Shown here: positions 1 to 64,000 of the stretch, one piece after another
How the letters are laid out: each line of letters begins with the position of its first letter
How positions within the stretch are numbered: position 1 is the stretch's first letter
NCBI RefSeq assembly: GCF_045037415.1
Contig: NZ_CP173438.1
DNA length: 64,000 bases
Direction: 5' to 3' (one strand)
DNA from: Escherichia coli
GTDB lineage: Bacteria; Pseudomonadota; Gammaproteobacteria; Enterobacterales; Enterobacteriaceae
Program-made: the position numbers and the translations under genes
Notes under the pieces: model-generated
What the model saw: the letters and a program-made list of their open reading frames with translations, nothing else
What the model was told of the DNA's origin: nothing
The model's database searches: none

Positions 1-59
1 GTGTTGATAAATAACTTAACCGACCTGCTGGTCCGGCTGACCGATCCGAGGTTACGCTG
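1..59 (+). CDS. 3' end of an upstream ABC transporter permease gene (partial, cut by window start)
   Basis: Frame 1 is open from the window edge to TGA at 57-59 (..LINNLTDLLVRLTDPRLR*), directly followed by the next permease ORF. Confidence 0.35.
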
Positions 60-893
60 ATGCCGATGTTTCTCTTTTTACGCCGTTTACGCCATTCACC
101 CGCCGCGTTTTGCGGGTTGATAATTATCCTGTTATTGATGCTAATTGCGCTCTTCGCGCCGTGGCTGGCACCTCACGATCCTAACTGGCAGGATGCGGCG
201 GCGCGATTACAAGCACCGAGTCGTCAGCACTGGCTCGGCACTGACAGTTACGGGCGAGACCTACTTTCACGTTTAATCTACGGCAGCCGCCCGGCACTGG
301 GGCTGGTGGCATTGGTGACAATCATTACACTCCCGGTCGGTCTGCTGATTGGCATTTTAGCCGGGTACTACGGCGGCTGGCTGGAACGCGTGCTGATGCG
401 TTTTACTGACATAGTAATGTCAATGCCGCGTTTAATTCTGGCTTTTGCTTTTGTTGCCATGCTGGGGCCGGGGCTGGTTAACGGCGCACTGGCCCTTGCA
501 TTAACCACCTGGCCTGCTTATGCGCGTCAGGCACGGAGTGAGATCCAACGTCTGCGACACAGTGATTATCTTGCCGCCGCAGAAATGATGGGCATCCGCG
601 GCAGGCGTCTGCTGGCTGGTCATATTTTGCCATTGTGCCTGCCATCTGCCATTGTCCGTCTGGCGCTGGATTTAGCGGGTATCATTCTGGCGGCTGCTGG
701 TCTGGGTTTTCTTGGGCTTGGTGCTCGCCCGCCAATGGCGGAATGGGGAGCCATGATCGCCGACGGTATGCAGGTCATTTTTGATCAATGGTGGATTGCC
801 GCCGCTCCCGGCGCAATTATCTTAATTGCCAGTCTGGCCTTTAATCTGCTGGGTGATGGCTTGCGCGATGTTCTGGAGCCTCAACATGACTGA
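60..893 (+). CDS. ABC transporter permease, peptide/nickel (DppC/NikC-like) family
   Basis: 277-aa hydrophobic ORF with the N-terminal and membrane-segment pattern of DppC/NikC-type permeases; ATGA-overlapped by the next gene. Confidence 0.75.
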   Translation: MPMFLFLRRLRHSPAAFCGLIIILLLMLIALFAPWLAPHDPNWQDAAARLQAPSRQHWLGTDSYGRDLLSRLIYGSRPALGLVALVTIITLPVGLLIGILAGYYGGWLERVLMRFTDIVMSMPRLILAFAFVAMLGPGLVNGALALALTTWPAYARQARSEIQRLRHSDYLAAAEMMGIRGRRLLAGHILPLCLPSAIVRLALDLAGIILAAAGLGFLGLGARPPMAEWGAMIADGMQVIFDQWWIAAAPGAIILIASLAFNLLGDGLRDVLEPQHD

Positions 894-1722
894 CTCACGT
901 CTTAGTATCAACAATCTCTGCGTCGATTATCCGGAGTCCCGGGTCGTCAACAATGTCAGTTTTACATTAGGCAATGAACGTCTGGCGCTGGTCGGTGAGT
1001 CGGGTTCAGGTAAGTCCATGACCGCCCGCGCCCTGATGGGGCTGGTGCGTAAACCGGGTGTAGTAACCGCGGACACACTTAACATTCTGGGGCGTGATGC
1101 ACTCACCCTTAACGCGCGTGGATGGCAACAGTTGCGCGGTAACGATATCGCGATGGTATTGCAAGATCCGCGTTACGCGCTTAATCCAGTAAAGACAGTA
1201 AAAGCGCAACTGGAAGAGGCGCTTACGCTCCATCAACGTCTGAACCGCCGCGAGAAAGAAGAGAAAATAAACACCGCAATTCAGGCTGTCGGCCTCAATA
1301 CGCGAGTACTGCAAAGCTATCCTCGTGAACTTTCTGGCGGCATGGGGCAGCGAGTGATGATTGCAATTGCGCTCATCAACGATCCCCGGGTATTGATTGC
1401 CGATGAGCCAACATCAGCACTAGATGTGCGCCTGCGTAATCAGATTCTGGAACTGCTGGTTACCCAGTGTGAACAACGTCAGATGGCAATGTTGCTGATC
1501 AGTCACGACCTGCCATTAGTTGCCCAATTTTGCCATCGGGTGCTGGTGATGTATCAGGGAAATAAGGTGGATGAAATGCACGCTGCTGCGCTACCTACAG
1601 CAACGCATCCTTACACGCGCACACTGTGGACTTGCCGCCCAAATGCACAAACTTACGGGCAGATGCTGCCGACGCTGGACAGGACGGCAATGACGCCGGA
1701 GAAATACCATGACGATTGTTGA
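886..1722 (+). CDS. ABC transporter ATP-binding protein (DppD/NikD-like)
   Basis: Walker A GESGSGKS, ABC signature LSGG and Walker B LIADEPTSALD in the translation; start chosen at MTDSRL (ATG 886) overlapping the upstream stop. Confidence 0.8.
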   Translation: MTDSRLSINNLCVDYPESRVVNNVSFTLGNERLALVGESGSGKSMTARALMGLVRKPGVVTADTLNILGRDALTLNARGWQQLRGNDIAMVLQDPRYALNPVKTVKAQLEEALTLHQRLNRREKEEKINTAIQAVGLNTRVLQSYPRELSGGMGQRVMIAIALINDPRVLIADEPTSALDVRLRNQILELLVTQCEQRQMAMLLISHDLPLVAQFCHRVLVMYQGNKVDEMHAAALPTATHPYTRTLWTCRPNAQTYGQMLPTLDRTAMTPEKYHDDC

Positions 1723-2413
1723 AATTAATCACTTACAGGTGACTTTTGCTGAGAAAACCGCAGTTTCTGCCGCCAGTTTTTCGGTTAATGCCGGAGAGAC
1801 ATTTAGTTTAATTGGCGAATCAGGCTGCGGAAAATCCACGATTTTGCGCGTAATTGCTGGATTACAGCGCGACTGGCACGGTCAGGTGTCACTGTTTGGG
1901 CACACCATCAAACCAGGAATGCGTTTTCAGGGCGATCTCCGCCGCAATGTGCAAATGGTGTTTCAGGATCCCTATGCCTCGTTGCATCCCAATCATACTC
2001 TGTGGCGAACGCTGGCTGAACCACTCAAAATTCGTGGCGAAAGAGAAATAGAAAAACGCGTCCAGACTGCACTGGAACAGGTTGGCTTGCCTTTCGACGC
2101 CGCTCGTCGCTACCCACACCAGCTTTCCGGTGGTCAACGGCAACGTGTGGTTATTGCTCGCGCCCTGTTGTTACGACCACAACTTCTTCTGCTGGATGAA
2201 CCCACCTCGGCGTTGGATATGTCGGTACAAGCGGAAATCCTTAATTTGTTGAATCAACTTAAGCTGGAACACCAAATGACATATCTGCTGGTCAGTCACG
2301 ATGCCGATGTCATCGCGCATATGTCTGATCGAGCGGCATTGATGTCCGAGGGAAAAATTCAGCGATTTTTTGATCGCGACGCCATGGAAAAGGGGGAACA
2401 TCGGATGGATTAA
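1709..2413 (+). CDS. ABC transporter ATP-binding protein (DppF/NikE-like)
   Basis: Walker A GESGCGKST, signature LSGGQRQR, Walker B LLLDEPTSALD; start overlaps previous gene. Confidence 0.8.
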   Translation: MTIVEINHLQVTFAEKTAVSAASFSVNAGETFSLIGESGCGKSTILRVIAGLQRDWHGQVSLFGHTIKPGMRFQGDLRRNVQMVFQDPYASLHPNHTLWRTLAEPLKIRGEREIEKRVQTALEQVGLPFDAARRYPHQLSGGQRQRVVIARALLLRPQLLLLDEPTSALDMSVQAEILNLLNQLKLEHQMTYLLVSHDADVIAHMSDRAALMSEGKIQRFFDRDAMEKGEHRMD

Positions 2414-2523
2414 AAAACCTGACATTGCATTAATTCATTCTGCTTTCAGGTCTTTTTACAGTTGTTTTTTTGTCCACCCGAACACTTTATACTGTCTCTC
2501 CCCTACCAAACTTCATTATCAAA

Positions 2524-3213
2524 ATGAAAAAAATTATCACTTTGATGTTGTTTTTGACATTCTTTGCCCACGCGAACGACTCCGAGCCTGGCAGCCAGTA
2601 TTTAAAGGCAGCAGAGGCCGGAAACCGACGCGCACAATATTTTCTTGCCGACAGCTGGTTTAGCTCCGGCGATTTGAGCAAAGCCGAATATTGGGCACAG
2701 AAAGCCGCCGACAGCGGTGATGCCGATGCCTGCGCGCTGTTGGCGCAGATCAAAATCACCAATCCGGTCAGTCTGGACTATCCACAAGCAAAAGTGCTTG
2801 CCGAGAAAGCAGCGCAAGCGGGCAGTAAAGAAGGTGAAGTAACGCTGGCGCATATTCTGGTAAATACGCAAGCGGGTAAACCGGATTATCCAAAGGCGAT
2901 TTCGCTGTTAGAAAACGCCTCGGAAGATCTGGAGAACGACTCTGCCGTCGATGCCCAAATGCTGCTTGGTTTGATTTACGCCAACGGCGTGGGCATTAAG
3001 GCCGACGATGACAAAGCAACCTGGTATTTCAAACGTAGCTCTGCGATTTCCCGAACCGGTTATTCCGAATACTGGGCGGGAATGATGTTCTTAAACGGTG
3101 AAGAGGGTTTTATCGAGAAGAATAAACAAAAGGCGCTGCACTGGTTGAATCTGAGCTGTATGGAAGGATTTGATACCGGTTGTGAAGAGTTTGAAAAATT
3201 AACTAACGGTTAA
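2524..3213 (+). CDS. yjcO: Sel1-repeat (TPR-like) periplasmic protein YjcO
   Basis: Signal-peptide start MKKIITLMLFLTFFAHA, then repeated Sel1-type motifs; 229 aa from this ATG, matching recalled YjcO length; convergent with gltP. Confidence 0.8.
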   Translation: MKKIITLMLFLTFFAHANDSEPGSQYLKAAEAGNRRAQYFLADSWFSSGDLSKAEYWAQKAADSGDADACALLAQIKITNPVSLDYPQAKVLAEKAAQAGSKEGEVTLAHILVNTQAGKPDYPKAISLLENASEDLENDSAVDAQMLLGLIYANGVGIKADDDKATWYFKRSSAISRTGYSEYWAGMMFLNGEEGFIEKNKQKALHWLNLSCMEGFDTGCEEFEKLTNG

Positions 3214-3655
3214 GGTAGGCGCAGCAAACGTCGCATCAGGCATTGATGTCGGATGCGGCGTAAACGCCTTATCCGACCTACAAAAATCACGCCAAATCAG
3301 GCTATTGCGCTGTCTGACGTAGGCCTGATAAGACACGTCAGCATCGCATCAGACATTGATGCCGGATGCGGCGTAAACGCCTTATCCGACCTACAAAAAT
3401 CACGCCAAATCAGGCTATTGCGCTGTCTGGCGTAGGCCTGATAAGACGCGGCAAGCGTCGCATCAGGCGTTGATGTCGGATGCGGCGTAAACGCCTTATC
3501 CGACCTACAAAAATCACGCCAAATCAGGCTATTGCGCTGTCTGGCGTAGGCCTGATAAGACGCGTTAAGCGTCGCATCAGGCGTTGATGTCGGATGCGGC
3601 GTAAACGCCTTATCCGACCTACAAAAATCACGCTACATCAGGCTATTACTCAGTC
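3214..3655. repeat. Tandem array of four ~114-bp REP/BIME-type palindromic units
   Basis: Unit beginning gtaggcctgataagacgcg..cgcatcaggc..gatgtcggatgcggcgtaaacgccttatccgacctac recurs at 3319, 3432 and 3546 with few substitutions, after a partial first copy. Confidence 0.85.
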
Positions 3656-3701
3656 AGGCATCCACACATTGCCGGGTGGATATCCCCCCGGCAATCTTCA
3701 A

Positions 3702-5015
3702 TTACTGATCTGCTGTTTTATCAAATTTGCCCAACATTTCACGCTCGTAGGCCAGCGCTTTTTTACGGTCAAATTTGTGTTCCCACTTGGCAATCACCAG
3801 CACCGCCAGCGCATTACCCACCACGTTCAGCGCAGTACGCGCCATATCGAGGATACGGTCAACACCGGCAATAAACGCCAGACCTTCCAGCGGAATACCT
3901 ACGCTACCCAGCGTTGCCAGCAGCACCACAAACGACACGCCCGGCACGCCAGCAATCCCTTTCGAGGTCACCATCAGCGTCAGCACCAGAATGATTTCCT
4001 GCCAGATGGACAGGTCAATGCCATACAGCTGAGCGATGAAAATAGCGGCAATACTTTGATACAGCGTCGAACCATCAAGGTTAAAAGAGTAACCGGTCGG
4101 CACCACGAAACTGGTGATCGACGCCGGTGCACCGTAGGCTTCCATCTTCTCAATAATTCGCGGCAGCACGCTTTCAGAACTGGCAGTAGAGTACGCCAGA
4201 ATCAGCTCATCTTTCAGAATACGAATCAGGATCCAGACACTTAACCCGCACAGGCGCGCCACAATTCCCAGTACGACCAGCGCGAAGAACAGAATGGCGA
4301 AATGCACCAGCAGCACCAGTTTCGCCAGTGGCCACAGAGAAGAGAAACCAAAGTTAGCCACCGTCACCGCAATCAGCGCAAACACACCCACCGGCGCATA
4401 ACGCATCACCATGTGAGTCACTTTAAACATGGTTTCAGAGATGGAGCGGAAAACGGTCACCAGCGGTTCACGATGCGTCGCGGGCAGGGATGAAAGCCCC
4501 AGACCAAACAGCACCGAGAAGAAGATGATCGGCAGCATTTCGCCTTTCGCCATCGACGCCACGATGTTCGTCGGCACCAGCGACAAAATCGTGCCCATAA
4601 TGCCGTGGGAACTGCTTTGTACCGCTTCCGTAGTGCTCTGATATTTCGAGATATCGACGGTCGCCAGCTGCGACATATCCACCCCGGCACCGGGCTGGAA
4701 GACGTTCGCCAGAGTGATCCCCAAAATGATGGCGACGGTGGTGATCACCTCGAAGTAGATAATGGTTTTCGCACCAATACGCCCGAGCTGTTTGGCATCA
4801 CCAACACCCGCGATACCCACCACCAGCGTGGAGATCACAATCGGCACAACAATCATTTTGATCAGATGGATGAAGATATCACCCGCCGGAGAGAGCAAAT
4901 TGACGACCAGCCAGTCGCGGCTGTCGCTATGGTAGTGCAGGTAGCTTCCCAGGAGAATGCCCAGCACCATAGCAAACAGAATCTGCCAGGCCAGGCTGAA
5001 TTTTATATTTTTCAT
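3702..5015 (-). CDS. gltP: Glutamate/aspartate:proton symporter GltP
   Basis: 437-aa ORF starting MKNIKFSLAWQILFAMVLGILLG, a dicarboxylate/amino-acid:cation symporter recognised as GltP. Confidence 0.93.
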   Translation of the reverse strand: MKNIKFSLAWQILFAMVLGILLGSYLHYHSDSRDWLVVNLLSPAGDIFIHLIKMIVVPIVISTLVVGIAGVGDAKQLGRIGAKTIIYFEVITTVAIILGITLANVFQPGAGVDMSQLATVDISKYQSTTEAVQSSSHGIMGTILSLVPTNIVASMAKGEMLPIIFFSVLFGLGLSSLPATHREPLVTVFRSISETMFKVTHMVMRYAPVGVFALIAVTVANFGFSSLWPLAKLVLLVHFAILFFALVVLGIVARLCGLSVWILIRILKDELILAYSTASSESVLPRIIEKMEAYGAPASITSFVVPTGYSFNLDGSTLYQSIAAIFIAQLYGIDLSIWQEIILVLTLMVTSKGIAGVPGVSFVVLLATLGSVGIPLEGLAFIAGVDRILDMARTALNVVGNALAVLVIAKWEHKFDRKKALAYEREMLGKFDKTADQ

Positions 5016-5357
5016 CAGAATAACTTCCTCAATGGAGCGCCGTTCCCCGTTCAGAAACGCGAGAACGTGACATACTGCCAGGGCATGAATTGTGTTGCGT
5101 TGGTTTGTAGATTTTTTTAACGCTTATGATCAGTATCATTTGCGCGGTATGTTGCGCAACCCTTTAACAACAGAGCTTTTCGCTGCATTAATGCATAATA
5201 ACGCGAGTTTATGGCAGGATTAATGAATAACCATTTGTTATAGAAGGATTTTTATTTGTTTAATCTGCAATAATACTGATTAGTGATTATTTTTGATTAT
5301 ATGTTCATTCGATTATTTTTTATGCAGCTCAATAACATAATCTTCATCACCAGATGA

Positions 5358-5954
5358 TTAATCTGATCTCCGCTGCAACAATTTCGCCATATTAATCGAC
5401 TCGACCAGCTGTGTCCGGTTGATCCGGGGTGAGTTGAGATCCATCACTTTTTGCCATAGTTCGATGGCTTGCGCGTAATTCGCCTGCATAAACGCATCGG
5501 AAGCCAGCAGCATCAGAGCGGTGATTTCGTTAGAGTCCAGCGCGAGGGCTTTGTCGATCATTGCGCGAGCCTGGACGGTCATATGTTGGCTGGCCTGGTA
5601 ATACAGCACCGTCGCCAGCGCCGCATACAGTTCAGCGTTCTCACCACGTAGTTGCAACGCCTGACGGTACGCCAGCAGCGAATTGCTGTAATCGTTTTGC
5701 CACAGATAATACTCGCCCAGTAACGCCCACTGTTCGCTGTTTTGTGGATTAGCACGGATTTTATCCTGCAATGCCTGAAGCTGCGCTTCCGGGGTTTGCT
5801 GGCTGGCAAACTGATGCAGCGGATCGCGCTGACGCTGATACTCCGCACGTACCGCCTGCCATTTTGGACTTAACAGATAACTGCCGACACAGAGAAATAC
5901 CATCAAAATCGTGAGTGTTGTCAGCATTTTCACCGGTATTTGGGGCTGTTTCAT
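5358..5954 (-). CDS. nrfG: Formate-dependent nitrite reductase complex subunit NrfG (TPR protein)
   Basis: Start set at [11 protein letters not shown] (198 aa); TPR-like content; last gene of the nrf operon; 4-bp overlap with nrfF. Confidence 0.85.
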
Positions 5955-6334
5955 CGCTTCGCCCTCACTCGCCAGAGGATCAGTGCCATCAGCAGTAACA
6001 ACACTACTGGCAGCGCCCACAACACCAGAGTCTGACCCGTTAACGGTGGGTTATAGCGAACAAAATCTCCGTAGCGTTCGGTCATCCAGCCAATGATTTC
6101 GACTTCACTTTTCCCCTCTTCCACCATGGTGTAAACCTGATGGCGCATACTGACTGCCACCGGCGCATTGGATTCCAGTAAGTTCTGATTCTGGCACTGC
6201 GGACAACGTAACTGGCTGGCAATATTTAACGCCTGTTCCTGTTGTTGCGGATTAGCGAATTGCCAGGTGTCTACAACCTGAGCGCGCGCAAAACAGGTAA
6301 ATAACAGCAGTAGCGTGAGAAGCCCTTTATTCAT
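5951..6334 (-). CDS. nrfF: Cytochrome c-type biogenesis protein NrfF (CcmH-like)
   Basis: 127-aa ORF with signal peptide and LRCPQCQNQ motif typical of CcmH/NrfF. Confidence 0.85.
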
Positions 6335-8009
6335 CGCGCTTCCTTCCCCGCCATCCGCTTAACAATGCGCCCGCAATCATCAACAATCCTCCCCCCCAGA
6401 TCCAGCGCACACCGCTTTGTACATACAAACGAAATGCGTAACGATCCGCTCCGGTTTTCTCTCCCATGACCGCATACCAGTCATGGATGCCGTTCCAGCG
6501 AATCGAGGGTTCCATCATTTGCTGACGGCGTGCTTCGTAAAAACGCCGCTCCGGCGTTAATTCACCAATGCGTTGCTGATGGTCAAACAGTGCCACTATC
6601 GCTTTTTCGCTGGTGTAATTGCCTTTGGCTTGCAGATCGAGGCGCTCAAAACGGAAGGTGTATCCTGCCAGCGTCACCTGCTGACCCGGCTGTAAATTCA
6701 GGCTGATCTCCTGACGGCTGACGCTGGAAACCACGATCCCCGCGGCAAATAACAGCACGCCCGCATGCGCCAGCAGCGTCGGAAGCCGCGCGCGTTTGCC
6801 AGAGACAAACGTCGCCAGCACAATCACCACCAGCATCAACAGAGCAAACGGTAACGTCGCGCGGTTAAAATACGGCGCGCCAACGGAGAGGCGTCCCCAG
6901 CCCAGCAGGCCGTAAATCATCGGATAAAGCGTTCCCACCAGCACGATCAGTAGCACTGCGCAAAACAGCAACAGCGTAGCGAGGATTAACATTTCCCGCG
7001 ATAACCCCGAAAAACGCACCGCCGGGCCACCGTCCCGCGCTCGCCAGCCATACAGAGCCAGAGACGCAAGGCTAATCAGTACAAACAGGCCGAACAACGG
7101 CACGGCGCGGACGTTATCCAGCGCGAACGCATGAACCGAAACCAGAATGCCAGAACGGACAATCAACGTGCCCAGCAGCGACAGCATCAGAGTAACTATC
7201 GTCAGCAACAGCGACCAGTGGCGGAAAATCCCCCGCTGGCGTGTCAGGGATAAACTGTGCAGCAGCGCTGTGGCAGAAAGCCAGGGTAGTAAAGAGGCGT
7301 TTTCCACCGGATCCCAGAACCACCAGCCGCCCCAGCCCAGTTCGCAATAGGCCCACCAGGAACCGAGGATGATCCCCGCTGTTAATGCGCTCCAGCCAGG
7401 TAGTGCCCAACGCCAGCAAATTCGGGCGCAGGTACCATCAAACTCGCCGCGCAGTAAACTCGCCAGCGCCACGCTCGCCGCCACCATCAAACCGCCGTAG
7501 CCGAGATAAAGCAGCGGTGGATGAAAGATAAGACCGGGATGTTGCAGCATCGGATTGAGATCGCGGCCTTCGATTGCTGGTGGAAATATCCGCACGAAGG
7601 GATCGGACCACAGCACCACAAACAGTAGCAGTGCGGCGAGCATGAGAGATAAAACGGCTAGCGTCAGCGGAAATAGCGGATCGGTTTGCTGCCGGTAATG
7701 CCAGGCAAACAGCGCGCTCCAGGCGGAAAGCAGCAGCACCCAAAGCAACAGCGAACCTTCATGACCGCCCCACACCGCCGCCAGTTTGAGTTCCCACGAC
7801 AGCAGGCTATAGCTATGTTGGGCGACATAAATAACCGAGAAATCGCTGATGAGAAAACAATACGTCAGTACGCCAAAGGCGAGCAGCAGGAGCGCGAACT
7901 GCGCCAGAATGCCGATGCAAGTGAGTCGCATCATGGCAGGCCAGCGCAACCGCACTCCCGCGAAGGCCGTCAACGGGATCAACACGTTGACCCCGAGACT
8001 TAACAACAA
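6327..8009 (-). CDS. nrfE: Haem lyase NrfE (CcmF-like)
   Basis: Large polytopic membrane ORF with CcmF-like WGGWWFWDPVENASLLPWL motif; exact start uncertain. Confidence 0.85.
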   Translation of the reverse strand: MLLSLGVNVLIPLTAFAGVRLRWPAMMRLTCIGILAQFALLLLAFGVLTYCFLISDFSVIYVAQHSYSLLSWELKLAAVWGGHEGSLLLWVLLLSAWSALFAWHYRQQTDPLFPLTLAVLSLMLAALLLFVVLWSDPFVRIFPPAIEGRDLNPMLQHPGLIFHPPLLYLGYGGLMVAASVALASLLRGEFDGTCARICWRWALPGWSALTAGIILGSWWAYCELGWGGWWFWDPVENASLLPWLSATALLHSLSLTRQRGIFRHWSLLLTIVTLMLSLLGTLIVRSGILVSVHAFALDNVRAVPLFGLFVLISLASLALYGWRARDGGPAVRFSGLSREMLILATLLLFCAVLLIVLVGTLYPMIYGLLGWGRLSVGAPYFNRATLPFALLMLVVIVLATFVSGKRARLPTLLAHAGVLLFAAGIVVSSVSRQEISLNLQPGQQVTLAGYTFRFERLDLQAKGNYTSEKAIVALFDHQQRIGELTPERRFYEARRQQMMEPSIRWNGIHDWYAVMGEKTGADRYAFRLYVQSGVRWIWGGGLLMIAGALLSGWRGRKRDE

Positions 8010-8064
8010 CGCCAGAAAACCGACTTCAGGAAGGAATACGTCCAGAAACCACCTCTGTTCTGGC

Positions 8065-9021
8065 TTACGCCACCGTTAACTGCCCGGCGTAGAGAATGAA
8101 AAAGCGCAGCATCAACACGCCGACCAGGCTGGCCCCACATGCCGCCAGCACGGCAGGAATGCCGGAACTGCGATTGACCCACGGTTTGAGCAACATTGGC
8201 ACAATCAGCCCCAGCCCGGCGACACCAAGCCAGAACCACCACGTCCAGAAACCGCCGCCCAATGCCGCCACCAGCGCACGCACTTTACCGTCATCGCCCA
8301 GCGCCAGACCGACAAAAAACGCCACCAGCAGGAAGATTTCACCCCATACCACGGGGATTTCCATACGGTGTACAAAGTGCGCTTCCGTGGAATGCGGGTT
8401 ACTGCGTTGGCGTATCGCCATGGCGATCAGCGCCACCGCCGCACCGGACGAGATGCCGGAGAAGAGGAACAGCACCGGCAGGATCGGGTTATTGAGGAAC
8501 GGATACGATTTCAGCGCCGACAGCAGAAAGCCGGTATAAGCCCCCAACAACACCGCCAGCACCAGCATCAATGTTTCCAGTCCGCGATGAACGGGCGTCA
8601 GCAGGCTCAAGACCTTTTGCACGATCCCCAGCTTCGGCAACCAGCGTTGTTGCAGGGCAAGCAAATCATGTTCAAAGATTTTCGCCAGCCACAGCACCAG
8701 CACCACCATGTAAAGCTGAAACAGCATCACCCCCATCGACATCACCGAGGTAAAACTGTAGTGGAACATCAGCTTCCAGAAGGTCCACGGTCTTGTCAGG
8801 TGGAAGACGAGGATCAACAGACCGAGGATCACCGCGCCAGGCCCGACAATCAGCGTGGTGCGCAGCAACGTACTGTCTGCACCGCCTGCCTGCGGGTAGA
8901 AGCGACGTAACAGCACGGCCAGTGTCACCAGACCGGCAGAAATACCAATCAAAAACAGGTAGATGGCAATCGGCCAGTCCCACACCAGCGATTCAAAATG
9001 AAATGCGGAAGTCTGCGTCAT
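8065..9021 (-). CDS. nrfD: Nitrite reductase membrane subunit NrfD
   Basis: 318-aa polytopic membrane ORF in the nrf operon position; length matches recalled NrfD. Confidence 0.85.
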   Translation of the reverse strand: MTQTSAFHFESLVWDWPIAIYLFLIGISAGLVTLAVLLRRFYPQAGGADSTLLRTTLIVGPGAVILGLLILVFHLTRPWTFWKLMFHYSFTSVMSMGVMLFQLYMVVLVLWLAKIFEHDLLALQQRWLPKLGIVQKVLSLLTPVHRGLETLMLVLAVLLGAYTGFLLSALKSYPFLNNPILPVLFLFSGISSGAAVALIAMAIRQRSNPHSTEAHFVHRMEIPVVWGEIFLLVAFFVGLALGDDGKVRALVAALGGGFWTWWFWLGVAGLGLIVPMLLKPWVNRSSGIPAVLAACGASLVGVLMLRFFILYAGQLTVA

Positions 9022-9650
9022 TGGCTCACCTCCCCGTATTTAAACGGTACGCGGTACAGCTTCGGTTTGGTGCCCAGCGCCAGCTTGTAGCGGTAAGTGG
9101 GCTTCTGGCGCAGCAGTTGCGAAATCTCACTGTTGGGATCGTCCAGATTGCCAAACGTCAGCGCCTTCGTCGGGCAAGCTTCAACGCACGCGGGCAGCTT
9201 ACCGGCCTGCAAATGGGTCTTACGGCAGAAATCGCATTTGTCCGCCGTCTTCGTGACCGGATGGATAAAGCGCACGCGGTACGGACAGGCGGCGATGCAG
9301 TACTGACAACCGACGCAGAGATCCGGATTAACATCGACAATCCCACTGGCAGCGTCGCGAAAAGACGCACCGGTCGGGCAGACGTCAACGCACGGCGCAT
9401 GATCGCAGTGCTGGCAAGACTTACGGAAGAAGCGATATTTCACATCAGGAAATTCGCCCTGCGGCTCGCTACGAATAATCGTCAGGCGCGAGACGCCTTC
9501 CGGCACCTTGTTCACTTTCCGACAAGCATCCATACAGGCGGTACAGCCGATGCATAACGACTCGTCATGCACCATGCCGTAACGCACCCCATTGATATTC
9601 AACGTTTTCGCCACCACGCGCCCTGCGGTGCCGCTGACGGCGGCCAGCAC
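9018..9650 (-). CDS. nrfC: Nitrite reductase Fe-S subunit NrfC, 5' end frameshifted (possible pseudogene)
   Basis: Four-cysteine ferredoxin motifs (CIGCTACMDAC, CQHCDHAPC, CVGCQYCIAAC). The expected ATG (9690-9688, overlapping the nrfB stop) is +1 out of frame with the body; the in-frame ORF begins at a GTG after the twin-arginine motif. Confidence 0.6.
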   Translation of the reverse strand: MLAAVSGTAGRVVAKTLNINGVRYGMVHDESLCIGCTACMDACRKVNKVPEGVSRLTIIRSEPQGEFPDVKYRFFRKSCQHCDHAPCVDVCPTGASFRDAASGIVDVNPDLCVGCQYCIAACPYRVRFIHPVTKTADKCDFCRKTHLQAGKLPACVEACPTKALTFGNLDDPNSEISQLLRQKPTYRYKLALGTKPKLYRVPFKYGEVSQ

Positions 9651-9686
9651 ACCGACGCCGGTGAGAAACTGGCGACGAGAACCAGG

Positions 9687-10259
9687 TCATGGCTGCTCCT
9701 TAAGCAACGGAACAGACGCCGGGTTAAAGTTCGGATTGGTGCGCTGATCGCTGTGGCAATCGACGCAAATCTTAATCCGTCCTTTGTCACTTAACGTCTG
9801 CATCGTATCTTGCTGTGGATGCAGGGAATGGCAGCTGGCGCACGCCACTTTGGTTACGTGGACATCGTGCGGCCAGAATGCTTTTTGCAACTGTTCCGGC
9901 AGATGGCAGGACATACAGACGCTGTTCTGCTCTCCAACCTTGTACATCGGCTCGTTAAAGCGCATCACATCTTTCACCCCTTCGCGGTGTTGCGGTGATG
10001 GCTGGCCGTGACAGTTGGTGCAGGTGACCGGCAGTTTGTTATTCGGGTTGATAACGGAAGCATGTTTGCCATGCATACCTTCGGTATCTGGCTTATGACA
10101 GTCCAGACAGGCGGCATCCGGGTTACGCTGCTGGGTAACTTCGTAGCGATCACCAGATGCCTGCGCCGCAGGGGTAGCGGTAATTCCGTTCAGGCTCCAC
10201 AACAGGCCCGACGCCAGCACCCCGGCAGTTAATAACGAACGTAATACGCTCATATTCAC
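9687..10259 (-). CDS. nrfB: Pentahaem cytochrome c NrfB
   Basis: Signal peptide plus five CxxCH haem motifs (CLDCH, CTNCH, CMSCH, CASCH, CVDCH). Confidence 0.88.
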
Positions 10260-10297
10260 TCCATTGTGTTTTCCGCCCCTTGCGAGGCGGAACGGGG

Positions 10298-12125
<1,828 letters not shown>

Positions 12126-14084
12126 ATGAGTCAAATTCACAAACACACCATTCCTGCCAACATCGCAGACCGTTGCCTGATAAACCCTCAGCAGTACGAG
12201 GCGATGTATCAACAATCTATTGACGCACCAGATACCTTCTGGGGCGAACAGGGAAAAATTCTCGACTGGATCACACCGTACCAGAAGGTGAAAAACACCT
12301 CCTTTGCCCCCGGTAATGTGTCCATTAAATGGTACGAGGACGGCACGCTGAATCTGGCGGCAAACTGCCTTGACCGCCATCTGCAAGAAAACGGCGATCG
12401 TACCGCCATCATCTGGGAAGGCGACGACGCCAGCCAGAGCAAACATATTAGCTATAAAGAGCTGCACCGCGACGTCTGCCGCTTCGCCAATACCCTGCTC
12501 GAACTGGGCATTAAAAAAGGTGACGTAGTTGCGATTTATATGCCGATGGTACCGGAAGCCGCGGTCGCGATGCTGGCCTGCGCCCGCATTGGCGCGGTAC
12601 ATTCGGTGATTTTCGGCGGCTTCTCGCCGGAAGCCGTTGCCGGACGCATTATCGACTCCAGTTCACGACTGGTGATCACTTCCGACGAAGGTGTGCGTGC
12701 CGGGCGTAGTATTCCGCTGAAGAAAAACGTTGATGACGCGCTGAAAAACCCGAACGTCACCAGCGTAGAGCATGTGGTGGTACTGAAGCGTACTGGCGGA
12801 AAAATTGACTGGCAGGAAGGGCGCGACCTGTGGTGGCACGACCTGGTTGAGCAAGCCAGCGATCAGCACCAGGCGGAAGAGATGAACGCCGAAGATCCGC
12901 TGTTTATTCTCTATACCTCCGGTTCTACCGGTAAGCCAAAAGGCGTGCTGCACACTACCGGCGGTTATCTGGTGTACGCGGCGCTGACCTTTAAATATGT
13001 CTTTGATTATCATCCGGGCGACATCTACTGGTGCACCGCCGATGTGGGCTGGGTTACCGGACACAGTTATTTGCTGTATGGCCCGCTGGCCTGCGGCGCG
13101 ACCACGCTGATGTTTGAAGGCGTACCGAACTGGCCGACGCCTGCCCGTATGGCGCAGGTGGTGGACAAGCATCAGGTCAATATTCTCTATACCGCGCCCA
13201 CGGCGATTCGCGCGCTGATGGCGGAAGGCGATAAAGCGATCGAAGGCACCGACCGTTCGTCGCTGCGCATTCTCGGTTCCGTGGGCGAGCCAATTAACCC
13301 GGAAGCGTGGGAGTGGTACTGGAAGAAGATCGGCAACGAGAAATGCCCGGTGGTCGACACCTGGTGGCAGACCGAAACTGGCGGTTTCATGATCACACCA
13401 CTGCCTGGCGCTACCGAGCTGAAAGCCGGTTCGGCAACACGTCCGTTCTTCGGCGTGCAACCGGCGCTGGTCGATAACGAAGGTAACCCGCTGAAGGGGG
13501 CCACCGAAGGCAGTCTGGTGATCACCGACTCCTGGCCGGGTCAGGCGCGTACGCTGTTTGGCGATCACGAACGTTTTGAGCAGACCTACTTCTCCACCTT
13601 CAAAAATATGTATTTCAGCGGCGACGGCGCGCGTCGTGATGAAGATGGCTATTACTGGATCACCGGGCGCGTGGACGACGTGCTGAACGTCTCCGGTCAC
13701 CGCCTGGGGACGGCAGAGATTGAGTCGGCGCTGGTGGCGCATCCGAAAATTGCCGAAGCCGCTGTGGTCGGTATTCCGCACAATATTAAAGGTCAGGCGA
13801 TCTACGCCTACGTCACGCTTAATCACGGGGAGGAACCGTCACCAGAACTGTACGCAGAAGTCCGCAACTGGGTGCGTAAAGAGATTGGCCCGCTGGCGAC
13901 GCCAGACGTGCTGCACTGGACCGACTCCCTGCCTAAAACCCGCTCCGGCAAAATTATGCGCCGTATTCTGCGCAAAATTGCGGCGGGCGATACCAGCAAC
14001 CTGGGCGATACCTCGACGCTTGCCGATCCTGGCGTAGTCGAGAAGCTGCTTGAAGAGAAGCAGGCCATCGCGATGCCATCGTAA
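12126..14084 (+). CDS. acs: Acetyl-CoA synthetase
   Basis: 652-aa ORF starting [31 protein letters not shown] with AMP-binding motif [11 protein letters not shown]. Confidence 0.96.
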
Positions 14085-14089
14085 CCCAC

Positions 14090-14215
14090 AATTGTCGGAT
14101 GCGCTCCGACCTACATCTGGCAACGGCTGTAGGTCGGATAAGATGCGCCAGCATCGCATCCGACAACAAGCGCCGGATGCGGCGTGAATGCCTTATCCGG
14201 CCTACATTCGGCAAG
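14090..14215. repeat. REP palindromic elements downstream of acs
   Basis: gtcggatgcgctccgacctac, ctgtaggtcggataag and gccggatgcggcgtgaatgccttatccggcctac motifs of the REP family. Confidence 0.7.
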
Positions 14216-14290
14216 GGTTACCCAAGCGTTAACCTTCTCCCATAAGGGAGCGGGAATTAAAACAATCCCTACATTACCTCTGGAGAATCT

Positions 14291-16254
<1,964 letters not shown>

Positions 16255-16292
16255 TCTCTCCCCTTCCCCGGTCGCTTGATCGGGGAATTTCT

Positions 16293-16982
16293 TCAGAACA
16301 TCATCCTGGCCACCAGCGGCGAAACCAATACCATCAATACACCTGAAAGCATCATGACCAGGCTTGCAACTACGCCTTCTTGTTGACCCAGTTCATACGA
16401 CCGCGCAGTCCCGGCACCATGAGATGCCGCGCCGAATCCAGCACCTTTCGCCATCCCTTCGCGAATAGAGAGACGTAAAAACAACACGTCGCCAATCGCC
16501 ATGCCAAACACACCGGTGACCACCACAAACAGCGCCACCAGATCAGGCTGTCCGCCGAGCGACTGGCTCGCTGCCAAAGCAAATGGCGTAGTGACCGAAC
16601 GCACCGCCAGGCTACGCTGGATCTCATCTGGCAGGGTAAACAATCGCGCCAGCCACACTGAGCTGGTCACTGCCACCACCGTTGCCGTCAGTACGCCTGC
16701 CGTCAACGACATCCAGTGACGCTTAATGATCGCCCGATTGTCATACACTGGTACCGCAAAGGCGATGGTGGCCGGACCTAATAGCCATAGTAACCAGTGC
16801 GCTTCGCCAATATAGTTTTGCCAGGAAATATTGCCAAAAACCAGCAGCATAACCAGTAGCGTAGGCGTCAGCACCAGAGGCATCAATGGCAATTTACGAA
16901 AGCGGCGATAAAGGCGTTTGTTAAGAAAATAGATAACTAGCGTAATTGCCAGACAGAGCATACTTAGCTGAAAATTAGCCAC
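16293..16982 (-). CDS. LrgB/CidB-family membrane protein
   Basis: 229-aa polytopic ORF with LrgB-like composition; 8-bp overlap with the upstream LrgA-like gene. Confidence 0.75.
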   Translation of the reverse strand: MANFQLSMLCLAITLVIYFLNKRLYRRFRKLPLMPLVLTPTLLVMLLVFGNISWQNYIGEAHWLLWLLGPATIAFAVPVYDNRAIIKRHWMSLTAGVLTATVVAVTSSVWLARLFTLPDEIQRSLAVRSVTTPFALAASQSLGGQPDLVALFVVVTGVFGMAIGDVLFLRLSIREGMAKGAGFGAASHGAGTARSYELGQQEGVVASLVMMLSGVLMVLVSPLVARMMF

Positions 16983-17385
16983 GGTTTAACCTGCGCATTT
17001 CATAGCGATAGACTTTTTCCACTACCCAGGCAGTCGTGCCCAGCACCATCACCGTACTCAGCGCGATCACAGCAAAAATACGCCAGCCATCCACCAGTAA
17101 TAGTTGTGCATAGTTCACCACAGCCACCACGGCAGGGACAAAAAACAGCAACATTTCGGCCAATAGCCAACGCGCCCCGGCTCGAACCCATTGCAGAGGA
17201 AGAATGCGACAAACAATCAGCGCCAGCATCAGGATCATCCCCACCAGGTTGGCAGGCAGCGGCAAATGCAGCCAGGAGACGAGATACTGCGCAAAAATAA
17301 ATAAACCTGCATACAGCACAACCTGAAAAAATACCTGGATAGATTGCACTACGGCAGGGGTAATGCGGCGAAGCGCCACGGGCAT
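16975..17385 (-). CDS. LrgA/CidA-family holin-like membrane protein
   Basis: 136-aa four-TM ORF, the usual size and partner arrangement of LrgA/CidA. Confidence 0.75.
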   Translation of the reverse strand: MPVALRRITPAVVQSIQVFFQVVLYAGLFIFAQYLVSWLHLPLPANLVGMILMLALIVCRILPLQWVRAGARWLLAEMLLFFVPAVVAVVNYAQLLLVDGWRIFAVIALSTVMVLGTTAWVVEKVYRYEMRRLNRG

Positions 17386-17488
17386 GAGAGGATATCCTGA
17401 AAATAAAACAGAATGGTAAGTATAGAGAGCGCTCGCCCCTGACTGAAATGAATTAAAATCATTGCAGGTATAGTCAAAGGGAATAGTT

Positions 17489-18373
17489 ATGGATATCAGA
17501 ACGCTGCGTTATTTTGTCGAAGTCGTGCGCCAGCAAAGCTTCACCCGCGCAGCGGAGAAGTTGTTTGTCACCCAACCAACTATCAGCAAGATGCTGAAGA
17601 ATCTCGAAGATGAGCTGAACTGTATATTGTTGATCCGCGATGGTCGTCGGCTGCTTCTCACTGATACTGGTCGCGTCGTATTTGAGCGCGGGCTGGCTTT
17701 ACTGGCTGAGTTTCGGCAACTGGAAGCTGAGCTTAGCGATATCAATCAGCTTAAAACCGGCGTTTTGCGGCTGGGAATCCCGCCGATGGTTGGGATGTTG
17801 ATGGCCGGGCCGATTGGCCTTTTTCGCCAGCGTTACCCCGGCGTAGAATTGAAAATTTCGGAGTTTGGTGGTCTGACGGTACAACAAGCGGTGATGAACG
17901 GTGAACTGGATATGGCACTGACAGCCCTGCCAGTAGAAGAAAGCGGCCTGACAACGTTATCGCTGTTTAGTCATCCACTATGTGTACTGACGCCACATTC
18001 AGGTAAATGGCTTGAATGTGATGCCGTCTCACCGGAGACATTGGCGGAACATCCTCTACTTATCTATAACGAAGATTTTGCCTTAAGTAAGCAATTGATG
18101 AAGTTATTCGATGAACATGGCGTTAAGCCGAGAATTGCAGTTCGCAGCGGGCAATGGGATTTTCTCGCCGCGATGGTTCAGGCCGGTGTCGGAATAGCCA
18201 TATTGCCGGAACCCATTTGCCAGCGATTAGATAAAAACACCTTAAAATGGCTACCGCTGGAAAGCGAACTAAGCTGGAAATTAGGAATGATTTGGCGTGA
18301 GGGCGTTTACCTTTCCCACTCTGCCCACGCGTGGCTGAGCTGTTGTGAAGGATACTGGTTAACGCCAGAGTAA
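17489..18373 (+). CDS. LysR-family transcriptional regulator
   Basis: N-terminal HTH MDIRTLRYFVEVVRQQSFTRAAEKLFVTQPTISKMLKNLEDEL; 294 aa; divergent from the lrgAB-like pair. Confidence 0.88.
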   Translation: MDIRTLRYFVEVVRQQSFTRAAEKLFVTQPTISKMLKNLEDELNCILLIRDGRRLLLTDTGRVVFERGLALLAEFRQLEAELSDINQLKTGVLRLGIPPMVGMLMAGPIGLFRQRYPGVELKISEFGGLTVQQAVMNGELDMALTALPVEESGLTTLSLFSHPLCVLTPHSGKWLECDAVSPETLAEHPLLIYNEDFALSKQLMKLFDEHGVKPRIAVRSGQWDFLAAMVQAGVGIAILPEPICQRLDKNTLKWLPLESELSWKLGMIWREGVYLSHSAHAWLSCCEGYWLTPE

Positions 18374-18408
18374 GTCGGGTTGGCGGGCTCGCCCGCCAAC
18401 CATGCAGA

Positions 18409-20058
18409 TTACTGATTTTCCTCAATCAGCAACGCTTCAAGCAAATCGAGATCGTGCAGTAATTTTTGCAGCGTTTCGTTACTGATCTCCCGCGTGGCGC
18501 GCAGGTGGTACAGTTCAGCACGTTCAGAACGCAATGCCGCCAGACGGAAGCGACGCTCCAGGTTCTCTTCCAGGATTGAACTTTCTACATCATTACGTCC
18601 ATCGGCGCGACGACGCAGGTTACCAATGACGCGAGAACTAACCTCTGTGAGCAGCTGGTTATCGATATTCTCTTCGGTATCCGCCGCCAAACGCTCCTCC
18701 ATTTTCTGGATCGCCACAATCGCCACTTCTGCCGTTGCCGCTCGTGCAATACGTTCCTCTTTCAATTGTTGCGAATGGTCCGCGACTTCTATGTGTTGTA
18801 GCAGAATAGGCAACATCACCACGCCGACAAACAACGAGAAGAGAATGACGCCAGCCGCCAGGAACACCAACTCATAGCGCGCAGGGAAGACGTTACCATC
18901 CGGCAAGAGAAGCGGGATAGAGAGCACACCGGCCAGAGTGATCGCCCCACGCACCCCGGCGAAAGACGCGATCAGGATTTCTCGTGTAGTCCACGAACCA
19001 AACTCCATCGGCTTCTTCTTCAGGAAGCGGTTGCTGAACTTTTTCATCGTCCACAGCCAGCCGAAACGGACCAGCATCAGCGCCGCATATATCAGAATAA
19101 TATCGGTAAACAGCATCCAGATTTCGACGTTAGGATCGATTTCTGCCGCCATCAGCGACGTCTCCAGAATCCCCGGCAACTGCAGACCTAACAGCAGGAA
19201 CACCATGCCGTTAAAGACAAATTCCAGCATCGCCCAGGTGCTGTTTGCGCGCAGGCGCATTGCCAGCGGCGCACGGCGCATCACACCGGAGCGGGTGATG
19301 GTCATCCCGGCGGCAACCGCAGCGAGGATGCCGGAAACGCCAATATGTTCCGCAATCAGATAAGAAGCGAATGGCAGCAAGAACAGCAGAACGATCTGCG
19401 TCGCGGGTTCATCACCGCCCCAGCGGCTGAGGAATCGCAGCGAGCGACCATACAGCCAGCTCACCACAAAACCGGCGAGAATACCGCCTATTGCCACTTT
19501 CATAAATTCGACCGTCGCACCGCCGACGGTGAAGATCATTGTCCCCATCGCCACTGCCACGGCAAACTTCAACGACACCAGGCCGGAGGCGTCATTCATC
19601 AACGCTTCGCCCTGCAAAATGCCCATGATTTTTTTCGGGATGCGCCCCTCGCCAACAATCCCGGAGAGCGCTACAGCATCGGTCGGAGAAAGCACCGCAG
19701 CCAGCGCAAAGGCGGGGATCAGCGGAATGCCCGGCACCACCCAGTAAATAAGGAAGCCAATGCCGACCACGGTGACCACCACCAGCGCCAGCGCGAGGCC
19801 GAAAATCTCTCGCCCATGTTCGAGAAATTCACGGGTCGGCGTTTTCCAACCATCAGCGAACAGCAACGGCGGGATAAACAAGACTAAAAAGAGTTCAGGA
19901 TCAAACTCCACATGCAAACCAAACGTCGGCCACGCCAGTAGCGCACCGATGGCGATTTGCATAAGCGGAAGCGGGATCTGAAAGGGCATGACACGAGTGA
20001 CCACCCCGGACAGCGAGACCACGAGGGTCATTATCAGTATGGTGAAGAAGATTTCCAT
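18409..20058 (-). CDS. yjcE: Na+/H+ exchanger family (CPA1) membrane protein YjcE
   Basis: 549-aa polytopic ORF with hydrophilic C-terminal tail; position between actP region and ghxP. Confidence 0.82.
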   Translation of the reverse strand: MEIFFTILIMTLVVSLSGVVTRVMPFQIPLPLMQIAIGALLAWPTFGLHVEFDPELFLVLFIPPLLFADGWKTPTREFLEHGREIFGLALALVVVTVVGIGFLIYWVVPGIPLIPAFALAAVLSPTDAVALSGIVGEGRIPKKIMGILQGEALMNDASGLVSLKFAVAVAMGTMIFTVGGATVEFMKVAIGGILAGFVVSWLYGRSLRFLSRWGGDEPATQIVLLFLLPFASYLIAEHIGVSGILAAVAAGMTITRSGVMRRAPLAMRLRANSTWAMLEFVFNGMVFLLLGLQLPGILETSLMAAEIDPNVEIWMLFTDIILIYAALMLVRFGWLWTMKKFSNRFLKKKPMEFGSWTTREILIASFAGVRGAITLAGVLSIPLLLPDGNVFPARYELVFLAAGVILFSLFVGVVMLPILLQHIEVADHSQQLKEERIARAATAEVAIVAIQKMEERLAADTEENIDNQLLTEVSSRVIGNLRRRADGRNDVESSILEENLERRFRLAALRSERAELYHLRATREISNETLQKLLHDLDLLEALLIEENQ

Positions 20059-20208
20059 GCGTTCCCTGTTTGCGATGTTTTTTATGATCTGAGAAAGGCG
20101 TTATGCCTGAATTCTCATTTTTTCAGAATATCGCAAAAGCTCACACAATGTGCGGAGAAAATAAAAACGGGCAGCCATTGCCACCCGTTTTCAGAATCCT
20201 ATGTAAGA

Positions 20209-21558
20209 TTAGATAGCCCAGCCACCCGCATAGAAGGTCACCAGCGCCACGGCAATAACGACCGTACCGATGTTCAACTTGCGCCATTCGCCGGAAACCA
20301 GACGACCAATCACCAGAGTCGCGAAGCCAATCATGATGCCTGTTACGATGTTACAGGTCAGCACGATGAATACCGCCGTAACCAGACCCGCCATCGCATC
20401 AACAAAATCAGCAAAGTCGATTTTCGCCACGTTGCTCAGCATCAGCAGGCCAACGTACATCAGCGCCGGAGCCGTTGCGTACCCCGGAACGAGGTAAGAG
20501 AGCGGAGAGAGGAACAGAATCAGCAGGAACAGCACGCCAACGGTGATAGCCGTCAAACCGGTTTTACCGCCCGCCGCCGTACCCGCCGCAGACTCGATGT
20601 ATACCGCTGCCGGAGCTGCACCCACCAGGCCAGAAAAAACGCTGCTCATGGAGTCGGTGGTCAGTGCTTTCCCGCCGTCGATGATCTGCCCATCTTTATC
20701 CAGCAGGTTCGCCTGACCGGCGACGGCACGGATAGTTCCGGTGGCATCAAATACTGCCGTCATCACCAGTGCCAGAACACTTGGCAGGACTACAGGATTC
20801 AGCGCGCCCATAATGTCCAGGCTGCCTATCAGTGAATTGCCGTTTTCATCGCTCAATGAAGGCATGGCGAAAACGCCGGAGAAATGGACGTTAGGATCGA
20901 AGATCAAACCGACAATTGAGATACCGATAATGGTCAGCAGAATGCCGCCAGGGACTTTCAGTTTTTCCAGGCCGATAATCACTGCCAGCCCCACCAACGA
21001 CATCATCACCGGAAAGGTCGTAAAATCCCCCAGCGCGACGGGCAGACCATCAAGCGGGTTTTTAATCACCAGACCGACACCATTAGCGGCAATGAGCAGC
21101 AGGAACAGACCGATACCAATCCCCGTGCCGTGCGCCACACCGTGCGGCAAGTTGCGCAAAATCCAGCTACGGATACCCGTGGCAGAAATTACCGTAAACA
21201 GCACACCCATCAGGAACACGGCACCCAGCGCGACAGGTACGCTAATATGTTGCCCCAGCACCAGACTGAATGCGGTAAACGCCGTCAGAGAGATGGCGCA
21301 ACCAATCGCCAACGGCAGATTAGCCCACAGACCCATCACGATAGAACCGAGTCCGGCAACCAGACAGGTTGCAACGAAAACTGCCGCAGGCGGGAAGCCC
21401 GCTTTACCCAACATGCCTGGAACGACGATAACCGAGTAGACCATCGCCAGAAACGTTGTTAACCCGGCAACCACTTCCTGACGGACAGTGCTTCCACGTT
21501 GTGAAATTTTAAACCAGGCGTCGAGTGAACCGCCGGTACGCGCTGATGGCGTAGACAT
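20209..21558 (-). CDS. ghxP: Guanine/hypoxanthine permease (NCS2/AzgA family)
   Basis: 449-aa polytopic ORF starting [29 protein letters not shown], AzgA-like purine permease (K-12 yjcD). Confidence 0.82.
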
Positions 21559-21966
21559 AAGAAAACATCCCCTGAGAGTTTAATTTTCGTCAAGATGCGT
21601 GGCGGACAATCCCCTGCCAGCGAAACGTTATCTTCCTGCTCCAGGTTTGCGACAATTTGCTGCGTCGCAAAAAAAGCAAACGTTTAGCTCCGCGCATACA
21701 AAACGGGTGGTAAAAAAAGCAAACGATTATCCGGCGATCATAGCGGCTTTTTCAACCGAAGTTTGCTGCTTTTTTCTCTTTTATTGTCTTGACGATGAAA
21801 AACCAGGCAATTGATGCGCAAACGTTATCGTCGATGCGCAAGATTGCAGCGTTATCGAGCCGTATACCGTTCAGGATTGCGATAAAAAATCGTCTGAGAT
21901 GACAAAAATATTGCGGCTAAAAAGTGTACTTTTACACTGGCGAAGAAACGCCGGTAACATACAATT

Positions 21967-22110
21967 AAAGCATCAACACCAACCGGAACCTCCACCACGT
22001 GCTCGAATGAGGTGTGTTGACGTCGGGGGAAACCCTCCTGTGTACCAGCGGGATAGAGAGAAAGACAAAGACCGGAAAACAAACTAAAGCGCCCTTGTGG
22101 CGCTTTAGTT
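21967..22110 (+). ncRNA. ryjA: Candidate small RNA (position and size consistent with RyjA)
   Basis: Sigma-70-like promoter TTACAC-17bp-TAACAT at 21932-21960, then ~140 nt ending in a hairpin aaagcgcc-cttgt-ggcgcttt plus T-run at 22083-22110; no coding signal. Confidence 0.4.
22083..22110 (+). terminator. Rho-independent terminator hairpin at the soxR 3' end (probably bidirectional)
   Basis: 8-bp GC-rich stem aaagcgcc/ggcgcttt, 5-nt loop, followed by agttttgtt. Confidence 0.5.
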
Positions 22111-22569
22111 TTGTTCATCTTCCAGTAAGCGTGCGCCGGTACCTTCTTCTCCTAAGCGGTCGCCCGGGTTACGCAACGGGCAATCACTGCGCGAAAGGCA
22201 GCCACAACCAATACATCCATCCAGTTCGTCACGCAGCGCCACTAAGGTATGAATGCGCCGATCCAACTCTTCTCGCCATTGGGACGAAAGCTGTTTCCAC
22301 TCTTTCGCACTTAACGTATGCCCTTCTGGCAACACGCCAAACGCTTCACGAATGGTTGCGAGCGGAATGCCAATACGCTGAGCAATTTTGATAATTGCGA
22401 CATATCGCAACACATCACGTTTATATCGCCGCTGATTGCCGCTATTACGGATACTGGTAATCAACCCTTTGCTTTCATAGAAATGCAGCGCCGATACCGC
22501 CACACCGCTGCGTTTCGCCACTTCGCCGGGTGTTAGCAGCGCTTTAATGCGGGGTAATTTCTTTTCCAT
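22105..22569 (-). CDS. soxR: Redox-sensitive MerR-family activator SoxR
   Basis: 154-aa ORF with MerR HTH and C-terminal [2Fe-2S] cluster motif [12 protein letters not shown]. Confidence 0.96.
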
Positions 22570-22580
22570 AAATCGCTTTA

Positions 22581-22598
22581 CCTCAAGTTAACTTGAGG
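22581..22598. promoter_or_regulatory. SoxR operator in the soxS promoter
   Basis: Perfect 18-bp palindrome CCTCAAGTTAACTTGAGG between divergent soxR and soxS starts. Confidence 0.8.
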
Positions 22599-22654
22599 AA
22601 TTATACTCCCCAACAGATGAATTAACGAACTGAACACTGAAAAGAGGCAGATTT

Positions 22655-22978
22655 ATGTCCCATCAGAAAATTATTCAGGATCTTATCGCATGGATTGACG
22701 AGCATATTGACCAGCCGCTTAACATTGATGTCGTCGCAAAAAAATCTGGCTATTCAAAGTGGTACTTGCAACGGATGTTCCGCACGGTGACGCATCAGAC
22801 GCTTGGCGATTACATTCGCCAGCGCCGTCTGTTACTGGCCGCCGTTGAGTTGCGCACCACCGAGCGTCCGATTTTTGATATCGCAATGGACCTGGGTTAT
22901 GTCTCTCAGCAGACCTTCTCCCGCGTTTTCCGTCGGCAGTTTGATCGCACTCCCAGCGATTATCGCCACCGCCTGTAG
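22655..22978 (+). CDS. soxS: AraC-family superoxide response regulator SoxS
   Basis: 107-aa ORF MSHQKIIQDLIAWIDEHIDQPLNIDVVAKKSGYSKWYLQRMFR recognised as SoxS. Confidence 0.96.
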   Translation: MSHQKIIQDLIAWIDEHIDQPLNIDVVAKKSGYSKWYLQRMFRTVTHQTLGDYIRQRRLLLAAVELRTTERPIFDIAMDLGYVSQQTFSRVFRRQFDRTPSDYRHRL

Positions 22979-22980
22979 TT

Positions 22981-24567
22981 TTATTGCCCGCGCGTTAATT
23001 CCCGCGCGGGTAATTGCTCCATCCATTGCATAAACACCTGCGGCGGCATCGCCTTCGCGAAGAACCATCCCTGGCAATAGCGCACGCCGCGTTTGCGCAG
23101 CCAGTTAACCTGCGCCTCAGTTTCGACACCTTCAGCAATCGTTTTTAACCCCAGGCTGTGCGCCAGCTCGATGATGTGTTCCGCAATCAAATGACTGGTT
23201 TTGTGGGTGGTCAGCGTCTCAACAAACGATTTATCGATTTTCAAAATATCGACATTCAATGATTTAAGGTTATGCAAGTTAGAGTAGCCAATACCAAAAT
23301 CATCAATTGCCACTTCGTAACCGGCCTTGCGGAAAGCCAGAATAATCGGCGTCATTTTGTCGACATCAAGAAATGCATGTTCAGTCACTTCAAATTTAAT
23401 TTGCTGCGGGCGCACCGCATGTTGCTCTGTTTTCTGATTGGTTCGCGCTATCAACCGTGAGGTATGAAAATCGGAGGCTGACAGGTTAATAGAAACATAG
23501 CGATCGGCATGTGTTGCCAGATACGCGCCCAAATCGCGGAAGACATTATCAATAACATAATCAGTTACCTGTTCGATCATCCCCTCCTTTTCTGCCAGCG
23601 GAATAAACTCTGCCGGATTCATTACTTGCCCCTGCTCACCGGGCCAACGTAACAACGCTTCAGCGCCGATACATTTTTCTGTTTTGATATCGATTATTGG
23701 CTGGTAATAAAGGAAAAGTTGATGTTTTTCGAGGGCGCGTTGCAATTTGCGTTTGGGAGACAAATAGTTTTGTCGAATACGTAGCCAGAGTAATAGCAGA
23801 ACAAGACTCCCCAAAATACCGGCGGGCAACGCAAAAATAAGATGATTATAAAAATGGGTTATAAGACGTTGATATGAAGTCGCAACAATGGCCGCAATTG
23901 GGCGTTTTGTCGAATAAACTGTCGCATATAAATAGCCATTTCGTTGTACGGTTAAATCATTCAAACGAATCAGCGGAGAAAACGTTGCTGCCGAGGCCTC
24001 GTTGCTTAACGAGAAAAAGGTTTTCGTCACCGTATCATACACACCCCATTGCAATGTCGGATCATCAGACATCACTTCACTCCAGAAGAGAGGGTTAATG
24101 ACCGCTACATAATTCCCCCGCTGCATATAGGTCATTTTATAGCCTGAGAAAAAAGGCGTATCACGGTAATAATAGATAGAAACGTTAGGTTCACGCTTAT
24201 AATCGGCCGGTGCAATCGTATAGCCATTTACAGACGCTATCAGCGATGAGCATAAAAAATGGTTATCACGAGCATAAATCAATTCATTAATATAAAGATA
24301 GCCACGAATAATATTCAACATTCGCTTTTGATGGGCTGGAGTGCAAACTTGCCCCTGATAGCGTTCAGCTGCATCGCTCACTAAATCTGCCTGACGAATG
24401 ACCAGCTCAGATTTATCCAACGCCAGCTGAGCAAAAGTTCGGAGCTGATTATTCACTTCTGATTTTGCCCAAAAGAAGGCAATCCATAGCGACAGAATGA
24501 TGGGAAAGAGAACTAAAAAGATAATGCCCGGAAACGCCAGTAATTGGTGTCGTGCACGATGACTCAT
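22981..24567 (-). CDS. pdeC: Membrane-anchored c-di-GMP phosphodiesterase (CSS-motif sensor plus EAL domain)
   Basis: Start at MSHRAR (528 aa); N-terminal TM and periplasmic domain, C-terminal EAL domain (YQPIIDI, EALLRW); K-12 yjcC. Confidence 0.8.
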
Positions 24568-24996
24568 TGCTATCAATTCCCTGCCTGTTTATACCCGGTT
24601 ATTGCAAGGTGAAACCCTGGCTACCGACGTCTTTAGATAAATCTTACGGTATAAATAGCACTTTTGCCTGATATAAAATTGAGAACCTTTTTAATCGTCA
24701 CCAGGATGACGATAATTCATTGATCTTAAAAATTAATCACCTTCAGGAATGCAGAGGCGGCGGGAAGATATACCCTTAATGCCGCTGAAAAAACACATAA
24801 TCTGTACGGCAATAAAAGTCACGGCCTAATCTGGCTAACAAACAACCAATTGTGATATAGTTCACAAAATTCATGAAACAAACAGAGTGTTTCATTTTTG
24901 TGTTCTGCAAGCCCCGCGATAGCCAGAGTGTATCACGCCTCCCGTGAACAACGCCGCGCTGTCCAGGGCATCAGCTCTTTTTCGAGGAATTGTTTG

Positions 24997-25278
24997 ATGG
25001 CTACCCTCACCACTGGCGTGGTTCTTCTTCGCTGGCAACTTCTTAGTGCCGTAATGATGTTTCTGGCCAGCACGCTCAACATCCGTTTTCGTCGGGCTGA
25101 TTATGTCGGGCTTGCAGTGATCAGCAGCGGTTTGGGCGTAGTTTCCGCCTGCTGGTTCGCAATGGGGTTGCTTGGCATCACAATGGCGGATATCACCGCC
25201 ATCTGGCACAACATCGAGTCGGTGATGATAGAAGAGATGAATCAGACACCGCCACAATGGCCAATGATTTTGACTTGA
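24997..25278 (+). CDS. yjcB: Small membrane protein YjcB
   Basis: 93-aa ORF from MATLTTGVVLLRWQLL; followed by a strong terminator. Confidence 0.6.
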   Translation: MATLTTGVVLLRWQLLSAVMMFLASTLNIRFRRADYVGLAVISSGLGVVSACWFAMGLLGITMADITAIWHNIESVMIEEMNQTPPQWPMILT

Positions 25279-25284
25279 TATGTA

Positions 25285-25314
25285 GAAGCCTCCATAACGG
25301 AGGCTTCTTTTTTA
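25285..25314 (+). terminator. Rho-independent terminator downstream of yjcB
   Basis: Stem gaagcctcc/ggaggcttc with 5-nt loop followed by ttttttat. Confidence 0.6.
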
Positions 25315-25376
25315 TGGCTGGCAGATGCTTTAATCATCCACCTTAAAACAATATACCCTATTGTTTTAAAGACAAA

Positions 25377-25913
25377 TCAGAACGGAATATCGTCATCAAA
25401 GTCCATCGGCGGCTCGTTAGACGGCGCTGCCGGAGCGGACTGCTGCGGGCGAGACTGCGCGCCGCCGCTGAACTGATTGCCACCCTGCGGCTGCTGAGGC
25501 TGACCCCAACCGCCCTGCGGCTGACCACCACCGATATTGCCACCTGCAGGAGCGCCACCACCCTGACGACCACCCAGCATCTGCATGGTGCCGCCAACGT
25601 TCACCACGACTTCTGTGGTATAGCGATCCTGACCGGATTGATCGGTCCATTTGCGGGTACGCAGCTGACCTTCGATATAAACCTGAGAACCTTTACGCAG
25701 ATATTCGCTGGCTACTTCTGCCAGTTTGCCGAACAGCACAACGCGGTGCCATTCAGTCTGCTCTTTCATCTCGCCGGTGGCTTTATCACGCCAGGATTCG
25801 GAAGTAGCCAGCGTAATGTTGGCAACTGCGCCACCATTTGGCATGTAGCGTACTTCCGGGTCCTGACCCAGATTACCAACGAGAATAACCTTGTTTACGC
25901 CTCTGCTGGCCAT
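25377..25913 (-). CDS. ssb: Single-stranded DNA-binding protein
   Basis: 178-aa [47 protein letters not shown] with Gly/Gln-rich tail ending DFDDDIPF. Confidence 0.97.
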
Positions 25914-26064
25914 GTTCGTGTCTCCTGAAAAAAAATCGTTCTGAATAAGTGTAAACGCGCGATTGTACCATTACCAATAGCGCTTTTACTATGTTGTGAC
26001 CTCGGTTCCGGGAAACAAACCTGGCCAGACATTGTTACACAACACTCCGGGTAATGCATTCCAA

Positions 26065-26084
26065 TACTGTATATTCATTCAGGT
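26065..26084. promoter_or_regulatory. LexA (SOS) box in the divergent ssb / uvrA promoter region
   Basis: TACTGTATATTCATTCAGGT, matching CTGT-N8-ACAG, ~85 bp upstream of uvrA start. Confidence 0.8.
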
Positions 26085-26167
26085 TAATTTGTGTCATAAT
26101 TAACCGTTTGTGATCGCCGGTAGCACCATGCCACCGGGCAAAAAAGCGTTTAATCCGGGAAAGGTGA

Positions 26168-28990
26168 ATGGATAAGATCGAAGTTCGGGGCGCCCGCACC
26201 CATAATCTCAAAAACATCAACCTCGTTATCCCCCGCGACAAGCTCATTGTCGTGACCGGGCTTTCGGGTTCTGGCAAATCCTCGCTCGCTTTCGACACCT
26301 TATATGCCGAAGGGCAGCGCCGTTACGTTGAATCCCTTTCCGCCTACGCGCGGCAGTTTCTGTCACTGATGGAGAAGCCGGACGTCGACCATATTGAGGG
26401 GCTTTCTCCTGCCATCTCAATTGAGCAGAAATCGACGTCTCATAACCCGCGCTCTACGGTGGGGACAATCACCGAAATCCACGACTATTTGCGTCTGCTG
26501 TACGCTCGCGTTGGTGAGCCGCGCTGCCCGGACCACGATGTACCGCTGGCGGCGCAAACCGTCAGTCAGATGGTGGATAACGTGTTGTCCCAGCCGGACG
26601 GCAAGCGTCTGATGCTGCTCGCGCCAATCATTAAAGAGCGCAAAGGCGAACACACCAAAACGCTGGAGAACCTGGCAAGCCAGGGTTACATCCGTGCTCG
26701 TATTGATGGCGAAGTCTGCGATCTTTCCGATCCGCCGAAACTGGAACTGCAAAAGAAACATACCATTGAAGTGGTGGTTGATCGCTTCAAAGTGCGTGAC
26801 GATCTTACCCAACGTCTTGCCGAGTCGTTTGAAACCGCGCTGGAGCTTTCCGGTGGTACCGCGGTAGTGGCGGATATGGACGACCCGAAAGCGGAAGAGC
26901 TGCTGTTCTCCGCCAACTTTGCCTGCCCGATTTGCGGTTACAGTATGCGCGAGCTGGAACCTCGCCTGTTTTCATTTAACAACCCGGCGGGAGCCTGCCC
27001 GACCTGTGACGGACTTGGCGTACAGCAATATTTCGATCCTGACCGCGTGATCCAGAATCCGGAATTATCGCTGGCTGGCGGTGCGATCCGTGGCTGGGAT
27101 CGCCGCAACTTCTATTATTTCCAGATGCTGAAATCGCTGGCAGATCACTATAAGTTCGACGTCGAAGCGCCGTGGGGCAGCCTGAGCGCGAACGTGCATA
27201 AAGTGGTGTTGTACGGTTCTGGCAAAGAAAATATTGAATTCAAATACATGAACGATCGTGGCGATACCTCCATTCGTCGTCATCCGTTCGAAGGCGTGCT
27301 GCACAATATGGAGCGCCGTTATAAAGAGACGGAATCCAGCGCGGTACGTGAAGAATTAGCCAAGTTTATCAGCAATCGTCCGTGCGCCAGCTGCGAAGGA
27401 ACCCGTCTGCGTCGGGAAGCACGCCACGTGTATGTCGAGAATACGCCGCTGCCCGCCATCTCCGACATGAGCATCGGTCATGCGATGGAATTCTTCAACA
27501 ATCTCAAACTCGCAGGTCAGCGGGCGAAGATTGCAGAAAAAATCCTTAAAGAGATCGGCGATCGTCTGAAATTCCTCGTTAACGTCGGCCTGAATTACCT
27601 GACACTTTCCCGCTCAGCAGAGACACTTTCCGGCGGTGAAGCCCAGCGTATTCGTCTGGCGAGCCAGATTGGTGCAGGCCTGGTTGGCGTGATGTACGTG
27701 CTGGATGAGCCGTCTATCGGCCTGCACCAGCGCGATAACGAGCGCCTGCTGGGTACGCTTATCCATCTGCGCGATCTCGGTAATACCGTGATTGTGGTGG
27801 AGCACGACGAAGACGCGATTCGCGCCGCTGATCATGTGATCGATATCGGTCCGGGTGCGGGTGTTCACGGCGGTGAAGTCGTCGCGGAAGGTCCGCTGGA
27901 AGCAATAATGGCGGTGCCTGAGTCGTTGACCGGGCAGTACATGAGCGGTAAACGCAAGATTGAGGTGCCGAAGAAACGCGTTCCGGCAAATCCGGAAAAA
28001 GTGCTGAAACTGACGGGCGCACGCGGCAACAACCTGAAAGACGTGACGCTGACGCTGCCGGTGGGTCTGTTTACCTGCATTACCGGAGTTTCAGGTTCCG
28101 GTAAATCAACGCTGATTAACGACACACTGTTCCCAATTGCCCAACGCCAGTTGAATGGTGCGACCATCGCCGAACCAGCACCGTATCGCGATATTCAGGG
28201 GCTGGAGCATTTCGATAAAGTGATCGATATCGACCAAAGCCCAATTGGTCGTACTCCGCGTTCTAACCCGGCGACCTATACCGGCGTGTTTACGCCTGTG
28301 CGCGAACTGTTTGCGGGCGTACCGGAATCCCGTGCGCGTGGTTATACGCCAGGACGTTTCAGCTTTAACGTTCGCGGCGGACGCTGCGAAGCCTGTCAGG
28401 GCGACGGCGTGATCAAAGTGGAGATGCACTTCCTGCCGGACATTTACGTACCGTGCGACCAGTGCAAAGGCAAACGCTATAACCGTGAAACGCTGGAGAT
28501 TAAGTACAAAGGCAAAACCATCCACGAAGTGCTGGATATGACCATCGAAGAGGCGCGTGAGTTCTTTGATGCGGTGCCAGCTCTGGCACGTAAGCTGCAA
28601 ACATTGATGGACGTTGGTCTGACGTATATTCGTCTGGGTCAGTCCGCAACCACACTTTCTGGTGGTGAAGCCCAGCGCGTGAAGCTGGCGCGTGAGCTGT
28701 CAAAACGCGGCACCGGGCAGACGCTGTATATTCTCGACGAGCCGACCACCGGTCTGCACTTCGCCGATATTCAGCAACTGCTCGACGTACTGCATAAACT
28801 GCGCGATCAGGGCAATACCATTGTGGTAATTGAGCACAATCTCGACGTGATCAAAACCGCTGACTGGATTGTCGACCTGGGACCAGAAGGCGGCAGTGGG
28901 GGCGGCGAAATCCTCGTCTCCGGTACGCCAGAAACCGTCGCAGAGTGCGAAGCTTCGCATACGGCGCGCTTCCTCAAGCCGATGCTGTAA
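26168..28990 (+). CDS. uvrA: Excinuclease ABC subunit A
   Basis: 940-aa [42 protein letters not shown] with two ABC ATPase modules. Confidence 0.97.
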
Positions 28991-28995
28991 TCGTT

Positions 28996-29026
28996 AAGGC
29001 CGCTTTCTGAGCGGCCTTCTTCTTTC
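28996..29026. terminator. Bidirectional terminator between convergent uvrA and yjbR
   Basis: Stem aaggccgc/gcggcctt with 7-nt loop, followed by tcttctttc. Confidence 0.55.
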
Positions 29027-29381
29027 AGAGTTGCACCAGCAATTTACGTTTTTCTTCCGGCAGCAAATTCACCGCCTGCTGATAAGACGCATCCACCAGA
29101 TAATAGATTTGCGAATCCGGCAGCGATCCGTCGAGATACACGGTGCTCCAGTGTGCTTTGTTCAGATGGCGGCTTGGACGCACATCGCTGTGCTGCTGAC
29201 GTAGCAGCTCCGCCAGCTCCGGGCTGGTTTTCAGCGAAACAGCTGGGCGATTTTCTACTTCTTTCACCATCGCAAACAGCACATCTTCCACTTTGATCTG
29301 CGTCGCTTTCCAGTCGTTATGCACGCTCTGTTCTGCGCCTGGTTTTGCCATGCAATATTGTAGCAACTCCAAAATGGTCAT
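29025..29381 (-). CDS. yjbR: YjbR (DUF419, MmcQ/YjbR family) protein
   Basis: 118-aa ORF in the conserved position next to uvrA. Confidence 0.8.
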   Translation of the reverse strand: MTILELLQYCMAKPGAEQSVHNDWKATQIKVEDVLFAMVKEVENRPAVSLKTSPELAELLRQQHSDVRPSRHLNKAHWSTVYLDGSLPDSQIYYLVDASYQQAVNLLPEEKRKLLVQL

Positions 29382-29384
29382 TTT

Positions 29385-29801
29385 TTACTCCCCTTGAAGT
29401 GTCGCGATGATGCGACGCGATCCGCCGTGGATGCGATGTTCCCCCAGCCAGATGCCTTGCCAGGTGCCGGTCTGAATACGCCCTTTATGCACCGGCAATA
29501 CAAGCGATGTTCCCAGCATTGAGGATTTGATATGAGAAGGCATATCGTCTGCTCCCTCATAGTCATGCTCATAATTTCCGTTGTCGGGAACGGCGCGGAG
29601 GAAAAAACGCTCCATGTCGTGGCGTACGGTGGGATCGCAGTTCTCATTAAGTGTCAGAGAGGCGGAGGTATGTTGCAGCAACAGATGCAGTAAACCGATG
29701 TTAACGCGCGGCATATCAGCCAGCTGATTCAGAATTTCATCCGTTACCAGATGAAACCCACGAGATTTGGCGCTAAGCGTGAGCGTCTTTTGATACCACA
29801 T
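29385..29801 (-). CDS. yjbQ: YjbQ (UPF0047 family) protein
   Basis: 138-aa [26 protein letters not shown], conserved small protein. Confidence 0.8.
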
Positions 29802-29911
29802 GTGCTGCTCCTTGATAAAACTCTCTTAATCAGTTTGCAGCAAGACAGCGAAAGGATAAAGGTGTGATTAAAAAAACAGCATTCGGGAGAGTATTACGCT
29901 CTCCCGCTCTG

Positions 29912-30721
<810 letters not shown>

Positions 30722-30901
30722 TTATCTGCGGATTTGTCACATAAAAAGAGCATGATCACATTTGGAATACCTGTGCGATAAACCACACATTGCCACGGTT
30801 ATTCTGCTTACACATTCACACAATGGCACTCTTTTGGTTCTCGCAAACATTGTTCAGGGAATATACTGATGATAAATATAAATGCATTCAATGGATGATG
30901 A

Positions 30902-32722
30902 ATGAAAATATCGTGGAATTATATATTTAAGAACAAATGGCGATTTCACATTACAAGCATTTCACTTTTTCTTATCATGCTCGCGGTTTCAATCGCTTTT
31001 TTGCACTTGCGTTTTAATACCTTGTCCGGTACCGATAAAATGCGGCTTGAAATGTATAAGTCCACATTATATTCCACCATCGAGCAATTTTATGTTTTAC
31101 CCTATATGCTCTCAACAGACCATATCATCCGTCAGGCGGTAATTACGCCTGACGATATGACGTCCAGCGAACTCAATCAACGAATTGCACATTTCAATAC
31201 TCAACTCAAAACCGCAGCAATATTTATTCTGGATACCCAAGGTAAGGCCATCGCTTCTAGTAACTGGCAGGACCCCGGCAGCTATGTAGGGCAAAATTAT
31301 AGCTATCGCCCCTATTATAAACACGCCATGTCTGGCTTAAATGGACGCTTTTACGGTATTGGTAGCACTACGAATACACCGGGATTCTTCCTCTCTACAA
31401 GTATAAAAGATAAAGGAAAAATTGTCGGTGTTGTAGTAGTAAAAATAAGTCTTAATGAAATTGAAAAAGCATGGGCCGAAGGTCCTGAAAATATTATCGT
31501 GAATGATGAACATGGGATTATATTTTTAAGTTCAAAATCGCCATGGCGAATGCGAACACTGCAACCGTTACCTGTTCAGGCAAAACAAAAACTACAATCT
31601 ACCCGCCAATATAGTCTCGACAATCTTTTACCGGCGGATTATTATCCCTGTTATACCGTGAGCAATTTTACTTTCCTGAAAGATAAAAAAGAACAACTCT
31701 GTTTATTCCCGCAATATTATACGCAACAAATAGCCATTCCAGAATTTAACTGGAAAATGACAATTATGGTCCCCTTAGATAACCTGTACTGGTCATGGGC
31801 TATTTCGTTAGTCATTACACTAATTATTTACCTGCTGTTTTTGTTATTTATTAAATACTGGAGAATGCGATCTCATGCACAACAATTATTAACACTGGCG
31901 AATGAAACATTAGAAAAACAGGTTAAAGAGCGTACATCTGCCCTGGAATTGATCAATCAAAAATTAATACAGGAGATAAAAGAGCGCAGTCAGGCTGAAC
32001 AAGTATTACAAATTACGCGTAGTGAACTGGCAGAGTCCAGCAAACTGGCGGCGCTTGGACAGATGGCAACCGAAATTGCCCATGAACAAAATCAACCGTT
32101 AGCCGCCATTCACGCACTTACTGATAACGCGCGTACTATGCTAAAAAAAGAGATGTATCCACAGGTTGAACAGAATCTGAAACACATTATTTCCGTGATT
32201 GAGCGGATGACGCAGCTCATTTCCGAACTTAAAGCATTTGCCTCGCGCCATCGCGTACCTAAAGGTTCTGCCGATGTCATCAAAGTGATGTATAGCGCCG
32301 TGGCGTTACTTAATCACAGCATGGAGAAAAATAACATTGAGCGACGAATAAAAGCCCCATCCATGCCGTTATTTGTCAATTGCGATGAACTCGGTCTTGA
32401 ACAGATATTCAGTAATTTAATTAGCAACGCCTTAGATTCTATGGAAGGTAGCTCTTACAAACGACTGGATATCGCCATTCGCCAGGCAAATAACAAAGTT
32501 ATTATTACCATTAAAGACAGCGGTGGCGGTTTTGCACCTGAAGTTGTCGATCGCATATTTGAACCATTTTTTACCACTAAACGTAGAGGAATGGGGTTGG
32601 GACTGGCAATAGTCAGCGAAATTGTCCGAAATTCGAACGGCGCACTCCACGCCAGTAATCATCCTGAAGGCGGCGCAGTAATGACATTAACCTGGCCTGA
32701 ATGGGGAGAAAAACATGAATAA
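30902..32722 (+). CDS. kguS: Sensor histidine kinase, likely KguS of the alpha-ketoglutarate island
   Basis: 606-aa ORF with N-terminal TM, periplasmic domain, second TM, and HisKA/HATPase region (ATEIAHEQNQPLAAI H-box, DSGGGF, GMGLGLA). Confidence 0.7.
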   Translation: MKISWNYIFKNKWRFHITSISLFLIMLAVSIAFLHLRFNTLSGTDKMRLEMYKSTLYSTIEQFYVLPYMLSTDHIIRQAVITPDDMTSSELNQRIAHFNTQLKTAAIFILDTQGKAIASSNWQDPGSYVGQNYSYRPYYKHAMSGLNGRFYGIGSTTNTPGFFLSTSIKDKGKIVGVVVVKISLNEIEKAWAEGPENIIVNDEHGIIFLSSKSPWRMRTLQPLPVQAKQKLQSTRQYSLDNLLPADYYPCYTVSNFTFLKDKKEQLCLFPQYYTQQIAIPEFNWKMTIMVPLDNLYWSWAISLVITLIIYLLFLLFIKYWRMRSHAQQLLTLANETLEKQVKERTSALELINQKLIQEIKERSQAEQVLQITRSELAESSKLAALGQMATEIAHEQNQPLAAIHALTDNARTMLKKEMYPQVEQNLKHIISVIERMTQLISELKAFASRHRVPKGSADVIKVMYSAVALLNHSMEKNNIERRIKAPSMPLFVNCDELGLEQIFSNLISNALDSMEGSSYKRLDIAIRQANNKVIITIKDSGGGFAPEVVDRIFEPFFTTKRRGMGLGLAIVSEIVRNSNGALHASNHPEGGAVMTLTWPEWGEKHE

Positions 32723-34073
32723 TAAATTCAGTGAAATTACTATAGTTTATATTGAGGATAGTGACGATGTACGTTTTGCCTGTGAACAAACGCTCACGCT
32801 GGCTGGTTATCGCGTTATTTCCTGTTGCGATGCAGAACACAGTATTCCCCTTATTCAAAGTCAGGCCAACATTATTATACTGACCGATGTCAGGTTACCT
32901 GGAATATCAGGACTAGAGCTCCTCAGTTACATCAACGAAATGGATAGCAAAATTCCGGTTATTTTAATTACCGGACACGGTGACGTGGAAATGGCGGTGG
33001 ATGCCATGCGTAATGGTGCATTCGATTTCATTGAGAAACCAAGTAGCTCAGATAAATTATTGAGTATTATTGCCAGAGCGGTAGAAAAACGGCGATTGGT
33101 TTTAGAAAATCAGCAATTACTGGCGAATCTGCAACAGGAAAATGGCCCGGTGCTGATTGGTCGTAGTCCGCAGATGCAGCAACTGCGTAAAATGATCCTT
33201 AATGTCGCAGATACCGGTGCCGATGTCCTTATTTATGGTGAAACAGGTTGTGGTAAAGAAGTCGTCGCCAGAATGCTGCATCACTGGAGTACCCGCCGTC
33301 AGGGGCAGTTTGTTGCCTTAAACTGTGCAGGCTTACCAGAAACGTTGTTTGAAAGCGAAATATTTGGTCATGAGGCGGGCGCATTTACCGGTGCGGTTAA
33401 AAAGCGTATTGGAAAAATTGAACATGCAAATGGTGGTACGTTATTTCTCGATGAAATAGAGGGAATGCCATCAGGAATGCAGGTAAAACTGCTACGTGTA
33501 TTGCAGGAAAGAACCATTGAACGATTAGGTGCCAATCAATTAATTCCGGTGAATTGCCGTGTTATTGCAGCGACCAAGGAAGATTTACTGCGTCGCAGCG
33601 AAGAACATCTGTTTCGTCTCGATCTCTATTATCGTCTGAATGTGGTTAGCCTGAATATTCCACCTCTACGCCAGCGACGAGAAGATATCCCTGAACTGTT
33701 TTACTGGTTCGCCAGTCAGGCGGCACAAAAATATAATCGTCCTCTGCCTGATATTTCTCCCATGTTACTGGCCTGGTTGCAGTCACAAAGTTGGCCTGGC
33801 AATGTACGTGAACTTAAACACAATGCAGAGCGTTTTGTTCTCGGTTTACTGACCCACCACCAGCCAGTGCCAATGACTCAGCAAGAAGAGAGTGGTCTTA
33901 CCGCCTGCATTGATGCTTTCGAGAAAAAGTTAATCGAAGATATGCTGCGACAAACGGAAGGCCAGGTCAGTTTGACAGCGCGGCTATTACAGCTGCCGCG
34001 CAAGACTTTATATGACAAACTCAACAAACATCAGATTCAACCGCAAGTTTATCGACCAGAATCATCCAGCTAA
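32715..34073 (+). CDS. kguR: Sigma-54-dependent response regulator (NtrC family), likely KguR
   Basis: Receiver domain, AAA+ sigma-54 activation domain (GETGCGKE Walker A, GAFTGA motif in EAGAFTGAVKK), C-terminal HTH; 8-bp overlap with kinase gene. Confidence 0.8.
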   Translation: MNNKFSEITIVYIEDSDDVRFACEQTLTLAGYRVISCCDAEHSIPLIQSQANIIILTDVRLPGISGLELLSYINEMDSKIPVILITGHGDVEMAVDAMRNGAFDFIEKPSSSDKLLSIIARAVEKRRLVLENQQLLANLQQENGPVLIGRSPQMQQLRKMILNVADTGADVLIYGETGCGKEVVARMLHHWSTRRQGQFVALNCAGLPETLFESEIFGHEAGAFTGAVKKRIGKIEHANGGTLFLDEIEGMPSGMQVKLLRVLQERTIERLGANQLIPVNCRVIAATKEDLLRRSEEHLFRLDLYYRLNVVSLNIPPLRQRREDIPELFYWFASQAAQKYNRPLPDISPMLLAWLQSQSWPGNVRELKHNAERFVLGLLTHHQPVPMTQQEESGLTACIDAFEKKLIEDMLRQTEGQVSLTARLLQLPRKTLYDKLNKHQIQPQVYRPESSS

Positions 34074-35135
34074 TGCTGATTCCTGAGGATGTAACCCCAA
34101 ATCGATACCTTTGCGGGCGTAATGTTCAACTACCCAGGACCAGAATGATACCGGGATCGTAATCATCTTCGCATTGCGTTCCCGGTTGGCAGCTTCTGGC
34201 ATACCGGGGTAAATCACCGGATTGCCGCCAGGTTGAGGCTGCGTAGCTAACAGATAATCCGCAAAGAACTGCCCTTTCTCCCCTGCCAGATCGGTGAATT
34301 GATCAGGATCGATAATCAACGCAAAAAGATGATTATGCGCAGATCCATCCGTCTGATGATCTTCGGCGATCGTGTCACCACCAGATAAGATCCCCGCCAT
34401 CATTTCAATCATCAGTGCCAGGCCAAATCCTTTATGCTCACCAAATGGCAGTAACGCCCCTGGAGGATTGCTGAATAACACCCCAGGATCATTGCTTGGA
34501 TTCCCCTGTGCATCAATCAATTGTCCCGGCGCGGCCTGCTTCCCGGTGGACGACATTACCCGTGCTTTATTTAGCGCCATGCTACTGGTGGCAAAATCAA
34601 CCAGAATCGGCGGACGCCCATCACTGAACGGCCAGGCAAAGCAGAAAGGGTTAGTGGTCATACGCGGTTCCGCACCGCCCCACGGGGCGACCAGTGCAGG
34701 ACGCCCGGTGACGTTACTCATGGCCAGCATCGCCAGGCCTTGATCAGCAACCATTTGCCCGTAATGCCCCATACGCCCTAAATGATGCGCATGGCACAAC
34801 GTTAACAGGCAAAAACCGCGGTGTTTTGTTTGTTCGATGGCAGCATTTACCGCCACTTTTCCGGCGTGTTGACCAAAGCCATTGTGGGCATGAAAACGCT
34901 GTAAATTACCTTCACTTGTTAAGCATTCCGGGCGGGCATTCGCGGTTACATCGCCACGAGCGATATTTTCCAGATATTTCGGTAGCAGCGTGACGCCGTG
35001 GCTGGCAAAGCCATAACGTTCCGCTTCAATCATATGTTCCGCCACATCCTGAGCGATATCGGCATCACAGCCATTAAGTTCCAGCAGCCCGGCAGCTAAC
35101 CAACGCACTTTTTCAACAGCAATTTGTAATGACAT
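34062..35135 (-). CDS. Ldh_2-family (malate/L-lactate/sulfolactate dehydrogenase-like) oxidoreductase
   Basis: Start set at MSLQIAVEKV (357 aa) with SD GAGGAAAC upstream; sequence pattern of the Ldh_2 family; last gene of the transporter unit. Confidence 0.65.
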   Translation of the reverse strand: MSLQIAVEKVRWLAAGLLELNGCDADIAQDVAEHMIEAERYGFASHGVTLLPKYLENIARGDVTANARPECLTSEGNLQRFHAHNGFGQHAGKVAVNAAIEQTKHRGFCLLTLCHAHHLGRMGHYGQMVADQGLAMLAMSNVTGRPALVAPWGGAEPRMTTNPFCFAWPFSDGRPPILVDFATSSMALNKARVMSSTGKQAAPGQLIDAQGNPSNDPGVLFSNPPGALLPFGEHKGFGLALMIEMMAGILSGGDTIAEDHQTDGSAHNHLFALIIDPDQFTDLAGEKGQFFADYLLATQPQPGGNPVIYPGMPEAANRERNAKMITIPVSFWSWVVEHYARKGIDLGLHPQESALAG

Positions 35136-35146
35136 CGTTGGTTTCC

Positions 35147-36646
35147 TCACATTAGACCTAAAATTTTCCACCAGGTGGCGGCAAACAGTAGCAACAACAG
35201 GTAGCCGATTACCGTCAGGTACAGTCCCACACGGGTAAACTGGCGTGGCGTGAAGGTATCCGTACCCATACACACCATATTTTGTGGCGCGTTAATCGGC
35301 AGGATGAAGCCAAAACTGACACTGAAGGCGAGCAGAATGGTCATGCCGACCGGGTTAACGCCGAGTTCTGGCGGCAGACTGCTTAACAGGCTAATCAGGA
35401 TGGGCAGCAATGCGGCAGTTAGCGCAGTGGCACTGGCAAACCCCAGGTGAATGATTATCAAGAAAGCGGCGAGAATCGCGAAGATGGCAAGTGATGGTAA
35501 ACCGTCAAGACCAAAACCTTTCACCACATAGTTCGCCATCCATGAAGCTGCCTGTGTATCAAGCAACGTGGACCCCAGGCTGATACCAATACCAAACATC
35601 AGCAACGTGCCCCACTGCACACGTTTTTCGACCTCTTTCCAGCTCATTACACCGATGCCTGGCAGCAACATAATCGCCAGTCCGGCAAGGGTGACAGAGG
35701 TGGTATCAATACTGTGTAATTTTCCGCCAGTAGACCAAAAGAGCAGTAACAACAGCGAAATACCGATCAAGCGTTTTTCTTTACCGGTGGTTGGCCCTAA
35801 CTCTGCGAGTGCTTTTTTAATGGCCTCGCTCCCCCCTTCAACAGCTTCCGTTTCTGGCGGCAACAATTTACGTGCGAGGAAATAGAGGATCACCGACATG
35901 GTGAGGCTCCAGGGCGCGCCCGCTAACAGCCAGTCAAGCCAGCTGACAGAATGCCCGGCGCCGAAAGTTTTATTGATAAAACCGATAGAAAGCAGGTTTT
36001 GCGCCGACGAAGTTTGAATACCAACGTTCCAGATACTGGTCGCCTGGGCGATAACAATCATCATTGACGCCGCTAAACGTGAATGTTTATCCACCTTAAA
36101 TGCCGCAATGACCCCCATCATAATCGGCACCACGCAAGCCGTACGGGCAGTGGCACTGGGTACGACCAGGCTCAGGACGATGGTCACCACAATGGCACCG
36201 ATAATAATGCTGCGGCTACTGGCACCTATTTTCGACATAGTAAACAGCGCAATACGTTTATCCAGCCCGGTAATGGTCATTGCCGCCGCGATAAACATTG
36301 CTGCTGCCACCAGCGCCAGAGCAGAATTAGAAAAACCCGACAGAGTCATTTTCAGCGCTTTCGCGGTGCCAAGGATCGTGTCCGGGTGATTCATATCCGG
36401 GGCAAAACCAACCATAAAGATAATCAGTGCGGAAATAACAATTGCACTGGCGGTGTAATCCATCGCTTCGCTGATCCAGACAATAATGGCAAACACCAGA
36501 ATGGCGATCATATTTTGTCCGGCGACGGGCAAGGTATCGCCCAGAGGCAGAAGAGTAATAATAATTCCGGCAATGATCGCCAACCACAGGCCGGGATTAG
36601 GGATAATTCGACGCTTTTGTGGTGCGCCATGTGATATTGATGACAT
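35147..36646 (-). CDS. Anion permease (DASS/SLC13-like), candidate 2-oxoglutarate/dicarboxylate importer
   Basis: ~499-aa polytopic protein with internal duplicated hydrophobic halves; start at ATG 36646 with SD GAGGTG. Confidence 0.65.
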   Translation of the reverse strand: MSSISHGAPQKRRIIPNPGLWLAIIAGIIITLLPLGDTLPVAGQNMIAILVFAIIVWISEAMDYTASAIVISALIIFMVGFAPDMNHPDTILGTAKALKMTLSGFSNSALALVAAAMFIAAAMTITGLDKRIALFTMSKIGASSRSIIIGAIVVTIVLSLVVPSATARTACVVPIMMGVIAAFKVDKHSRLAASMMIVIAQATSIWNVGIQTSSAQNLLSIGFINKTFGAGHSVSWLDWLLAGAPWSLTMSVILYFLARKLLPPETEAVEGGSEAIKKALAELGPTTGKEKRLIGISLLLLLFWSTGGKLHSIDTTSVTLAGLAIMLLPGIGVMSWKEVEKRVQWGTLLMFGIGISLGSTLLDTQAASWMANYVVKGFGLDGLPSLAIFAILAAFLIIIHLGFASATALTAALLPILISLLSSLPPELGVNPVGMTILLAFSVSFGFILPINAPQNMVCMGTDTFTPRQFTRVGLYLTVIGYLLLLLFAATWWKILGLM

Positions 36647-36686
36647 ATTCACCTCATTGTGAAAAATAAAAAACCTGCCTGGCTAT

Positions 36687-36702
36687 TGCAGGAGCTATGC
36701 CA
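36687..36702 (-). promoter_or_regulatory. Candidate sigma-54 (-24/-12) promoter for the transporter/Ldh_2 unit
   Basis: Minus strand reads TGGCAT-AGCTC-CTGCA (GG-N10-GC spacing) ~40 bp upstream of the permease start. Confidence 0.45.
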
Positions 36703-36815
36703 TCTTTAATTTTTTAATAATGCTTTGTTATTTAATGATTTTATTATTTATTCTTTTTATTTTGTGCGCGGTTTTCCGCACAGTAAATAAAAGGTGATTC
36801 TCTTACCACACAGAT

Positions 36816-36839
36816 AAAAAAAGGGAGCGATATGCTCCC
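36816..36839 (-). terminator. Rho-independent terminator downstream of the sucD-like gene
   Basis: Minus strand: hairpin gggagc-atatc-gctccc followed by an 8-T run. Confidence 0.6.
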
Positions 36840-36857
36840 TTGATATTCATTTATGGA

Positions 36858-37730
36858 TTACTTAATAACATTCCATAACGTTTCGCCAAGCAACGCCGGG
36901 TTTCTTGTCCATGCCATGCCTGCTTTATCGAACGCACGGAATTTATCCTCTGCACTGCCGCTACCGCCAGAAATAATGGCTCCGGCGTGTCCCATGCGTT
37001 TTCCTTTTGGTGCAGTAACACCGGCAATATAACCTACGACCGGTTTATTCATATCATGGCGAATAAATTCCGCGGCCCGTTCTTCCGCATTACCACCAAT
37101 TTCACCGATCATAATTACCGCGTCTGTTTGCGGATCATTTTCGAATAAACGCAGCGCATCAATAAAGTTAGTCCCCGGAACCGGATCGCCGCCAATACCA
37201 ATACAGGTGGATTGCCCAAGTCCCAGCGCCGTGGTTTGCGCTACAGCTTCGTAGGTTAATGTACCGGAGCGGGAAACAATCCCAATACGCCCTGGGCGGT
37301 GGATTTCACCAGGCATAATCCCGATTTTGCACTCACCCGGCGTGATAACTCCTGGGCAGTTTGGCCCAATCAGCCGCACATCCGGGTGGCAGTCAAGCAG
37401 CCGACGAACTTTCACCATATCCAGTGTCGGTACACCTTCAGTGATCACCACAACCAATTTGACGCCAGCTTCAATAGCCTCAACAACAGAATCCAGCACA
37501 AACGGTGCAGGCACATAAATCACGCTGGCATCGGCCTCAGTTTGTCGCATCGCATCTTTCATTGAATCAAAAACCGGGCGATCCAGATGCCGTTGCCCGC
37601 CCTTACCAGGCGTCACTCCACCCACAATCTGCGTGCCATACGCAATAGCCTGCTCTGTATGAAATGTGCCGTTTTTGCCGGTAATGCCCTGCACCAGTAC
37701 CCGCGTGTGTTTGTTGATCAAAACGCTCAT
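36858..37730 (-). CDS. Succinyl-CoA synthetase alpha subunit paralogue
   Basis: 290-aa [36 protein letters not shown] with CoA-binding and phosphohistidine-loop pattern of SucD. Confidence 0.88.
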
Positions 37731-37742
37731 CTTAACCTCCTG

Positions 37743-38912
37743 TTAATTCAGTAACGCAATGATGCGTTTCGCGGCATCATCCAGAGAATCGACGGCTTCC
37801 ACCGTCAGACCACTTTCTGCCAGTAACCGCTGCCCTTCGGCGGCGTTATTACCGGAGAGACGCACCACGACAGGCAGGGTGATGCTGGCCTCATTCAGAG
37901 CATGAATAATGGCTCTGGCGATCATGTCGCAACGGACAATCCCACCAAAAATATTAACCAGAATGGCTTTCACTTTGCTGTCGGAAACAATCAGCCGAAA
38001 GGCTTCACTGACGCGCTCCTGGGTTGCGCCACCGCCAACATCCAGGAAGTTTGCGGGTTGTTCACCGTATAGCTTGATGATGTCCATGGTTGCCATAGCC
38101 AGCCCTGCACCATTGACCATGCAGCCGATATTTCCGTCCAGCGAGACATAATTAAGATCAAGCTTCGCTGCCTGGCTTTCGCGTGGATCTTCCTGGGTTT
38201 CATCACGTAGCACCTGGAGTTCCGGGTGACGATACAGCGCGTTATCATCCAGCGATACTTTCGCGTCTGCACACATAAATTCGCCCGTTTCCCGCAACAC
38301 CAGAGGGTTAATTTCCAGCAGGGCAAAATCCAGTTCGTTAAAGGCTTTCCACGCCTGATTAACCAGGCGACTAAAGGCAGCAAATAGTCCGTGTTCCAGT
38401 TGCAGAACAGCAAACATTTCGCGGATATGGCAAGGCTGCACGCCTGTCAGTGGATCAATGCTGACACTGCTGATTTTCTCCGGTGTCTCATGGGCGACTT
38501 TTTCAATTTCCACACCACCTTCCGGGCTGACAATAAACGTGACCCGCTGGCTTTCACGATCCACCACCATGCCAAAATAGAGTTCCTGGCGTACCGGATA
38601 AATGTTTTCGCACAGTAAAATACTGCTGACATACTGTCCTTCTGGCCCGGTCTGATAAGTCACCAGTTGCGATCCCAACATTTGCTGTACAAAAGCCTGT
38701 GCTTCCGGCAGCTGCTTAAGCACTTTTACGCCGCCAGCTTTACCGCGCCCACCAGCATGTACCTGCGCTTTAAGTACCGCGCCTTTACTCGGGCAAGCAA
38801 TATGTTGCCAGGCATCTGCCAGTTGCGAAATCTGTTGGATAGCTATCTCTTTTGGACACGGCATCCCCATGCCAGCCAGTAACGATTTGGCCTGATACTC
38901 ATGTAAATTCAT
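37743..38912 (-). CDS. Succinyl-CoA synthetase beta subunit paralogue
   Basis: 389-aa ORF MNLHEYQAKSLLAGMGMP, ATP-grasp SucC-like. Confidence 0.88.
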   Translation of the reverse strand: MNLHEYQAKSLLAGMGMPCPKEIAIQQISQLADAWQHIACPSKGAVLKAQVHAGGRGKAGGVKVLKQLPEAQAFVQQMLGSQLVTYQTGPEGQYVSSILLCENIYPVRQELYFGMVVDRESQRVTFIVSPEGGVEIEKVAHETPEKISSVSIDPLTGVQPCHIREMFAVLQLEHGLFAAFSRLVNQAWKAFNELDFALLEINPLVLRETGEFMCADAKVSLDDNALYRHPELQVLRDETQEDPRESQAAKLDLNYVSLDGNIGCMVNGAGLAMATMDIIKLYGEQPANFLDVGGGATQERVSEAFRLIVSDSKVKAILVNIFGGIVRCDMIARAIIHALNEASITLPVVVRLSGNNAAEGQRLLAESGLTVEAVDSLDDAAKRIIALLN

Positions 38913-38933
38913 ATATTCCCTCAGTGGTGTGTG

Positions 38934-40352
38934 TTATCCGTGTAATGCTTTATTATTCAAGGCCATTGCTGCTTCGTGGATGACTTCGCTTAATGTCGGA
39001 TGCGCATGGATCGCACAGGCAATATCCTCGCCAGAGGCGCTAAAAGTCATCGCCAGCGCAATTTCATTAATCAGCTCCGATGCCTGCGGGCCAACAATCG
39101 CTCCGCCAAGTACGCGGTCAGTGTGTTTATCACTGTATAACGTGCAACGCCCACCTTCCTGGCCTAATGCTAAGGCGCGACCGTTACCGGCAAACAGAGA
39201 ATTTCCTTTGTTAAAGACTCTGCCAGCGGCTTTCAGTGAGGCCTCGTTTTCCCCTACCCACGCAACTTCCGGTTGGGTGTAAATCACCGAAGGGATCAGC
39301 GCAAAATTAATCGGCTCTACCACCAGTCCGGCAATTTGATCAGCCACCACTACACCTTCAGCCATCGCTTTATGCGCCAGCATCGGCCCTCGCACGACAT
39401 CACCAATTGCCCACAGCCCGGCTTTCCCGGTACGGCATAAGTTATCGACGGCAATACCGCCACGGTTATCGGCTTCAAGACCGAGTTGCACGAGATCGAC
39501 ACCAGAAAGTCGCGGTACACGTCCAATGGCAAGAATTAATTTATCGAAGCGGCTTTCTTCTCGCTTCTCACCCTGCCGCCAGCGCACATGCACACCGTCA
39601 TCCCGTTGTTCAATAGCCTCAATCTCTACTGCCAGTTGCATTTTCATCCCACTGGCAATCATTGCTTTACGGACTTCGTTCGACAGGCGAGCTTCCAGTG
39701 CAGGCAAGAACGTTGGCGCCATCTCCAGCAACGTGACGTCTGAACCAACCCGATTCCACACAGACCCCAGTTCAAGGCCAATCACGCCAGCGCCGATCAC
39801 ACCGAGACGCGGCGGCACTTCGCTCAATGCCAGGGCGCCACGATTGTCGAGGATCTGTTGATTATCAATGGTAACGCCAGGCAGCTGACGCGGCTGAGAA
39901 CCTGTTGCAATCACTACATTACGGGCGTGAAGGTGTTGATCGTTTACACGTAATTGCCAAATCTCATCCTGAGCACATTCTAACGTTGCGAGGCCGCACA
40001 GGTGCTTCACTTTATTTTTCTTAAACAGCAAGCTGATGCCCATTGTCAGGCGGCTTACTATGGCGTCTTTACGTTGAATCATCGCAGCTGCATTGAAAGA
40101 TACGCCGTCAACATTAACGCCATGAATGCTCGCCTCATGCTGCACTTGCGCGTACAGTTCGGAAGATTGCAGCAACGATTTTGACGGAATACAGCCGACA
40201 TTGAGACACGTACCGCCCGGCGAAGGTTCGCCCTGTGCATTAACACCATCATCAATACATACTACGGAAAGCCCATTCTGCGCAGCCCGCAGTGCCGCTA
40301 CGTAACCACCTGGCCCCCCCCCCATAACTGCCACATCAAAAATTGTACTCAT
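38934..40352 (-). CDS. Dihydrolipoyl dehydrogenase (E3) paralogue
   Basis: 472-aa ORF with FAD fold GGGPGGYVAA and redox-active disulfide GGTCLNVGCIPSK. Confidence 0.88.
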   Translation of the reverse strand: MSTIFDVAVMGGGPGGYVAALRAAQNGLSVVCIDDGVNAQGEPSPGGTCLNVGCIPSKSLLQSSELYAQVQHEASIHGVNVDGVSFNAAAMIQRKDAIVSRLTMGISLLFKKNKVKHLCGLATLECAQDEIWQLRVNDQHLHARNVVIATGSQPRQLPGVTIDNQQILDNRGALALSEVPPRLGVIGAGVIGLELGSVWNRVGSDVTLLEMAPTFLPALEARLSNEVRKAMIASGMKMQLAVEIEAIEQRDDGVHVRWRQGEKREESRFDKLILAIGRVPRLSGVDLVQLGLEADNRGGIAVDNLCRTGKAGLWAIGDVVRGPMLAHKAMAEGVVVADQIAGLVVEPINFALIPSVIYTQPEVAWVGENEASLKAAGRVFNKGNSLFAGNGRALALGQEGGRCTLYSDKHTDRVLGGAIVGPQASELINEIALAMTFSASGEDIACAIHAHPTLSEVIHEAAMALNNKALHG

Positions 40353-40363
40353 CGGCGCCCTCC

Positions 40364-41518
40364 TTAAAGATCCAGCAACAGTTGTTCCGGTGATTCCAGT
40401 AGCTCACGTATTGCCACCAATGTATGCACGGCTTCCTGACCATCGATAATGCGATGGTCATAGCTGAGAGCAAGGTACATCATGGGACGAATAACAACCT
40501 GACCGTTTTCTGCGACCGGGCGCGGCGTGATGGCATGCATCCCAAGAATGGCCGACTGCGGCGGGTTAATGATTGGCGTTGACATCATCGAACCAAAAGT
40601 ACCGCCGTTGGTGATAGAGAACGTGCCGCCCTGTAACGCCTCCAGCGGCAATTTGCCATTGCGTGCCTGTGTGGCGTATTCGGCAATTTGCCGTTCAATT
40701 TCCACCAAAGAGAGTGATTGCGCATTGCGTAACACAGGCACTACCAGGCCGCGGTTGCTGCTCACTGCAATGCCGATATCGCAATAATCACGCCAGATAA
40801 TCTCGTTGCCATCGACGCTGGCATTCACTACAGGGAAGCGCTCCAGCGCCCGGGTAACGGCCTTAACAAAGAAGGACATAAAGCCCAGCTTCACGCCGTG
40901 CTTCTCGGCAAAACGATCTTTCCAGCGGGCGCGTAAGTCCATCACGCTCTGCATGTTTACTTCGTTGAATGTGGTAAGAATGGCGTTATTTTGTTGGGAA
41001 GCCAGCAGACGCTCAGCAATTCGCTGACGTAAGCGCGACATCGGCTCACGACGTTCCTGACGAGCACCCGGTGTCAAGGGTTTAGCTGGCGCGATCTCCG
41101 CCACCCGTTCAGGCTGAATGGCTGGTGCAGGAGTAACGCGCTGCACATCCTCTTTCAGGATACGTCCATTTCTCCCGCTCCCCGCAACGTCAGCAAGTTC
41201 GACACCACTACGCTGTGCCTCCAGCCGTGCGGAAGGCATCGCCAGGGTTTCGGTGACTGGTGTGACGGTTTCTTCTATGACAGCTTGCGGCTTAAGATGC
41301 GCCAACAGTTGCGCGGACGTGACCGTGCTACCTTCGCTGACGATAATATTGCTTAACACGCCATCGTGCGGGGCCGGTATTTCCAGAATGACTTTATCGG
41401 TTTCCAGCTCGGCAATCACATCATCGCGTTTTACGTGCTCGCCTTCTTGTTTACACCAGGTTGTCAGCGTGCCTTCCGTGACAGATTCCGGTAATACAGG
41501 GACAGTAATTTCGATCAT
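40364..41518 (-). CDS. Dihydrolipoamide succinyltransferase (E2) paralogue
   Basis: 384-aa ORF with N-terminal lipoyl domain (ETDKV lipoyl-lysine motif) and C-terminal catalytic motif DHRIIDG. Confidence 0.88.
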
Positions 41519-41550
41519 AAAATGTTCTCCTTATTATTTTTGTGCGCCTT

Positions 41551-44295
41551 TCATGGCTGAATATCTGCAAACGCAGCAGCAAGAAATTCGTCGATTTGTT
41601 GTTTATGTACACGCCCATACCCTGTCGCTGGTGCTGCCGCTGCCGGGCGGCCTGCATACTGCCAGTAAGGAGTGTTAATTTTCAGTGCCGCCAGCTCATG
41701 ACGAATCTGCCGCCACGCGCCCTGGTTTTCTGGCTCTTCCTGCAACCAAATCCATTCGCAGCAGTTCGGCCAACTCGCCAGAACATCATTCAGTTCTGCG
41801 ACCGGGAACGGGTAGAGTTGCTCCAGGCGAACAATCGCTACCTCGTCTTCATGCTCACGCTGCTTACGGGCTTCCAGTACGTCGTAATAGACCTGGCCGC
41901 TACACAAAATAACGCGCTTAACTTTCTGGGACTGATGCAATTGCGGATCGGTGATTACCGGTTTATAAGCGTCATCAGTGAATTCACAAAGCTCGCTCAT
42001 CGCGCCTTTAAACCGAAGTAAACGCTTACTCATCATTATCACTAACGGTTTGCGCATTGGGCGTAATGCCTGACCGCGCAACAAATGGAACATTTGTGCT
42101 GACTCACTGGGCATCACCACCTGCATGTTGTTTTCTGCGCACAGTTGCAGCCAGCGCTCAGGACGTGCGGAAGAGTGCTCCGGCCCTTGTCCGTCATAGC
42201 CATGCGGCAGAAGAATGGTTAAACCGCTATAGCGATCCCACTTGGTTTCGCCAGACGAGATAAATTGGTCAATAGCAACCTGAGCGCCGTTGGCAAAGTC
42301 ACCAAACTGTGCTTCCCAAATAACCAGTTGCTGAGGCGCAGACGTTGAATAGCCATATTCAAAGGCTAAGAGCGCTTCTTCATTAAGCACCGAATCATAA
42401 ACATCGAAAGATGCCTGACCAGCGCGGATATGCTGTAACGGCAGATAACGACGGGCTTCCGTTTGATGATGTACCACTGCATGGCGATGACTGAACGTGC
42501 CACGCCCTGAGTCTTCACCAGAAAGACGCACACCAACACCCGCATCCACAAGCGATGCATAGGCCAGCATTTCAGCCATTCCCCAGTCTACTGGCTGAGT
42601 ACCTGCGGCCATATCCTGGCGTAACGCCAGTTGCCGTTTAATGGTAGGATGTGCGACCACATCGGGTGGCAGTGTAGAAATGATTTCACCATACGCTGCC
42701 AGCTTTTGCCGAGGCAATGCCGTAGATACCGGGGCGCTCCAGTGAGGGTTGGTCAACCCATACCAGTTAGCGCTAAAAGAGTGAATTGCAGGTTTGAGAG
42801 GCTGCGGTTCACGTTTCTGGCAGCTATCCAGCCAGTCGCGATAGCGTGCCGTCATCTCATCTTGTTGCGCCTGAGTTAACAGGCCGCGGCGGGCAAGAGA
42901 TTCACCATAACGGGCGAGCGTACCAGGGTGAGCATCCACTGCCTGATACATTTGTGGCTGGGTAAGACGTGGCTCATCGCTTTCGTTGTGTCCGTGCTTA
43001 CGGAAGCAGCAAATATCGATGATGATGTCACGCCGGAAGGTGTCTCGCCATTCGCACGCCAGTTCCATTACCTGGCAAACAGCGTCAACGTCATCGCCAT
43101 TAACGTGGATAATTGGGGCCGCTACCATTTTGGCAATATCGGTGCAGTACCGTGAAGAACGCATATCCTGCAAGCGGGAAGTGGTGAAGCCAATCTGATT
43201 GTTAATCACCAGATGTAGCGTACCGCCAGTGCCGTAGCCCTGAGTCTGCGATAAGTTAAACGTGGTTTGGTTGACGCCGAGGCCGCCCAACGCGGAATCC
43301 CCATGAATAAGTACGCCCACCACTTTTGCCTGACCATCCTCACCACGGCGTTCCTGCCTGGCTCGCACCTGGCCCAGCACCACCGGATTCACGATCTCCA
43401 GATGTGAGGGGTTATACGCCAGCGCCACATGCAGCGAACCGGCAGGTGTTTCCAGATTGCTGGAATACCCCATGTGGTATTTCACATCGCCTGAACCACT
43501 GCCGATCGTCTGCTTGCCTTCAAACTCAGCAAAAAGCTGTGCCGGGTCTTTATTCAACAGATTAACCAGAACATTAAGTCTTCCCCGGTGCGCCATGCCA
43601 ATGACCATTTCCTCCACACCTTGCGCACGCAGGCGTTTTGTCAGCGTATCGAGCGCCGGGATTGCACTTTCGCCCCCTTCCAGAGAAAACCGTTTCTGCC
43701 CAACATAACGGGTATGCAGATAACGCTCTAACGTCTCTGCCGCCATCAGTTTTTCAAAACGAGCAATACAGGTTTGGGCATCAGCTTGTGGCGCATTGCT
43801 GCTCTCAATCCGTGATAACAACCAGTTGATTTCTTCACGATTTTCCAGATGAGCAAGTTCATAAGCCTGGCTACTGGCCCAGGCTTGCTCCAGCAGGTTA
43901 AGCAGTTGCTTAAGTGGCATTTGCGTGGTGTGTGCGCCAAAGGTGACGCTAAACTCCTGCAACAAGTCTTCTTCGCTTAATCCCCAAAAACCAGGCTGGA
44001 GGGAGGGAACGTCAGCCGGGGGATTCAAACCAAGTGGATCAAGCTTTGCGCGCAGATGCCCCTGCGTGCGCCAGGCATTGATCAGTTGTATTACCGCAGC
44101 CTGTTTTTTTAAGGTCGCACCGCTGATATTGTTATCACCGGATACGCTTTGGACAGTCAGTTCAGGTGAAAGAAAAAAACGCCGCCAGTCTTCCGGGAGT
44201 TGTTCCGGCGTACGCAACCAGGTCTGGTAGTACTCTTCAAGCCAGGTCGCGTTATCTCCACTAAGCAGCGTGCCGGGCGAGGTCATGTTCTCCAT
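41551..44295 (-). CDS. 2-Oxoglutarate dehydrogenase E1 component paralogue
   Basis: Long ORF with E1o/TPP-binding similarity; start placed at ATG 44295 (MENMTSPG, SD AGGAG 6 nt upstream) rather than the ORF-track start 44418. Confidence 0.85.
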   Translation of the reverse strand: MENMTSPGTLLSGDNATWLEEYYQTWLRTPEQLPEDWRRFFLSPELTVQSVSGDNNISGATLKKQAAVIQLINAWRTQGHLRAKLDPLGLNPPADVPSLQPGFWGLSEEDLLQEFSVTFGAHTTQMPLKQLLNLLEQAWASSQAYELAHLENREEINWLLSRIESSNAPQADAQTCIARFEKLMAAETLERYLHTRYVGQKRFSLEGGESAIPALDTLTKRLRAQGVEEMVIGMAHRGRLNVLVNLLNKDPAQLFAEFEGKQTIGSGSGDVKYHMGYSSNLETPAGSLHVALAYNPSHLEIVNPVVLGQVRARQERRGEDGQAKVVGVLIHGDSALGGLGVNQTTFNLSQTQGYGTGGTLHLVINNQIGFTTSRLQDMRSSRYCTDIAKMVAAPIIHVNGDDVDAVCQVMELACEWRDTFRRDIIIDICCFRKHGHNESDEPRLTQPQMYQAVDAHPGTLARYGESLARRGLLTQAQQDEMTARYRDWLDSCQKREPQPLKPAIHSFSANWYGLTNPHWSAPVSTALPRQKLAAYGEIISTLPPDVVAHPTIKRQLALRQDMAAGTQPVDWGMAEMLAYASLVDAGVGVRLSGEDSGRGTFSHRHAVVHHQTEARRYLPLQHIRAGQASFDVYDSVLNEEALLAFEYGYSTSAPQQLVIWEAQFGDFANGAQVAIDQFISSGETKWDRYSGLTILLPHGYDGQGPEHSSARPERWLQLCAENNMQVVMPSESAQMFHLLRGQALRPMRKPLVIMMSKRLLRFKGAMSELCEFTDDAYKPVITDPQLHQSQKVKRVILCSGQVYYDVLEARKQREHEDEVAIVRLEQLYPFPVAELNDVLASWPNCCEWIWLQEEPENQGAWRQIRHELAALKINTPYWQYAGRPAAAAPATGYGRVHKQQIDEFLAAAFADIQP

Positions 44296-44330
44296 GTTTT
44301 TCTCCTGATGGTCATAGACAGCTGCATTAC

Positions 44331-44346
44331 TGCACAATCCGTACCA
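44331..44346 (-). promoter_or_regulatory. Candidate sigma-54 (-24/-12) promoter for the 2-oxoglutarate dehydrogenase / succinyl-CoA synthetase operon
   Basis: Minus strand reads TGGTAC-GGATT-GTGCA with GG-N10-GC spacing, ~36 bp upstream of the proposed E1 start. Confidence 0.45.
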
Positions 44347-44476
44347 ACAGTTAAAAACACTAATTTTCAAAAACTTATAGAAAAGAGATGATGTAAAAGT
44401 GGGCGAAAAAAGGGACAAAATAGTAGGGAGTGGCTGGAGTCAGGAACAGGCGGAGAGATCCGCCTGTTGATTAAAA

Positions 44477-45670
44477 TCACATCACCGCAGCAAACGCCTT
44501 TGCCACGCGATGCACATTTTGCGTGTTAAGCCCGGCGACACACATGCGACCGCTGGCGATGAGATAGACACCAAATTCTTCACGTAGTTGGTCAACCTGA
44601 GCGGCACTTAAACCGGTATAACTGAACATGCCGCGCTGATTAAGCAGATAATCGAAATTGCGTTCTGGCATCTCTGTGCTCAATACCTTCACCAGTTCCT
44701 GACGCATTGCCAGAATGCGAGTTCGCATCTCTTCTACTTCCACCAGCCAGCTGGCTTTCAATGCCTCGTCATTCAGCACCGCAGCCACCACCTGCGCACC
44801 AAAATTCGGCGGGCTGGAGTAGTTGCGGCGAACAGTTGCTTTCAATTGCCCCAGTACGCGGCCTGCGGCTTCGGCATCTTCACACAGAACAGAAAGTCCG
44901 CCGACGCGCTCGCCGTAAAGGGAGAAAATTTTCGAGAACGAATTGCTCACCAGAGCGGGTAATCCAGCGCTGGCAATGGCGCGAATGGCGTAGGCATCCT
45001 CTTCCATACCGGCACCAAATCCTTGATAGGCAATATCAAGAAATGGGATAAGCTCACGGGCTTTGAGAATTTCAATCACCGCATCCCACTGCTCATTAGT
45101 GAGATCGGCACCCGTTGGGTTGTGGCAACATGGATGCAGCAACACAATACTGCGGGCAGGTAATGTTTTCAGCGTCGCCAACAGGTCATTAAAGCGCACG
45201 CCGTTAGTCGCTTCGTCATACCAGGGGTAAGTACTTACTTCGAATCCAGCCCCGGCGAATATTGCTACGTGGTTTTCCCAGGTAGGATCGCTGACCCAGA
45301 CGCTTGATTCCGGGAAGTAGCGTTTCAGGAAATCTGCGCCCACTTTCAATGCCCCTGAGCCGCCAAGGGTTTGAATGGTTGCTACGCGCTGTTGTTGCAG
45401 TACCGGATGGTCCGCACCAAACAGCAGCGGCGCAATGGCATGGCGATAGCTGTTAAGCCCTTCCATCGGTAAATAAAGCGAAGCACCATGAGGCTGCGCA
45501 TTCAGGCGCGCTTCCGCATCCGCCACGGCTTTCAGTTGTGGAATAATTCCGTCTTCGTTGTAGTACAGACCGATACTTAAATTCACTTTGTCGCTGCGAG
45601 GGTCTTCTTTAAAACGCTCCATAAGCGTAAGAATCGGGTCGCCAGCGTAGGCGTCAACTTTTTGAAACAC
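44477..45670 (-). CDS. tyrB: Aromatic-amino-acid aminotransferase
   Basis: 397-aa protein from GTG at 45670 ([36 protein letters not shown]). Confidence 0.95.
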
Positions 45671-45751
45671 GCGATGGTTCTCCAGGTTTACGGGCAGGTG
45701 GTTAAACCACAATAAACCGGAAGAAGGCGAAGATCGAGAGGATGTTCAAAG

Positions 45752-46780
45752 TCAGTCGGGAAGTTGGCGAAGAATTTGCTCCACTCGCTCTTGCAGTGGC
45801 CCCGAAACCGAAAGATAAGGAATGTTCCTGCGCGACAATTCCTGTTCATACCACACCTGTTGCCGTGCGCGAAATACCTCTCCTTGCCGGGTGCCATCCT
45901 GCACGAAGGGAAATTCTGCGCCGCAAAGCACTACCAGAGAGTATTCCCGCTCCGCCAGTTGGTGAAGTTCTTGCGGAGCATGACCATATTGATCAAGGGC
46001 ATAGAATAAGGTCGTGAGTGGCGACGTGTCACATATAAGATAGTGATTAGCTTCTGCTTGTTGTTCCCGGCGTACCTGTTCGCAGGCGATATGCAACAAA
46101 TCATCCGCAGTTAAGATACCGTTTTTTTCTTCCCAATAGTCGCGGCCAAATTCAGCGACATACACCGTATCAAGCACGCCCGCCAGCGCTTTTGAAAGCG
46201 TGCTTTTACCGGTAGATTCGCCACCAAGCAGACAGATACGGCGAACGAAACTGTAATAAACATCATTCGCCAACATGTAGCGATAGCGGTGAACATCGGA
46301 ACGAATAAGCGTTCCCGAAGGCGCTTCATCGCCAACTGGGCGCGCCATTCGAACGTGTTCAACGGGTTGGGCAAAACGCCGCGCCAGCACGTTAGCAAAG
46401 CCATCGCCATAGTCTTCTGCAGTAAATACAGCGTGTGGGCGGCAACGTAATATCTGCAAGCATAGCGTCGCCACATAATGACGGTGGATGTCGGCATCAG
46501 CATTGTTATGCGGGATAGCAGGTAAGTTATAACGCGCAACAAGCTCTGGCGTCAGTACCAAAAACGTCGCTTGCGGGAAGCGCACTTGCAGCCACGTCAG
46601 GCGCTTTTCAGGTTCACAGTCAGGCATTTCCGGCACGGAATAACTGATGATGAACAGTTCTTCACATTGCGCCAGTGCGGTATTGATCAACTTTTCATGA
46701 CCACAATGCAAAGGCGCGAATTTACCAACCACCAGACCCGTTGCAAAAGGCTTCATGATGTTTGCAACTCTTTGCGCCAT
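45752..46780 (-). CDS. NadR-like bifunctional NMN adenylyltransferase / ribosylnicotinamide kinase (no N-terminal HTH)
   Basis: Nucleotidyltransferase motif GKFAPLHCGHEKLI near N-terminus and P-loop GGESTGKSTL in the C-terminal half; alternative coupled start at 46756 (ATGA overlap with pnuC-like stop). Confidence 0.7.
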   Translation of the reverse strand: MAQRVANIMKPFATGLVVGKFAPLHCGHEKLINTALAQCEELFIISYSVPEMPDCEPEKRLTWLQVRFPQATFLVLTPELVARYNLPAIPHNNADADIHRHYVATLCLQILRCRPHAVFTAEDYGDGFANVLARRFAQPVEHVRMARPVGDEAPSGTLIRSDVHRYRYMLANDVYYSFVRRICLLGGESTGKSTLSKALAGVLDTVYVAEFGRDYWEEKNGILTADDLLHIACEQVRREQQAEANHYLICDTSPLTTLFYALDQYGHAPQELHQLAEREYSLVVLCGAEFPFVQDGTRQGEVFRARQQVWYEQELSRRNIPYLSVSGPLQERVEQILRQLPD

Positions 46781-47310
46781 TGATACAAACCATACCAGGC
46801 GTTAATCCAGAACAGGAAATATAAGCCAGCGGTCAGGTTTAAACCGCGCGTCATATACAGTGGCACCGCCAGGGTATTCACCGCTAACCAGACGTACCAG
46901 TTTTCGATACGTCTTCCCATCAACATGAATTGTGCCAGAACGCTGAAGGTCAAAATCAACGAATCCAGCCAGGGTGCCCAAGCATTGGTAAAGGTGTGGA
47001 GTAAAAAGCCGTAACCGCCTGCCACGACGACAGCACAGAGCAACAAAAGGAAAAAGTGACTGGCTTGCGTTCGGCGCACCGGCAAGATGTCGCCACCCTG
47101 ACCTTTCAGCCAGTGGATCCAGCCAGTGATGCTGGTCACGATGAAGAATAACTGGAGCGTAACGTCGGCATAGAGTTGCACGGACCAAAAAACCCAGCCG
47201 TACAATATGCTGCCAATTATGCCGATCCACCATGTATGCACATTGTTTCTGGCAGCCAGCCAGACGGAAACCGCGTATGCCAGACACGCGGCGATTTCTG
47301 AATAAGACAT
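46753..47310 (-). CDS. PnuC-family nicotinamide riboside transporter
   Basis: 185-aa polytopic ORF with tryptophan-rich PnuC-like segments; directly upstream of and overlapping the NadR-like gene. Confidence 0.7.
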   Translation of the reverse strand: MSYSEIAACLAYAVSVWLAARNNVHTWWIGIIGSILYGWVFWSVQLYADVTLQLFFIVTSITGWIHWLKGQGGDILPVRRTQASHFFLLLLCAVVVAGGYGFLLHTFTNAWAPWLDSLILTFSVLAQFMLMGRRIENWYVWLAVNTLAVPLYMTRGLNLTAGLYFLFWINAWYGLYQWRKELQTS

Positions 47311-47332
47311 TGTCCCTCCCTGGAGACGAATA

Positions 47333-48412
47333 TTAATCCACGTATTTCATCGCGACTCTTGAAGTCAGGCGCGTAATAAGTTCGTAAGCACTTACCTTCG
47401 TCATTTCAGCGATACGTTCTACGGGCAAACCTTCGCCCCATAAAATGACCGGGGCCCCGGCTTTATCCTGCGCCTGTGGACCTAAGTCTACGCAGATCAT
47501 ATCCATCGCCACGCGCCCGACAATCGGCACTTCGCGACCGTTCACCAGCACTGGCGTACCGGACGGCGCGGCGCGCGGATAACCATCGCCATAGCCCATC
47601 GCGACTACGCCAAGACGAGTATCACGTTCGCTTACCCAGGTTCCACCATAACCGACAGGCTCTCCGGCTTTATGCTCACGCACGGCAATCAGGCTGGAGG
47701 TTAGCGACATCACTGGCTGACAGCCAAAATCGGCACCGGTGGAGCGATCTTCCAGCGGAGATACGCCGTAAAGAATGATGCCCGGGCGCACCCAGTCAAA
47801 ATGCGACTGTGGCCAGAGTAAAATGCCACCCGACGCGGCAATGGAACGTTGACCAGGCTTGCCTTCGCAAAAGGTATTAAAGATAGCGAGTTGCTTCTCG
47901 GTTGCGCCACATTTTGGTTCATCCGCGCGCGCAAAATGGCTGACGATATTCACCGGCTGACGAACGTTTTTGCACTGGGTCAGACGATGATAAAACGCCT
48001 CAGCCTGTTCCGGCCTTACGCCCAGACGGTGCATACCGGTATCGAGTTTCATCCAGACGGTAACCGGCTCGTCCAGGTTAGCCTCTTCCAGCGCAGCAAG
48101 CTGTTCTTCGTTATGCACGGCGGTATGAAAATGTTGCGCAGAAATCGTCGGTAGATCTCTGGCATCAAAAAAGCCTTCGAGTAAAAGTACAGGTTTGGTG
48201 ATTCCCCCCGCACGCAGTCGCAGAGCTTCTTCGAGACGGGCTACGCCAAAGGCGTCAGCATCGGGGAGCGTTCGCGCGGTCTCAAGAAGACCGTGACCAT
48301 AAGCGTTCGCTTTCACCACCGCAACCATTTTACTGGCAGGTGCCAGTTCACGAAGACGTTGCAGGTTGTGTCGCAGAGCGCGGCGGTTAATCACAACAGT
48401 TGCCGCTTGCAT
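47333..48412 (-). CDS. alr: Alanine racemase (biosynthetic)
   Basis: 359-aa [44 protein letters not shown] with PLP-lysine motif. Confidence 0.95.
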
Positions 48413-48464
48413 TTGTGTTCCTTGATAAGTGTTTGCTTTAATTACCTAATTCATAAAATAATTA

Positions 48465-49880
48465 TTATTCGTCGTCGTACTGCGGCCCCGCATAGTTGTC
48501 GAAGCGCGACCATTGACCGTTAAAGGTCAGGCGTACCGTCCCGATTGGGCCGTTACGTTGTTTACCGATAATAATTTCCGCGATGCCTTTTAAATCACTG
48601 TTTTCGTGATACACCTCATCACGATAGATAAACATGATCAAGTCCGCATCCTGCTCGATAGAGCCAGATTCACGCAGGTCGGAGTTGACCGGGCGTTTGT
48701 CGGCACGTTGTTCCAGAGAACGGTTCAACTGGGACAGCGCCACCACCGGCACGTTCAGTTCTTTCGCCAGTGCTTTCAGCGAGCGGGAGATTTCTGCAAT
48801 TTCCAGCGTACGGTTATCGGAAAGCGCCGGTACGCGCATCAGTTGCAGGTAGTCGATCATGATAAGCCCGATGCCGCCGTGTTCACGGGCAATACGGCGT
48901 GCGCGGGAACGCACTTCCGTTGGCGTCAGGCCGGAGGAATCATCGATATAGATATTGCGTTTTTCGAGCAAAATACCCATGGTGCCGGAAATGCGTGCCC
49001 AATCTTCATCATCGAGCTGCCCGGTACGGATTTTAGTCTGGTCAACACGCGACAGCGACGCCAGAGAACGCATCATAATCTGTTCTGATGGCATCTCCAG
49101 CGAGAAGATAAGTACCGGTTTATCCTGCAACATCGCCGCGTTTTCGACGAGGTTCATCGCAAATGTCGTTTTACCCATCGACGGACGCGCGGCAACGATG
49201 ATCAAATCCGACGGCTGCAAGCCAGCGGTTTTTTTGTTGAGATCGTCATAACCGGTGTTTACCCCGGTAACGCCATCGTGTGGCTGCTGAAACAACTGCT
49301 CAATACGCGCCACGGTTGCGTCGAGCACATCGGCGATGTTCTTCGGCCCTTCGTCTTTGTTTGCACGACTTTCGGCAATTTTGAAGACGCGGGATTCAGC
49401 AAGGTCCAGCAGATCTTCACTGGTACGCCCTTGTGGATCAAAACCGGCTTCGGCAATCTCATTCGCAACGGAGATCATCTCACGGACAACGGCACGTTCG
49501 CGCACGATATCCGCATAGGCACTGATGTTCGCCGCACTTGGCGTATTTTTTGACAGCTCTGCCAGATAAGCAAAACCACCGACGCTATCGAGTTGCCCCT
49601 GGCGTTCCAGCGATTCCGCAAGGGTAATCAGATCGATAGGACTACCGCTTTCCTGCAAACGCGCCATTTCAGTAAAGATATGACGGTGTGGGCGGGTGTA
49701 AAAATCGTCTGCCACCACACGCTCGGCTACATCATCCCAGCGTTCGTTATCCAGCATTAAACCGCCCAACACCGACTGCTCCGCTTCGATCGAGTGCGGA
49801 GGCACTTTCAGCCCGGCAACTTGTGGATCGCGTTCGCGGTTATCAGTCTGTTGTTTGTTGAAAGGTCTATTGCCTGCCAT
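48465..49880 (-). CDS. dnaB: Replicative DNA helicase
   Basis: 471 aa from MAGNRPFNKQQ; Walker A GKTTFAMN; ORF-track start is 12 codons further upstream. Confidence 0.96.
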   Translation of the reverse strand: MAGNRPFNKQQTDNRERDPQVAGLKVPPHSIEAEQSVLGGLMLDNERWDDVAERVVADDFYTRPHRHIFTEMARLQESGSPIDLITLAESLERQGQLDSVGGFAYLAELSKNTPSAANISAYADIVRERAVVREMISVANEIAEAGFDPQGRTSEDLLDLAESRVFKIAESRANKDEGPKNIADVLDATVARIEQLFQQPHDGVTGVNTGYDDLNKKTAGLQPSDLIIVAARPSMGKTTFAMNLVENAAMLQDKPVLIFSLEMPSEQIMMRSLASLSRVDQTKIRTGQLDDEDWARISGTMGILLEKRNIYIDDSSGLTPTEVRSRARRIAREHGGIGLIMIDYLQLMRVPALSDNRTLEIAEISRSLKALAKELNVPVVALSQLNRSLEQRADKRPVNSDLRESGSIEQDADLIMFIYRDEVYHENSDLKGIAEIIIGKQRNGPIGTVRLTFNGQWSRFDNYAGPQYDDE

Positions 49881-49952
49881 AACGAATGGTGTTACCTGCT
49901 GTTGAATGGGGGACAAGAGAGTATAGCGAGAAACAGTTTCTCGCTACAGCAT

Positions 49953-50987
49953 TTAACGCCCCCGCTTTCCGGTGGAAGCGCGAATTTGCAGGGTCGGGCG
50001 ATAGATGTAATGGCTGAGCGGTGCGTCTGGTTGCGCAATACGCCGTAAAATTTGCTGCGCCGCCTGTTTCCCCAGAGCCAATGGTTCTACCGCAATTGTG
50101 GTTAACGGCGGGTTACTGTAAGCACAAGCCGCCACGCCATCATTACCAATCAACGAAATATCTTCCCCGGCAAATAATCCTCTTTCGCCTAGTGCCGACT
50201 CCGCGCCAAAAGCCATTAAATCGTTATAACAAATCACCGCTGTGGGTGGCGAAGGCATATCCAACAGCTGTTGCATCAACTGGTAGCCGTTGGCCTGAGT
50301 CGGTTCAGCACGCAGCGAAAAAGCATCAGTACTCCACGGCTGTAAACCATGGTGATTCATCGCCTCAAGGTATCCCTGATAACGCATATGGTGCGTAAGA
50401 CCACCAATAAACACGATATCTCTGTGCCCTTGTTGAATGAGATATTCCGTCGCTTCCCGTACACCTGCGTGGCTGTCCACGCCAACGTAATCGACGGGCA
50501 ATTGTTGCCAATCCAGAGGGCGCATCGTGATTAATAAGGGTGTGGAACTGTTGGCATAACGCTGTAAATCGGCTTCTGAGGTACTGTTCACTGGACAGAG
50601 GACAATGCCCGCGACGTGGTGTTCCAGCAAGGTATCAAGCACCTGTTTTTGCCGGTCACTACGCTGGGAGGTATTGGACATCACGGTGATAAAACCGTGC
50701 TCCGCCAGCGTCATCTCAAGACCCATAGTAAATTCAGCGAAGAAAGGATTTATCAAATCGTCAATGACTACGCCGATAGTTAGCGATTTTTGCGAACGCA
50801 GATTGGCAGCAAAACGGTTATAGACATAGCCTAATTGTTCAATGGCTTGCTGGACTTTTTGTTGCGTCTCTTTTTTGATAAGTGAACTGTCGTTGAGAAC
50901 CAGCGATACAGTCGATTTCGAAACGCCAGCCGCACGCGCAACATCGGTTAATGTTACCCGCTTTCTTCCTGTATCCGACTTCGCCAT
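49953..50987 (-). CDS. LacI-family transcriptional regulator
   Basis: Start at MAKSDTGRKRVTLTDVARAAGVSKSTVSLVLN (HTH), then periplasmic-binding-protein-like sugar-binding fold; divergent from the adjacent operon. Confidence 0.85.
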   Translation of the reverse strand: MAKSDTGRKRVTLTDVARAAGVSKSTVSLVLNDSSLIKKETQQKVQQAIEQLGYVYNRFAANLRSQKSLTIGVVIDDLINPFFAEFTMGLEMTLAEHGFITVMSNTSQRSDRQKQVLDTLLEHHVAGIVLCPVNSTSEADLQRYANSSTPLLITMRPLDWQQLPVDYVGVDSHAGVREATEYLIQQGHRDIVFIGGLTHHMRYQGYLEAMNHHGLQPWSTDAFSLRAEPTQANGYQLMQQLLDMPSPPTAVICYNDLMAFGAESALGERGLFAGEDISLIGNDGVAACAYSNPPLTTIAVEPLALGKQAAQQILRRIAQPDAPLSHYIYRPTLQIRASTGKRGR

Positions 50988-51242
50988 GCCTGCTCCAAAC
51001 CCCCATAAGATCAAGGCAATTACTTTATCATAATCTCCTTTTACTCATGCGATCCGTTAACGCAAGGGATCGCAGGAGATCGTCGTTTCGATCACAGATT
51101 CGCACTTCCCTTGTTGTGTTTTTTACACCCTAATCGTACAAATTACGCATAAATTAGATCGTTCCAATTAATTTATGAAAATTATCATATTGTTTTAAAT
51201 GTATATTTTTAATTATTTTTATATCGAAACAAGGAAATTATT

Positions 51243-52814
51243 ATGTGCTCTGTACGCACGATCACTGCACCGGAAGCTGCAGATTTGATTGTTGATGGCG
51301 CAGTTGTCACCGTCTCCTCCTCCAGTGGAATGGGGTGTCCGGATGCGGTGCTGGCAGCAATAGGTGAACGCTTTCAACGTGCCGGACATCCGCAAAACAT
51401 CACCTCCATCCACCCTATCGCCGCTGGTGATATGTATGGCGTAAAAGGCATCGATCATCTGGCGCAACCGGGCTTACTGGCAAAAGTGATCGCTGGCTCC
51501 TACCCCTCCGGTCCATCATCAATGACGCCTCCGTTAATCTGGCAAATGATCAATGACAACGCGATCCCCGCCTGGAATCTGCCTTCCGGGATCTTATTTG
51601 ATATGCACCGGGAAGCGGCGGCTCATCGTCCTGGCGTGCTGACACAAACAGGCATGGATACCTATGTGGATCCCCTGTTGCAGGGCGGTGCAATGAATGA
51701 AAAAGCGGCGCAACAATCTCTGGTTGAACGTGTTCGATTTGCTAACGACGACTGGCTGTTTTTCCCCAGTATCGTGCCGCAGGTGGCGATCATTCGCGCT
51801 ACCACTGCCGATGAACGCGGCAACCTGACTTATGAACATGAAGGGGCTTATCTGGGGCCACTGGAACAGGCTACTGCCGTTCGCAATAATGGTGGCATCA
51901 TAATTGCGCAAGTAAAACGACAGGTTGCCGCCGGAAGTCTGAAACCAAAAGAGGTGCGTATTCCGGGTGTACTGGTGGATTACATCGTGATTGCGCCGGA
52001 ACAAACACAAACGACACAAACGCAATATGAACCTGCCATTTCCGGCGAAATCAGTCGTCCGCTGTCAGCCTTTCGTTATATGGAACATGGCCCGGCGCGA
52101 GTTATTGCCCAGCGAGTCGCGCAAGAACTACAAAGTGGAGATGCGGTAAATATTGGCTTTGGTATTTCTGCCAACGTACCACGCATTTTACTGGAACAAG
52201 GTCGCCACGGTGACGTCACCTGGCTGCTGGAACAGGGCGCGATTGGCGGAGTTCCACTGCTGGAATTTCAGTTCGGTTGTGCCTCTAATGCAGAAGCATT
52301 TTTGCCCTCTCCCCAGCAGTTCACCTATTTCCAGGGTGGTGGTTTTGATCTCACTCTGATGTCGTTTTTACAAATCGGCGCAGATGGCTCAGTGAACGTC
52401 TCACATCTCCCCGCTCGTCCACATGTCACTGCCGGATGCGGTGGATTTATTGATATCACCTCACATGCGAAACGCATTATTTTCTCTGGCTTTTTCAATG
52501 CCGGTGCCCAACTGCAACTGGAAGAGGGTCAGCTGCGTATCATTAAAGAAGGCAAAGCCAAAAAACTGGTACAGGACGTCGCCCACGTGACGTTCTCCGG
52601 CAAACGCGCAATAAGACTCGGGCAACAAGTACAGTACATTACTGAACGCTGCGTTCTGGAATTAACCCCAGACGGGCTACTGGTCACAGAAATTGCCCCA
52701 GGTATTGATCCTGAACGCGACATTCTCGCCCAAAGCGATGCCCCACTCCGTCTGGCAGACGATCTCAAACTAATGAATCCCCTCTATTTTCAACAAGGAA
52801 GTCACCATGAATAA
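51243..52814 (+). CDS. CoA-transferase-like protein (acyl-CoA:carboxylate CoA-transferase or acetyl-CoA hydrolase/transferase superfamily)
   Basis: 523-aa soluble ORF with two-domain organisation resembling fused CoA transferases; family assignment by eye only; SD AAGGAA upstream. Confidence 0.55.
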   Translation: MCSVRTITAPEAADLIVDGAVVTVSSSSGMGCPDAVLAAIGERFQRAGHPQNITSIHPIAAGDMYGVKGIDHLAQPGLLAKVIAGSYPSGPSSMTPPLIWQMINDNAIPAWNLPSGILFDMHREAAAHRPGVLTQTGMDTYVDPLLQGGAMNEKAAQQSLVERVRFANDDWLFFPSIVPQVAIIRATTADERGNLTYEHEGAYLGPLEQATAVRNNGGIIIAQVKRQVAAGSLKPKEVRIPGVLVDYIVIAPEQTQTTQTQYEPAISGEISRPLSAFRYMEHGPARVIAQRVAQELQSGDAVNIGFGISANVPRILLEQGRHGDVTWLLEQGAIGGVPLLEFQFGCASNAEAFLPSPQQFTYFQGGGFDLTLMSFLQIGADGSVNVSHLPARPHVTAGCGGFIDITSHAKRIIFSGFFNAGAQLQLEEGQLRIIKEGKAKKLVQDVAHVTFSGKRAIRLGQQVQYITERCVLELTPDGLLVTEIAPGIDPERDILAQSDAPLRLADDLKLMNPLYFQQGSHHE

Positions 52815-53586
52815 CGGCACCATTGACCTCCAGCGCAACGGTTTCATTGCCACTTTGGTGATTAATCGCCCGGCGAAACTCAACGCATTAACCCCAGAGA
52901 TGCTCGAACAACTGCTGGCGCATTGCCACACGTTGGAAACTGATTCGGAGATCCGCGTAGTACTGCTGACCAGTGCCAGTGAAAAAGCGTTTTGTGTCGG
53001 CGCGGATATTCATCGCTGGACCTCTCTTTCTGCACTCGATATGTGGCGCAACTGGATCCGCCGCGGTCATCAGGCATTTGATGCTCTGGCACAACTGCCA
53101 CAGCCCGTAATCGCCCTGTTGCACGGCCTGGCTTATGGCGGTGGTCTGGAACTGGCTGCTACCGCCGATATCCGTATTTGTAGCGCCGAAGCACAAATGG
53201 CACTACCAGAAACCGGGCTGGCGACAGTGCCTGGCTGGTCAGGAACGCAGCGGCTGACGGCACTGCTTGGGCGCTCACTGGTGAAAGAACTGGTATTTAC
53301 CGGTGAACCACTGGATGCACAGCGGGCACTGTCCTGCGGGCTGGTGAATCGCGTTGTCGCCAGGGAGGCGTTACACGACGCCGGACTGCAACTGGCACAA
53401 CGTATCGCCCAGCGTGCTCCCGTTGCAGTGCAGATCGCCAAGCAGGTTATTGATGCCGGAGAAGGTATTGCTGTGGCCTCGACGCTTGAAGCACTGGCTG
53501 GCGCTTTTTCCGCCACGACTGAAGATGCTCATGAAGGCAGTCAGGCATTTACTGAGAAGCGTCAACCGCACTTTCAGGCACGCTGA
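52807..53586 (+). CDS. Enoyl-CoA hydratase/isomerase (crotonase-fold) family enzyme
   Basis: 259-aa ORF with crotonase patterns (LNALTPEM, oxyanion-hole region FCVGADI, GLAYGGGLELA); 8-bp overlap with upstream gene. Confidence 0.8.
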   Translation: MNNGTIDLQRNGFIATLVINRPAKLNALTPEMLEQLLAHCHTLETDSEIRVVLLTSASEKAFCVGADIHRWTSLSALDMWRNWIRRGHQAFDALAQLPQPVIALLHGLAYGGGLELAATADIRICSAEAQMALPETGLATVPGWSGTQRLTALLGRSLVKELVFTGEPLDAQRALSCGLVNRVVAREALHDAGLQLAQRIAQRAPVAVQIAKQVIDAGEGIAVASTLEALAGAFSATTEDAHEGSQAFTEKRQPHFQAR

Positions 53587-53612
53587 TCGCCTCTTACAAG
53601 GAAAGAAAGATA

Positions 53613-54893
53613 ATGAATATGACAACCTCTGTTCCCCAAACGCCTTCTTTATTTCGGCGAATAATGACAAAACTCGCGGCCTTTGCACCTGGCATCTTTC
53701 TTATTGGCTACAGCATCGGAACAGGCAGCATCACCACTATGGCTAAAGCAGGTGCTAACTATGGTGTCTCGCTCATGTGGGCCGTGGCGCTTTCTTGCAT
53801 TGTTACCTGGTTTTTAATCCGTATTTATGGTCGTTATGCTTCCGTCACTGGTGAACGCGCGTTGACTGCATTTCGTCGCCATATCCATCCCGGCGTTGCG
53901 ATGTTGTTTCTGATCGGGTTAACCGTTGCCGTGAGCGGTTCCATTATGGGGGTAATGGGTATTCTGGCGGATGTAATGGCAACATGGTCCACGACCTGGT
54001 TTAGTGGCGGTATCTCAGCTCTCGCCTGGGCTATCGCGATGGTCATTATGATTAACGTGATGCTCTGGACCAACAGCAACGCCGGGTTCGACAAAATCCT
54101 CTCCGCGCTGGTTGGCATTATGGGGCTGGCGTTTGTGATTAATTTTTTCATTATGATGCCGCCGGTCGCAGATCTGCTGGCCGGATTTATTCCGTCTGTT
54201 CCCGATCCTGTCGCTGGCGATAACAGTACGCCATTTCTGATAATTTCTGGCATGGTGGGTACCACCGTAGCACCAGCAATGTTTCTTATGCGCACGACCC
54301 TGGTAAAAAGTAATGGTTGGGGTGTGGACAATTTGCCTCATCAAAATCGTGATGCCATTGTCAGTGCAGGAATGATGTTCATCATCAGTGCGGCGGTGAT
54401 GGCTGCGGCTGCGGGTACGTTGTACCAAACTGGCACAGGTTTAAATAATGCCTCGCAAATGGTCATTATTCTCGAACCTATTGCTGGCTCAGCTGCCGTG
54501 GGGCTCTTTGTTATTGGTATTGTTGCAGCCGGGCTTTCCAGCCAGTTCCCAAATTTGCTGTTAACGCCCTGGCTGCTGGCTGACTGGCGTGATACCAGCA
54601 ACGAAGTTAGCCCAGGTTACCGTATCCTGATGACGGTTATGTCTCTGCTTTGTCTGGTTGTGCCGCTGTTCCACGCACGCCCGGTATTGGTGATGATTGC
54701 CAGCCAGGCCTTTAACGCCATTATTCTGCCGCTGACTGTTTTATGTATGTTCTGGCTGGCGAACAAGCCTTCGTTAATGGGCAAATATCGTTGCTCACGC
54801 TGGGAAAACGTCATGTTTATTGCCATAAGCGTATTTACGCTAATCATGGGCTATATGGCAATGAGCGGCTTAATCGAAAGTCTGATGAAATAG
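53613..54893 (+). CDS. NRAMP-fold membrane transporter, divergent (canonical metal-binding motif not conserved)
   Basis: 426-aa polytopic ORF whose N-terminal helices align in pattern with MntH, but the DPGN motif position reads IGTGS. Confidence 0.55.
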   Translation: MNMTTSVPQTPSLFRRIMTKLAAFAPGIFLIGYSIGTGSITTMAKAGANYGVSLMWAVALSCIVTWFLIRIYGRYASVTGERALTAFRRHIHPGVAMLFLIGLTVAVSGSIMGVMGILADVMATWSTTWFSGGISALAWAIAMVIMINVMLWTNSNAGFDKILSALVGIMGLAFVINFFIMMPPVADLLAGFIPSVPDPVAGDNSTPFLIISGMVGTTVAPAMFLMRTTLVKSNGWGVDNLPHQNRDAIVSAGMMFIISAAVMAAAAGTLYQTGTGLNNASQMVIILEPIAGSAAVGLFVIGIVAAGLSSQFPNLLLTPWLLADWRDTSNEVSPGYRILMTVMSLLCLVVPLFHARPVLVMIASQAFNAIILPLTVLCMFWLANKPSLMGKYRCSRWENVMFIAISVFTLIMGYMAMSGLIESLMK

Positions 54894-54903
54894 GTGGGAC
54901 GCA

Positions 54904-56940
54904 ATGATTGACGAAACGCTAACGGCGCTCACTGATATCAAAATGCCCCATTACGCACCGCTGGCTCAAGCCAGCGGTAGTATCGACCTTAACGGTACCA
55001 TTTTACCAGAGTACTGCTGCAACACGCTGGTTCTGGGCAGTGGCGCGGCAGGATGGCGAGCTGCCGTCGAGCTGAAACGGCAAAATGTCGATGTAATGGT
55101 CGCCTCCAGCAAAGCCTTCTGGGGCACTTCCGCCTGTTCTGGTTCCGATAAACAAACGCTTCACACCGCGAATACGCGTGCAAATGGTGACCATTTTCTG
55201 ACATTAAGTAACACCCTGGCGGCAGGTGGTGCGATGGATCATGACACCGCATATGTTGAGGCGGTCGGATCGGTGAACACCTGTGAAGTACTGAAATATC
55301 TGGGTCTGGATCTGCCTGAAGATCTCTTTGGCGCAACGTTGCGTTATCAAACCGATCACGATGAATTTGGCCGTGCCACTAGCTGCGGTCCTCGAACATC
55401 GCGCCTGATGGTGAAGGTGCTGGCCCAGGAGGCAATGCGCCTTAATATTCCTCTTTGCGATCACACAACGGCGATTCATATCCTGACCAGTGGTGAAGGG
55501 GAAAATCGACGAGTCGTGGGGGTGATCGCCATCGATAAAGCCTGTCGGGATAATCCCTGGCGAATGGTCGTGATTCGCTGCCAGCATCTGGTTTTAGCCA
55601 CGGGCGGACCAGGTGAACTTTATCGTGACAGTGTTTATCCGGTGAACTGTTTTAGTGCGTTGGGCATGGCACTGGAAGCAGGTATAACTCTGGTTAATCT
55701 TACGGAAAGTCAGTTTGGTATCGGTACACCGCGCAGCCAGTTTCCGTGGAATCTTTCCGGTACTTACATGCAGGCGATGCCGCGCATCTATTCGCAGGAC
55801 CACTCCGGGCGTCAGTATAATTTTCTGGCAGCTTATTACCCCACGACTCGTATGCTGGCCTCCGCAATATTTCGTAAAGGTTACCAGTGGCCGTTTCACG
55901 CGGAACGAATGCTGGAATATGGCTCCAGCCTGCTGGATGTCGCAGTTTATGAAGAGACTCAAAAAGGGCGCGATGTTTTTCTTGATTTTCTACGGGAACC
56001 AGAACCCGCAGCGGACGGAACGTCATTCAACCTGCAAGAACTGGATGATGATGTCATCGACTATCTGCAACAAAATCACGCCCTGTTGGCACAACCGCTG
56101 GCGAGATTAACACAGATGAATCCTCTGGCTATTCGTTTGTATCAGATGCACGGTCATGATCTCACAGCCTCACCGCTCAAGTTTACGCTAAATAATCAAC
56201 ATCTTAATGGCGGAATTGAAGTTGATATTTGGGGACGTACATCGCTAACTGGTTGTTATGCTGCCGGAGAAAATGCCGGAACACATGGTGTCACGCGCCC
56301 AGGTGGAGCAGCGCTCAATGCCGGGCAAGTTTTCGCCCGCCGCTGTGCATTACATATTGCTCATCAGAAAAGCCAGGACCGGCCTCTCGAGAGGCAACAA
56401 ATTCTCAGTACGATTAATGAGGCGCAACAGTACCTGAATCAGGGGCTGCTACGTGACGACGTGCGAGAAACGATACAAAATACCATGAGCCACCATGCCG
56501 CAATTTTGTGTCATACACAGGGGATCAACACTGCCGCGCAAACCCTGGCAACACTTTGTGAAGATATTCGCCGGGAAGGTATTCAATGCGATGAAAACAG
56601 CCTGGCACAATCTTTCCAGTGGCGGCAAAGTGCGCAACTGGCGCTGGCTGTACTGCGTTCTTTACAATGTTATGTCGAAAACGGTGGTGGGAGTCGTGGT
56701 GCCAGGGCTATCTATGATGGCGAAGCCGGTATTGCACCGCAAACACCAGGTGGGCCACTCCTGGCCTGGCGTTTTCGGCCAGAAAATCAGGATGCCAGGC
56801 AATATATGATTTGTGTTTGTCGGGAAGCTAATGATTACCAAACCTGGACTCGCCCGTGCCGTGAACGGGGCGTATTAACGCTAACCAACTTTGAGCGCCA
56901 GTGGCAAAACTGGATTGCGGCGACGCCGTTTCAATACTGA
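54904..56940 (+). CDS. FAD-dependent oxidoreductase, fumarate reductase / succinate dehydrogenase flavoprotein-like
   Basis: N-terminal dinucleotide fold LVLGSGAAGWRAA and C-terminal GCYAAGENAGTHGVTRPGGAALNAG motif typical of the FRD/SDH/aspartate-oxidase flavoprotein family; 678 aa. Confidence 0.7.
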   Translation: MIDETLTALTDIKMPHYAPLAQASGSIDLNGTILPEYCCNTLVLGSGAAGWRAAVELKRQNVDVMVASSKAFWGTSACSGSDKQTLHTANTRANGDHFLTLSNTLAAGGAMDHDTAYVEAVGSVNTCEVLKYLGLDLPEDLFGATLRYQTDHDEFGRATSCGPRTSRLMVKVLAQEAMRLNIPLCDHTTAIHILTSGEGENRRVVGVIAIDKACRDNPWRMVVIRCQHLVLATGGPGELYRDSVYPVNCFSALGMALEAGITLVNLTESQFGIGTPRSQFPWNLSGTYMQAMPRIYSQDHSGRQYNFLAAYYPTTRMLASAIFRKGYQWPFHAERMLEYGSSLLDVAVYEETQKGRDVFLDFLREPEPAADGTSFNLQELDDDVIDYLQQNHALLAQPLARLTQMNPLAIRLYQMHGHDLTASPLKFTLNNQHLNGGIEVDIWGRTSLTGCYAAGENAGTHGVTRPGGAALNAGQVFARRCALHIAHQKSQDRPLERQQILSTINEAQQYLNQGLLRDDVRETIQNTMSHHAAILCHTQGINTAAQTLATLCEDIRREGIQCDENSLAQSFQWRQSAQLALAVLRSLQCYVENGGGSRGARAIYDGEAGIAPQTPGGPLLAWRFRPENQDARQYMICVCREANDYQTWTRPCRERGVLTLTNFERQWQNWIAATPFQY

Positions 56941-57045
56941 TCAGAGATATTCCGGGTTGTGACCGCAGCCCGGAAAAAATCCCCGCGCGGCCTGGCGACT
57001 ACTGTTAGGCTTAAAACAGATATGTCGCTCAGTAAAGGAGTTTAA

Positions 57046-58029
57046 ATGGCAACGCGCATCGAATTTCACAAGCACGGTGGCCCGGAAGTACTTCAGGCCG
57101 TGGAGTTCACTCCTGCCGATCCGGCGGAGAATGAAATCCAGGTCAAAAATAAAGCCATCGGCATCAATTTTATCGACACGTATATCCGCAGCGGCCTTTA
57201 CCCGCCACCATCGCTACCCAGCGGATTAGGCACCGAAGCGGCAGGCATCGTGAGTAAAGTCGGCAGTGGTGTAAAGCATATTAAGGCAGGCGATCGCGTA
57301 GTCTATGCACAATCGGCATTAGGCGCTTACAGCTCTATGCATAACATTAATGCGGATAAAGCGGCGATTCTGCCTGCGGCAATTTCTTTTGAGCAAGCTG
57401 CGGCATCCTTCCTGAAAGGCTTAACGGTTTATTATCTGCTGCGCAAAACCTATGAAATTAAACCCGATGAACAGTTCCTGTTCCACGCAGCGGCTGGCGG
57501 CGTTGGCTTGATTGCCTGCCAGTGGGCAAAAGCCCTGGGCGCGAAACTTATCGGCACCGTGGGAACCGCGCAAAAAGCGCAGAGTGCGCTAAAAGCGGGC
57601 GCATGGCAGGTTATTAACTATCGTGAAGAGAATCTGGTCGAGCGGTTAAAAGAGATCACCGGTGGCAAGAAAGTGCGCGTGGTGTACGATTCAGTGGGCA
57701 GAGACACCTGGGAACGGTCGCTGGATTGCCTGCAACGCCGCGGCTTAATGGTGAGTTTTGGCAACTCATCAGGTGCGGTTACCGGTGTGAACTTAGGCAT
57801 TCTCAATCAGAAAGGCTCGTTGTATGTGACACGCCCTTCCCTGCAAGGCTATATCACCACGCGGGAGGAATTAACCGAGGCCAGTAATGAACTGTTCTCT
57901 TTGATTGCCAGCGGTGTGATTAAGGTCGATGTCGCCGAGCAGCAGAAATATCCGCTGAAGGATGCGCGGCGTGCGCATGAGATTCTGGAAAGCCGGGCGA
58001 CGCAGGGTTCCAGCCTGTTGATTCCATAA
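57046..58029 (+). CDS. qorA: NADPH:quinone oxidoreductase
   Basis: 327-aa zeta-crystallin-like ORF MATRIEFHKHGGPEVLQAVEFTPADPAENEIQVKNKAIGINFID. Confidence 0.95.
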   Translation: MATRIEFHKHGGPEVLQAVEFTPADPAENEIQVKNKAIGINFIDTYIRSGLYPPPSLPSGLGTEAAGIVSKVGSGVKHIKAGDRVVYAQSALGAYSSMHNINADKAAILPAAISFEQAAASFLKGLTVYYLLRKTYEIKPDEQFLFHAAAGGVGLIACQWAKALGAKLIGTVGTAQKAQSALKAGAWQVINYREENLVERLKEITGGKKVRVVYDSVGRDTWERSLDCLQRRGLMVSFGNSSGAVTGVNLGILNQKGSLYVTRPSLQGYITTREELTEASNELFSLIASGVIKVDVAEQQKYPLKDARRAHEILESRATQGSSLLIP

Positions 58030-58037
58030 AAGAAATT

Positions 58038-58068
58038 GGGCTTCCACCTGGGAAGCCCTTTCTTTTAT
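58038..58068 (+). terminator. Rho-independent terminator of qorA
   Basis: Stem gggcttcc/ggaagccc with 5-nt loop followed by tttcttttat. Confidence 0.65.
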
Positions 58069-58193
58069 AGTTCGGCTGTATGTAGGGTACAGCTCGATGA
58101 ATTTGTTTGACACGCAATAGTGACAGATTTGATTATCAATTCCTATTTTGTTCTAAGGATAAAACCTTAGGTTGTGATCATCCGCACAATCCC

Positions 58194-58436
58194 TTAGTAA
58201 CGCCAGCGGTCATAATGCTGATATTTCGGCACTTTTGGTGCTTTAATCGCCCTGATCACCCACACCACCGCAACCGCCAACAGCAGCCACGGCAGCAACT
58301 TAATCATCAATGCCAGCATACCGCCGAGGAACATAAAGGCCGTCGCCACAATCAGCGCGGCGATAATACCCAGCAACGAAACACCAGTGACCATCAGCAT
58401 GACAAAAAAGCCAATTACAAAAAGTAGTTCCAGCAT
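58194..58436 (-). CDS. pspG: Phage shock protein G
   Basis: 80-aa two-TM protein from MLELLFVIGFFVMLMVTGVSLLGIIAAL; ORF-track version is over-extended upstream. Confidence 0.85.
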   Translation of the reverse strand: MLELLFVIGFFVMLMVTGVSLLGIIAALIVATAFMFLGGMLALMIKLLPWLLLAVAVVWVIRAIKAPKVPKYQHYDRWRY

Positions 58437-58471
58437 GATGCTCTCCCAAATATGAAATCTCTTGCTGGCAT

Positions 58472-58487
58472 TACAAGAATCATGCCA
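58472..58487 (-). promoter_or_regulatory. Sigma-54 promoter of pspG
   Basis: Minus strand reads TGGCAT-GATTC-TTGTA, the same -24/-12 architecture as the pspA promoter, ~36 bp upstream of the pspG start. Confidence 0.55.
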
Positions 58488-58569
58488 AAAATAATCTATT
58501 GATTTAACAGCAAAACGCCCCGCGACGGTGCGCAGGGCGTGGTGAATTTGACTACTTTTTGGTGAAAAG

Positions 58570-59565
58570 TTAACGCTTATCCGCCACCAGTTTGAGCGCG
58601 TGTTCCAGCACATTAATGTCTGCACCCGCTTTATGGGCATTTTCACTTAAATAACGTCGCCACTGCCGCGCGCCAGGAATACCCTGGAACAAGCCCAGCA
58701 TATGCCGGGTAATATGGCCGAGATACGTCCCCTGGCTGAGTTCACGCTCAATGTACGGATACATGGCGCGCACTACCGCCACCGGATCGGCATCGGTATC
58801 CGAGGAACCAAAAATCTCTCGGTCTACCGCCGCCAGAATCCCCGGATTCTGATACGCCTCGCGCCCGACCATCACGCCATCCATATGTTGCAAATGCGCT
58901 TTAGCTTCTTCCAGCGACTTGATACCACCGTTAATCGACATCGTCAGATGCGGAAAGTCACGCTTCAGTTGATACACACGCGGATAATCGAGCGGCGGGA
59001 TCTCACGGTTTTCTTTCGGACTTAACCCAGAAAGCCAGGCTTTACGTGCGTGGATGATGAACATCTCACACTCACCTTTGCCGGAAACGGTGTTGATGAA
59101 ATCGCAGAGAAATTCATAGCTGTCCTGATCATCGATGCCAATACGCGTTTTCACCGTCACCGGAATCGACACCACATCGCGCATCGCTTTCACGCAGTCG
59201 GCAACCAGCTGCGCATTACCCATCAGACACGCACCAAACATGCCGTTCTGCACCCGGTCAGACGGGCAGCCGACATTCAGGTTGATCTCATCATATCCGC
59301 GCGCTTCTGCCAGCTTCGCACACTGTGCCAGCGCCGCCGGATCGCTACCCCCGAGTTGCAACGCTACCGGATGTTCTTCTTCACTGTACGCCAGGTAATC
59401 ACCTTTACCGTGAATAATCGCCCCTGTGGTCACCATTTCGGTATACAGCAACGTATTGCGGGAAAGCAGACGCAGGAAATAACGGCAATGTCTGTCCGTC
59501 CAGTCAAGCATCGGGGCAATCGAGAAACGGTAAGCGGGATAAACAGTGTGTGATTCTGCTGGCAT
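58570..59565 (-). CDS. dusA: tRNA-dihydrouridine synthase A
   Basis: 331-aa TIM-barrel ORF with [19 protein letters not shown] start region. Confidence 0.9.
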
Positions 59566-59720
59566 GGCGACTTTTTAAGCATCTGGTAAATTGGGGGCGC
59601 TACTATAGCATAACGAATATGCGATCAGGCAATGTGACAGCCATGACACCCTGTTCTCGGCGTTTAAGTGAGAACTATGGTAAAGTAAGGACATTCTTAA
59701 CCCCACTGTCGAGGTGCCCA

Positions 59721-60236
59721 ATGGAAAAGACCACAACGCAGGAGTTATTAGCGCAGGCTGAAAAAATCTGCGCACAGCGTAATGTGCGCCTGACCCCACA
59801 GCGTCTCGAAGTGTTGCGCCTGATGAGTCTGCAGGATGGCGCTATCAGCGCTTATGATCTGCTTGATTTGCTGCGCGAAGCTGAACCGCAAGCCAAGCCG
59901 CCAACGGTTTATCGCGCGCTGGAGTTTCTGCTTGAACAAGGTTTTGTGCATAAGGTGGAATCCACCAACAGTTATGTGCTCTGTCATCTGTTCGATCAGC
60001 CCACCCATACTTCAGCCATGTTTATTTGCGATCGCTGCGGCGCGGTGAAAGAAGAATGTGCTGAAGGCGTGGAAGACATCATGCATACGCTGGCGGCAAA
60101 AATGGGTTTTGCCCTGCGGCATAATGTTATTGAAGCACATGGATTATGTTCAGCATGTGTAGAAGTAGAAGCGTGTCGTCATCCTGAACAGTGCCATCAT
60201 GACCACTCTATTCAGGTGAAAAAGAAACCTCGCTAA
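59721..60236 (+). CDS. zur: Zinc uptake regulator (Fur family)
   Basis: 171 aa from MEKTTTQELLAQAEKICAQRNVRLTPQRLEVL with C-terminal Cys/His cluster; ORF-track start lies 57 codons upstream. Confidence 0.93.
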   Translation: MEKTTTQELLAQAEKICAQRNVRLTPQRLEVLRLMSLQDGAISAYDLLDLLREAEPQAKPPTVYRALEFLLEQGFVHKVESTNSYVLCHLFDQPTHTSAMFICDRCGAVKEECAEGVEDIMHTLAAKMGFALRHNVIEAHGLCSACVEVEACRHPEQCHHDHSIQVKKKPR

Positions 60237-60277
60237 AAGGGTGTACATCCTTGTACATGTCGGGCAGGAGGGATTAA

Positions 60278-60487
60278 TTACCAGCGGTAATCATGGCGTT
60301 TTTCCCAACTATCAACCTCTTTTTCTGCCTGATCTTTCTGATAACCGTAGCGTTCCTGGATTTTACCCACTAACTGATCACGTTTTCCTTCAATGATCGT
60401 CATATCATCATCGGTCAGTTTGCCCCATTGCTCTTTCACTTTACCTTTAAACTGTTTCCAGTTACCGCCGGCTTCATCTTTATTCAT
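60278..60487 (-). CDS. yjbJ: CsbD-family stress protein YjbJ
   Basis: 69 aa from MNKDEAGGNWKQFKGKVKEQWGKLTDDD. Confidence 0.85.
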   Translation of the reverse strand: MNKDEAGGNWKQFKGKVKEQWGKLTDDDMTIIEGKRDQLVGKIQERYGYQKDQAEKEVDSWEKRHDYRW

Positions 60488-60602
60488 AATCAAGACCTCA
60501 TCGTTAGGTTGTGAATGAGAGTACGTTCACTTTTCTTCTGAACGTGAGATTAAGTGTAGTCAGCAATTTGGCTTAGGATTATTTATTCAGAATTTTTAAC
60601 CG

Positions 60603-61982
60603 TCACGTTGCGACAAACCAGGTATCGTTACGCCAGTGACGCCGCCAGATAGCCGCCAGAGAAAGCCCGCGTAACGCCAGAAAGACGGTTAACGCCAGCC
60701 ACAAACCATGATTCCCCAGCCACGGCAGCGTAAGGAGCGTCAGTGCAAAACCTGCGGCGGCCACCGCCATACTGTTACGCATTTCGGCGGCACGCGTTGC
60801 GCCTATAAACATGCCGTCCAGCAGATAACACCAGACGCCGACCAACGGCAAAATCACCTGCCAGATAAGATAGCGGTCAGCCAGCTGCTGAATCTGGGTT
60901 AACGACGTCAGCAACGCAATGATGTGTTCCCCTGCCAGCAAATAAACCACCGAAAACAGTAACGCTACGATCCCCGACTGGCGGCACGCTGCCCGCCAGA
61001 CATCCAGCAATTGACTACCGTCGCGCGCACCGTATGCCTGACCGGAATGTGCTTCAACCGCGTAGGCAAAACCATCCAGCGCATAGGCGGTAAAGGTGAG
61101 TAGCGTCATCAGAACCGCGTTAACAGCGATAATGTCACTCCCCAGTCGCGCGCCAAGTACAGTGATCGCGCCGAAACAGAGTTGCAGCAACAGCGAGCGC
61201 AGCATGATATCGCGGTTAAGCGCCAGCAAGTGACGGAAGTTTCCTCGCCAGGCTGTTTTCAGCATTTCGCCGGAGATTCCGCGTAGTTTGAGAATTTTAC
61301 GCACCATTAGCAGACCAATCAGCAATGTTGCATATTCCGCAATAACCGTCGCCAGAGCCGCGCCCTGCACGTTCATATGCAGCCCCATCACCAGCCAGAC
61401 ATCCAGCACAATGTTGAGGATATTGCCGACCACTAACAAAATTACTGGCGCACGGGCATATTGCACGCCGAGTAACCAGCCAAGTAATACCAGATTCGCC
61501 AGCGACGCCGGTGCGCTTAACCAGCGGATTTCAAGAAAGCGTCGCGCCTGTTCCAGGACTGCTTCACTACCACCAACAATATGCAGCGCCAGATCGATAA
61601 TCGGCGTACGCAGCAGCGCAATTAACGCCCCGGCCCCCAACGCCAACAGCAACGGTTGCACCAGCGCACGGGCTAATGCCTGAGGATTTTTGGCACCATA
61701 AGCCTGTGCAGTCAGCCCGGTGGTGCTCATGCGTAAAAACAGCAACAACATAAAGAGAAAGCTGGTCGCCGTTGCACCAACCGCCACGCCGCCTAAATAA
61801 ACCGGACTATCAAGATGACCAATTACCGCCGTATCGACCAGTCCCAGCAACGGAACGGTGATATTGGAGAAAATCATGGGTAAGGCGAGATGCCAGAGTG
61901 CTTTATCAGATGAAGTGAGGAATGCCATGCAGACAAGCCTGATGAAGAGAGATGAAAAACAAACCGCGACGCCAGGCGGCAT
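60603..61982 (-). CDS. dinF: MATE-family efflux protein DinF (SOS-inducible, co-transcribed with lexA)
   Basis: 459-aa polytopic ORF directly downstream of lexA on the same strand. Confidence 0.9.
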   Translation of the reverse strand: MPPGVAVCFSSLFIRLVCMAFLTSSDKALWHLALPMIFSNITVPLLGLVDTAVIGHLDSPVYLGGVAVGATATSFLFMLLLFLRMSTTGLTAQAYGAKNPQALARALVQPLLLALGAGALIALLRTPIIDLALHIVGGSEAVLEQARRFLEIRWLSAPASLANLVLLGWLLGVQYARAPVILLVVGNILNIVLDVWLVMGLHMNVQGAALATVIAEYATLLIGLLMVRKILKLRGISGEMLKTAWRGNFRHLLALNRDIMLRSLLLQLCFGAITVLGARLGSDIIAVNAVLMTLLTFTAYALDGFAYAVEAHSGQAYGARDGSQLLDVWRAACRQSGIVALLFSVVYLLAGEHIIALLTSLTQIQQLADRYLIWQVILPLVGVWCYLLDGMFIGATRAAEMRNSMAVAAAGFALTLLTLPWLGNHGLWLALTVFLALRGLSLAAIWRRHWRNDTWFVAT

Positions 61983-61999
61983 CGCGGTTCAGAGATATG

Positions 62000-62608
62000 T
62001 TACAGCCAGTCGCCGTTGCGAATAACCCCAACCGCCAGCCCCTCAATGGTGAAGCTCTGCTGACGAAGGTCAACGACAATTGGTTTAAACTCGCTGTTTT
62101 CTGGCAACAGTTCGACTTTATTGCCCTGTTTTTTCAGGCGTTTAACGGTAACTTCGTCATCAATACGTGCGACAACGACCTGACCGTTACGTACATCCTG
62201 AGTTTTATGCACTGCCAGCAAATCGCCATCCATAATGCCGATATCTTTCATCGACATCCCGCTGACACGCAGCAGGAAATCAGCATTCGGCTTGAACAAG
62301 GAAGGATCGACCTGATAATGACCTTCAATATGCTGTTGCGCCAGAAGCGGTTCACCGGCAGCCACACGACCTACCAGCGGCAACCCTTCTTCCTCTTCCT
62401 GCAATAAACGAATCCCGCGTGATGCGCCGGAAACAATTTCAATAACGCCTTTGCGTGCCAGCGCCTTCAGATGTTCTTCAGCCGCGTTTGGGGAACGGAA
62501 CCCCAAACGCTGCGCGATTTCCGCACGCGTCGGCGGCATACCTGTCTGGCTGATGTGATCACGGATGAGATCAAACACCTCTTGTTGCCTGGCCGTTAAC
62601 GCTTTCAT
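62000..62608 (-). CDS. lexA: SOS repressor LexA
   Basis: 202-aa [42 protein letters not shown] with Ser-Lys peptidase domain. Confidence 0.98.
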
Positions 62609-62616
62609 TCCGCCCC

Positions 62617-62653
62617 CTGGGTGTATATACAGTTATGCTGTGAGTATATACAG
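62617..62653. promoter_or_regulatory. Two tandem LexA boxes in the lexA promoter
   Basis: CTGGGTGTATATACAG (62617-62632) and CTGTGAGTATATACAG (62638-62653) just upstream of the lexA start. Confidence 0.9.
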
Positions 62654-62717
62654 CAAAAGGCGATTTTGGAACCATAAACTGCACAATAAACCAGAGATTT
62701 ATCGAAATCTGGAAGGG

Positions 62718-63086
62718 TTATCCAAAATGCGACCATAACAGGATGCACCAGGTAATCACGGCGACGATAATGGCAATCAGCACTGCGGCAGATCCCATAT
62801 CTTTAGCGCGTCCGGAAAGCTCATGGTATTCAGAGCCAATTCGGTCAACCACAGCTTCGATGGCGCTATTGAGAATTTCCACAATCATCACCAGCATCAC
62901 GGAGCTGATAAGCAGCACGCGGGTAATCGCGTCCACATCCAGCCAGCAGGCGATAACCACCGCTAACAATACCGCTACGCCTTCCTGACGGAATGCCGCT
63001 TCGTTGATCCATGCAGCGCGTAAACCTTTCCAGGAATAGCCAGCAGCTTTAATAATTCGGATGAATCCAGTGGTATTATTGGCCAT
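62718..63086 (-). CDS. dgkA: Diacylglycerol kinase
   Basis: 122-aa three-TM ORF MANNTTGFIRIIKAAGYSWKGLRAAWINEAAFRQEG. Confidence 0.95.
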   Translation of the reverse strand: MANNTTGFIRIIKAAGYSWKGLRAAWINEAAFRQEGVAVLLAVVIACWLDVDAITRVLLISSVMLVMIVEILNSAIEAVVDRIGSEYHELSGRAKDMGSAAVLIAIIVAVITWCILLWSHFG

Positions 63087-63256
63087 TGAAAGAACCTTTT
63101 TACATTATGAGCGTCAATATCAGTGTACCGTTAAATCCGATGATTCGGGTTTGCGTAACGCCGCGCGAAACATGAGCGGATACCACAGAATTTCCCATGA
63201 CTTTCTGCTATCCTTGCCGCGCATTTGCATTATTAACCAGAGGCTTTACATCGTTT

Positions 63257-64000
63257 ATGTCCGGCTGGCCACGAATTTACTACAAATTACTGAATTTACC
63301 ATTAAGCATCCTGGTAAAAAGCAAGTCTATTCCGGCGGATCCTGCCCCGGAACTGGGGCTGGATACCTCTCGTCCAATTATGTACGTTTTACCGTACAAC
63401 TCGAAAGCTGACTTGCTGACGTTGCGCGCCCAGTGTCTGGCACATGACCTGCCTGACCCGTTAGAACCGCTGGAAATCGACGGCACGCTACTGCCGCGCT
63501 ATGTGTTCATTCACGGCGGGCCGCGTGTGTTCACCTATTACACGCCGAAAGAAGAGTCTATTAAGCTGTTCCACGACTATCTCGATTTGCACCGCAGCAA
63601 CCCAAATCTGGATGTGCAGATGGTGCCAGTATCGGTGATGTTTGGTCGCGCGCCGGGGCGTGAAAAAGGCGAAGTGAACCCGCCGCTGCGTATGCTTAAC
63701 GGCGTACAGAAATTTTTCGCTGTACTGTGGCTCGGTCGCGACAGTTTTGTGCGTTTCTCGCCGTCAGTTTCACTGCGCCGTATGGCGGATGAACACGGCA
63801 CGGATAAAACTATCGCTCAGAAACTGGCGCGCGTGGCGCGTATGCACTTTGCCCGTCAACGTCTGGCTGCCGTGGGTCCACGTCTGCCTGCTCGTCAGGA
63901 TCTGTTTAATAAGCTGCTCGCCTCCCGCGCCATTGCGAAAGCGGTAGAAGATGAAGCACGCAGCAAAAAAATCTCCCATGAAAAAGCGCAGCAGAACGCG
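63257..64000 (+). CDS. plsB: Glycerol-3-phosphate acyltransferase, 5' portion (runs off window end)
   Basis: Frame open from ATG 63257 to the window edge, translating [36 protein letters not shown]; absent from the ORF track because no stop lies in the window. Confidence 0.9.

Follow-up and report, generated by a model that had tools for sequence, protein, structure and literature searches.

A PepT-family ABC importer operon in the fdhF-yjcO interval of Escherichia coli is probably an old allele that was lost from K-12

Escherichia coli K-12 has seven importers of the PepT family. The described systems closest to the operon reported here are NikABCDE and DppABCDF of E. coli, GsiABCD with the binding proteins GbpA and HbpA, and the cluster C binding proteins for opines and small signals together with the staphylopine importer CntABCDF. 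NikABCDE consists of five genes in the same order as the present operon, its ATPases are likewise short and lack the oligo_HPY domain, the present proteins have the nikA, nikC, nikD and nikE models among their best matches, and NikA is a structural neighbour of the present substrate-binding protein (SBP). However, the scores are far below the Nik cut-offs, no NikR operator is found here, and the SBP is nearer to DppA by sequence. DppA (8z1y, 1dpe; E about 1e-27) is the closest solved SBP by sequence, has the same fold, and shares with the present SBP the Asp residue that binds the amino group of the ligand, but the identity is about 22%, the equivalent of Arg355 is deleted, and the ATPases encoded here lack the C-terminal domain. 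GsiB (YliB, 1uqw) and GbpA (3m8u) are top structural matches of the SBP with TM-scores of 0.78-0.88, and its score against the GsiB model is about equal to those against nikA and dppA. It nevertheless falls below the GsiB cut-off, and GsiA is a fused double ATPase, whereas two separate short ATPases are encoded here. Among the cluster C proteins, AapF (7kz8) is the top Foldseek match, MoaA, AgaA and CntA are also listed, and scores are good against the models of the Cnt permeases and ATPases, but the identity to MoaA, AgaA, AapF and the Cnt system is just 19-23%.

The distal part of the operon lies at the left end of the window, which is the whole stretch of 64,000 nucleotides of E. coli DNA (NZ_CP173438.1) analysed. 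The features of this region, and those of the upstream part as they occur in the complete genome NZ_AP022032.1 (locus L001), are as follows.

Window 1..60, plus strand: 3' end of permease 1 (last 19 codons and stop), DppB/NikB-like by NCBIfam and Pfam on the full-length L001 protein
Window 60..893, plus strand: permease 2, 277 aa, OppC_N and BPD_transp_1 domains, DppC/NikC/DdpC-like
Window 886..1722, plus strand: ATPase 1, 278 aa, NikD/DppD-like, Pfam ABC_tran
Window 1709..2413, plus strand: ATPase 2, 234 aa, NikE/DppF-like, Pfam ABC_tran
Window 2414..2449, no strand: last 36 bp of the segment missing in K-12 (right end of the indel), from the junction comparison of B2, E. albertii, K-12 and IAI39
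Window 2450..2523, no strand: spacer homologous to the K-12 fdhF-yjcO intergenic region, from the junction comparison
Window 2524..3213, plus strand: yjcO, Sel1-repeat protein, conserved right-hand flank outside the transporter (ORF position, annotation and Pfam)
Window 3702-5015, minus strand: gltP, from the ORF list
L001 14821-16968, outside the window: fdhF, intact, directly upstream of the operon
L001 17343-18911, outside the window: SBP gene
L001 19011-20060, mostly upstream of the window: permease 1, full length, 349 aa (Pfam BPD_transp_1_N and BPD_transp_1)

Over its first 6 kb the window matches many complete E. coli chromosomes at 100% identity, and these are annotated likewise. The near-identical genome NZ_AP022032.1, which differs from the window elsewhere in that its Avs4 island is missing in the window, contains the full operon in the order SBP, permease, permease, ATPase and ATPase, within the gene order mdtP-fdhF-[five genes]-yjcO-gltP. 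The first-pass annotation recognized the distal part of a five-gene Dpp/Nik/opine-type importer directly upstream of yjcO and placed the binding-protein gene outside the window. Both points are confirmed by the positions and Pfam domains of the ORFs, by the complete operon and by its matches to PepT models; the upstream extension that it proposed for recovery of the SBP gene was made on NZ_AP022032.1, where the gene is found. It also took the operon to occupy the position of fdhF. This is an effect of the window edge, because intact fdhF adjoins the operon upstream, about 3 kb beyond the left edge as judged from the near-identical genome.

The five-gene unit is clearly, by its sequence, a type I ABC importer of the PepT (peptide/opine/nickel) family, TC 3.A.1.5. 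It encodes a family-5 (cluster C) SBP, which scores 233 bits against SBP_bac_5 of Pfam (cut-off 32), two unlike permeases of the DppB/OppB and DppC/OppC types, and two ATPases; the permeases and ATPases match the Nik, Dpp, Opp and Cnt models with E values of 1e-60 to 1e-83. The genes overlap one another: the ATG of permease 2 lies within the stop codon of permease 1 (TGATG, overlap of 1 nt), the start of ATPase 1 overlaps the end of permease 2 by 8 nt, and the start of ATPase 2 overlaps the end of ATPase 1 by 14 nt. Every catalytic motif is intact in ATPase 1 (Walker A GESGSGKS, signature LSGGM, Walker B VLIADE, H-loop ISHD) and in ATPase 2 (GESGCGKS, LSGGQ, LLLLDE and VSHD), and neither ATPase has a Pfam match to the C-terminal oligo_HPY domain (PF08352). 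Family membership and these motifs suggest that the SBP, exported by the Sec pathway, would capture a small ligand in the periplasm, that the loaded SBP would dock on the heterodimer of the two permeases, and that a heterodimer of the two short ATPases would power import by ATP hydrolysis.

None of the five proteins reaches the cut-off of a named family (NCBIfam equivalog). The SBP scores 110 bits against nikA, its top match (cut-off 393), 106 against DppA (1005), 107 against GsiB (594) and 49 against OppA (947). Permease 2 matches Opp2C best, with 279.5 bits (cut-off 300), followed by DdpC with 278.9 bits (434), and the remaining Nik models score 203 (nikB, cut-off 447), 276 (nikC, 358), 209 (nikD, 319) and 191 bits (nikE, 333). 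The operon is thus not assigned to NikABCDE, because the cut-offs of nikA to nikE are all missed, nor to the Dpp/Opp subgroup, because the ATPases lack oligo_HPY and the DppA and OppA scores are below the cut-offs. In databases its proteins are named just 'ABC transporter substrate-binding protein' or 'peptide/nickel transport system'. The operon is an ordinary accessory transporter, routinely annotated 'ABC transporter', and no published work on it is found in literature searches. One paper in which yjcO is often mentioned concerns an unrelated deletion in a long-term evolution experiment.

In K-12 MG1655, fdhF is followed by 93 bp and then yjcO, and the operon is missing, as the first-pass annotation had supposed; the two states differ by a clean indel of 5.48 kb (L001 16974-22449). 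The operon is carried by 1043 of 5426 complete E. coli genomes and the K-12-type empty junction by 4375, so that the two alleles together account for 5418. The copies are at least 99% identical among the 1043 carriers, one E. albertii-like record excepted. The E. coli carriers form one tight clade, in which the named strains all belong to phylogroup B2, and the E. albertii type strain has the operon at the same site with the same boundaries. The term 'strain-specific' used in the first-pass annotation is therefore too narrow. The empty allele also occurs in IAI39, a strain that established typing assigns to phylogroup F, which is usually placed near B2. In IAI39 fdhF and yjcO are nearer to K-12 and the outer genes nearer to B2, so that recombination has moved one allele or the other. 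One match is recorded as a plasmid but holds the same chromosomal neighbours; it is a piece of chromosome under a plasmid label and is rejected as evidence of plasmid carriage.

The fdhF-yjcO interval has two old alleles, and the operon is one of them rather than a recent island. Its dS between E. coli and E. albertii is 0.25-0.45, compared with 0.18-0.74 for flanking core genes, its G+C content is 50-57%, like the backbone and flanks, no integrase, transposase or tRNA gene is found at the locus, and no direct repeats are found at the indel junctions. The only feature of the segment at 2414..2449 is a weak inverted repeat, CCTGA...TCAGG. Because of the synteny with E. albertii, the matching dS and the lack of an integrase, tRNA, repeat or G+C deviation, the full allele is most likely ancestral and the K-12 state a deletion; the word 'insertion' used earlier probably gives the wrong direction, although the direction rests on one outgroup. 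In a scan of one genome per species, E. albertii is the only Escherichia record returned, and no copy turned up for the genomes that stand for E. coli and the other Escherichia species in that scan. On this result vertical descent would need several losses. The terminator of fdhF in the full allele lies inside the left end of the segment (L001 17021-17050), and would be lost with it in a 5.48-kb deletion that gives the empty allele. At window position 2462 a single T is present, and its K-12 counterpart is a 15-bp palindromic segment (CCTCCTTTCGGAGGC), which forms the hairpin of the K-12 fdhF terminator. Of the junctions compared (B2, E. albertii, K-12 and IAI39), only those of K-12 and IAI39 have this hairpin. 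The palindromic segment would thus supply a new fdhF terminator at the scar after the deletion.

That the operon is instead a recently acquired, strain-specific genomic island between fdhF and yjcO is suggested by its absence from K-12 and the other genomes with the empty junction, and by the positions of its orthologues, which in Klebsiella, Raoultella, Kosakonia and Yokenella adjoin bet or ent genes and in Proteus are flanked by oppA and marC. These differing sites across Enterobacterales indicate that the module moved during enterobacterial evolution. However, the presence in 1043 genomes, the identical location in E. albertii, boundaries included, with a dS like that of the flanks, the lack of mobility genes and junction repeats, the normal G+C content, the clade-wide rather than patchy spread and the chromosomal nature of the 'plasmid' copy largely refute a recent acquisition, which is very unlikely. 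Slightly less probable still is that the operon is a remnant in decay that no longer has a function in E. coli. A RimL-like GNAT acetyltransferase (Acetyltransf_3), which is paired with the operon in 10 of 14 other genera, is missing in Escherichia, where tblastn finds no remnant of it; a TTATGC-N7-GCATAA palindrome and a TTGACT element, which other genera share in the promoter, are not kept in Escherichia; and disrupted copies occur occasionally, with one IS1 insertion and a frameshift of ATPase 2 in 14EC007. Yet all five genes have dN/dS values of 0.03-0.11 between E. coli and E. albertii, indicating at the sequence level that the operon is under strongly purifying selection, the catalytic motifs are all intact, and of 60 carrier records sampled all but two show five intact genes in their annotation. 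The best explanation as a whole, to which we give a probability of about 0.7, is that the operon is an intact and selectively maintained PepT importer, an old allele of the fdhF-yjcO interval that is ancestral and was lost in K-12.

The substrate of this importer is most likely a small compound that resembles a peptide or derives from an amino acid and carries a free amino group; a chelated metal is the main alternative. The AlphaFold model of the SBP (mean pLDDT 94.4) matches the folds of DppA, GsiB and NikA with TM-scores of 0.7-0.9, and the nearest solved folds bind HEHEAA, glutathione, dipeptides, opines and Ni-His. These solved relatives are 16-23% identical to the SBP and their ligands are chemically unlike each other, so that no substrate is singled out by the Foldseek neighbours, which are equally distant. 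That the importer simply duplicates Dpp and Opp as a permease for dipeptides or oligopeptides is possible, if doubtful: the closest solved SBP relatives by sequence are DppA proteins, some databases label the orthologues 'dipeptide-binding protein', and Asp422 of the SBP, kept in 51 of 65 homologues, aligns with Asp408 of mature DppA, which binds the peptide alpha-amino group. However, the DppA equivalog score is about a tenth of its cut-off, the position of DppA Arg355, which holds the carboxylate, falls in a deletion of the SBP in the alignment, the ATPases lack the domain that is present in the Opp ATPases beside the Proteus copy, and the pairing with the RimL-like GNAT is unusual for a nutritional peptide permease. 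Somewhat more doubtful is a second nickel, cobalt or metallophore importer of the Nik or Cnt type, which would take up a chelated metal. Short ATPases without oligo_HPY resemble NikD and NikE rather than DppD and DppF, nikA is the top NCBIfam match of the SBP, permease 2 almost reaches the cut-off of the nickel permease model Opp2C, and the structural neighbours of the SBP include NikA, NikZ and CntA. Against this, the SBP scores equally with GsiB, DppA and NikA (about 107-110 bits) and far below the nikA cut-off, it is much nearer to DppA (E 3e-27) than to NikA (E 5e-14) by sequence, and it keeps the Asp residue by which the amino group of a peptide is bound. Moreover, matches to the NikR operator (GTATGA-N16-TCATAC) upstream occur with 3 mismatches only and at chance level (15 found, 13.75 expected), and no Fur box is found within 3 mismatches.

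The substrate is not identified from structure prediction, neighbouring genes or operator searches. No opine catabolic or biosynthetic genes are found near the operon in any genus examined, the RimL-like GNAT is the one neighbour that recurs, with uncharacterised structural-genomics proteins as its closest solved relatives, and more distant homologue loci have just an OsmC protein and an aminotransferase as neighbours. No clear sigma-70 promoter is found upstream of the operon and no Rfam element in its leader. A repeat of the form ATGAGAATT-N10-AATTCTCAT is a candidate target of a regulator.

The 'missing fdhF' is thus the window edge. If the preferred reading of the operon as an old allele is true, the 'insertion' amounts to a long-standing presence/absence polymorphism with K-12 as the deletion, and the K-12 allele would be a case in which a terminator was rebuilt at a deletion scar by insertion of a 15-bp palindrome. 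It is an unlikely, though conceivable, extension of this reading that the importer takes up a specific small molecule derived from the host or microbiota, and that its retention in B2 and E. albertii, together with its loss elsewhere, adds to their distinct niche or extra-intestinal fitness. Its ligand could then be, for example, a modified peptide or an opine-like compound. It could also be a toxic analogue of a peptide, a possibility raised by the RimL-like acetyltransferase beside the operon in other genera. The operon would make an eighth PepT-family importer, beyond the seven of K-12, and within E. coli it is confined to the clade from which most extra-intestinal pathogens come (ST131, ST95, ST73 and ST1193), so that its substrate could bear on that lifestyle.

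The first 2413 nucleotides of the window contain the distal part of a five-gene ABC importer operon. The features of this region are as follows.

Window 1–60, 3' end of the permease 1 gene (last 19 codons and stop), from ORF listing and translation
Window 60–893, permease 2, 277 aa, from ORF listing and translation; Pfam OppC_N and BPD_transp_1
Window 886–1722, ATPase 1, 278 aa, from ORF listing and translation; Pfam ABC_tran
Window 1709–2413, ATPase 2, 234 aa, from ORF listing and translation; Pfam ABC_tran
Window 2450–2475, site of a single T in place of the K-12 segment CCTCCTTTCGGAGGC, compared with 7170–7215 of the K-12 MG1655 locus (L002), from junction comparison
Window 2524–3213, yjcO, directly after the operon
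Window 3702–5015, gltP, on the strand opposite to the operon

The operon genes in the window are joined by a TGATG overlap, then an 8-nt and then a 14-nt overlap, and both translated ATPases retain the Walker A, LSGG, Walker B and H-loop motifs. This result agrees with the first-pass annotation, which placed a partial permease, a permease and two overlapping ATPases upstream of yjcO. Many complete E. coli chromosomes match the first 6 kb of the window with 100% identity. At L001, a locus of the complete E. coli genome NZ_AP022032.1, the genes are arranged in the order mdtNOP, fdhF, the gene for the substrate-binding protein (SBP), permease 1, permease 2, ATPase 1, ATPase 2, yjcO, gltP and nrfG-A, and the full-length SBP and permease 1 consist of 522 and 349 aa respectively. 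The presence of the whole operon at this locus confirms the prediction of a five-gene importer with its SBP outside the window. The operon had also been thought to stand in place of fdhF. However, fdhF is intact in L001, with 374 bp between its end and the SBP start codon; it lies some 3 kb outside the left edge of the window and is therefore not displaced by the operon. In K-12 MG1655, yjcO is flanked by fdhF across a gap of 93 bp without the operon, as had been expected.

Base-by-base comparison of the junctions locates the indel at L001 16974–22449 (5476 bp missing from K-12), with its left boundary five bases past the fdhF stop codon and its right boundary at window 2449. Just to the right of the indel, a 15-bp palindromic segment of K-12, CCTCCTTTCGGAGGC, corresponds to a single T in the window and in Escherichia albertii. 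This segment is the stem of the K-12 fdhF terminator and lies exactly beside the junction. The fdhF terminator of operon-bearing genomes is a different hairpin, located inside the left end of the 5476-bp segment (L001 17021–17050). The CCTCCTTTCGGAGGC hairpin may be a terminator rebuilt after deletion of the original.

By sequence, all five proteins clearly belong to the peptide/opine/nickel ABC importer family, and the system would work like NikABCDE, DppABCDF and GsiABCD of the same superfamily. It does not pass the membership tests for any of these named families, and none of the five proteins reaches the curated cut-offs of named NCBIfam families; the SBP scores about 107–110 bits against nikA, gsiB and dppA alike, for which the NCBIfam cut-offs are 393 to 1005. 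Databases offer generic names only, and no publications on the operon were found. The operon is an uncharacterised importer of a well-known type, without anything unusual in its anatomy.

The solved sequences closest to the SBP are DppA proteins (E about 1e-27, ~22% identity). The AlphaFold model of the SBP, built from 65 homologues, is confident (mean pLDDT 94.4), and its Foldseek neighbours, all 16–23% identical, bind very diverse ligands (HEHEAA, glutathione, dipeptides, murein tripeptide, opines and nickel-histidine). Asp422 of the SBP, conserved in 51 of the 65 homologues, is the counterpart of DppA Asp408, the residue that binds the amino group of the ligand. The counterpart of DppA Arg355 is deleted. 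The oligo_HPY C-terminal domain was not found by Pfam in either ATPase, and in this they resemble NikD/NikE, not DppD/DppF. These three features narrow the substrate field only slightly. Judging from the sequence and the model, the substrate may well be a small peptide-like or amino-acid-derived compound, which is favoured over a chelated metal because the operon searches detected neither a NikR operator nor a Fur box, and no Rfam element was found in the operon leader. A chelated metal is a rather unlikely substrate.

The operon is widespread elsewhere in Enterobacterales, at chromosomal sites that differ among genera, with SBP identities of 72–87% in the Klebsiella oxytoca group, Raoultella, Kosakonia, Yokenella, Buttiauxella, Kluyvera, Serratia, Yersinia mollaretii and Proteus. 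A full five-gene operon adjoins the opp operon in Proteus (L025 8001–13049). In Serratia (L023/L024 8001–9569), an SBP orthologue (76% identical) is an orphan gene without neighbouring permease or ATPase genes, and sits between two OTCase-family genes, read as argI and pyrB, followed by pyrI. The region 5' of the SBP gene in other genera contains a conserved TTATGC-N7-GCATAA palindrome, a TTGACT element and a GGCCTAACGTAGC block. A RimL-like GNAT acetyltransferase gene adjoins the operon in 10 of the 14 loci of these genera; in most it is divergent and lies 5' of the SBP gene, and in two, L010 and L016, it closely follows the ATPase genes. In Escherichia this gene is missing, with no remnant found at the operon, and the leader, about 105 bases longer than in other genera, is without the palindrome and the TTGACT element. 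Escherichia has apparently lost all three. The Escherichia leader has its own perfect 9-bp inverted repeat, ATGAGAATT-N10-AATTCTCAT (L001 17141–17168), identical in E. albertii. A strong hairpin is located between the SBP and permease 1 genes (L001 18959–18983); such a hairpin in ABC operons may allow the binding protein to be expressed more strongly than the membrane components.

The 5.48-kb segment is present in 1043 of 5426 complete E. coli genomes, in a single copy each, and all copies are at least 99% identical, except one at 91.4%. The K-12-type empty junction is present in 4375 genomes, and the two alleles together account for 5418 of the 5426. Named carriers include O25b:H4-ST131, ST1193, S88, ATCC 25922 and an O18:H1 strain, all of phylogroup B2 by established typing; K-12, W, O157:H7 and O111:H8 are among the named strains without it. 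Diversity among carriers is very low, compared with a difference of 1.6–4% between the flanking genes of the window strain and K-12, which also argues for a single carrier clade. The copy at 91.4% belongs to strain 14EC007 (NZ_CP024131.1, filed as E. coli), which is probably a mislabelled E. albertii, as the proteins of this region match those of E. albertii almost exactly; its ATPase 2 is annotated as frameshifted. Two segment matches are on records labelled plasmid. The copy examined holds mdtNOP-fdhF-operon-yjcO-gltP-nrf and is therefore a chromosomal segment, giving no evidence of mobility. The yjcO-gltP spacer, 489 bp in the window versus 148 bp in S88, contains four tandem REP-type elements matching Rfam naRNA4 (RF02564; window 3214–3619), three of them above the gathering score. 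Window 1–6000 is covered to at least 80% in only 741 genomes, versus 1043 operon carriers, because this REP array is variable.

Between actP and yjcE, where the pentapeptide-repeat gene yjcF is found in K-12, window 16294–18409 contains a LysR-family regulator gene and divergent CidA/LrgA-like and LrgB-like genes. The aphA-tyrB interval contains a 13.7-kb segment (window 30763–44479) that is missing in K-12. Its products include a sensor kinase, a sigma-54-dependent regulator, an Ldh-family oxidoreductase and a DASS symporter, and it has a further copy each of sucCD, lpdA, odhB and the 2-oxoglutarate dehydrogenase E1 gene; in a 99.996%-identical reference, this lpdA carries a frameshift annotation. 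This segment presumably resembles the KguS/KguR alpha-ketoglutarate utilisation island of uropathogenic E. coli CFT073. Also missing in K-12 are an AAA ATPase gene and pnuC in the tyrB-alr interval (window 45748–47332), and ~7 kb in the dnaB-qorA interval (window 49896–57046) whose first genes encode a LacI-family regulator and an acyl-CoA:acetate CoA-transferase. NZ_AP022032.1, otherwise near-identical to the window, has a ~12-kb defence island between yjcB and ssb (L027 421–11854) with AbiGi, Avs4, two hypothetical genes and two integrases; the window is without it at the corresponding site (~25379–25385).

The E. albertii type strain has the operon at the same fdhF-yjcO site with identical boundaries. 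It was detected in a one-genome-per-species scan, in which E. albertii is the only Escherichia record returned; the representative genomes of E. coli and of the other Escherichia species gave no copy. Between a window-type strain and E. albertii, dS is 0.25–0.45 for the five operon genes, and 0.18 for fdhF, 0.30 for yjcO, 0.33 for gltP, 0.51 for nrfG and 0.74 for mdtP. This match indicates that the operon is as old at this site as its neighbours. Its dN/dS values of 0.03–0.11 in the E. coli–E. albertii comparison show purifying selection. The G+C content of the operon is 50–57%, as in the backbone, and no mobility genes, tRNA genes or flanking repeats were found at the operon in L001 or by junction comparison. 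By established typing, IAI39 belongs to phylogroup F; its junction is of the empty K-12 type and includes the CCTCCTTTCGGAGGC hairpin. Its fdhF and yjcO are 98.8% and 98.4% identical to those of K-12, versus 97.95% and 97.1% to those of the window strain, whereas its outer genes mdtO, nrfF and nrfG are closer to the window strain than to K-12. This disagreement suggests that the fdhF-yjcO alleles behave as old haplotypes that recombination moved between lineages. By outgroup comparison, the operon-bearing state would be ancestral and the K-12 state derived, with a probability limited to roughly 60% because there is a single outgroup, the scan returned no other Escherichia copies and IAI39 shows this pattern. 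The operon was initially regarded as a likely strain-specific insertion, which does not hold; it is a clade-level allele shared with E. albertii, and was probably lost by K-12.

Follow-up and report, generated by a model that had tools for sequence, protein, structure and literature searches.

The convergent genes yjcO (+ strand) and gltP (- strand) are separated in this Escherichia coli window, by which we mean the whole 64-kb stretch of DNA analyzed here, by an intergenic gap of 488 bp, nearly all of which is taken up by an array of REP palindromes. What kind of element is this array, how did it arise, and does it do anything for its two neighbors? We took the annotation of the flanking genes from strain SK1144, which is 100% identical to the window over 2950-3950, mapped it onto the window, and used it together with the list of open reading frames. 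The yjcO coding sequence (Sel1-repeat protein) runs from 2524 to 3213 on the + strand and ends in a TAA stop codon at 3211-3213; the gltP coding sequence (glutamate/aspartate:proton symporter) occupies 3702-5015 on the - strand. An earlier interpretation made from the letters of the DNA alone (here, the sequence-only reading) had placed the repeats between convergent yjcO and gltP, and the SK1144 annotation agrees. Directly upstream of yjcO, the window has an ABC-transporter operon (826-2413, +), as do other window-like strains, including CFT073; in K-12-like strains, fdhF stands upstream of yjcO where the window-like strains have this operon.

Structure of the repeat units

The array consists of four head-to-tail units between 3215 and 3659 with a period of 113-114 bp. 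Tandem Repeats Finder reported a repeat at 3220-3647 (period 114, 3.8 copies, 93% matches, no indels, score 751), a gap-free repeat finder returned four copies at spacings of 113, 114, and 114 bp, and self-identity at a lag of 114 was 0.67, compared to a maximum of 0.387 over 1000 shuffles. All three bear out the four-copy tandem of approximately 114 bp given in the sequence-only reading. The units are u1 at 3215-3318 (104 bp), u2 at 3319-3431 (113 bp), u3 at 3432-3545 (114 bp), and u4 at 3546-3659 (114 bp). That reading also called the tandem almost perfect, which is slightly generous: u2/u3 and u3/u4 are 93-94% identical, u2/u4 are 88.6% identical, and pairs with u1 82-88% (82-89% for edge-unit pairs), with a 10-bp deletion in u1 and 7 spacer substitutions in u4.

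Each unit is built from a Z2 REP of 37 bp, a 6-bp linker, an inverted Y REP of 34 bp, and a 37-bp spacer. The Z2-type REP is read tail-first (GTAGGCCTGATAAGACGC...GCGTCGCATCAGGC, 36-37 bp), the head-to-head linker is (A/G)TTGAT, and the tail-to-tail spacer, U, is AAAAATCACGCCAAATCAGGCTATTGCGCTGTCTGGC. Unit 1 opens with a truncated Z2 REP of 27 bp (GTAGGC|GCAGCAAACGTCGCATCAGGC, 3215-3241, delimited by sequence parsing), whose first base is one past the yjcO stop. This Z2 is without its 10-bp left arm, CTGATAAGAC, which makes a hairpin of its own impossible; K-12-type alleles have a full Z2 in its place. Linker 1 (ATTGAT, 3242-3247), Y REP 1 (GTCGGATGCGGCGTAAACGCCTTATCCGACCTAC, 3248-3281, from folding and alignment), and the 37-bp tail-to-tail spacer U1 (3282-3318) complete the unit. 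Unit 2 comprises a 36-bp variant of the Z2 REP with two stem mismatches (3319-3354), linker 2 (ATTGAT, 3355-3360), a variant Y REP that begins GCCGGAT and has a C.A stem mismatch (3361-3394), and spacer U2 (3395-3431). Unit 3 has a 37-bp Z2 REP (3432-3468), linker 3 (GTTGAT, 3469-3474), Y REP 3 (3475-3508), and spacer U3 (3509-3545), and unit 4 has Z2 REP 4 (3546-3582), linker 4 (GTTGAT, 3583-3588), Y REP 4 (3589-3622), and a diverged terminal spacer, U'4 (3623-3659), which carries the 7 substitutions and has no stable fold (-2.2 kcal/mol). Eight bp beyond the array end, and six bases from the gltP stop codon, lies a unique 28-bp palindrome, ATTGCCGGGTGGAT/ATCCCCCCGGCAAT, at 3668-3695, detected by repeat search and folding. 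It is kept in every allele that we read, including those with zero units, and no U-tract stands beside it on either strand.

The open reading frames inside the array were regarded as repeat artifacts in the sequence-only reading, and we concur: the 35-aa ORFs follow the 114-bp period, and the annotation of the identical genome, SK1144, made with the NCBI pipeline, has no gene between yjcO and gltP. One could instead suppose that these ORFs (a 60-aa frame at 3253-3435, +, and the periodic 35-aa frames) encode small proteins, given that they are open and have start codons. However, they recur every 114 bp on both strands, multiply or vanish with copy number, are missing in the 40% of genomes that have zero units, and are nowhere annotated, and we regard coding as practically negligible in probability. 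For annotation, the span should be labeled as a REP/BIME repeat region and the ORFs within it ignored.

We delimited the REPs by direct sequence parsing combined with Rfam. Searching the window with a strict IUPAC consensus for REPs returned no match; the loop spacing of that pattern is wrong, and the Y arms are variant here. The sequence, the folding, and the matches to the Rfam family RF02564 (naRNA4) agree that each unit has one Z2 and one inverted Y, as expected from the REP palindromes noted in the sequence-only reading, and alignment of the copies, which that reading named as the check for tandem, REP-like repeats, contains the Z2 and Y consensus and the hairpins. GTAGG and CCTAC occur at every full REP of the array. 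On either strand, the 77-nt block of Z2, linker, and Y forms a pair of separate hairpins; its RNA folding energy is -40 to -41 kcal/mol, with z of -5.6 and -6.2 for the two strands. As single-stranded DNA, the unit folds at -22 to -23 kcal/mol (z -5), and the whole intergenic region has a folding z of about -10 on both strands. In an alignment of 15 distinct units, drawn from this locus in several strains, from K-12 REP325, and from a second BIME in the window, 96.7% of cells pair in the two-hairpin structure, compared to 25-41% with the partners slid. Compensatory changes occur at four pairs of this alignment, among them a locus-specific U-A pair: the Y arms are GUCGGAU/AUCCGAC here, versus GCCGGAU/AUCCGGC (C-G) in the canonical Y. 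These observations make the array a four-unit tandem of REP palindromes, a BIME-2-type cluster, an identification of which we are very nearly certain.

On the minus strand, units 3, 4, and 2 match RF02564 at 77.1, 75.2, and 69.0 bits, above the gathering score of 59.5 bits, and unit 1 falls under it at 46.7 bits; the RF02564 model was built on REP325 units. The only other match to this family in the 64-kb window is at 14132-14202 on the minus strand (68.9 bits). It belongs to a second REP cluster at 14090-14205, which comprises a Z2-like/Y pair at 14132-14202 and a short REP-like palindrome upstream at about 14093-14115. Elsewhere in the window, at 21972-22112 (+), there is a full-length match to the Hfq-binding small RNA SraL (RF01408, 153 bits).

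The three units that exceed the RF02564 gathering score do so in gltP-sense orientation, and a role in the nucleoid was proposed for REP325 (Qian et al. 2015). The units could accordingly be read as genes for naRNA4-like nucleoid-associated RNAs that bind HU and condense the chromosome. Against this, the RF02564 match reflects nothing more than the hairpins of the common Z2 and Y, the array contains no promoter-like site, and a 2026 preprint, with the original senior author among its authors, reports no nucleoid compaction by REP325, no stable HU-DNA-RNA complex, and no REP-REP contacts. Because the preprint contradicts the REP325 claim, we rejected the HU role on the literature, and we consider naRNA genes at this locus highly improbable.

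Copy number variation and origin of the array

We read 22 alleles of the locus directly and derived the number of units from the intergenic length together with counts of Z2 arms and spacers; regex counts of REPs run too low for overlapping or variant copies. The intergenic length ranges from 77 to 1053 bp, corresponding to 0-9 units. K-12-like alleles have a full Z2 at both ends and measure 77/78, 191, 303/304, 417, 529/530, or 641 bp (0 to 5 units), and window-like alleles have the truncated Z2 first and the diverged spacer last and measure 145, 260, 488, 826, or 1053 bp (1, 2, 4, 7, and 9 units). CFT073 carries 9 units (1053 bp), and O157:H7 carries one unit with a 14-bp spacer deletion (177 bp). 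In every allele read except that of EC28, the boundary formed by the truncated Z2 and the diverged spacer tracks the upstream ABC-transporter operon. EC28 has flanks 99.9% identical to those of the window, yet it has one full Z2 and 0 units. At least one REP stands beside the yjcO stop in all 22 alleles except that of E. whittamii, in which a Y REP begins nine bases past the stop.

For an unbiased sample, we searched by the two flanks alone and drew 60 records at even ranking steps, 58 of which had both flanks together. Among these 58 genomes, 23 (40%) had 0 units, 7 had one, 5 had two, 2 had three, 17 (29%) had four, 2 had five, and 2 had seven. The zero-unit genomes, about 40% of the sample, have a single Z2 REP at the locus. 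The exact allele of the window accounts for 6 of the 17 four-unit genomes in the sample, and about 10% of all records are at least 99% identical to it, counts that come from samples of a clonally biased genome collection. Sublines of K-12 differ from one another: MG1655 has 641 bp and 5 Y, and DH10B and JW5503 (a BW25113 derivative) have 530 bp and 4 Y. Copy number at this locus is thus strongly strain-variable and its change can be fast, which settles in the affirmative what the sequence-only reading had suspected about strain variation. Unit number would change by unequal recombination or slippage between units that are 93-100% identical, and RAYT cleavage and strand transfer in the linkers may add to the change in size.

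This variability also invites the reading that the array is a functionless minisatellite, selfish or neutral, in which a REP doublet landed, unequal crossing-over expanded it, and the number of units is without effect. The spread from 0 to 9 copies has no fixed optimum, and copy number differs among K-12 sublines and near-identical B2 strains. In addition, some 40% of the genomes in the sample get by with one REP, and any further units may accordingly be without effect; the array also includes units with stem mismatches and a truncated REP. However, the hairpins are kept with compensatory changes, the comparable array REP325 measurably affects its neighbors, and the stop-adjacent REP is retained in all of the 22 alleles but that of E. 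whittamii. We judge a wholly neutral array to be less likely than not, but, with so many genomes keeping one REP only, neutrality of the extra copies is a serious rival.

Other kinds of change also occur at the locus. E. coli BH100N (NZ_CP025703.1, about 1-1020) has IS1397, of the IS3 family, in the loop of the first Y REP of the array (about 3248-3281 in the window), with the junction ...GGGGTGCAGTTCAAA|ACGCCTTATCCGACCTAC. IS1397 prefers REP loops, and the BH100N insertion fits this preference. In about 100 of 5,422 records, the flanks were too distant to join, and hence further insertions or longer arrays probably exist. Moreover, the first Y REP of the array lacks a CG in the MG1655 reference. 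Given that resequencing reported "+CG at 4,296,380, gltP/yjcO intergenic" at frequency 1.0 in MG1655 stocks (PMC4330922), the missing CG is probably a reference error.

For practical purposes, this is a highly variable locus that confuses read mapping, and when evolution studies take MG1655 as the reference, the "mutations" that they call between gltP and yjcO lie within the array. The array could, by the same token, act as a strain-typing marker.

The spacer bears on how the array grew. Searched alone by blastn, the 37-bp spacer had matches in 2,637 of 5,426 complete E. coli genomes, with 1-8 matching places in each, counted anywhere in the genome. In the four genomes in which we also read the well-conserved spacer copies of the array, the two counts are the same (SK1144, 3; the identical window, 3; DH10B, 4; LF82, 7). 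When 100,044 species-representative genomes were scanned for exact 21-mers of the spacer, matches came only from Escherichia sp. E1V33, from E. whittamii, and from one contaminant contig. E1V33 has five spacer copies; E. whittamii gave one exact match, and two spacers could be read in it. In both, the array comes directly after a 229-aa ORF of the size of yjcO. The contig, NZ_JAAIYA010000177.1, is a 240-bp piece at 0.53x coverage in the assembly of a myxobacterium, Pyxidicoccus caerfyrddinensis; it contains two units of the array and is almost certainly E. coli contamination.

On these sequence comparisons, the spacer appears to be confined to the yjcO-gltP locus and to Escherichia, and the locus has carried repeats from a time before E. 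coli and its sister species diverged. The REP pair itself is a member of the dispersed E. coli REP/REPIN family. Because the spacer is unique to the locus, the array grew by local tandem duplication of the block of Z2, Y, and spacer, and not by repeated insertion.

Possible effects on yjcO and gltP

A promoter scan found no sigma-70-like match inside the array; the only nearby match is at 3170-3199, in the end of yjcO. Transcription of the array is therefore likely to come only from its neighbors, on the + strand as the 3' UTR of yjcO and on the - strand as read-through from gltP. In transcripts of either gene, the two stable hairpins per unit, which form on either strand, would block 3'-to-5' exonucleases, and they may also stop RNA polymerase in part, with the assistance of Rho. 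The predicted outcome is a 114-nt ladder of protected 3' ends and less transcription into the opposing gene. By analogy with REP325, the array could therefore act on both mRNAs, yjcO and gltP, as a hairpin barrier in their common 3' UTR and as a partial terminator. At REP325, the upstream mRNA is stabilized, downstream transcription is down about 8-10 fold, and a ladder of truncated, hairpin-ended transcripts appears that is partly Rho-dependent. More generally, where a REP lies between convergent genes, both genes are more highly expressed. A preprint (Harris 2026) reports that REP effects are context-dependent and, in general, finds no longer mRNA half-lives with terminal REPs; for gltP and yjcO, it gives differential-expression rows only. 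We put the chances of an RNA-level function at about even.

The end of the array next to yjcO deserves separate comment. The remaining Z2 arm of unit 1 is predicted to pair with the Y1 arm (-32 kcal/mol) near the yjcO stop, and so the truncated first Z2 changes the first hairpin available to yjcO mRNA in this lineage, which is a counterpoint to function. REPs within 15 nt of a stop codon reportedly lower translation via ribosome stalling, an effect said to have been described by Liang, Rudd and Deutscher in 2015.

Termination could also reside in the spacer. According to this reading, the locus-specific spacer is an intrinsic terminator for gltP, repeated three times: in gltP sense only, spacers 3509-3545, 3395-3431, and 3282-3318 form a 14-bp hairpin (-18 to -20 kcal/mol, z -3.3 to -3.7) followed by AUUUUUG, with U-tracts on the - strand at 3506-3510, 3392-3396, and 3279-3283, respectively, and the gltP-proximal palindrome offers no U-tract of its own. 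However, the spacers of K-12, of E. whittamii, and of the gltP-proximal B2 variants fold like shuffles (z -1.4 to -1.6) and have four U only. The copy nearest gltP, U'4, is unstructured, zero-unit alleles have no spacer, and the terminator scan of 3214-3701, which found no canonical intrinsic terminator in either direction, did not report the spacer. Because the hairpin is not conserved across alleles, we demoted the spacer terminator to a minor rival; it is unlikely to be more than a lineage-specific curiosity of hairpin and U5.

At the level of DNA, gyrase is likely to act at the Y REPs, which would thereby absorb positive supercoils that arise between the convergent genes. Such a role could even be the main one, with the array as a strong, transcription-independent gyrase site, possibly cruciform-forming, that relieves supercoiling between yjcO and gltP. 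Topo-seq found gyrase cleavage sites over-represented in BIME-2, mostly in y REPs, and this cleavage is transcription-independent, its signal going up when transcription is blocked. The convergent setting and the fold of the unit as single-stranded DNA (-22 to -23 kcal/mol, z -5) point the same way. However, only a subset of BIME-2 is cleaved according to Topo-seq; the text of that paper does not name this locus, and two of its supplementary files mention neither gltP nor yjcO. We consider a mainly DNA-level array to be less likely than not. It is compatible with an RNA-level role, and the RNA-barrier reading, the neutral reading, and the DNA-level reading are not mutually exclusive. The combined statement, that the array is a BIME-2 that was amplified locally and has a function as RNA barrier and gyrase site, is the one toward which we lean, by somewhat more than even odds.

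How much the number of units matters is a further question. About 40% of the sampled genomes carry a single Z2 REP, and it follows that the multi-copy state is not required: it is dispensable and at most a matter of quantitative tuning of expression. In the strongest version of such tuning, the array would be a fast-mutating "dial" in which the number of units, from 0 to 9, heritably sets the expression of gltP and/or yjcO; the spacer hairpin with its U5 and the truncated, stop-adjacent REP could add to the effect. We think it improbable that the array works as such a dial. The natural alleles, with 0 to 9 units, nevertheless constitute a ready series for testing the effect of REP copy number on the 3' ends and stability of convergent mRNAs.

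Comparison with known repeat systems

BIME-2 elements combine z2 and y REPs through a short linker, S, and form tandem arrays of several copies, more in some strains than in others, whereas BIME-1 elements consist of z1 and y with a long, IHF-binding linker; the linkers of BIME-2 and of atypical BIMEs differ from locus to locus (Ton-Hoang 2012, PMC3333891). In the nomenclature of Gilson, Bachellier, and Hofnung, the array shares with BIME-2 the inverted alternation of Y and Z2 (four of each here, with one Z2 truncated), the short head-to-head linker (6 bp here), the tandem copies (3.8-4 here and 0-9 among E. coli strains), and the absence of an IHF site. It differs in its 37-bp spacer, whose restriction to the yjcO-gltP locus argues against a family-wide s, l, or r motif; if the spacer is no motif of the s/l/r type, the array would count as an "atypical BIME".

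We rejected BIME-1 because the REPs are Z2 and not Z1, the linker is 6 bp, the IHF consensus is absent, and the element is tandem. The role as an IHF site that the sequence-only reading had listed does not hold for this array, which combines Z2 with a 6-bp linker; neither strand of 3214-3701 matches the IHF consensus WATCAANNNNTTR, and it is BIME-1 elements that bind IHF. We also rejected a CRISPR array, as the spacers here are copies of one another and are not unique.

Like the REPIN/RAYT system (Bertels and Rainey 2011; Nunvar 2010; Ton-Hoang 2012), the array has an inverted REP doublet flanked by GTAG/CTAC, which is what RAYT, the REP-associated tyrosine transposase, recognizes. The two differ in how copies multiply: REPINs are dispersed, whereas here the tandem duplication is local and includes the unique spacer DNA. 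REP325 (naRNA1-6; yjdM-yjdN; RF02564) is closer, with tandem units of Z2, linker, and Y, identical spacers, and a position in a 3' UTR, and the Z2 and Y sequences of the array match those of REP325. REP325 has a linker of 13 bp, a spacer of 17 bp, a period of about 101 bp, canonical GCCGGAT Y arms, and co-directional neighbors, whereas the window array has a linker of 6 bp, a spacer of 37 bp, Y arms of GTCGGAT/ATCCGAC, and convergent neighbors.

The closest relative is the orthologous locus of MG1655, "B319, located at gltP-yjcO", which was a substrate of TnpA-REP (RAYT) with four linker sites cleaved in vitro (PMC3333891). Its Z2, linker, Y, and spacer sequences agree with those of the window. 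B319 comprises 5 Y and 6 full Z2, with a Z2 at both ends, in 641 bp, and its spacer is 36 bp; the window allele comprises 4 Y, 3 full Z2, and 1 truncated Z2, with a diverged spacer at its end, in 488 bp, and its spacer is 37 bp. Given that B319 was used as a RAYT substrate in 2012, the element at this locus had already been described, and the array in the window is not a new kind of element but one allele of a documented, polymorphic array of BIME-2 type.

Follow-up and report, generated by a model that had tools for sequence, protein, structure and literature searches.

An extra base at the start of nrfC in an ST131-like Escherichia coli genome is very likely a consensus error at a methylated GGTCTC/GAGACC site

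The nrfC gene in the window, a stretch of 64,000 nucleotides of E. coli DNA (contig NZ_CP173438.1), is written with one extra base that shifts its 5' end out of frame. We consider it very likely that this base is a sequencing or assembly error in the consensus, linked to a methylation motif, and not a mutation of the strain. The signature found in the window's genome points to such an artefact, for which Nanopore-only sequencing is the most likely source. As far as can be judged from the sequence, it is very probable that the nrfABCDEFG operon of the strain is intact, that NrfC is exported normally by the Tat route and that formate-dependent nitrite reduction is normal.

The start region of nrfC

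The window is identified by its sequence as ST131-like E. coli, and its first 25 kb match O25b:H4 ST131 genomes with an identity of at least 99.98%. The nrfABCDEFG genes lie contiguously on the minus strand (5358–11734), according to the open reading frames of the window and in agreement with the PGAP tables of its relatives. At the nrfB/nrfC junction the minus strand reads ...GAGCAGCC ATG ACC TGG TTC TCG TCG CCA GTT..., and nrfC as written occupies 9018–9690 (minus strand, 673 nt, frameshifted). As described in a preliminary description of this DNA, the ATG at 9690–9688 overlaps the stop codon of nrfB as ATGA and is out of frame with the body of nrfC. This TGA terminates nrfB, which comprises 188 aa from the PGAP start (9687–10253, minus strand). 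The same description had read the body frame upstream as TGA-P-G-S-R-R-Q-F-L-T-G-V-G-V-L-A, with a stop directly before the twin-arginine (Tat) signal, and this reading is correct.

Two open reading frames remain at this position, both on the minus strand. A 41-aa frame (9565–9690) opens at the native nrfC ATG and is a by-product of the extra base. The residual body frame of 210 aa (9018–9650) starts with GTG at 9650 and does not contain the SRRQFL twin-arginine motif. This GTG is the first ATG, GTG or TTG codon of the body frame, and the RR motif lies upstream of it. The codons of the body frame that separate the TGA from RR are CCT GGT TCT, none of which is an NTG or ATT that could serve as a rescuing start. 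Taken at face value, the text would thus deprive NrfC of its Tat signal, as had been anticipated.

The extra base was placed by alignment with the relatives WP3-S18, Esc22, Esc29, Esc3, Esc4 and 81009. It corresponds to position 9680 of the plus strand, equivalently 9681, where an A is doubled (CGAG[A]ACCAGG). On the minus strand it is a T in codon 4 of nrfC and converts GGTCTC into GGTTCTC. The suggestion that a single additional base in tggTtctcg accounts for the frameshift is borne out by this alignment, and deletion of base 9680 restores a reading frame of 672 nt for 223 aa. The resulting NrfC is 100% identical to WP_000220293.1 of the ST131 strain 81009, and its twin-arginine motif SRRQFLTG, located in the body frame, becomes contiguous with the ATG. 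A homopolymer, which the preliminary description had considered as source of the error, does not exist here: the true sequence has a single T at this site and the context is a methylation motif. Homopolymer slippage was ruled out on this basis.

The repaired protein matches the NCBIfam model TIGR03149 (cyt_nit_nrfC) over residues 2–222 with 414.1 bits at a cutoff of 377.6. It contains 16 cysteines, including those of CIGCTACMDAC, CQHCDHAPCVDVC and CVGCQYCIAAC, which represent ferredoxin-type clusters for four [4Fe-4S] centres; Pfam Fer4 families are on record for the NrfC product. The score above the model cutoff, the Tat signal, the cysteine clusters and the position in the operon all characterize the repaired product as NrfC. 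The nrf operon is otherwise intact in the window.

A Dcm site fused to an Eco31I-type site

The true start of nrfC in ST131, ATG ACC TGG TCT CGT CGC, contains CCTGGTCTC, in which the Dcm site CCTGG is fused to GGTCTC. In the window the Eco31I-type site is written as GAGAACC at 9677–9683 of the plus strand (true sequence GAGACC, which is GGTCTC on the nrfC strand), and the Dcm site CCAGG/CCTGG occupies 9682–9686. Both sites share two bases (9682–9683), namely the GG of GGTCTC on the nrfC strand, and the modified bases are consequently close together. The indel falls precisely where the two base pairs modified by the Eco31I system adjoin, T3:m6A and m5C4:G of GGTCTC.

In the ST131 methylome, M1.EcoMI, which is identical to M1.Eco31I, methylates GAG(m6A)CC at 100% of the sites, and GGT(m5C)TC is predicted for the opposite strand (PMC4659465). 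The EcoMI system of ST131 is encoded on GI-leuX and is identical to Eco31I (Forde et al. 2015, PMC4659465). Walking along GI-leuX of the PacBio reference EC958 led to the Eco31I-type locus at 4,977,699–4,982,256; it was not found near the start of the EC958 RefSeq record, which begins at thrL. The locus comprises an adenine methyltransferase, a cytosine-5 methyltransferase and an endonuclease. An Eco31I-type system is present in 634 of 5,426 complete E. coli genomes, Nissle 1917 among them. Strain 439, a carrier of the extra base, possesses the full locus. In the carrier Esc25 both methyltransferase genes are present and the endonuclease gene alone is interrupted; the endonuclease gene is also disrupted in Esc7. 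The window shares with the Eco31I/EcoMI system of ST131 (PMC4659465) the recognition sequence GGTCTC/GAGACC, with the locus itself being found in EC958 and carrier 439. It differs in that it contains only target sites, whereas the system acts in trans from a distance of more than 200 kb.

Sporadic indels of the window and their distribution

Every difference between the window and six relatives was listed, for 25 kb and then for the whole 64 kb. Apart from the A inserted at 9680 of the plus strand (CGAG[A]ACC, found in 8 records), two sporadic indels were detected. The second lies between pdeC and yjcB at 24681–24687, where the plus strand has GAGAACC for GAGACC with the extra A at 24684 (TTGAG[A]ACC, 13 records). 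The third lies between lexA and dinF at 61986–61990, where the plus strand has GGTTC for GGTCTC and a C is missing after 61988 (5 records). This missing C is the one predicted to be m5C-methylated. Hence, all three sporadic indels in 64 kb fall inside GAGACC/GGTCTC sites, for which the chance probability is approximately 2e-10. Only six such sites exist in the 64 kb as compared, and the ST131 consensus has a seventh one in yjcO. In the window all three lesions occur together.

A 241-base query centred on the nrfC site matches 5,420 complete E. coli records, and it aligns without a gap in only 8 of them (A1.S1.126, 439, 446, 463, Esc2, Esc14, Esc25 and Esc26). The alignment to reference nrfC sequences that had been proposed as a check therefore shows close relatives without the extra base and an ungapped match in only 8 of about 5,420 records. 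The A at 24684 is present in 13 of about 5,425 records (C25, A1.S1.126, 439, 446, 447, 463, three UID strains, Esc3, Esc4, Esc22 and Esc29), and the C after 61988 is missing in 5 of about 5,425 (two UID strains, Esc1, Esc13 and Esc27). Carriers of all three lesions are confined to recent accessions from few projects (the Esc series, 439/446/447/463, the UID strains, A1.S1.126 and C25); no older accession was found among the 8, 13 and 5 carrier records, and the projects of the 24684 carriers overlap those of the nrfC carriers.

In those records with the extra base that were opened, PGAP annotates nrfC as 'frameshifted', and the gene is intact in ordinary ST131 genomes such as strain 81009. The Esc chromosomes are near-identical, with lengths of 5,156,486 to 5,156,531 bp, yet they disagree at nrfC: the gene is frameshifted in Esc26, Esc2, Esc25 and Esc14 and intact in Esc22, Esc29, Esc3 and Esc4. 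This disagreement among sibling assemblies argues against an inherited, lineage-specific lesion. Furthermore, the four-gamete test fails, since all four combinations were seen for 9680 versus 24684 and for 24684 versus 61988. A single origin of each lesion is therefore impossible. A lineage-specific pseudogene was ruled out on these two grounds, the disagreement of near-identical Esc assemblies and the occurrence of the motif indels in all combinations. A pseudogene is expected to be inherited by a coherent clade and confirmed by independent chemistry; the lesion is instead homoplastic and restricted to few projects.

The same signature in strain 439 and in other assemblies

For replication, carrier 439 (NZ_CP183084.1, 3,043,500–3,140,000) was compared with the PacBio reference EC958 over approximately 86 kb of GI-leuX. 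Seven of the 12 differences are located in 6 of the 17 aligned motif sites (P ~3e-18). All four single-base insertions in 439 lie in the motif, three as GGT[T]CTC and one as GAG[A]ACC, and the nrfC lesion of the window has exactly this signature. Substitution-type miscalls, GAGACC to GAAACC or GGAACC, were observed at the same motif. One insertion each was found in fecB, a GTPase-family gene, the gene of a GRP sugar transporter and yjhG, which PGAP annotates as 'frameshifted' in 439 and as intact in EC958. For these four genes of 439, a complete genome of RefSeq, the pseudogene status is probably false.

The truncated 210-aa product was also looked up in public assemblies, which yielded ten loci for comparison with the intact sequence. 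In nine of the ten the lesion lies inside the CCTGGTCTC motif, and at least six kinds can be distinguished: an additional T (Esc25 and one Logan run), an additional G, loss of a T from the GGTCTC part (two assemblies), loss of a T from the CCTGG part, a G>A exchange (two assemblies), and G>A together with an additional A. Three Logan runs have lesions here. In the majority of these assemblies, A5>A4 or T5>T4 deletions are found at other places in nrf as well and disrupt nrfA, nrfB or nrfD. Many kinds of lesion at one motif, accompanied by classic long-read errors, are what base-calling ambiguity predicts and mutation does not.

A separate case is the ENA metagenome scaffold TAKE23-1 scaffold_47, in which codon 6 of nrfC is changed from CAG to TAG just outside the motif, with one further C>T within 300 bases. 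This nonsense codon may reflect either a true allele of nrfC or a C>T miscall.

A proposed origin of the extra base

The Eco31I system of GI-leuX methylates the A of GAG(m6A)CC, as detected in EC958, and is predicted to methylate the first C of GGT(m5C)TC; Dcm adds m5C on both strands. The window's genome presumably carries Eco31I-type methylases, as suggested by its near-identity to ST131 clade C genomes. Adjacent m6A and m5C, together with the m5C of Dcm, would distort the pore current, and base-caller and polisher may then mis-size the motif. The window's genome would have been assembled from native Nanopore reads without effective correction. The error is stochastic: the same motif randomly gains or loses a base elsewhere in the window and in other assemblies of the lineage.

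For one carrier, C25, the procedure is published: it was sequenced exclusively with ONT R10.4.1, called with Guppy hac, assembled with Flye and polished with medaka, without short reads (PMC10652846). For the other carriers we infer a Nanopore-only origin from the recent accessions, the length jitter among siblings and the homopolymer deletions. Nanopore-only ST131 assemblies were reported to share 401 false SNPs, 98% of them at Dcm sites (MicroPIPE, PMC8235852), and it is well described that Nanopore errors induced by methylation differ from run to run of one clone (Lohde et al. 2024, PMC11610573; Hammerhead, PMC11610603). The present case resembles these published errors in its strain-specific motif, its stochastic occurrence between replicate assemblies and the false differences that it creates between isolates. 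A further likeness is that, within the carrier lists, no assembly with an older accession shows the lesions. Most published errors, in contrast, are A/G or C/T substitutions at Dcm or RACG-like motifs, exchanges within the purines or within the pyrimidines. Here a single-base indel is the dominant signature; it lies inside GGTCTC/GAGACC, where m6A and m5C are located on adjacent base pairs, and the outcome is a set of false frameshift pseudogenes (nrfC, fecB, yjhG, yjcO and others). This difference counts against the artefact. Searches of the available literature combining the motif with Nanopore errors retrieved the ST131 methylome paper and otherwise unrelated work, and no paper that describes GGTCTC/GAGACC as a Nanopore error motif or an indel-dominated signature.

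Alternative explanations

If the frameshift were real, export of NrfC would cease, the NrfCD quinol dehydrogenase would be non-functional and NrfB and NrfA would no longer receive electrons. A genuine +1 insertion would thus turn nrfC into a pseudogene, with loss of the twin-arginine signal, an unassembled NrfCD complex and loss of periplasmic formate-dependent nitrite reduction. The text as written offers no rescuing start, PGAP calls nrfC 'frameshifted' in records with the same base, and the nonsense codon of the metagenome scaffold indicates that real loss of nrfC may occur somewhere. In addition, the window carries a private missense SNP in nrfA only 1 kb away (position 10731, Ser335Leu), which we count against the artefact and which might be a sign that selection on nrf is relaxed. 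In an assembly, the true loss-of-function alleles that respiratory operons have in host-adapted Enterobacteriaceae can look identical, as single-base frameshifts near the 5' end. True pseudogenes, however, are passed on within clades and allow confirmation by an independent chemistry, and the nrfC lesion is neither clade-consistent nor independent of chemistry. Near-identical assemblies differ in it, it is homoplastic relative to two other motif indels, and it is located in a rare methylated motif, like all other sporadic indels of the window. In strain 439 the same signature accounts for four further false pseudogenes, the nrfC motif shows no fewer than six different lesions in error-rich assemblies, and the remaining nrf operon is intact. 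The preliminary description had left the choice between inactivation of nrfC and a sequencing or assembly indel. The indel is strongly supported, and inactivation is very unlikely in view of the motif, the rarity of the lesion and its toggling among siblings.

A different kind of real event would be given if Eco31I sites were indel hotspots in vivo, for instance as a consequence of restriction or repair where the DNA is modified, with recurrent indels toggling nrfC and other genes. Such reversible changes of GGTCTC would switch nrfC, fecB, yjhG and yjcO off and on, which would amount to a restriction-modification-linked phase variation of anaerobic respiration. The recurrence of events at the same motif in unrelated strains and the disrupted endonuclease gene in Esc25 and Esc7 are in line with a hotspot. 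It is nevertheless less probable still than an ordinary pseudogene. Although 634 genomes have the system, the 8, 13 and 5 carriers include no older accession; the lesions co-occur with classic homopolymer deletions, a repeat tract for slippage is missing, and the substitution-type miscalls at the same motif fit signal ambiguity and not one mutational process. Hardly conceivable, finally, is a bypass of the frameshift by programmed +1 ribosomal frameshifting or a non-canonical start, by which NrfC would still be made and exported. Nothing specific speaks for it, apart from the fact that PGAP accepts a non-canonical CTG start for the neighbouring nrfE. The three codons between the TGA and the RR codons do not include NTG or ATT as a start, the sequence shows no evident slippery or shifty-stop context, and the arrangement is absent from about 99.8% of the genomes and is therefore not a conserved recoding site. 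Alternative start and recoding were ruled out for the lack of such a start codon and for the missing conservation.

With the methylation-linked consensus error as the preferred explanation, there is probably nothing biological in the nrfC lesion, and the Nrf nitrite reductase of the strain is most likely functional. The value of the observation is a warning that concerns an important pathogen lineage. Recent 'complete' genomes built exclusively from long reads show random single-base indels and miscalls at GGTCTC/GAGACC, which enter RefSeq as 'frameshifted' pseudogenes (nrfC, fecB, yjhG, yjcO and others). Such errors would inflate cgMLST and SNP distances between outbreak isolates and distort surveys of pseudogenes and gene loss. 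They can be screened for without reads, by searching for GGTTCTC/GAGAACC, or GGTTC, where relatives have GGTCTC.

Additional observations

The nrfA exchange at position 10731 changes codon 335 on the minus strand from TCG to TTG (Ser335Leu) and was found in none of the best matches of the approximately 5,420 complete genomes; none of the complete genomes searched combines it with the extra base. It was considered as a motif error and rejected, because none of the methylation motifs known from ST131 covers it. The exchange may represent either a true private SNP or an error arising at random.

At codon 34 of yjcO (2617–2623 of the window), strain 81009 has GGAGACC, which contains the Eco31I site, and the window and WP3-S18 have GGAAACC, resulting in a different YjcO protein accession. 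All six Esc assemblies that were read have GGAGAACC at this position and an annotated 'frameshifted' yjcO, a further instance of the insertion artefact. For the A of the window, either a real SNP of the lineage or a substitution-type miscall like the GAGACC to GAAACC change in 439 is conceivable.

WP3-S18-ESBL-08 contains an island of approximately 12 kb between yjcB and ssb (686–12119 of the extracted region, corresponding to about 25,000–25,380 of the window). Besides two hypothetical genes, it carries genes for an Avs4 anti-phage nuclease, an AbiGi antitoxin and two integrases; the island is absent from the window and from the Esc genomes. At position 40313, in a poly-C tract of the second lpdA copy, WP3-S18 has one extra C and a 'frameshifted' lpdA, and the window and the Esc genomes show the intact length. 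Probably, this is a homopolymer error in the WP3-S18 reference and not in the window.

For nrfE on the minus strand, the 572-aa PGAP model WP_071550262.1 starts at a CTG (8043–8045), which is located 12 codons upstream of the first TTG in the list of open reading frames (560 aa).

Follow-up and report, generated by a model that had tools for sequence, protein, structure and literature searches.

A CidR/CidAB-like gene cluster, apparently ancestral in Enterobacteriaceae, beside the acetate-switch genes of Escherichia coli

Between actP and yjcE, the window (the whole 64-kb stretch of E. coli DNA analysed here) carries a LysR-type regulator gene that diverges from an overlapping pair of LrgA- and LrgB-family membrane protein genes. 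We consider that these genes probably constitute a self-contained unit of the Cid/Lrg kind, in which a CidR/YwbI-type regulator responding to an overflow metabolite would be combined with a CidAB-like carboxylate transporter. The cluster thus belongs to an already known family, and the enterobacterial unit itself is unstudied: literature searches by accession, by guessed Salmonella LT2 locus tags, by LrgB/LysR/actP and by LrgB with UPEC returned no study of it in any enterobacterium, and those by CFT073 locus tags returned an expression-table entry only.

Gene layout and family assignment

The three open reading frames, whose positions had been correctly given in an earlier sequence-only reading of this DNA, and the elements around them are as follows:

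16264–16287, plus strand: terminator hairpin of actP, TTCCCCGGTCGCTTGATCGGGGAA (terminator scan and K-12 alignment)
16293–16982, minus strand: gene for an LrgB/CidB-family membrane protein, 229 aa, GTG start (profiles TIGR00659 and PF04172)
16975–17385, minus strand: gene for a small LrgA/CidA-family membrane protein, 136 aa (profiles PF03788 and NF002460)
17386–17488, unstranded: divergent control region, 103 bp (four invariant blocks in 76 distinct orthologous sequences)
17419–17424, minus strand: inferred lrgA -10 hexamer TATACT (conservation)
17448–17462, unstranded: site 1, ATGAATTAAAATCAT, inferred site of the LysR-type regulator (conservation and dyad symmetry)
17470–17484, unstranded: site 2, ATAGTCAAAGGGAAT, T-N11-A (conservation and spacing)
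17489–18373, plus strand: full-length gene for a LysR-type transcriptional regulator, 294 aa, nearest curated family CidR (profile and alignment)
18378–18401, unstranded: stable hairpin GGTTGGCGGGC..GCCCGCCAACC between the convergent regulator gene and yjcE, likely a terminator (-22.2 kcal/mol, z -3.6)

The lrgA-like and lrgB-like genes share 8 bp (GTGGCTAA), and RefSeq annotates identical genes in ATCC 25922 and CFT073. The actP terminator, a G+C-rich hairpin followed by a T-run, lies between the convergent actP and lrgB-like genes. An Rfam scan of the cluster gave no non-coding RNA match. No cidC pyruvate oxidase gene was found after lrgB, which is directly followed by the convergent actP, or in the orthologous loci inspected, and LytS/LytT-type two-component genes are absent from the locus.

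Profile comparisons firmly place the three proteins in the LrgA, LrgB and CidR-like families. The LrgA-like protein, with about four hydrophobic helices in segments across residues 11–123, matches Pfam PF03788 over model positions 3–94 of 94 (E 9.1e-26). Its best-scoring subfamily model is the CidA/LrgA holin-like NF002460 (E 8e-23, 80.7 bits, cut-off 112), followed by the YohJ-type NF002494 (54.3 bits, cut-off 124) and the LrgA model NF003155 (47.2 bits, cut-off 136). The LrgB-like protein matches TIGR00659 over positions 5–224 of 226 (E 4.6e-54, 183.3 bits, equivalog cut-off 249.7), then the YohK-type model (139.9 bits, cut-off 267) and the LrgB model (130.3 bits, cut-off 264); PF04172 is recorded among the precomputed matches of an identical protein. 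These PF03788, PF04172 and TIGR00659 matches exclude the possibility, raised in the sequence-only reading, that the membrane proteins belong to an unrelated family. No solved structure is related in sequence to the LrgB-like protein, and an AlphaFold2 model, for which 12 aligned sequences served as input, was of insufficient quality for use (mean pLDDT 57.6).

Regarding the regulator, the NCBIfam CidR model is matched with an E-value of 2.5e-85 and 286.2 bits, the next family scoring 129 bits fewer (157 bits), against an equivalog cut-off of 415. Residues 1–257 align with BenM and other solved LysR-type regulators, which is the full-length architecture, and HTH_1 (PF00126) and LysR_substrate (PF03466) domains are recorded for its orthologues. 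Because none of the three proteins reaches an NCBIfam equivalog cut-off, function is not transferable as orthology.

The CidR/cidAB-like arrangement proposed from the letters alone is therefore borne out, with CidR as the best curated match of a LysR-type regulator divergent from overlapping LrgA/LrgB-family genes. In the CidR-cidABC system of S. aureus, a LysR-type regulator likewise diverges from a membrane gene pair, of the CidA/LrgA family first and the CidB/LrgB family second, and the LrgA-like protein here has its best subfamily score with the CidA/LrgA holin-like model. The two systems differ in the score of the regulator (286 against the 415-bit cut-off), in the cidC gene, present there and missing here, and in the Gram-negative host and the acs-yjcH-actP neighbours of the present cluster.

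Ancestry of the cluster and distribution in E. coli

In K-12 MG1655, the yjcE-actP interval is occupied by yjcF (espX5), as the sequence-only reading had stated, so that the cluster is not normal K-12 content. Homology with K-12 ends just past the actP terminator hairpin (about 16288), the final shared sequence on the actP side, and restarts at the yjcE stop codon (18409); these two breaks define 16255–18408 as the replaced segment.

The order yjcE-LysR-lrgA-lrgB-actP is kept in Salmonella, Citrobacter, Enterobacter, Kluyvera, Kosakonia, E. whittamii and many other genera; of the 80 loci compared, which cover about 25 named genera, nearly all show it. At third codon positions, identity with E. 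whittamii is 86–88% in the cluster and 76–91% in the flanks, and identity with Salmonella and Citrobacter is 52–64% in the cluster and 56–68% in the flanks. This equality of cluster and flanks indicates vertical descent. Recent horizontal transfer from another genus was considered and rejected, given the ordinary G+C content and a silent-site divergence like that of the flanks. Since the gene order is shared across genera and silent-site divergence matches that of the flanks, these comparisons identify the cluster as the ancestral content of the yjcE-actP interval in Enterobacteriaceae, not an insertion, and the yjcF-bearing K-12 state as derived. The synteny comparison suggested in the sequence-only reading thus confirmed the difference from K-12 but revealed an arrangement less unusual than that reading implied, being ancestral and widespread.

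Within E. coli, the cluster is present in 1037 of 5426 complete genomes, including those of CFT073, ST131, NU14 and ATCC 25922, and yjcF in 4118. Judging from recognised strains, the carrier genomes are apparently phylogroup B2; this one large set of E. coli retains the cluster, and most others have yjcF. The cluster must be dispensable, as the majority of E. coli lack it. E. albertii, E. fergusonii, E. marmotae and E. ruysiae did not appear in the single genome scan, but neither did any E. coli record, so that their absence there says little.

Absence from about 81% of complete E. coli genomes, the existence of deletion variants of the cluster, and genera that have lost lrgAB and kept the regulator could together describe a functionless evolutionary leftover on its way out of the species. 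We regard this explanation as very improbable. Of 1038 E. coli records, 1034 have all three frames intact with an identity of 99% or more, and the frame lengths equal those of the orthologues in other genera (Salmonella, Kosakonia and Enterobacter). First- and second-position identities of the cluster are far above third-position identity, and protein identity with Salmonella reaches 85–90% for a third-position identity of about 52%, which points to purifying selection. The non-coding boxes described below are also invariant, and a single expression-table entry reports expression in urine, for 6 isolates of UTI patients, of one gene of the island, c5060 of CFT073 (assigned to it by locus-tag numbering).

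The divergent control region

The four invariant blocks of the 103-bp control region include the -10-like TATACT and two T-N11-A sites. TATACT sits on the minus strand within the block AGTATAGnGA (17419–17428) and would place the lrgA transcription start at about 17412 on that strand. As a scan for consensus sigma-70 promoters found none in the control region, the -10 assignment derives from conservation; the null scan is as expected for an activator-dependent promoter.

The search for a LysR-type T-N11-A box, suggested in the sequence-only reading, yielded a dyad-symmetric one. Site 1 is an ATGA-N7-TCAT dyad containing T-N11-A, centred at about -43 relative to the inferred start of lrgA. Apart from base 17458 at its centre, which is either A or C, and a T at 17460 in a single sequence, all sampled genera share it unchanged. 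Site 2, a T-N11-A with AT...AT ends, lies at about -65, 22 bp from site 1 centre to centre, and overlaps the ribosome-binding region of the regulator gene. A T-N11-A match in itself carries no weight, the pattern being too common, and ATGA-N7-TCAT occurs three times in the window for 1.2 expected; the weight lies in the invariance across genera.

This invariance extends to distant modules, in which regulators only 70%, 48% and 46% identical still diverge from an LrgA-LrgB pair. Both sites and the -10 element recur there at the same spacings, the -10-like element being constantly 23–24 nt from site 1. The site 1 box is found in modules L090, L091 and L093, and the L091 counterpart of site 2 is a perfect dyad, ATGCCA-N3-TGGCAT. 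Site 2 keeps its 22-bp spacing even in L036 and L037, where a tandem duplication has come to lie between it and the Shine-Dalgarno sequence. On these grounds, site 1 is inferred to bind the LysR-type regulator. No further copy of the 17-nt box occurs elsewhere in the window, acs included, which leaves a regulatory link to acs-actP unsupported.

Proposed function and alternatives

In the mechanism we propose, the regulator would bind sites 1 and 2 as a tetramer. Its signal would be a small acid of overflow metabolism; in keeping with the behaviour of CidR and YwbI, acetate or a metabolite close to it is the likeliest candidate. The effector-bound form would activate the promoter with a weak -35 element ahead of lrgA. 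The regulator may also limit its own expression, because the sites cover its own upstream and leader region. Translational coupling through the 8-bp overlap would ensure that both membrane proteins are made together. The LrgA-like and LrgB-like proteins would then form a hetero-oligomeric complex that lets a small carboxylate, such as acetate, pyruvate or a similar C2-C3 acid, cross the inner membrane. This transport would operate as cells change between excreting acid and re-using it, together with the acs-yjcH-actP genes next door.

Several known systems support this scheme. CidR of S. aureus is linked to acetic acid. In B. subtilis, a CidR-type regulator, YwbI, lies beside the cidAB-like pair ywbHG, whose induction by acetate requires it; we likened this system to ours by description and gene layout, and the phenotype described there is biofilm timing. 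The ywbHG genes are five genes from the DUF485/SSF pair ywcBA, the counterpart of yjcH-actP, which repeats the linkage, although actP is adjacent here. Among enterobacteria, the link of the cluster to acs-yjcH-actP is kept across dozens of genera. PftAB of B. subtilis is a hetero-oligomeric facilitated pyruvate transporter, in S. aureus and S. mutans LrgAB helps the cells to take up pyruvate, and YohJK of E. coli is a putative transporter of 3-hydroxypropionate. PftAB and LrgAB are two-gene LrgA/LrgB-family membrane complexes, as is proposed for the pair here; however, they are under LytST/LytSR two-component control instead of a LysR-type regulator, and the LrgA and LrgB equivalog models give the weakest family matches in our cluster.

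These linkage comparisons strengthen the overflow-metabolite function suggested in the sequence-only reading, which is still an inference, while pyruvate import as its specific role is weakened. A btsT cstA double mutant of Salmonella SL1344 does not grow on 60 mM pyruvate; if SL1344 has the cluster, this speaks against an efficient import of pyruvate in that setting.

The same result counts in favour of another substrate for the same architecture, namely a hydroxy-acid (glycolate/glycerate, lactate or 3-hydroxypropionate) carried by the pair and sensed by the regulator, an alternative that we hold possible but rather unlikely. The neighbouring ActP is annotated as an acetate/glycolate symporter, and PLGG1, a plant LrgA-LrgB fusion, carries glycolate and glycerate. 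The only E. coli paralogue of the pair, K-12 YohJK, is described, in its annotation and in the literature, as a putative export system for 3-hydroxypropionate. YohJK combines the same two families in an overlapping two-gene layout, but the LrgA-like protein is only 34% identical to YohJ and the LrgB-like protein 35% identical to YohK. In addition, yohJK lies at the dusC-cdd locus with no adjacent LysR gene and is controlled by YieP; the two pairs are paralogues, not orthologues. Furthermore, no glycolate or 3-hydroxypropionate catabolic genes adjoin the cluster in the loci inspected, and the nearest curated family of the regulator is the acetate-linked CidR.

Returning to the acid-overflow unit, its setting suggests a wider hypothesis, to which we assign only a low probability. 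The regulator and pair would be an extension of the acetate switch, an ancestral acetate- or overflow-sensing valve of Enterobacteriaceae linked to yjcH-actP homologues even in Bacillus and lost by most E. coli to yjcF/espX5; its retention in the extraintestinal-pathogenic B2 lineage would alter acetate/pyruvate handling and aid fitness in urine or in the host. The role of Cid/Lrg proteins, as holins or transporters, is debated and has been studied almost only in Gram-positive bacteria. The cluster adds a set of orthologues conserved in Gram-negative bacteria, whose regulator is clear, whose binding sites are predicted and whose position by the acetate-switch genes is fixed. It is found in Salmonella, Citrobacter, Enterobacter and uropathogenic E. 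coli lineages, and its absence from K-12 is probably why it has gone unstudied. Its distribution provides a natural presence/absence contrast within one species, and the mechanism proposed above is directly testable, since it predicts that acetate or a similar acid induces the pair through the regulator and that carboxylate passes through the pair. If this mechanism is wrong, the locus stays an annotated, strain-variable putative transporter.

The other side of the debate, the holin model first proposed for S. aureus Cid/Lrg, would make the two membrane proteins a holin/antiholin-like pair controlling murein hydrolase, regulated lysis and eDNA release, with the regulator as an acid-stress trigger. 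S. aureus CidA and LrgA do support endolysin-dependent lysis and make liposomes leaky, the NCBIfam family names include 'holin-like' and 'autolysis modulator', and overexpression of ywbHG shifts the timing of B. subtilis biofilms. We nevertheless judge this model improbable for the present cluster. No murein hydrolase or endolysin gene occurs in or beside it at any locus examined, and its conserved neighbours are transport and metabolic genes. The paper describing the holin-like behaviour of S. aureus CidA/LrgA, which alludes to plant homologues, itself concludes in favour of a role in transporting by-products of carbohydrate metabolism. Finally, LrgB crosses the membrane several times and has the same loop motifs as its homologues, the putative 3-hydroxypropionate transport protein YohK included: the 12-sequence alignment revealed 40 invariant columns common to the LrgB-like protein, YohK and distant homologues, among them residues S129, T132, P133, A135, H188, G191, T192 and A193.

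Genes and families of the cluster

The gene coordinates and family profiles establish that the arrangement described in the sequence-only reading, a CidR-like regulator gene divergent from overlapping LrgA/LrgB-family genes, is real. It is located on the E. coli chromosome in the order nrf-acs-yjcH-actP-cluster-yjcE-ghxP-soxRS-pdeC and consists of three genes:

16293-16982, minus strand, LrgB-family gene, 229 aa
16975-17385, minus strand, LrgA-family gene, 136 aa, overlapping lrgB by 8 bp
17489-18373, plus strand, LysR-type regulator gene, 294 aa, 103-bp gap to lrgA

Proteins identical to these three are annotated by RefSeq in ATCC 25922 and CFT073. The LrgA-like protein matches Pfam PF03788 (E 9e-26) and the LrgB-like protein matches PF04172 and TIGR00659 (the latter at E 5e-54), while their K-12 paralogues YohJ and YohK are 34% and 35% identical, respectively. 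For the regulator, whose entire length aligns with BenM and other LysR-type regulators of solved structure, the top curated family is CidR (286 bits), followed by CynR (157 bits). Since all three proteins score under the curated equivalog cut-offs, they are best classified as family members and not as orthologues of characterised proteins.

The association of regulator and pair extends to relatives, as an LrgA-LrgB pair is divergent from each of the regulator homologues at 70%, 48% and 46% identity, whereas those at 42% identity or below occur in other gene contexts. The 42%-identical homologue (L095:129-2774) has no LrgAB pair; its divergent neighbour is an acetyl-CoA hydrolase/transferase gene, which gives this branch of LysR-type regulators another setting related to acetate. 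The sequence-only reading is essentially right; both the family and its regulatory layout are known, and the cluster is a new, uncharacterised member.

Two alleles of the yjcE-actP interval

The MG1655 yjcE-actP interval holds yjcF, as the sequence-only reading had it for K-12; it encodes a pentapeptide-repeat protein and is now often called espX5 in RefSeq ('T3SS effector pentapeptide repeat protein'). Homology between K-12 and the window spans the actP stop codon and the terminator hairpin (16264-16287), ends at about 16288 and restarts exactly at the yjcE stop codon (18409). Because of these breakpoints, the cluster (16289-18408) and yjcF (L002:5784-7076 in K-12) are clean alternative alleles of one slot, and no mobile-element signature was visible in this comparison.

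Of 5426 complete E. coli genomes, the cluster was matched in 1037, almost always at ≥99% identity, and yjcF, sometimes interrupted by IS1, in 4118; neither query matched the remaining 271. Among the carriers of the cluster, CFT073, ST131, NU14 and ATCC 25922 presumably belong to phylogroup B2. Rare third states of the slot (L088, NZ_CP062851.1; L089, NZ_CP072686.1) were found in the two partial-match genomes, both deletion variants. In one of these, yjcF has been deleted and an IS1 element occupies the space between yjcE and actP; in strain FP4, the deletion takes the 5′ part of lrgB, lrgA, the regulator gene and yjcE, so that a truncated lrgB adjoins ghxP. Two metagenome-assembled genomes, one labelled Oscillospiraceae and the other Citrobacter sp., include short contigs that match the E. 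coli cluster at 100% identity and are probably wrongly binned E. coli contigs.

Outside E. coli, the nearest LrgB homologues (84-90% identity) come from Salmonella, Citrobacter, Kluyvera, Kosakonia, Enterobacter, Klebsiella and Raoultella. The order ghxP-yjcE-LysR-lrgA-lrgB-actP-yjcH-acs was found in Salmonella, Kosakonia and Enterobacter hormaechei, and scanning a single genome from each species gave 80 loci, which cover about 25 named genera plus Escherichia whittamii, nearly all in the order yjcE-LysR-lrgA-lrgB-actP. Third-codon-position identity was 86-88% for the cluster and 76-91% for its flanks against E. whittamii, and 52-64% and 56-68%, respectively, against Salmonella/Citrobacter. 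The cluster is under purifying selection. Synteny across genera, flank-like third-position identity and ordinary G+C content together argue that the cluster descended vertically and is the ancestral occupant of the interval in Enterobacteriaceae, yjcF being a derived replacement. The difference from K-12 at the actP-yjcE junction therefore stands, but its reading as something unusual about the cluster does not: the cluster is widespread, and it is K-12 that deviates.

The interval appears to be a hotspot at which cargo is exchanged. An oxidoreductase gene is inserted between lrgB and actP in Kosakonia, and two YfaZ genes in another lineage. Phytobacter massiliensis and Intestinirhabdus alba have lost lrgAB and keep the LysR gene beside yjcE (L080:2017-3624 and L014:5040-6000); the replacement consists of a 136-aa membrane protein and a 315-aa secreted protein in the former, and of a small protein that, judged by eye from its HHIDHDH motif, looks like an HNH nuclease in the latter. 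Further along, a glutathione S-transferase gene separates soxR from ghxP in Salmonella, Kosakonia and Enterobacter (L003, L004, L006). It is absent from this gap in E. coli (window about 21560-22100, and K-12), where the sRNA sraL/ryjA is found instead (21972-22112; Rfam, 153 bits).

The divergent control region

In an alignment of 76 distinct orthologous intergenic sequences, most positions of the control region (17386-17488) are free to vary, but four blocks show no or almost no variation:

17419-17428, block 1, AGTATAGnGA
17445-17462, block 2, GAAATGAATTAAAnTCAT
17470-17474, block 3, ATAGT
17480-17485, block 4, GGAATA

LysR-type regulator sites have been described as T-N11-A, for example ATAC-N7-GTAT for BenM. 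The search for such boxes proposed in the sequence-only reading returned two conserved predicted sites. No further copy of the box was found in the 64-kb window, and control of acs-yjcH-actP by the same regulator is thus unsupported. Site 1 (17448-17462) is the dyad ATGA-N7-TCAT inside block 2; site 2 (17470-17484), formed from blocks 3 and 4, is ATAGTCAAAGGGAAT, 22 bp away centre-to-centre. In the module with the 46%-identical regulator, site 2 is a perfect dyad, ATGCCA-N3-TGGCAT, and the spacing is also 22 bp.

The possibility that site 2 is a mere Shine-Dalgarno element was rejected. In Escherichia sp. ESNIH1 and a related metagenome-assembled genome (L036 and L037), two to three copies of a GGAATA-containing segment of about 16 bp lie directly upstream of the regulator start codon; this tandem duplication splits site 2 from the ribosome-binding sequence and leaves its position unchanged.

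A consensus promoter scan of the control region found none, which fits an activator-dependent promoter; the transcription starts were therefore inferred. Read on the lrgA strand, block 1 contains TATACT, a putative -10 hexamer, and the distant modules (LrgA-LrgB pairs whose regulators are 46-70% identical) have TATAAT, TATACT or TACAGT at the same position. As the distance from this hexamer to site 1 is constant at 23-24 nt, distant modules included, sites 1 and 2 would be centred at about -43 and -65 from a predicted lrgA start near 17412. These positions are the usual arrangement of activation site and recognition site.

Proposed function and traces in the literature

In the mechanism that we propose, a regulator tetramer would occupy both sites, sense a small acid and activate lrgAB while holding down its own expression, and the LrgA-like and LrgB-like proteins would form a complex moving a small carboxylate across the inner membrane. 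The cluster offers clear testable predictions. Acetic acid induces cidABC via CidR, and acetate induction of B. subtilis ywbHG needs YwbI. [quoted passage not shown] Among related transporters, PftAB forms a hetero-oligomer that carries out facilitated transport of pyruvate, uptake of pyruvate is promoted by LrgAB in both S. mutans and S. aureus, and YohJK is a putative 3-hydroxypropionate transporter.

Acetate, or an overflow acid closely linked to it, is the favoured substrate. Pyruvate import in enterobacteria looks less likely, because a Salmonella SL1344 btsT cstA double mutant does not grow on pyruvate, provided that SL1344 too carries the cluster, which is present in S. enterica serovars. 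Alternatively, though less probably, the pair may have a holin/antiholin role; the cluster neighbourhood, which contains no murein hydrolase gene, lends this reading no support.

Our literature search found no published study of the cluster. By tag numbering, its genes should correspond to CFT073 c5059-c5061, since c5065 has been placed between acs and nrfA and these are the only K-12-absent genes nearby. Of these three, c5060, listed as a 'hypothetical protein' absent from MG1655, was expressed in urine by isolates from six UTI patients and detected by hybridisation in 10/10 uropathogenic and 0/3 faecal isolates. In a CFT073 study, c5065 is a 65-aa, NsrR-bound ORF upstream of nrfA, described as CFT073-specific. 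The acs-nrfA intergenic region corresponds to window 11735-12125, where the K-12 annotation has only the tiny ytcB. Rfam REP-type naRNA4 elements occur three in a row at 3322-3619 and once in the acs-yjcH intergenic region (14132-14202).

Follow-up and report, generated by a model that had tools for sequence, protein, structure and literature searches.

Positions 21972-22112 on the plus strand of the window (the 64,000-nt stretch of Escherichia coli DNA analysed in this work) are almost certainly the gene ryjA (sraL), whose product is a non-coding regulatory RNA of Enterobacteriaceae, 141 nt long and highly structured. The first description of RyjA/SraL dates from 2001, and its characterisation has followed; what lies at 21972-22112 is this already known RNA and not a new RNA gene.

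Identity and genomic setting of the RNA

21972..22112, plus strand: RyjA/SraL small RNA, 141 nt, running from A21972 through the U-tail; assigned by Rfam RF01408 and by identity to MG1655

When the whole window was scanned against Rfam, the sraL family (RF01408) matched 21972-22112 on the plus strand with a score of 153.3 bits (E 1.1e-34; the curated gathering score is 39 bits). The match is untruncated, spanning model positions 1-142 of 142, and its E-value places the unit as a whole far beyond chance. In the alignment with E. coli K-12 MG1655 the RNA was identical at 141 of 141 positions to the ncRNA ryjA (b4459; NC_000913.3, 4277926-4278066). RNA sequence, length, strand and the flanking genes ghxP and soxR are all alike in the two strains. 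In the MG1655 annotation ryjA sits between soxR (4277469-4277933) and ghxP, on the strand opposite to soxR, and the 8-nt overlap with soxR and the opposite orientation are the same in the window. The 281-nt region around ryjA is 99% identical between the window and MG1655, with no differences in the RNA and four substitutions upstream of it, between -55 and -16. This region was found in 5420 of 5426 complete E. coli genomes.

The sequence-only reading had proposed a ~140-nt non-coding RNA, named as RyjA, between ghxP (yjcD) and soxR and on the strand opposite to soxR, and had named alignment to annotated ryjA and a covariance-model search as ways to check it. Both support the proposal: the alignment by its complete identity and the same strand relation to soxR, the covariance model by its full-length sraL match, and the strand and the coordinates of the annotated MG1655 gene agree with the proposed unit. 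Published work describes a 140-nt RNA that is specific to stationary phase in both E. coli and Salmonella (PMC2190706), and E. coli RyjA has been detected on northern blots (PMC12956327).

The curated MG1655 record annotates ryjA, whereas the automatically annotated RefSeq E. coli records that we inspected carry no ryjA feature. Beneath the best 15 matches of the 281-nt region soxR was the sole feature listed, and the SK1144 record, inspected in full, had no ncRNA feature. An example is NZ_AP018784.2 (L002), where positions 4594637-4594917 are 100% identical in sequence. Left unmarked by NCBI automatic annotation in the inspected records, ryjA looks there like empty intergenic DNA.

In a pattern scan covering one genome per species there were 98 matching loci, 97 of them enterobacterial sraL copies from about 25 genera. 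The remaining match, in a Thermoproteota MAG (L025), lacked terminator and promoter features alike and was set aside as due to chance. Structure statistics were calculated on 89 distinct homologs, promoter columns on all 97 copies, aligned at the RNA start. All 14 divergent homologs tested scored 104-165 bits on RF01408; these included copies from Shimwellia, Phytobacter, Kosakonia, Buttiauxella, Atlantibacter, Klebsiella, Cedecea and Raoultella. Salmonella SraL belongs to the same family (the copy of S. enterica subsp. diarizonae scored 164.5 bits on RF01408) and resembles the E. coli RNA in the convergent soxR, the promoter type (-10 followed by TAA), the terminator and the GUGCUC core of the tig-pairing segment.

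A convergent soxR follows sraL directly in 96 of the 97 homolog loci, and a divergent ghxP lies upstream wherever the locus extends that far. The distance to ghxP is 412-434 nt in Escherichia and in the Citrobacter freundii group, and approximately 1090-1330 nt elsewhere. In most genera a gene encoding a 222-aa protein of the glutathione S-transferase (GST) family (Pfam GST_N, E 1.8e-16) stands between ghxP and sraL; it was found in locus L040 (2394-3062, minus strand) and in 74 other homolog loci. Salmonella has this gene, Escherichia and the Citrobacter freundii group do not, and its presence or absence explains the two spacing classes. A tblastn search of the ghxP-ryjA spacer (21559-21971) revealed no remnant of the GST-family gene (E > 1 throughout).

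The same 413-nt spacer has some further features. It contains the window's best match to the PurR operator consensus (GCGCAAACGTTATCGT, 14/16, at 21816-21831), a 23-nt direct repeat, GT(C/G)G(C/T)AAAAAAAGCAAACG(T/A)TTA, at 21664-21686 and 21707-21729, the sequence GCGAAACGTTATC at 21620, and 4 of the 36 plus-strand AAACGNTN sites of the window. The PurR-like sites probably reflect control by the purine repressor of ghxP (yjcD), which we take to be a member of the PurR regulon. Elsewhere in the window there are four matches to naRNA4 (RF02564; 69-77 bits), all on the minus strand, at 3322-3391, 3435-3505, 3549-3619 and 14132-14202. Three of them are in tandem with a spacing of about 114 nt; they are REP/BIME-type extragenic palindromes.

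The enterobacterial ghxP-sraL-soxR block was also encountered in a Bacillota MAG (L046), in Chryseobacterium sp. 18061 (L060) and in two 'Proteobacteria' MAGs (L009 and L017). The SoxR and GhxP proteins of the Bacillota MAG are 99-100% identical to those of E. coli. Contamination or mis-binning of contigs in public assemblies seems to account for all four.

Conserved structure and the terminator shared with soxR

21972..22021, plus strand: 5′ domain, recognised by covariation
22022..22075, plus strand: invariant core, recognised by conservation; it consists of GUCGGGGGAAACCCUCC, a short hairpin formed by 22036-22039 and 22050-22053, and the A/G-rich block GAUAGAGAGAAAGACAAAGACCGG at 22052-22075
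22081..22111, not assigned to one strand: intrinsic terminator hairpin common to ryjA (plus) and soxR (minus), recognised by fold and pairing
22105..22569, minus strand: soxR coding sequence, 154 aa, convergent with ryjA, from the ORF and annotation

The minimum-free-energy fold of the single sequence was mildly better than that of shuffled sequences (z = -1.9). For the 89 homologs the consensus structure consists of 6 helices with 33 pairs in all, and 99% of the cells are paired; in a control, sliding the 3′ partners by 1-3 columns left 35-58% paired. Changes on both sides of a pair occurred at 8 pairs in 73 cells, compared with 4.2 pairs and 19.9 cells in shuffles, and none of 500 shuffles reached the observed values. 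Most of the covariation is located in the outer 5′ stem, formed by nt 2-7 and nt 44-49 (21973-21978 with 22015-22020), where four pairs have compensatory double changes in 17, 24, 6 and 18 of the 89 sequences. It encloses an inner stem of CCUC with GAGG (21989-21992 with 22009-22012). There is less covariation in the hairpin of nt 65-68/79-82 and in the terminator. The long-range 5′ stem predicted from the alignment is thus supported by covariation. The remaining helices are invariant and neither support nor contradict the model; helices 3-5 are 100% paired and almost invariant.

The search pattern prescribed RNA positions 12-22 and 53-64; their 100% conservation follows from this and was not used as evidence. 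The segment nt 79-104, which the pattern did not fix, had a mean majority fraction of 0.96 in the 89 homologs. The least conserved segment of the RNA was nt 23-37, with a mean majority fraction of 0.58.

In the consensus scan the hairpin at 22081-22111 had 13 pairs (6 G-C) and a 5-nt loop and was followed by TGTTCATCTT. Terminator-like sites as such are at chance frequency in this neighbourhood (2 in 21500-22700 compared with 2.1 +/- 1.5 in shuffles). Among the 89 homologs 99.6% of the cells of the hairpin were paired. Folding of the minus strand gave the same hairpin, followed by UUUGUUUUCC. Having an A-rich 5′ side and a U-rich 3′ side, the hairpin can terminate both ryjA and soxR, and it has been reported that the 'SraL terminator ... 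overlaps the terminator of soxR' (PMC2190706). The soxR stop codon (the reverse complement of 22105-22107) is within the 3′ arm of the hairpin, and the last 8 nt of the soxR coding sequence, stop included, overlap ryjA. The GC-rich hairpin and T-run overlapping the soxR stop, as described from the letters, are therefore real features of the locus.

This arrangement raises the alternative that the RNA acts mainly in cis, as an antisense to the 3′ end of the soxR mRNA, or, in the weakest form, that it is a by-product of a bidirectional terminator. The RNA does cover the soxR stop, the two transcripts are complementary over the terminator hairpin, and the tail-to-tail arrangement is kept in 96 of 97 loci. 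Moreover, RNase III alters the band pattern of SraL, and cleavage at the shared terminator was suggested (PMC2190706). However, no more than 8 nt of the soxR coding sequence are overlapped here, and in many genera the sRNA ends before it reaches the soxR stop (by ~2 to 504 nt, a rough estimate), so that the coding-sequence overlap is not conserved. Among the window ORFs and in the hairpin scan we found no extended complementarity to the soxR mRNA beyond these 8 nt and the shared hairpin. Neither the invariant core nor the covarying 5′ stem is part of any overlap, and a by-product would not have kept them; trans targets have been validated by compensatory mutations (PMC3753932). We consider a mainly cis-acting RNA quite improbable and favour the trans-acting regulatory RNA; a cis role on soxR may exist alongside the trans role.

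Promoter and coding potential

21919..21923, plus strand: conserved A-tract, -53 to -49, recognised by conservation in 97 homologs
21932..21960, plus strand: TTACAC-17-TAACAT, promoter-like element of the sequence-only reading; present, probably not functional
21937..21944, plus strand: conserved upstream block CTGGCGAA, -35 to -28, from the 97-homolog alignment
21960..21968, plus strand: -10 TACAAT (21960-21965) and TAA (21966-21968), sigma-S-type, recognised by conservation

Transcription of the RNA had been attributed to a TTACAC-17-TAACAT element. The element is present in the sequence, with TTACAC at 21932-21937, a 17-nt spacer and TAACAT at 21955-21960, but its hexamers are not the conserved promoter elements. 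The alignment of the 97 homologs puts the conserved -10 sequence at TACAAT followed by TAA: there is no exception at A-11, A-9 and T-7, conservation of A-5 is 98%, and that of T-12 and T-6 is 86%. At -13 the window carries A, and 44% of the homologs carry C. Upstream, the consensus of -35 to -28 is CTGGCrAA, with an invariant G-32 and a 92% conserved A-29. It includes a degenerate -35-like hexamer, TGGCGA, at 21938-21943, 16 nt ahead of the -10; Buttiauxella and Cedecea have TTGAAA in the same register. Farther upstream, A is the majority base in 71-91% of 97 distinct homolog promoters at each position of the A-tract (1.0-1.5 bits per column), which may be an UP-element-like promoter feature. 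On the strength of this conservation the true promoter elements probably lie 5 bp downstream of the hexamers first proposed, with A21972 as the start.

The competing reading is that the sigma-70-like TTACAC-17-TAACAT drives the RNA, with a start near 21967. Both hexamers are there with the ideal 17-nt spacing, and a consensus scan lists the site (as TTTACA-18-TAACAT, with 9/12 matches). Against it, sites of this kind occur at chance frequency (3 in 21500-22700 compared with 1.6 +/- 1.3 in shuffles), and the hexamer columns (-40 to -36 and -17 to -13) are nearly unconserved in the 97 homologs, at 0.04-0.8 bits, whereas TACAAT with TAA is nearly invariant. Comparison with MG1655 points the same way. 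There TAACAT is TGACAT, and it is one of the four upstream substitutions that creates TAACAT in the window; MG1655 makes the RNA, yet its hexamer lacks the near-invariant A at position 2, while the TACAAT and TAA block is unchanged. The annotated 5′ end, A21972, is 11 nt past TAACAT and 6 nt past TACAAT. The poor conservation, the MG1655 sequence and the distance to the 5′ end indicate that the hexamers of the sequence-only reading are probably not functional, and transcription from them is very improbable. What looks to the eye like a plausible sigma-70 promoter may be a coincidence peculiar to one strain; here conservation across species locates the -10 five bases downstream.

The conserved -10 with TAA and the degenerate -35 fit the published RpoS-type sraL promoter, which was described as having a -10 box and an 'extended -10 motif TAA' (PMC3753932). 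Compared with the usual marks of RpoS promoters (a strong -10 with TAA after it, as in CTAYRCTTAA, a degenerate -35, and a C at position -13), the window has the -10 with TAA and the degenerate -35, but not the C at -13. In Salmonella, RpoS ChIP gave more than 100-fold enrichment at sraL, and rpoS dependence was observed with lacZ fusions and northern blots (PMC3753932); deletion of rpoS reduced SraL reads in RNA-seq from 23180 to 38 (PMC4014581). By analogy we infer that the promoter would depend on sigma-S in this strain as well. SdsR and GadY are likewise stationary-phase sRNAs with sigma-S promoters that have a weak -35 and a strong -10 (PMC4152358). They differ from SraL in that their sequences and targets are unrelated to it, and in that SraL is predominantly a ligand of ProQ (PMC8136791). 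In E. coli a 2026 study, in which the 35 bp preceding the ryjA start were exchanged, stated that RyjA 'starts with A' (PMC12956327).

The earlier statement that the unit has no convincing ORF or Shine-Dalgarno sequence stands, with the qualification that a 26-codon AUG ORF lies inside the RNA (22007-22087) and has no Shine-Dalgarno sequence. At the start position of this ORF 19 of 89 homologs have ATG, 31 have CTG and 23 have TTG; only 20 of 89 preserve the length of the frame, and 19 homologs lack any ATG ORF. We rejected the possibility that the unit encodes a small protein, and give it a practically negligible chance: the 26-codon ORF and a 62-codon ORF (21899-22087) are mechanically present, but the longer one begins upstream of the transcript, the shorter one has unconserved start and frame, and conservation tracks RNA helices with compensatory changes, not codons.

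Targets and proposed mode of action

21996..22005, plus strand: CACGUGCUCG, nt 25-34 of the RNA, complementary to the tig 5′ UTR, from the local duplex

In E. coli the predicted pairing with tig comprises 7 + 3 bp with one bulged U, between nt 25-34 of the RNA and tig positions -29 to -19, and the site adjoins the Shine-Dalgarno sequence on its upstream side. In Salmonella the corresponding SraL-tig site of '7 and 3 bp' was proved by compensatory chromosomal mutations (PMC3753932). Whole-molecule duplex prediction against the tig and rho leaders was abandoned: it returned meaningless full-length duplexes, no better than those of shuffled sequences, and a windowed scan was substituted. The windowed scan gave -16.4 kcal/mol for the local duplex of nt 24-35 with tig -30 to -18, an energy equalled by a fraction of 0.48 of shuffled sRNAs, so that computation alone proves nothing about this pairing. 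Only 18 of 89 homologs have the tig-pairing 7-mer, which falls within the least conserved segment of the RNA; tig repression is therefore probably not what conserves the RNA across genera. An RNA-seq study found no significant change of tig attributable to SraL, and deletion of sraL had no fitness cost in stationary-phase competition (PMC4014581).

The second known target is the rho leader. The best site of the windowed scan was at -287 to -266. The rho leader is about 255 nt long, and this site probably lies upstream of the rho transcript. Along the rho leader the windowed scan singled out no pairing site unambiguously. According to published work SraL pairs with the rho leader and blocks premature Rho-dependent termination (PMC6582626, PMC12360218, bioRxiv 10.1101/2024.02.02.578684), with ProQ and/or Hfq involved in the regulation (reviews; PMC7192607). 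DsrA, ArcZ and RprA act similarly on rpoS, where they pair with a long leader ahead of the ribosome-binding site and so stop premature Rho termination (PMC6582626). SraL differs from these sRNAs in that its target is the leader of rho itself, which makes an autoregulatory loop, described in Salmonella only.

Several proteins have been connected with the RNA. [quoted passage not shown] Hfq stabilises SraL about 3-fold in Salmonella (PMC2190706), whereas co-immunoprecipitation in E. coli did not confirm Hfq binding (cited in PMC2190706). The RF01408 entry carries the label 'Hfq binding RNA', whereas in the later literature ProQ is dominant in stationary phase; the label may be out of date. Decay of SraL in Salmonella needs polyadenylation by PAP I, PNPase and the degradosome (PMC2190706), and in an E. 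coli pcnB mutant ryjA was among the most up-regulated transcripts (PMC5389530).

By analogy, mostly with Salmonella, the following sequence of events may be proposed for RyjA. RNA polymerase with sigma-S (RpoS) would transcribe ryjA when cells enter stationary phase and under osmotic stress; in Salmonella SraL is expressed in stationary phase, in SPI-2-inducing conditions and upon osmotic shock (PMC3753932). Binding of ProQ, and less so of Hfq, would stabilise the RNA, which would act in trans through short imperfect base-pairing. Pairing just upstream of the tig ribosome-binding site would lower the amount of trigger-factor mRNA, whereas pairing in the rho leader, over or near a Rho-utilisation site, would prevent premature termination and raise rho mRNA. 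Finally, PAP I would polyadenylate the 3′ end, and PNPase and the degradosome would then degrade the RNA. It counts against the mechanism here that its functional steps were worked out in Salmonella and not with this E. coli sequence. The target, RpoS and ProQ data are all from Salmonella; the E. coli literature that we found deals with expression, polyadenylation and capping (PMC12956327, PMC5389530), and in the RyjA/SraL literature searched we found no direct target validation in E. coli.

The two ends of the conservation range are of some interest for the function of the RNA. GAUAGAG-GAAAGACAAAGACCGG (22052-22075) and GUCGGGGGAAACCCUCC are almost invariant across about 25 genera, whereas the tig-pairing segment is the least conserved. 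In the RyjA/SraL literature searched no function was stated for the A/G-rich block. It is conceivable, though we think it rather unlikely, that the ancestral job of RyjA/SraL was something other than tig repression; candidates would be base-pairing of the invariant block with the rho leader, or titration of ProQ by a high-occupancy ligand in stationary phase, when about half of the ProQ-bound reads come from this RNA. That conservation does not follow the best-known target site is a modest lead for studies of SraL, of rho autoregulation and of ProQ.

Follow-up and report, generated by a model that had tools for sequence, protein, structure and literature searches.

The element read on the minus strand at 36702..36687 of the window (the whole stretch of Escherichia coli DNA analysed here, 64,000 nucleotides long) is almost certainly the -24/-12 element of Pc5038, the sigma-54 promoter of the c5038-c5039 operon. 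The Pc5038 promoter, the operon boundary and the KguSR control are already known, having been published in 2013 and 2017; a validated promoter and operon boundary were here recovered correctly from raw sequence. What the present analysis adds is a cross-genus footprint, which refines the likely KguR core, together with a suggested second KguR site and a suggested IHF site; these additions are small and mainly of interest to sigma-54 specialists. The promoter controls the uptake of alpha-ketoglutarate, which is abundant in kidney proximal tubule cells. Since wild-type bacteria outcompete a c5038 mutant in the bladder and kidney of mice, the element is important for fitness in uropathogenic E. 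coli.

The kgu island and its activator

The window locus is the KguS/KguR alpha-ketoglutarate island c5032-c5041, located between tyrB and aphA. Its genes follow the order E1-E2-Lpd-SucC-SucD, DASS-Ldh2 and KguR-KguS, and the arrangement in CFT073 is the same. Among 5426 complete E. coli genomes, 1045 carry the island, and the segment 34000-37800 of the window is 100% identical to several human isolates. The two genes of the operon and the two regulatory genes are:

35147..36646, minus strand: c5038, opening gene of the operon, an alpha-ketoglutarate transporter and DASS-family symporter (TIGR00785, 242 bits, above cutoff; RefSeq)
34062..35135, minus strand: c5039, Ldh_2-family (malate/lactate/ureidoglycolate dehydrogenase-like) oxidoreductase (annotation and profile)
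32715..34073, plus strand: kguR, NtrC-type sigma-54 enhancer-binding response regulator (Pfam; published genetics and EMSA)
30902..32722, plus strand: kguS, sensor histidine kinase partner of KguR (annotation/profile; published)

The c5039 gene begins 11 nt after the c5038 stop, and both genes are co-transcribed (PMC3694859). The c5038 product has a role in anaerobic growth on alpha-ketoglutarate. According to Pfam, KguR associates a Response_reg domain, a Sigma54_activat AAA+ domain (1.8e-67) and an HTH_8 domain (Fis-type HTH), with a GAFTGA loop at residue 222. NtrC-type AAA+ activators carrying a GAFTGA loop act on the sigma-54 holoenzyme. The best NCBIfam matches of KguR are NtrC and AtoC, both far below the equivalog cutoffs: KguR reaches 370 against 714 bits for the AtoC equivalog, and KguS 143 against 646 for AtoS, which is among its best matches. 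Judged from these profiles, KguR is an NtrC-family enhancer-binding protein, and is predicted to be no orthologue of a named one.

Sequence and register of the -24/-12 element

36687..36702, minus strand: sigma-54 -24/-12 element of c5038 (sequence, weight matrix, conservation, published RpoN site)
36676, minus strand: c5038 transcription start (+1), an 'A' (published CFT073 5'-RACE, mapped to the window)
36647..36675, minus strand: rest of the 30-nt 5' leader, +2 to +30, including GAGG (sequence read)

Direct reading of the minus strand from 36702 to 36687 gives TGGCATAGCTCCTGCA, that is TGGCAT-AGCTC-CTGCA. The GG and GC doublets are 10 nt apart, matching the sigma-54 consensus TGGCAC-N5-TTGCW, from which the element departs twice (TGGCAT for TGGCAC and CTGCA for TTGCA). 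Both variant positions are present in genuine promoters, for example those of argT, ddpX and norV. The first-pass annotation had placed TGGCAT-N5-CTGCA on the minus strand about 40 bp before the permease ATG, and this is confirmed, the 3' end of the motif lying 41 nt before the c5038 ATG (36646..36644). The Shine-Dalgarno GAGG of c5038 occupies 36655..36652 on the same strand.

The intergenic region between the sucD stop codon (36860..36858) and this ATG had been described as AT-rich and 205 bp long. It is indeed AT-rich, with 31.8% GC vs 51.6% for the window; its length is 211 nt. As regards known RNA elements in these 211 nt, the Rfam matches with E <= 1 are far below the gathering scores and mostly cover the terminator hairpin described below; this candidate was rejected.

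The published c5038 start, an 'A' at -30 from the ATG, maps to window position 36676, which is an A. With +1 set at this position, the GG doublet (36701/36700) falls at -25/-24 and the GC doublet (36689/36688) at -13/-12, a register computed here. Because the start determined by 5'-RACE is in exact register, the motif found from the sequence and the published RpoN site are one and the same.

Published characterisation in CFT073

The sucD-c5038 intergenic region of the window is identical to that of CFT073 at 222 of 223 bases. The sole difference, an A in the window vs a G in CFT073 at 36721, falls in the N4 of the IHF-like site and spares the promoter, the start site and the KguR repeat. This near-identity means that the experiments performed in CFT073 apply to the window. 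The two copies of Pc5038 share the element, its motif, the start, the KguR repeat, the gene order and the tyrB-aphA location, and differ by this A/G at 36721 only; the window comes from another island-bearing strain.

Using 5'-RACE, Cai et al. (2017) found that c5038 transcripts begin at an 'A' located 30 nt upstream of the start codon, and remarked that a c5038 motif resembles the -24/-12 consensus (PMC5318444). Deletion of rpoN abolished the induction of c5038 by alpha-ketoglutarate, and plasmid-borne rpoN restored it (PMC5318444). In EMSA experiments, His6-RpoN shifted the c5038 promoter and the glnA positive control, and did not shift the xylA negative control (PMC5318444). The cloned c5038 promoter region alone was able to drive lacZ from a plasmid, at a level about 10-fold above kgtP (PMC5318444). 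The sigma-54 promoter that had been proposed for the permease/Ldh_2 unit is thus upheld by a published start, rpoN dependence and RpoN binding, and the rpoN-dependence foreseen for a permease reporter is borne out by the CFT073 deletion (PMC5318444).

The involvement of KguSR was established earlier. Cai et al. (2013) reported that alpha-ketoglutarate induces both operons of the island under anaerobiosis, that the expression of both is lost upon kguSR deletion, and that the c5032 and c5038 promoter fragments are each shifted by purified KguR (PMC3694859). In the 2021 KguR transcriptome, deletion of kguR strongly lowered the expression of the island genes 'except c5038'; c5039, which lies downstream of c5038, was strongly down, and the authors give no explanation in the accessible text (PMC8716947). 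The accessible supplements and methods of this paper contain neither a mention of c5038 nor a reason for the wording 'except c5038' (PMC8716947).

These data also bear on the possibility that c5038 is served by a sigma-70 promoter, with KguR as a conventional activator and an indirect rpoN effect, for example via kguSR expression. The AT-rich region could conceal weak -10-like hexamers, and an indirect effect through KguR levels is conceivable, the region upstream of kguSR having, at 30823..30839, a good -24 element and a degenerate -12. However, a simple consensus scan, of a kind that would miss weak promoters, found no sigma-70-like promoter on the minus strand of 36400..37100, and the mapped start fits the -24/-12 register exactly. 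RpoN binds the c5038 fragment directly (PMC5318444), the activator is of the NtrC-type AAA+ class with its GAFTGA motif, and strong purifying selection acts on the -24/-12 element. A sigma-70 promoter is thus considered highly improbable.

Statistical strength of the match

Two strict matches to TGGCAY-N5-YTGCW are present in the 64 kb vs 0.54 expected, and 10 of 100 shuffles also reach two. When up to three mismatches to the 16-mer sigma-54 consensus are allowed, 105 matches are found in the window vs 133 expected, with no enrichment. The bare pattern match, taken without other evidence, is only suggestive. Since consensus matching was uninformative, an empirical log-odds weight matrix was used in its place. 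It was derived from the 135 ChIP-seq-mapped E. coli K-12 sigma-54 sites of Tables 1 and 2 in Bonocora et al. 2015 (PMC4591121), and both strands of the window were scanned, amounting to about 128,000 positions. A second matrix was derived from 42 intergenic sites.

A weight-matrix scan had been put forward as a check by the first-pass annotation, and its outcome places the c5038 site (17-mer ATGGCATAGCTCCTGCA) at the median of the genuine sites, with a score of 14.3 bits, at or above 48% of the 135. With the 135-site matrix, it ranks 9th among the ~128,000 positions. Nine sites of the window score at least as high as the c5038 site, itself included, vs a mean of 0.8 in mononucleotide shuffles. 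Most of the eight others are intragenic; high-scoring intragenic positions include ones in uvrA (28583) and in the E2 gene (40780). Only three of the nine are both intergenic and oriented towards a start codon no more than about 100 nt away, namely those of c5038, c5032 and pspG, the gene annotation being that of a strain 100% identical over 34000-37800. The site TTGGCATGATTCTTGTA at 58472..58488 is the known pspG sigma-54 promoter (OS40 in the list of Bonocora et al.). It served as a positive control, and its high rank is partly circular since it also belongs to the training set of the matrix. The genuine site nearest to the c5038 element is that of argT, ATGGCATAAGACCTGCA (OS22).

Two further readings can be weighed at this point. 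According to the first, the motif would be a chance occurrence and c5038-c5039 would be transcribed solely by read-through from the c5032 promoter. The lack of significant enrichment of strict matches and the equally scoring intragenic positions go in this direction. They are to be set against a 5'-RACE start exactly 12 nt downstream of the GC doublet, a cloned fragment that drives lacZ by itself, the loss of expression upon rpoN deletion and the binding of RpoN (PMC5318444), as well as an intrinsic terminator between the units and an element that is invariant from E. coli to Vibrio, where no sucCD was found within 4 kb upstream. The probability left to such a coincidence is practically nil.

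According to the second, sigma-54 would bind the c5038 site without productive firing, as at many intragenic sites of K-12. Bonocora et al. indeed state that which of their 135 mapped sites are functional promoters is not known to them (PMC4591121). The c5038 site is nevertheless intergenic, correctly oriented and close to its start codon, with a cognate activator and an enhancer site adjoining. Its start is mapped, and rpoN- and KguR-dependent reporter activity is reported in the accessible literature. Silent binding can hardly be credited for this site, and a functional Pc5038 is by far the better reading.

Conservation across genera

A scan with the transporter protein, limited to one genome per species, yielded 16 loci. 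Nine other genomes, ranging from E. albertii to Vibrio, have the motif TGGCAY-N5-CTGCA at 56-60 nt upstream of the ATG: E. albertii itself, three Citrobacter and a Citrobacter MAG, Klebsiella indica, Entomohabitans teleogrylli, Pectobacterium zantedeschiae and Vibrio sp. Y2-5. Across the 10 sequences, which cover 6 genera and have a mean column identity of 63%, TGGCA and CTGCA do not vary. Six different 5-nt spacers separate them (AGCTC, AACAC, AGCAA, ACCCC, GACCC and AAGAC). GAGGT and the ATG are also invariant across genera, and the upstream KguR repeat is kept too. At the position of the start-site A (36676), E. albertii has a G. As a side observation, the upstream region in a MAG labelled Flavobacteriia is almost base-for-base that of Vibrio.

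The gene context follows the motif. All the motif-bearing loci for which downstream sequence is available have Ldh2, kguR and kguS beside the transporter, and the distant homologues (59-65% identity), in Burkholderiales, Azotobacter and others, have neither kguRS nor the motif. In Vibrio, no dehydrogenase or succinyl-CoA synthetase gene match was found within 4 kb on the upstream side of the transporter. The gap between sucD and the transporter extends to 363-728 nt in K. indica, Entomohabitans and Pectobacterium, with an unchanged distance between promoter and ATG. The presence of the promoter without sucCD in Vibrio and this fixed distance to the ATG argue that the promoter belongs to the transporter unit.

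Within E. coli, the divergent PA45B allele, which is 96% identical, has its substitutions in spacer segments and on the outer margin of the KguR repeat; no change is seen in the block that runs from the IHF-like site to the ATG and includes the -24/-12 element.

The terminator and the boundary between the two units

36814..36841, minus strand: intrinsic terminator of the c5032-c5037 (sucD) operon (hairpin and T7, folding, published RT-PCR)

The predicted good intrinsic terminator that closes sucD appears to be real. It begins 17 nt after the sucD stop, and its 8-bp stem (AAGGGAGC / GCUCCCUU) spans 36841..36821 on the minus strand, with arms at 36841..36834 and 36828..36821. The stem includes five G-C pairs and closes on a 5-nt loop, ATATC (AUAUC). 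The T-run, of 7 T at 36822..36816, overlaps the 3' arm of the stem. With an energy of -17.2 kcal/mol (z = -5.2), the fold is better than that of any of 200 shuffles. A hairpin with a T8 run had been annotated at 36816-36839; the hairpin and its reading as a terminator hold, with a run of T7 and a stem that reaches 36841.

Conservation of this terminator was seen in E. coli and Citrobacter only. In Citrobacter, a hairpin followed by T6 is kept after sucD, with changes in both arms of the stem. In K. indica, Entomohabitans and Pectobacterium, a simple screen found no hairpin with a T-run directly after sucD, and picked up KguR palindromes only.

Operon prediction and RT-PCR spanning each of the gene junctions led to the 2013 conclusion that c5032-5037 and c5038-5039 are separate operons (PMC3694859). 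The earlier proposal that the permease/Ldh_2 unit is driven separately agrees with this junction RT-PCR and with the plasmid promoter-lacZ fusion (PMC3694859, PMC5318444). Read-through from the upstream operon with no independent start site, which would have told against the proposal, is not what the accessible reports describe, since they give an independent start and separate operons.

A milder form of read-through deserves more attention, in which the promoter is real and leakage through the sucD terminator also adds a meaningful share of the c5038-c5039 transcription under induction. The stem of the terminator is only 8 bp long, with its run of seven T. The operon RT-PCR was performed on cells grown on glycerol (PMC3694859), a condition that is possibly not fully inducing, so some read-through could occur under induction. 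Moreover, the c5032 and c5038 promoters share KguR as a regulator, which makes read-through hard to detect in reporter data. On the other hand, the authors conclude from the RT-PCR of the c5037-c5038 junction that the operons are separate (PMC3694859), the hairpin is strong for its length and is retained in Citrobacter despite altered stem bases, and the promoter alone gives high expression from a plasmid, well above that of kgtP (PMC5318444). A meaningful contribution of read-through is on the whole rather unlikely, and Pc5038 is retained as the promoter of c5038-c5039.

The promoter of the first unit

44331..44346, minus strand: sigma-54-type element of c5032 (E1 ATG at 44295; weight matrix, KguR dependence published)

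The sequence TGGTACGGATTGTGCA at 44346..44331 on the minus strand forms a sigma-54-type element, TGGTAC-GGATT-GTGCA, before the E1 gene, and it is identical in CFT073. With 15.9 bits it is ranked 2nd by the 135-site matrix, and only 13th by the matrix of 42 intergenic sites. The c5032 promoter is bound by KguR and depends on KguSR (PMC3694859). No report of rpoN dependence of c5032 was found in the accessible KguSR literature. The first-pass annotation had seen the island as two separately driven sigma-54 units. This is supported by published data for c5038; for c5032, the element is sigma-54-type by sequence and the expression is KguSR-dependent (PMC3694859).

Upstream architecture and proposed mechanism

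36763..36782, minus strand: proximal KguR enhancer site TGTGCG-N8-CGCACA (published EMSA; inverted repeat; cross-genus conservation)
36793..36812, minus strand: candidate distal KguR-type site TGTGTGG-N9-CACC, centred at about -126.5 (conservation only)
36718..36730, minus strand: IHF-like site TAACAAAGCATTA, with one mismatch to WATCAANNNNTTR, centred at about -48 (positional conservation)

The KguR repeat TGTGCGGAAAACCGCGCACA, at 36782..36763 on the minus strand, is an inverted repeat centred at -96.5, and lies 136 nt before the ATG in CFT073 and in the window alike. TGTGCG-N8-CGCACA was proposed as the KguR site of c5038 in 2013 (PMC3694859). Deleting the repeat abolishes KguR binding according to the 2021 paper, whose Table 3 places the site at CFT073 4815816-4815835 (PMC8716947). 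In the cross-genus alignment, the conserved core of the site fits TGTGYGG-N5-CRCGCA, and Citrobacter, K. indica and the PA45B allele lack the outer CA of the N8 register that was published.

A candidate second KguR site may be present about 30 bp upstream of the first, where it begins 3 nt after the T-run of the terminator. The alignment shows little or no variation in its TGTG.GG...CAC columns, and Entomohabitans and Pectobacterium have clear palindromes at this position. The published KguR EMSA probe begins at -163 from the ATG (PMC3694859), which corresponds to 36809 in the window and removes the first 3 nt of the distal site. This site is undescribed in the accessible text of the three c5038/KguR papers (PMC3694859, PMC5318444, PMC8716947).

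A candidate IHF site may likewise lie between enhancer and promoter, the IHF-like sequence being located in the AT-rich spacer that separates them. The best IHF-like match begins 28-29 nt upstream of TGGCA in 9/9 loci and is perfect in Entomohabitans, and the CAA-N4-TTA columns are conserved in the cross-genus alignment. Matches with one or two mismatches are common in such AT-rich DNA, and two other one-mismatch matches occur in the same 75 nt. IHF is unmentioned in the accessible text of the 2017 promoter paper (PMC5318444).

Taken together with the published data, these features suggest the following sequence of events. The sigma-54 RNA polymerase would bind the -24/-12 element as a closed complex. 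KguS would sense alpha-ketoglutarate and phosphorylate KguR, and anaerobiosis would raise the expression of kguSR. KguR would then bind the inverted repeat at -96.5, and probably also the second site around -126.5. Looping of the AT-rich spacer, with a probable IHF-induced bend at about -48, would bring KguR onto the closed complex, a geometry that we infer for Pc5038. Hydrolysis of ATP by the AAA+ domain of KguR, acting through its GAFTGA loop, would open the promoter, and the transcript would begin at the A at 36676, with a 30-nt leader. The terminator just upstream would insulate c5038-c5039 from c5032-c5037, itself endowed with a KguR-dependent promoter of the sigma-54 type.

A wider reading of the alignment can be considered, for which the balance appears about even. 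The enhancer architecture would be fuller than described so far, with the second KguR site, an IHF bend site at a fixed distance from the -24 element, and a KguR core TGTGYGG-N5-CRCGCA in an N6 register, the published N8 register being E. coli-specific. The transporter, Ldh2 and KguRS would form, with their promoter, an old self-contained cassette distributed from Vibrio to Enterobacterales, which the operon for 2-oxoglutarate dehydrogenase and succinyl-CoA synthetase would have joined later.

Comparison with known sigma-54 systems

The archetypal sigma-54 promoter with tandem upstream enhancer sites is glnAp2. Pc5038 shares with it the -24/-12 element and the activation from about -100 or beyond by a phosphorylated regulator of the NtrC family (NtrC in the case of glnAp2) with the same domains, and probably also the presence of two enhancer sites, about three helical turns apart. 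The signals are different, nitrogen limitation for glnAp2 and alpha-ketoglutarate plus anaerobiosis for c5038, and the recognition sequence TGTGYGG...CRCGCA of c5038 is unlike that of glnAp2. In addition, glnAp2 has no need of IHF, whereas the AT-rich spacer of c5038 contains a conserved IHF-like site. Of note, glnAp2 corresponds to OS37 in the list of Bonocora et al. (PMC4591121).

In terms of layout, parallels are provided by the sigma-54 promoters glnHp2, argT and Klebsiella nifH, which are IHF-assisted. As in these, the c5038 region would comprise an enhancer, an AT-rich spacer with an IHF-like site near -48, placed there by positional conservation only, and the promoter. The core of argT is nearly the same as that of c5038 (TGGCATA...CCTGCA).

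With respect to function, DctB/DctD-dctA and AtoS/AtoC-atoDAEB are sigma-54 two-component systems for carboxylate transport or catabolism. The common arrangement places the genes for a sensor kinase and an NtrC-type regulator next to a substrate-induced sigma-54 operon for carboxylate transport or catabolism. KguR and KguS, far below the AtoC and AtoS equivalog cutoffs, look like relatives of the Ato proteins rather than orthologues. The difference from the Dct system is in the transporter, which belongs to the DASS family in the case of c5038 and to the DctA/DAACS family in that of dctA.

Architecture of the c5038 Promoter Region

RNA-seq of the kguR deletion has been described as showing all island target genes strongly down "except c5038", an exception for which the authors offer no reason (PMC8716947). 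The same data show c5039, the next gene of the c5038 operon, as strongly down, and no mention of c5038 was found in the supplements of that paper as far as these were accessible. Three features, two of them putative binding sites, can be noted in the DNA upstream of the gene, in addition to the published KguR repeat (36782..36763, minus strand).

36793-36812, minus strand: candidate second KguR-like element, TGTGTGG-N9-CACC, proposed from conservation
36718-36730, minus strand: IHF-like site TAACAAAGCATTA, proposed from its conserved position
36674-36692, minus strand: DNA palindrome CCTGC-N9-GCAGG

The candidate second element is placed 30 bp farther upstream than the published KguR repeat; it begins 3 nt past the T-run of the terminator of the upstream sucD operon. 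The published EMSA probe for the c5038 promoter (PMC3694859) cuts 3 nt off this putative element. No description of it was found in the portions of PMC3694859, PMC5318444 and PMC8716947 that were consulted.

Across the nine loci tested, the IHF-like site keeps an apparently fixed distance of 28-29 nt from TGGCA, on its upstream side, and the Entomohabitans locus carries a perfect WATCAANNNNTTR. The sole difference between the window and CFT073 in the sucD-c5038 intergenic region, at 36721, falls within the N4 of this predicted site.

The -12 element of c5038 and the mapped transcription start both fall within the palindrome, which is then followed by TTTTTTATTTTT; it is partially retained in Citrobacter and K. 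indica. Since its 5' arm lies upstream of the mapped start, an RNA form would be possible only on read-through transcripts.

A further sigma-54-like element can be discerned upstream of the sensor gene kguS.

30772-30789, plus strand: published autoregulatory KguR site TGTGCGATAAACCACACA, upstream of kguS
35 nt beyond this site (region 30772-30839), plus strand: sigma-54-like ATGGCACTCTTTTGGTT, from the matrix scan

This match has a good -24 element, although its -12 element has TGGT in place of TGC, and the two weight matrices (built from 135 ChIP-seq-mapped K-12 sites and from 42 intergenic sites) give it 3.1 and 6.6 bits. RpoN is mentioned nowhere in PMC8716947, and the way in which a sigma-54 enhancer-binding protein activates kguSR is not discussed there.

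Proposed Assembly and Borders of the Island

The transporter-Ldh2-KguR-KguS set is also present in the Vibrio loci (L008, L009), where no match to 2-oxoglutarate dehydrogenase or succinyl-CoA synthetase was found in the 4 kb upstream of the transporter. Because of this, and because the distance between sucD and the transporter gene ranges from 211 to 728 nt in the Enterobacterales, the gene arrangement suggests that the island was put together from two modules. One of the two Vibrio-type loci comes from a contig labelled "MAG: Flavobacteriia bacterium HF-Dia32", whose transporter upstream region is almost base-for-base that of Vibrio sp. Y2-5, with the same kguRS genes as neighbours; it is probably a mis-binned Vibrio contig.

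A further observation concerns the core gene tyrB.

44520-44544, minus strand: published KguR site of the c5032 operon, within the tyrB 3' end

This site falls in the last ~80 bp of tyrB. When island-bearing strains are compared with K-12, ~9 substitutions are clustered in ~30 bp of this 3' end, the rest of the gene being ~99% identical. The cluster leads to two amino-acid replacements (A to Q and Q to H) and generates the right half-site CACGCA of the KguR site, which reads CGCGCA in CFT073. K-12 lacks this half-site. From these changes, island regulatory DNA, or the island junction, seems to extend into tyrB.

Other Sigma-54-Like Matches

58472-58488, minus strand: known sigma-54 promoter TTGGCATGATTCTTGTA upstream of pspG (OS40 of Bonocora et al., PMC4591121)
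28583-28599, plus strand: near-consensus sigma-54 motif CTGGCACGTAAGCTGCA, inside uvrA, sense
40780-40796, minus strand: sigma-54-like motif CTGGCGTGATTATTGCG, inside the island E2 gene, sense
3220-3647: REP/BIME-type tandem array, flanked by gltP and yjcO, which are convergent

The pspG promoter ranks first or third in the weight-matrix scan, to be read with the caveat that it belonged to the training set. The uvrA-internal motif of the window scores 15.2 and 16.9 bits with the two matrices; uvrA is not named in the main text or the accessible supplements of the K-12 sigma-54 ChIP-seq paper (PMC4591121). The highest sigma-54-like score of the window, 16.2 bits with the 135-site matrix, is that of the motif in the E2 gene. 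The REP/BIME-type array has a period of 114 bp, with 3.8 copies and 93% matches, and three of its copies contain the sigma-54-like 17-mer TTGGCGTGATTTTTGTA, scoring 15.0 and 16.2 bits with the two matrices.
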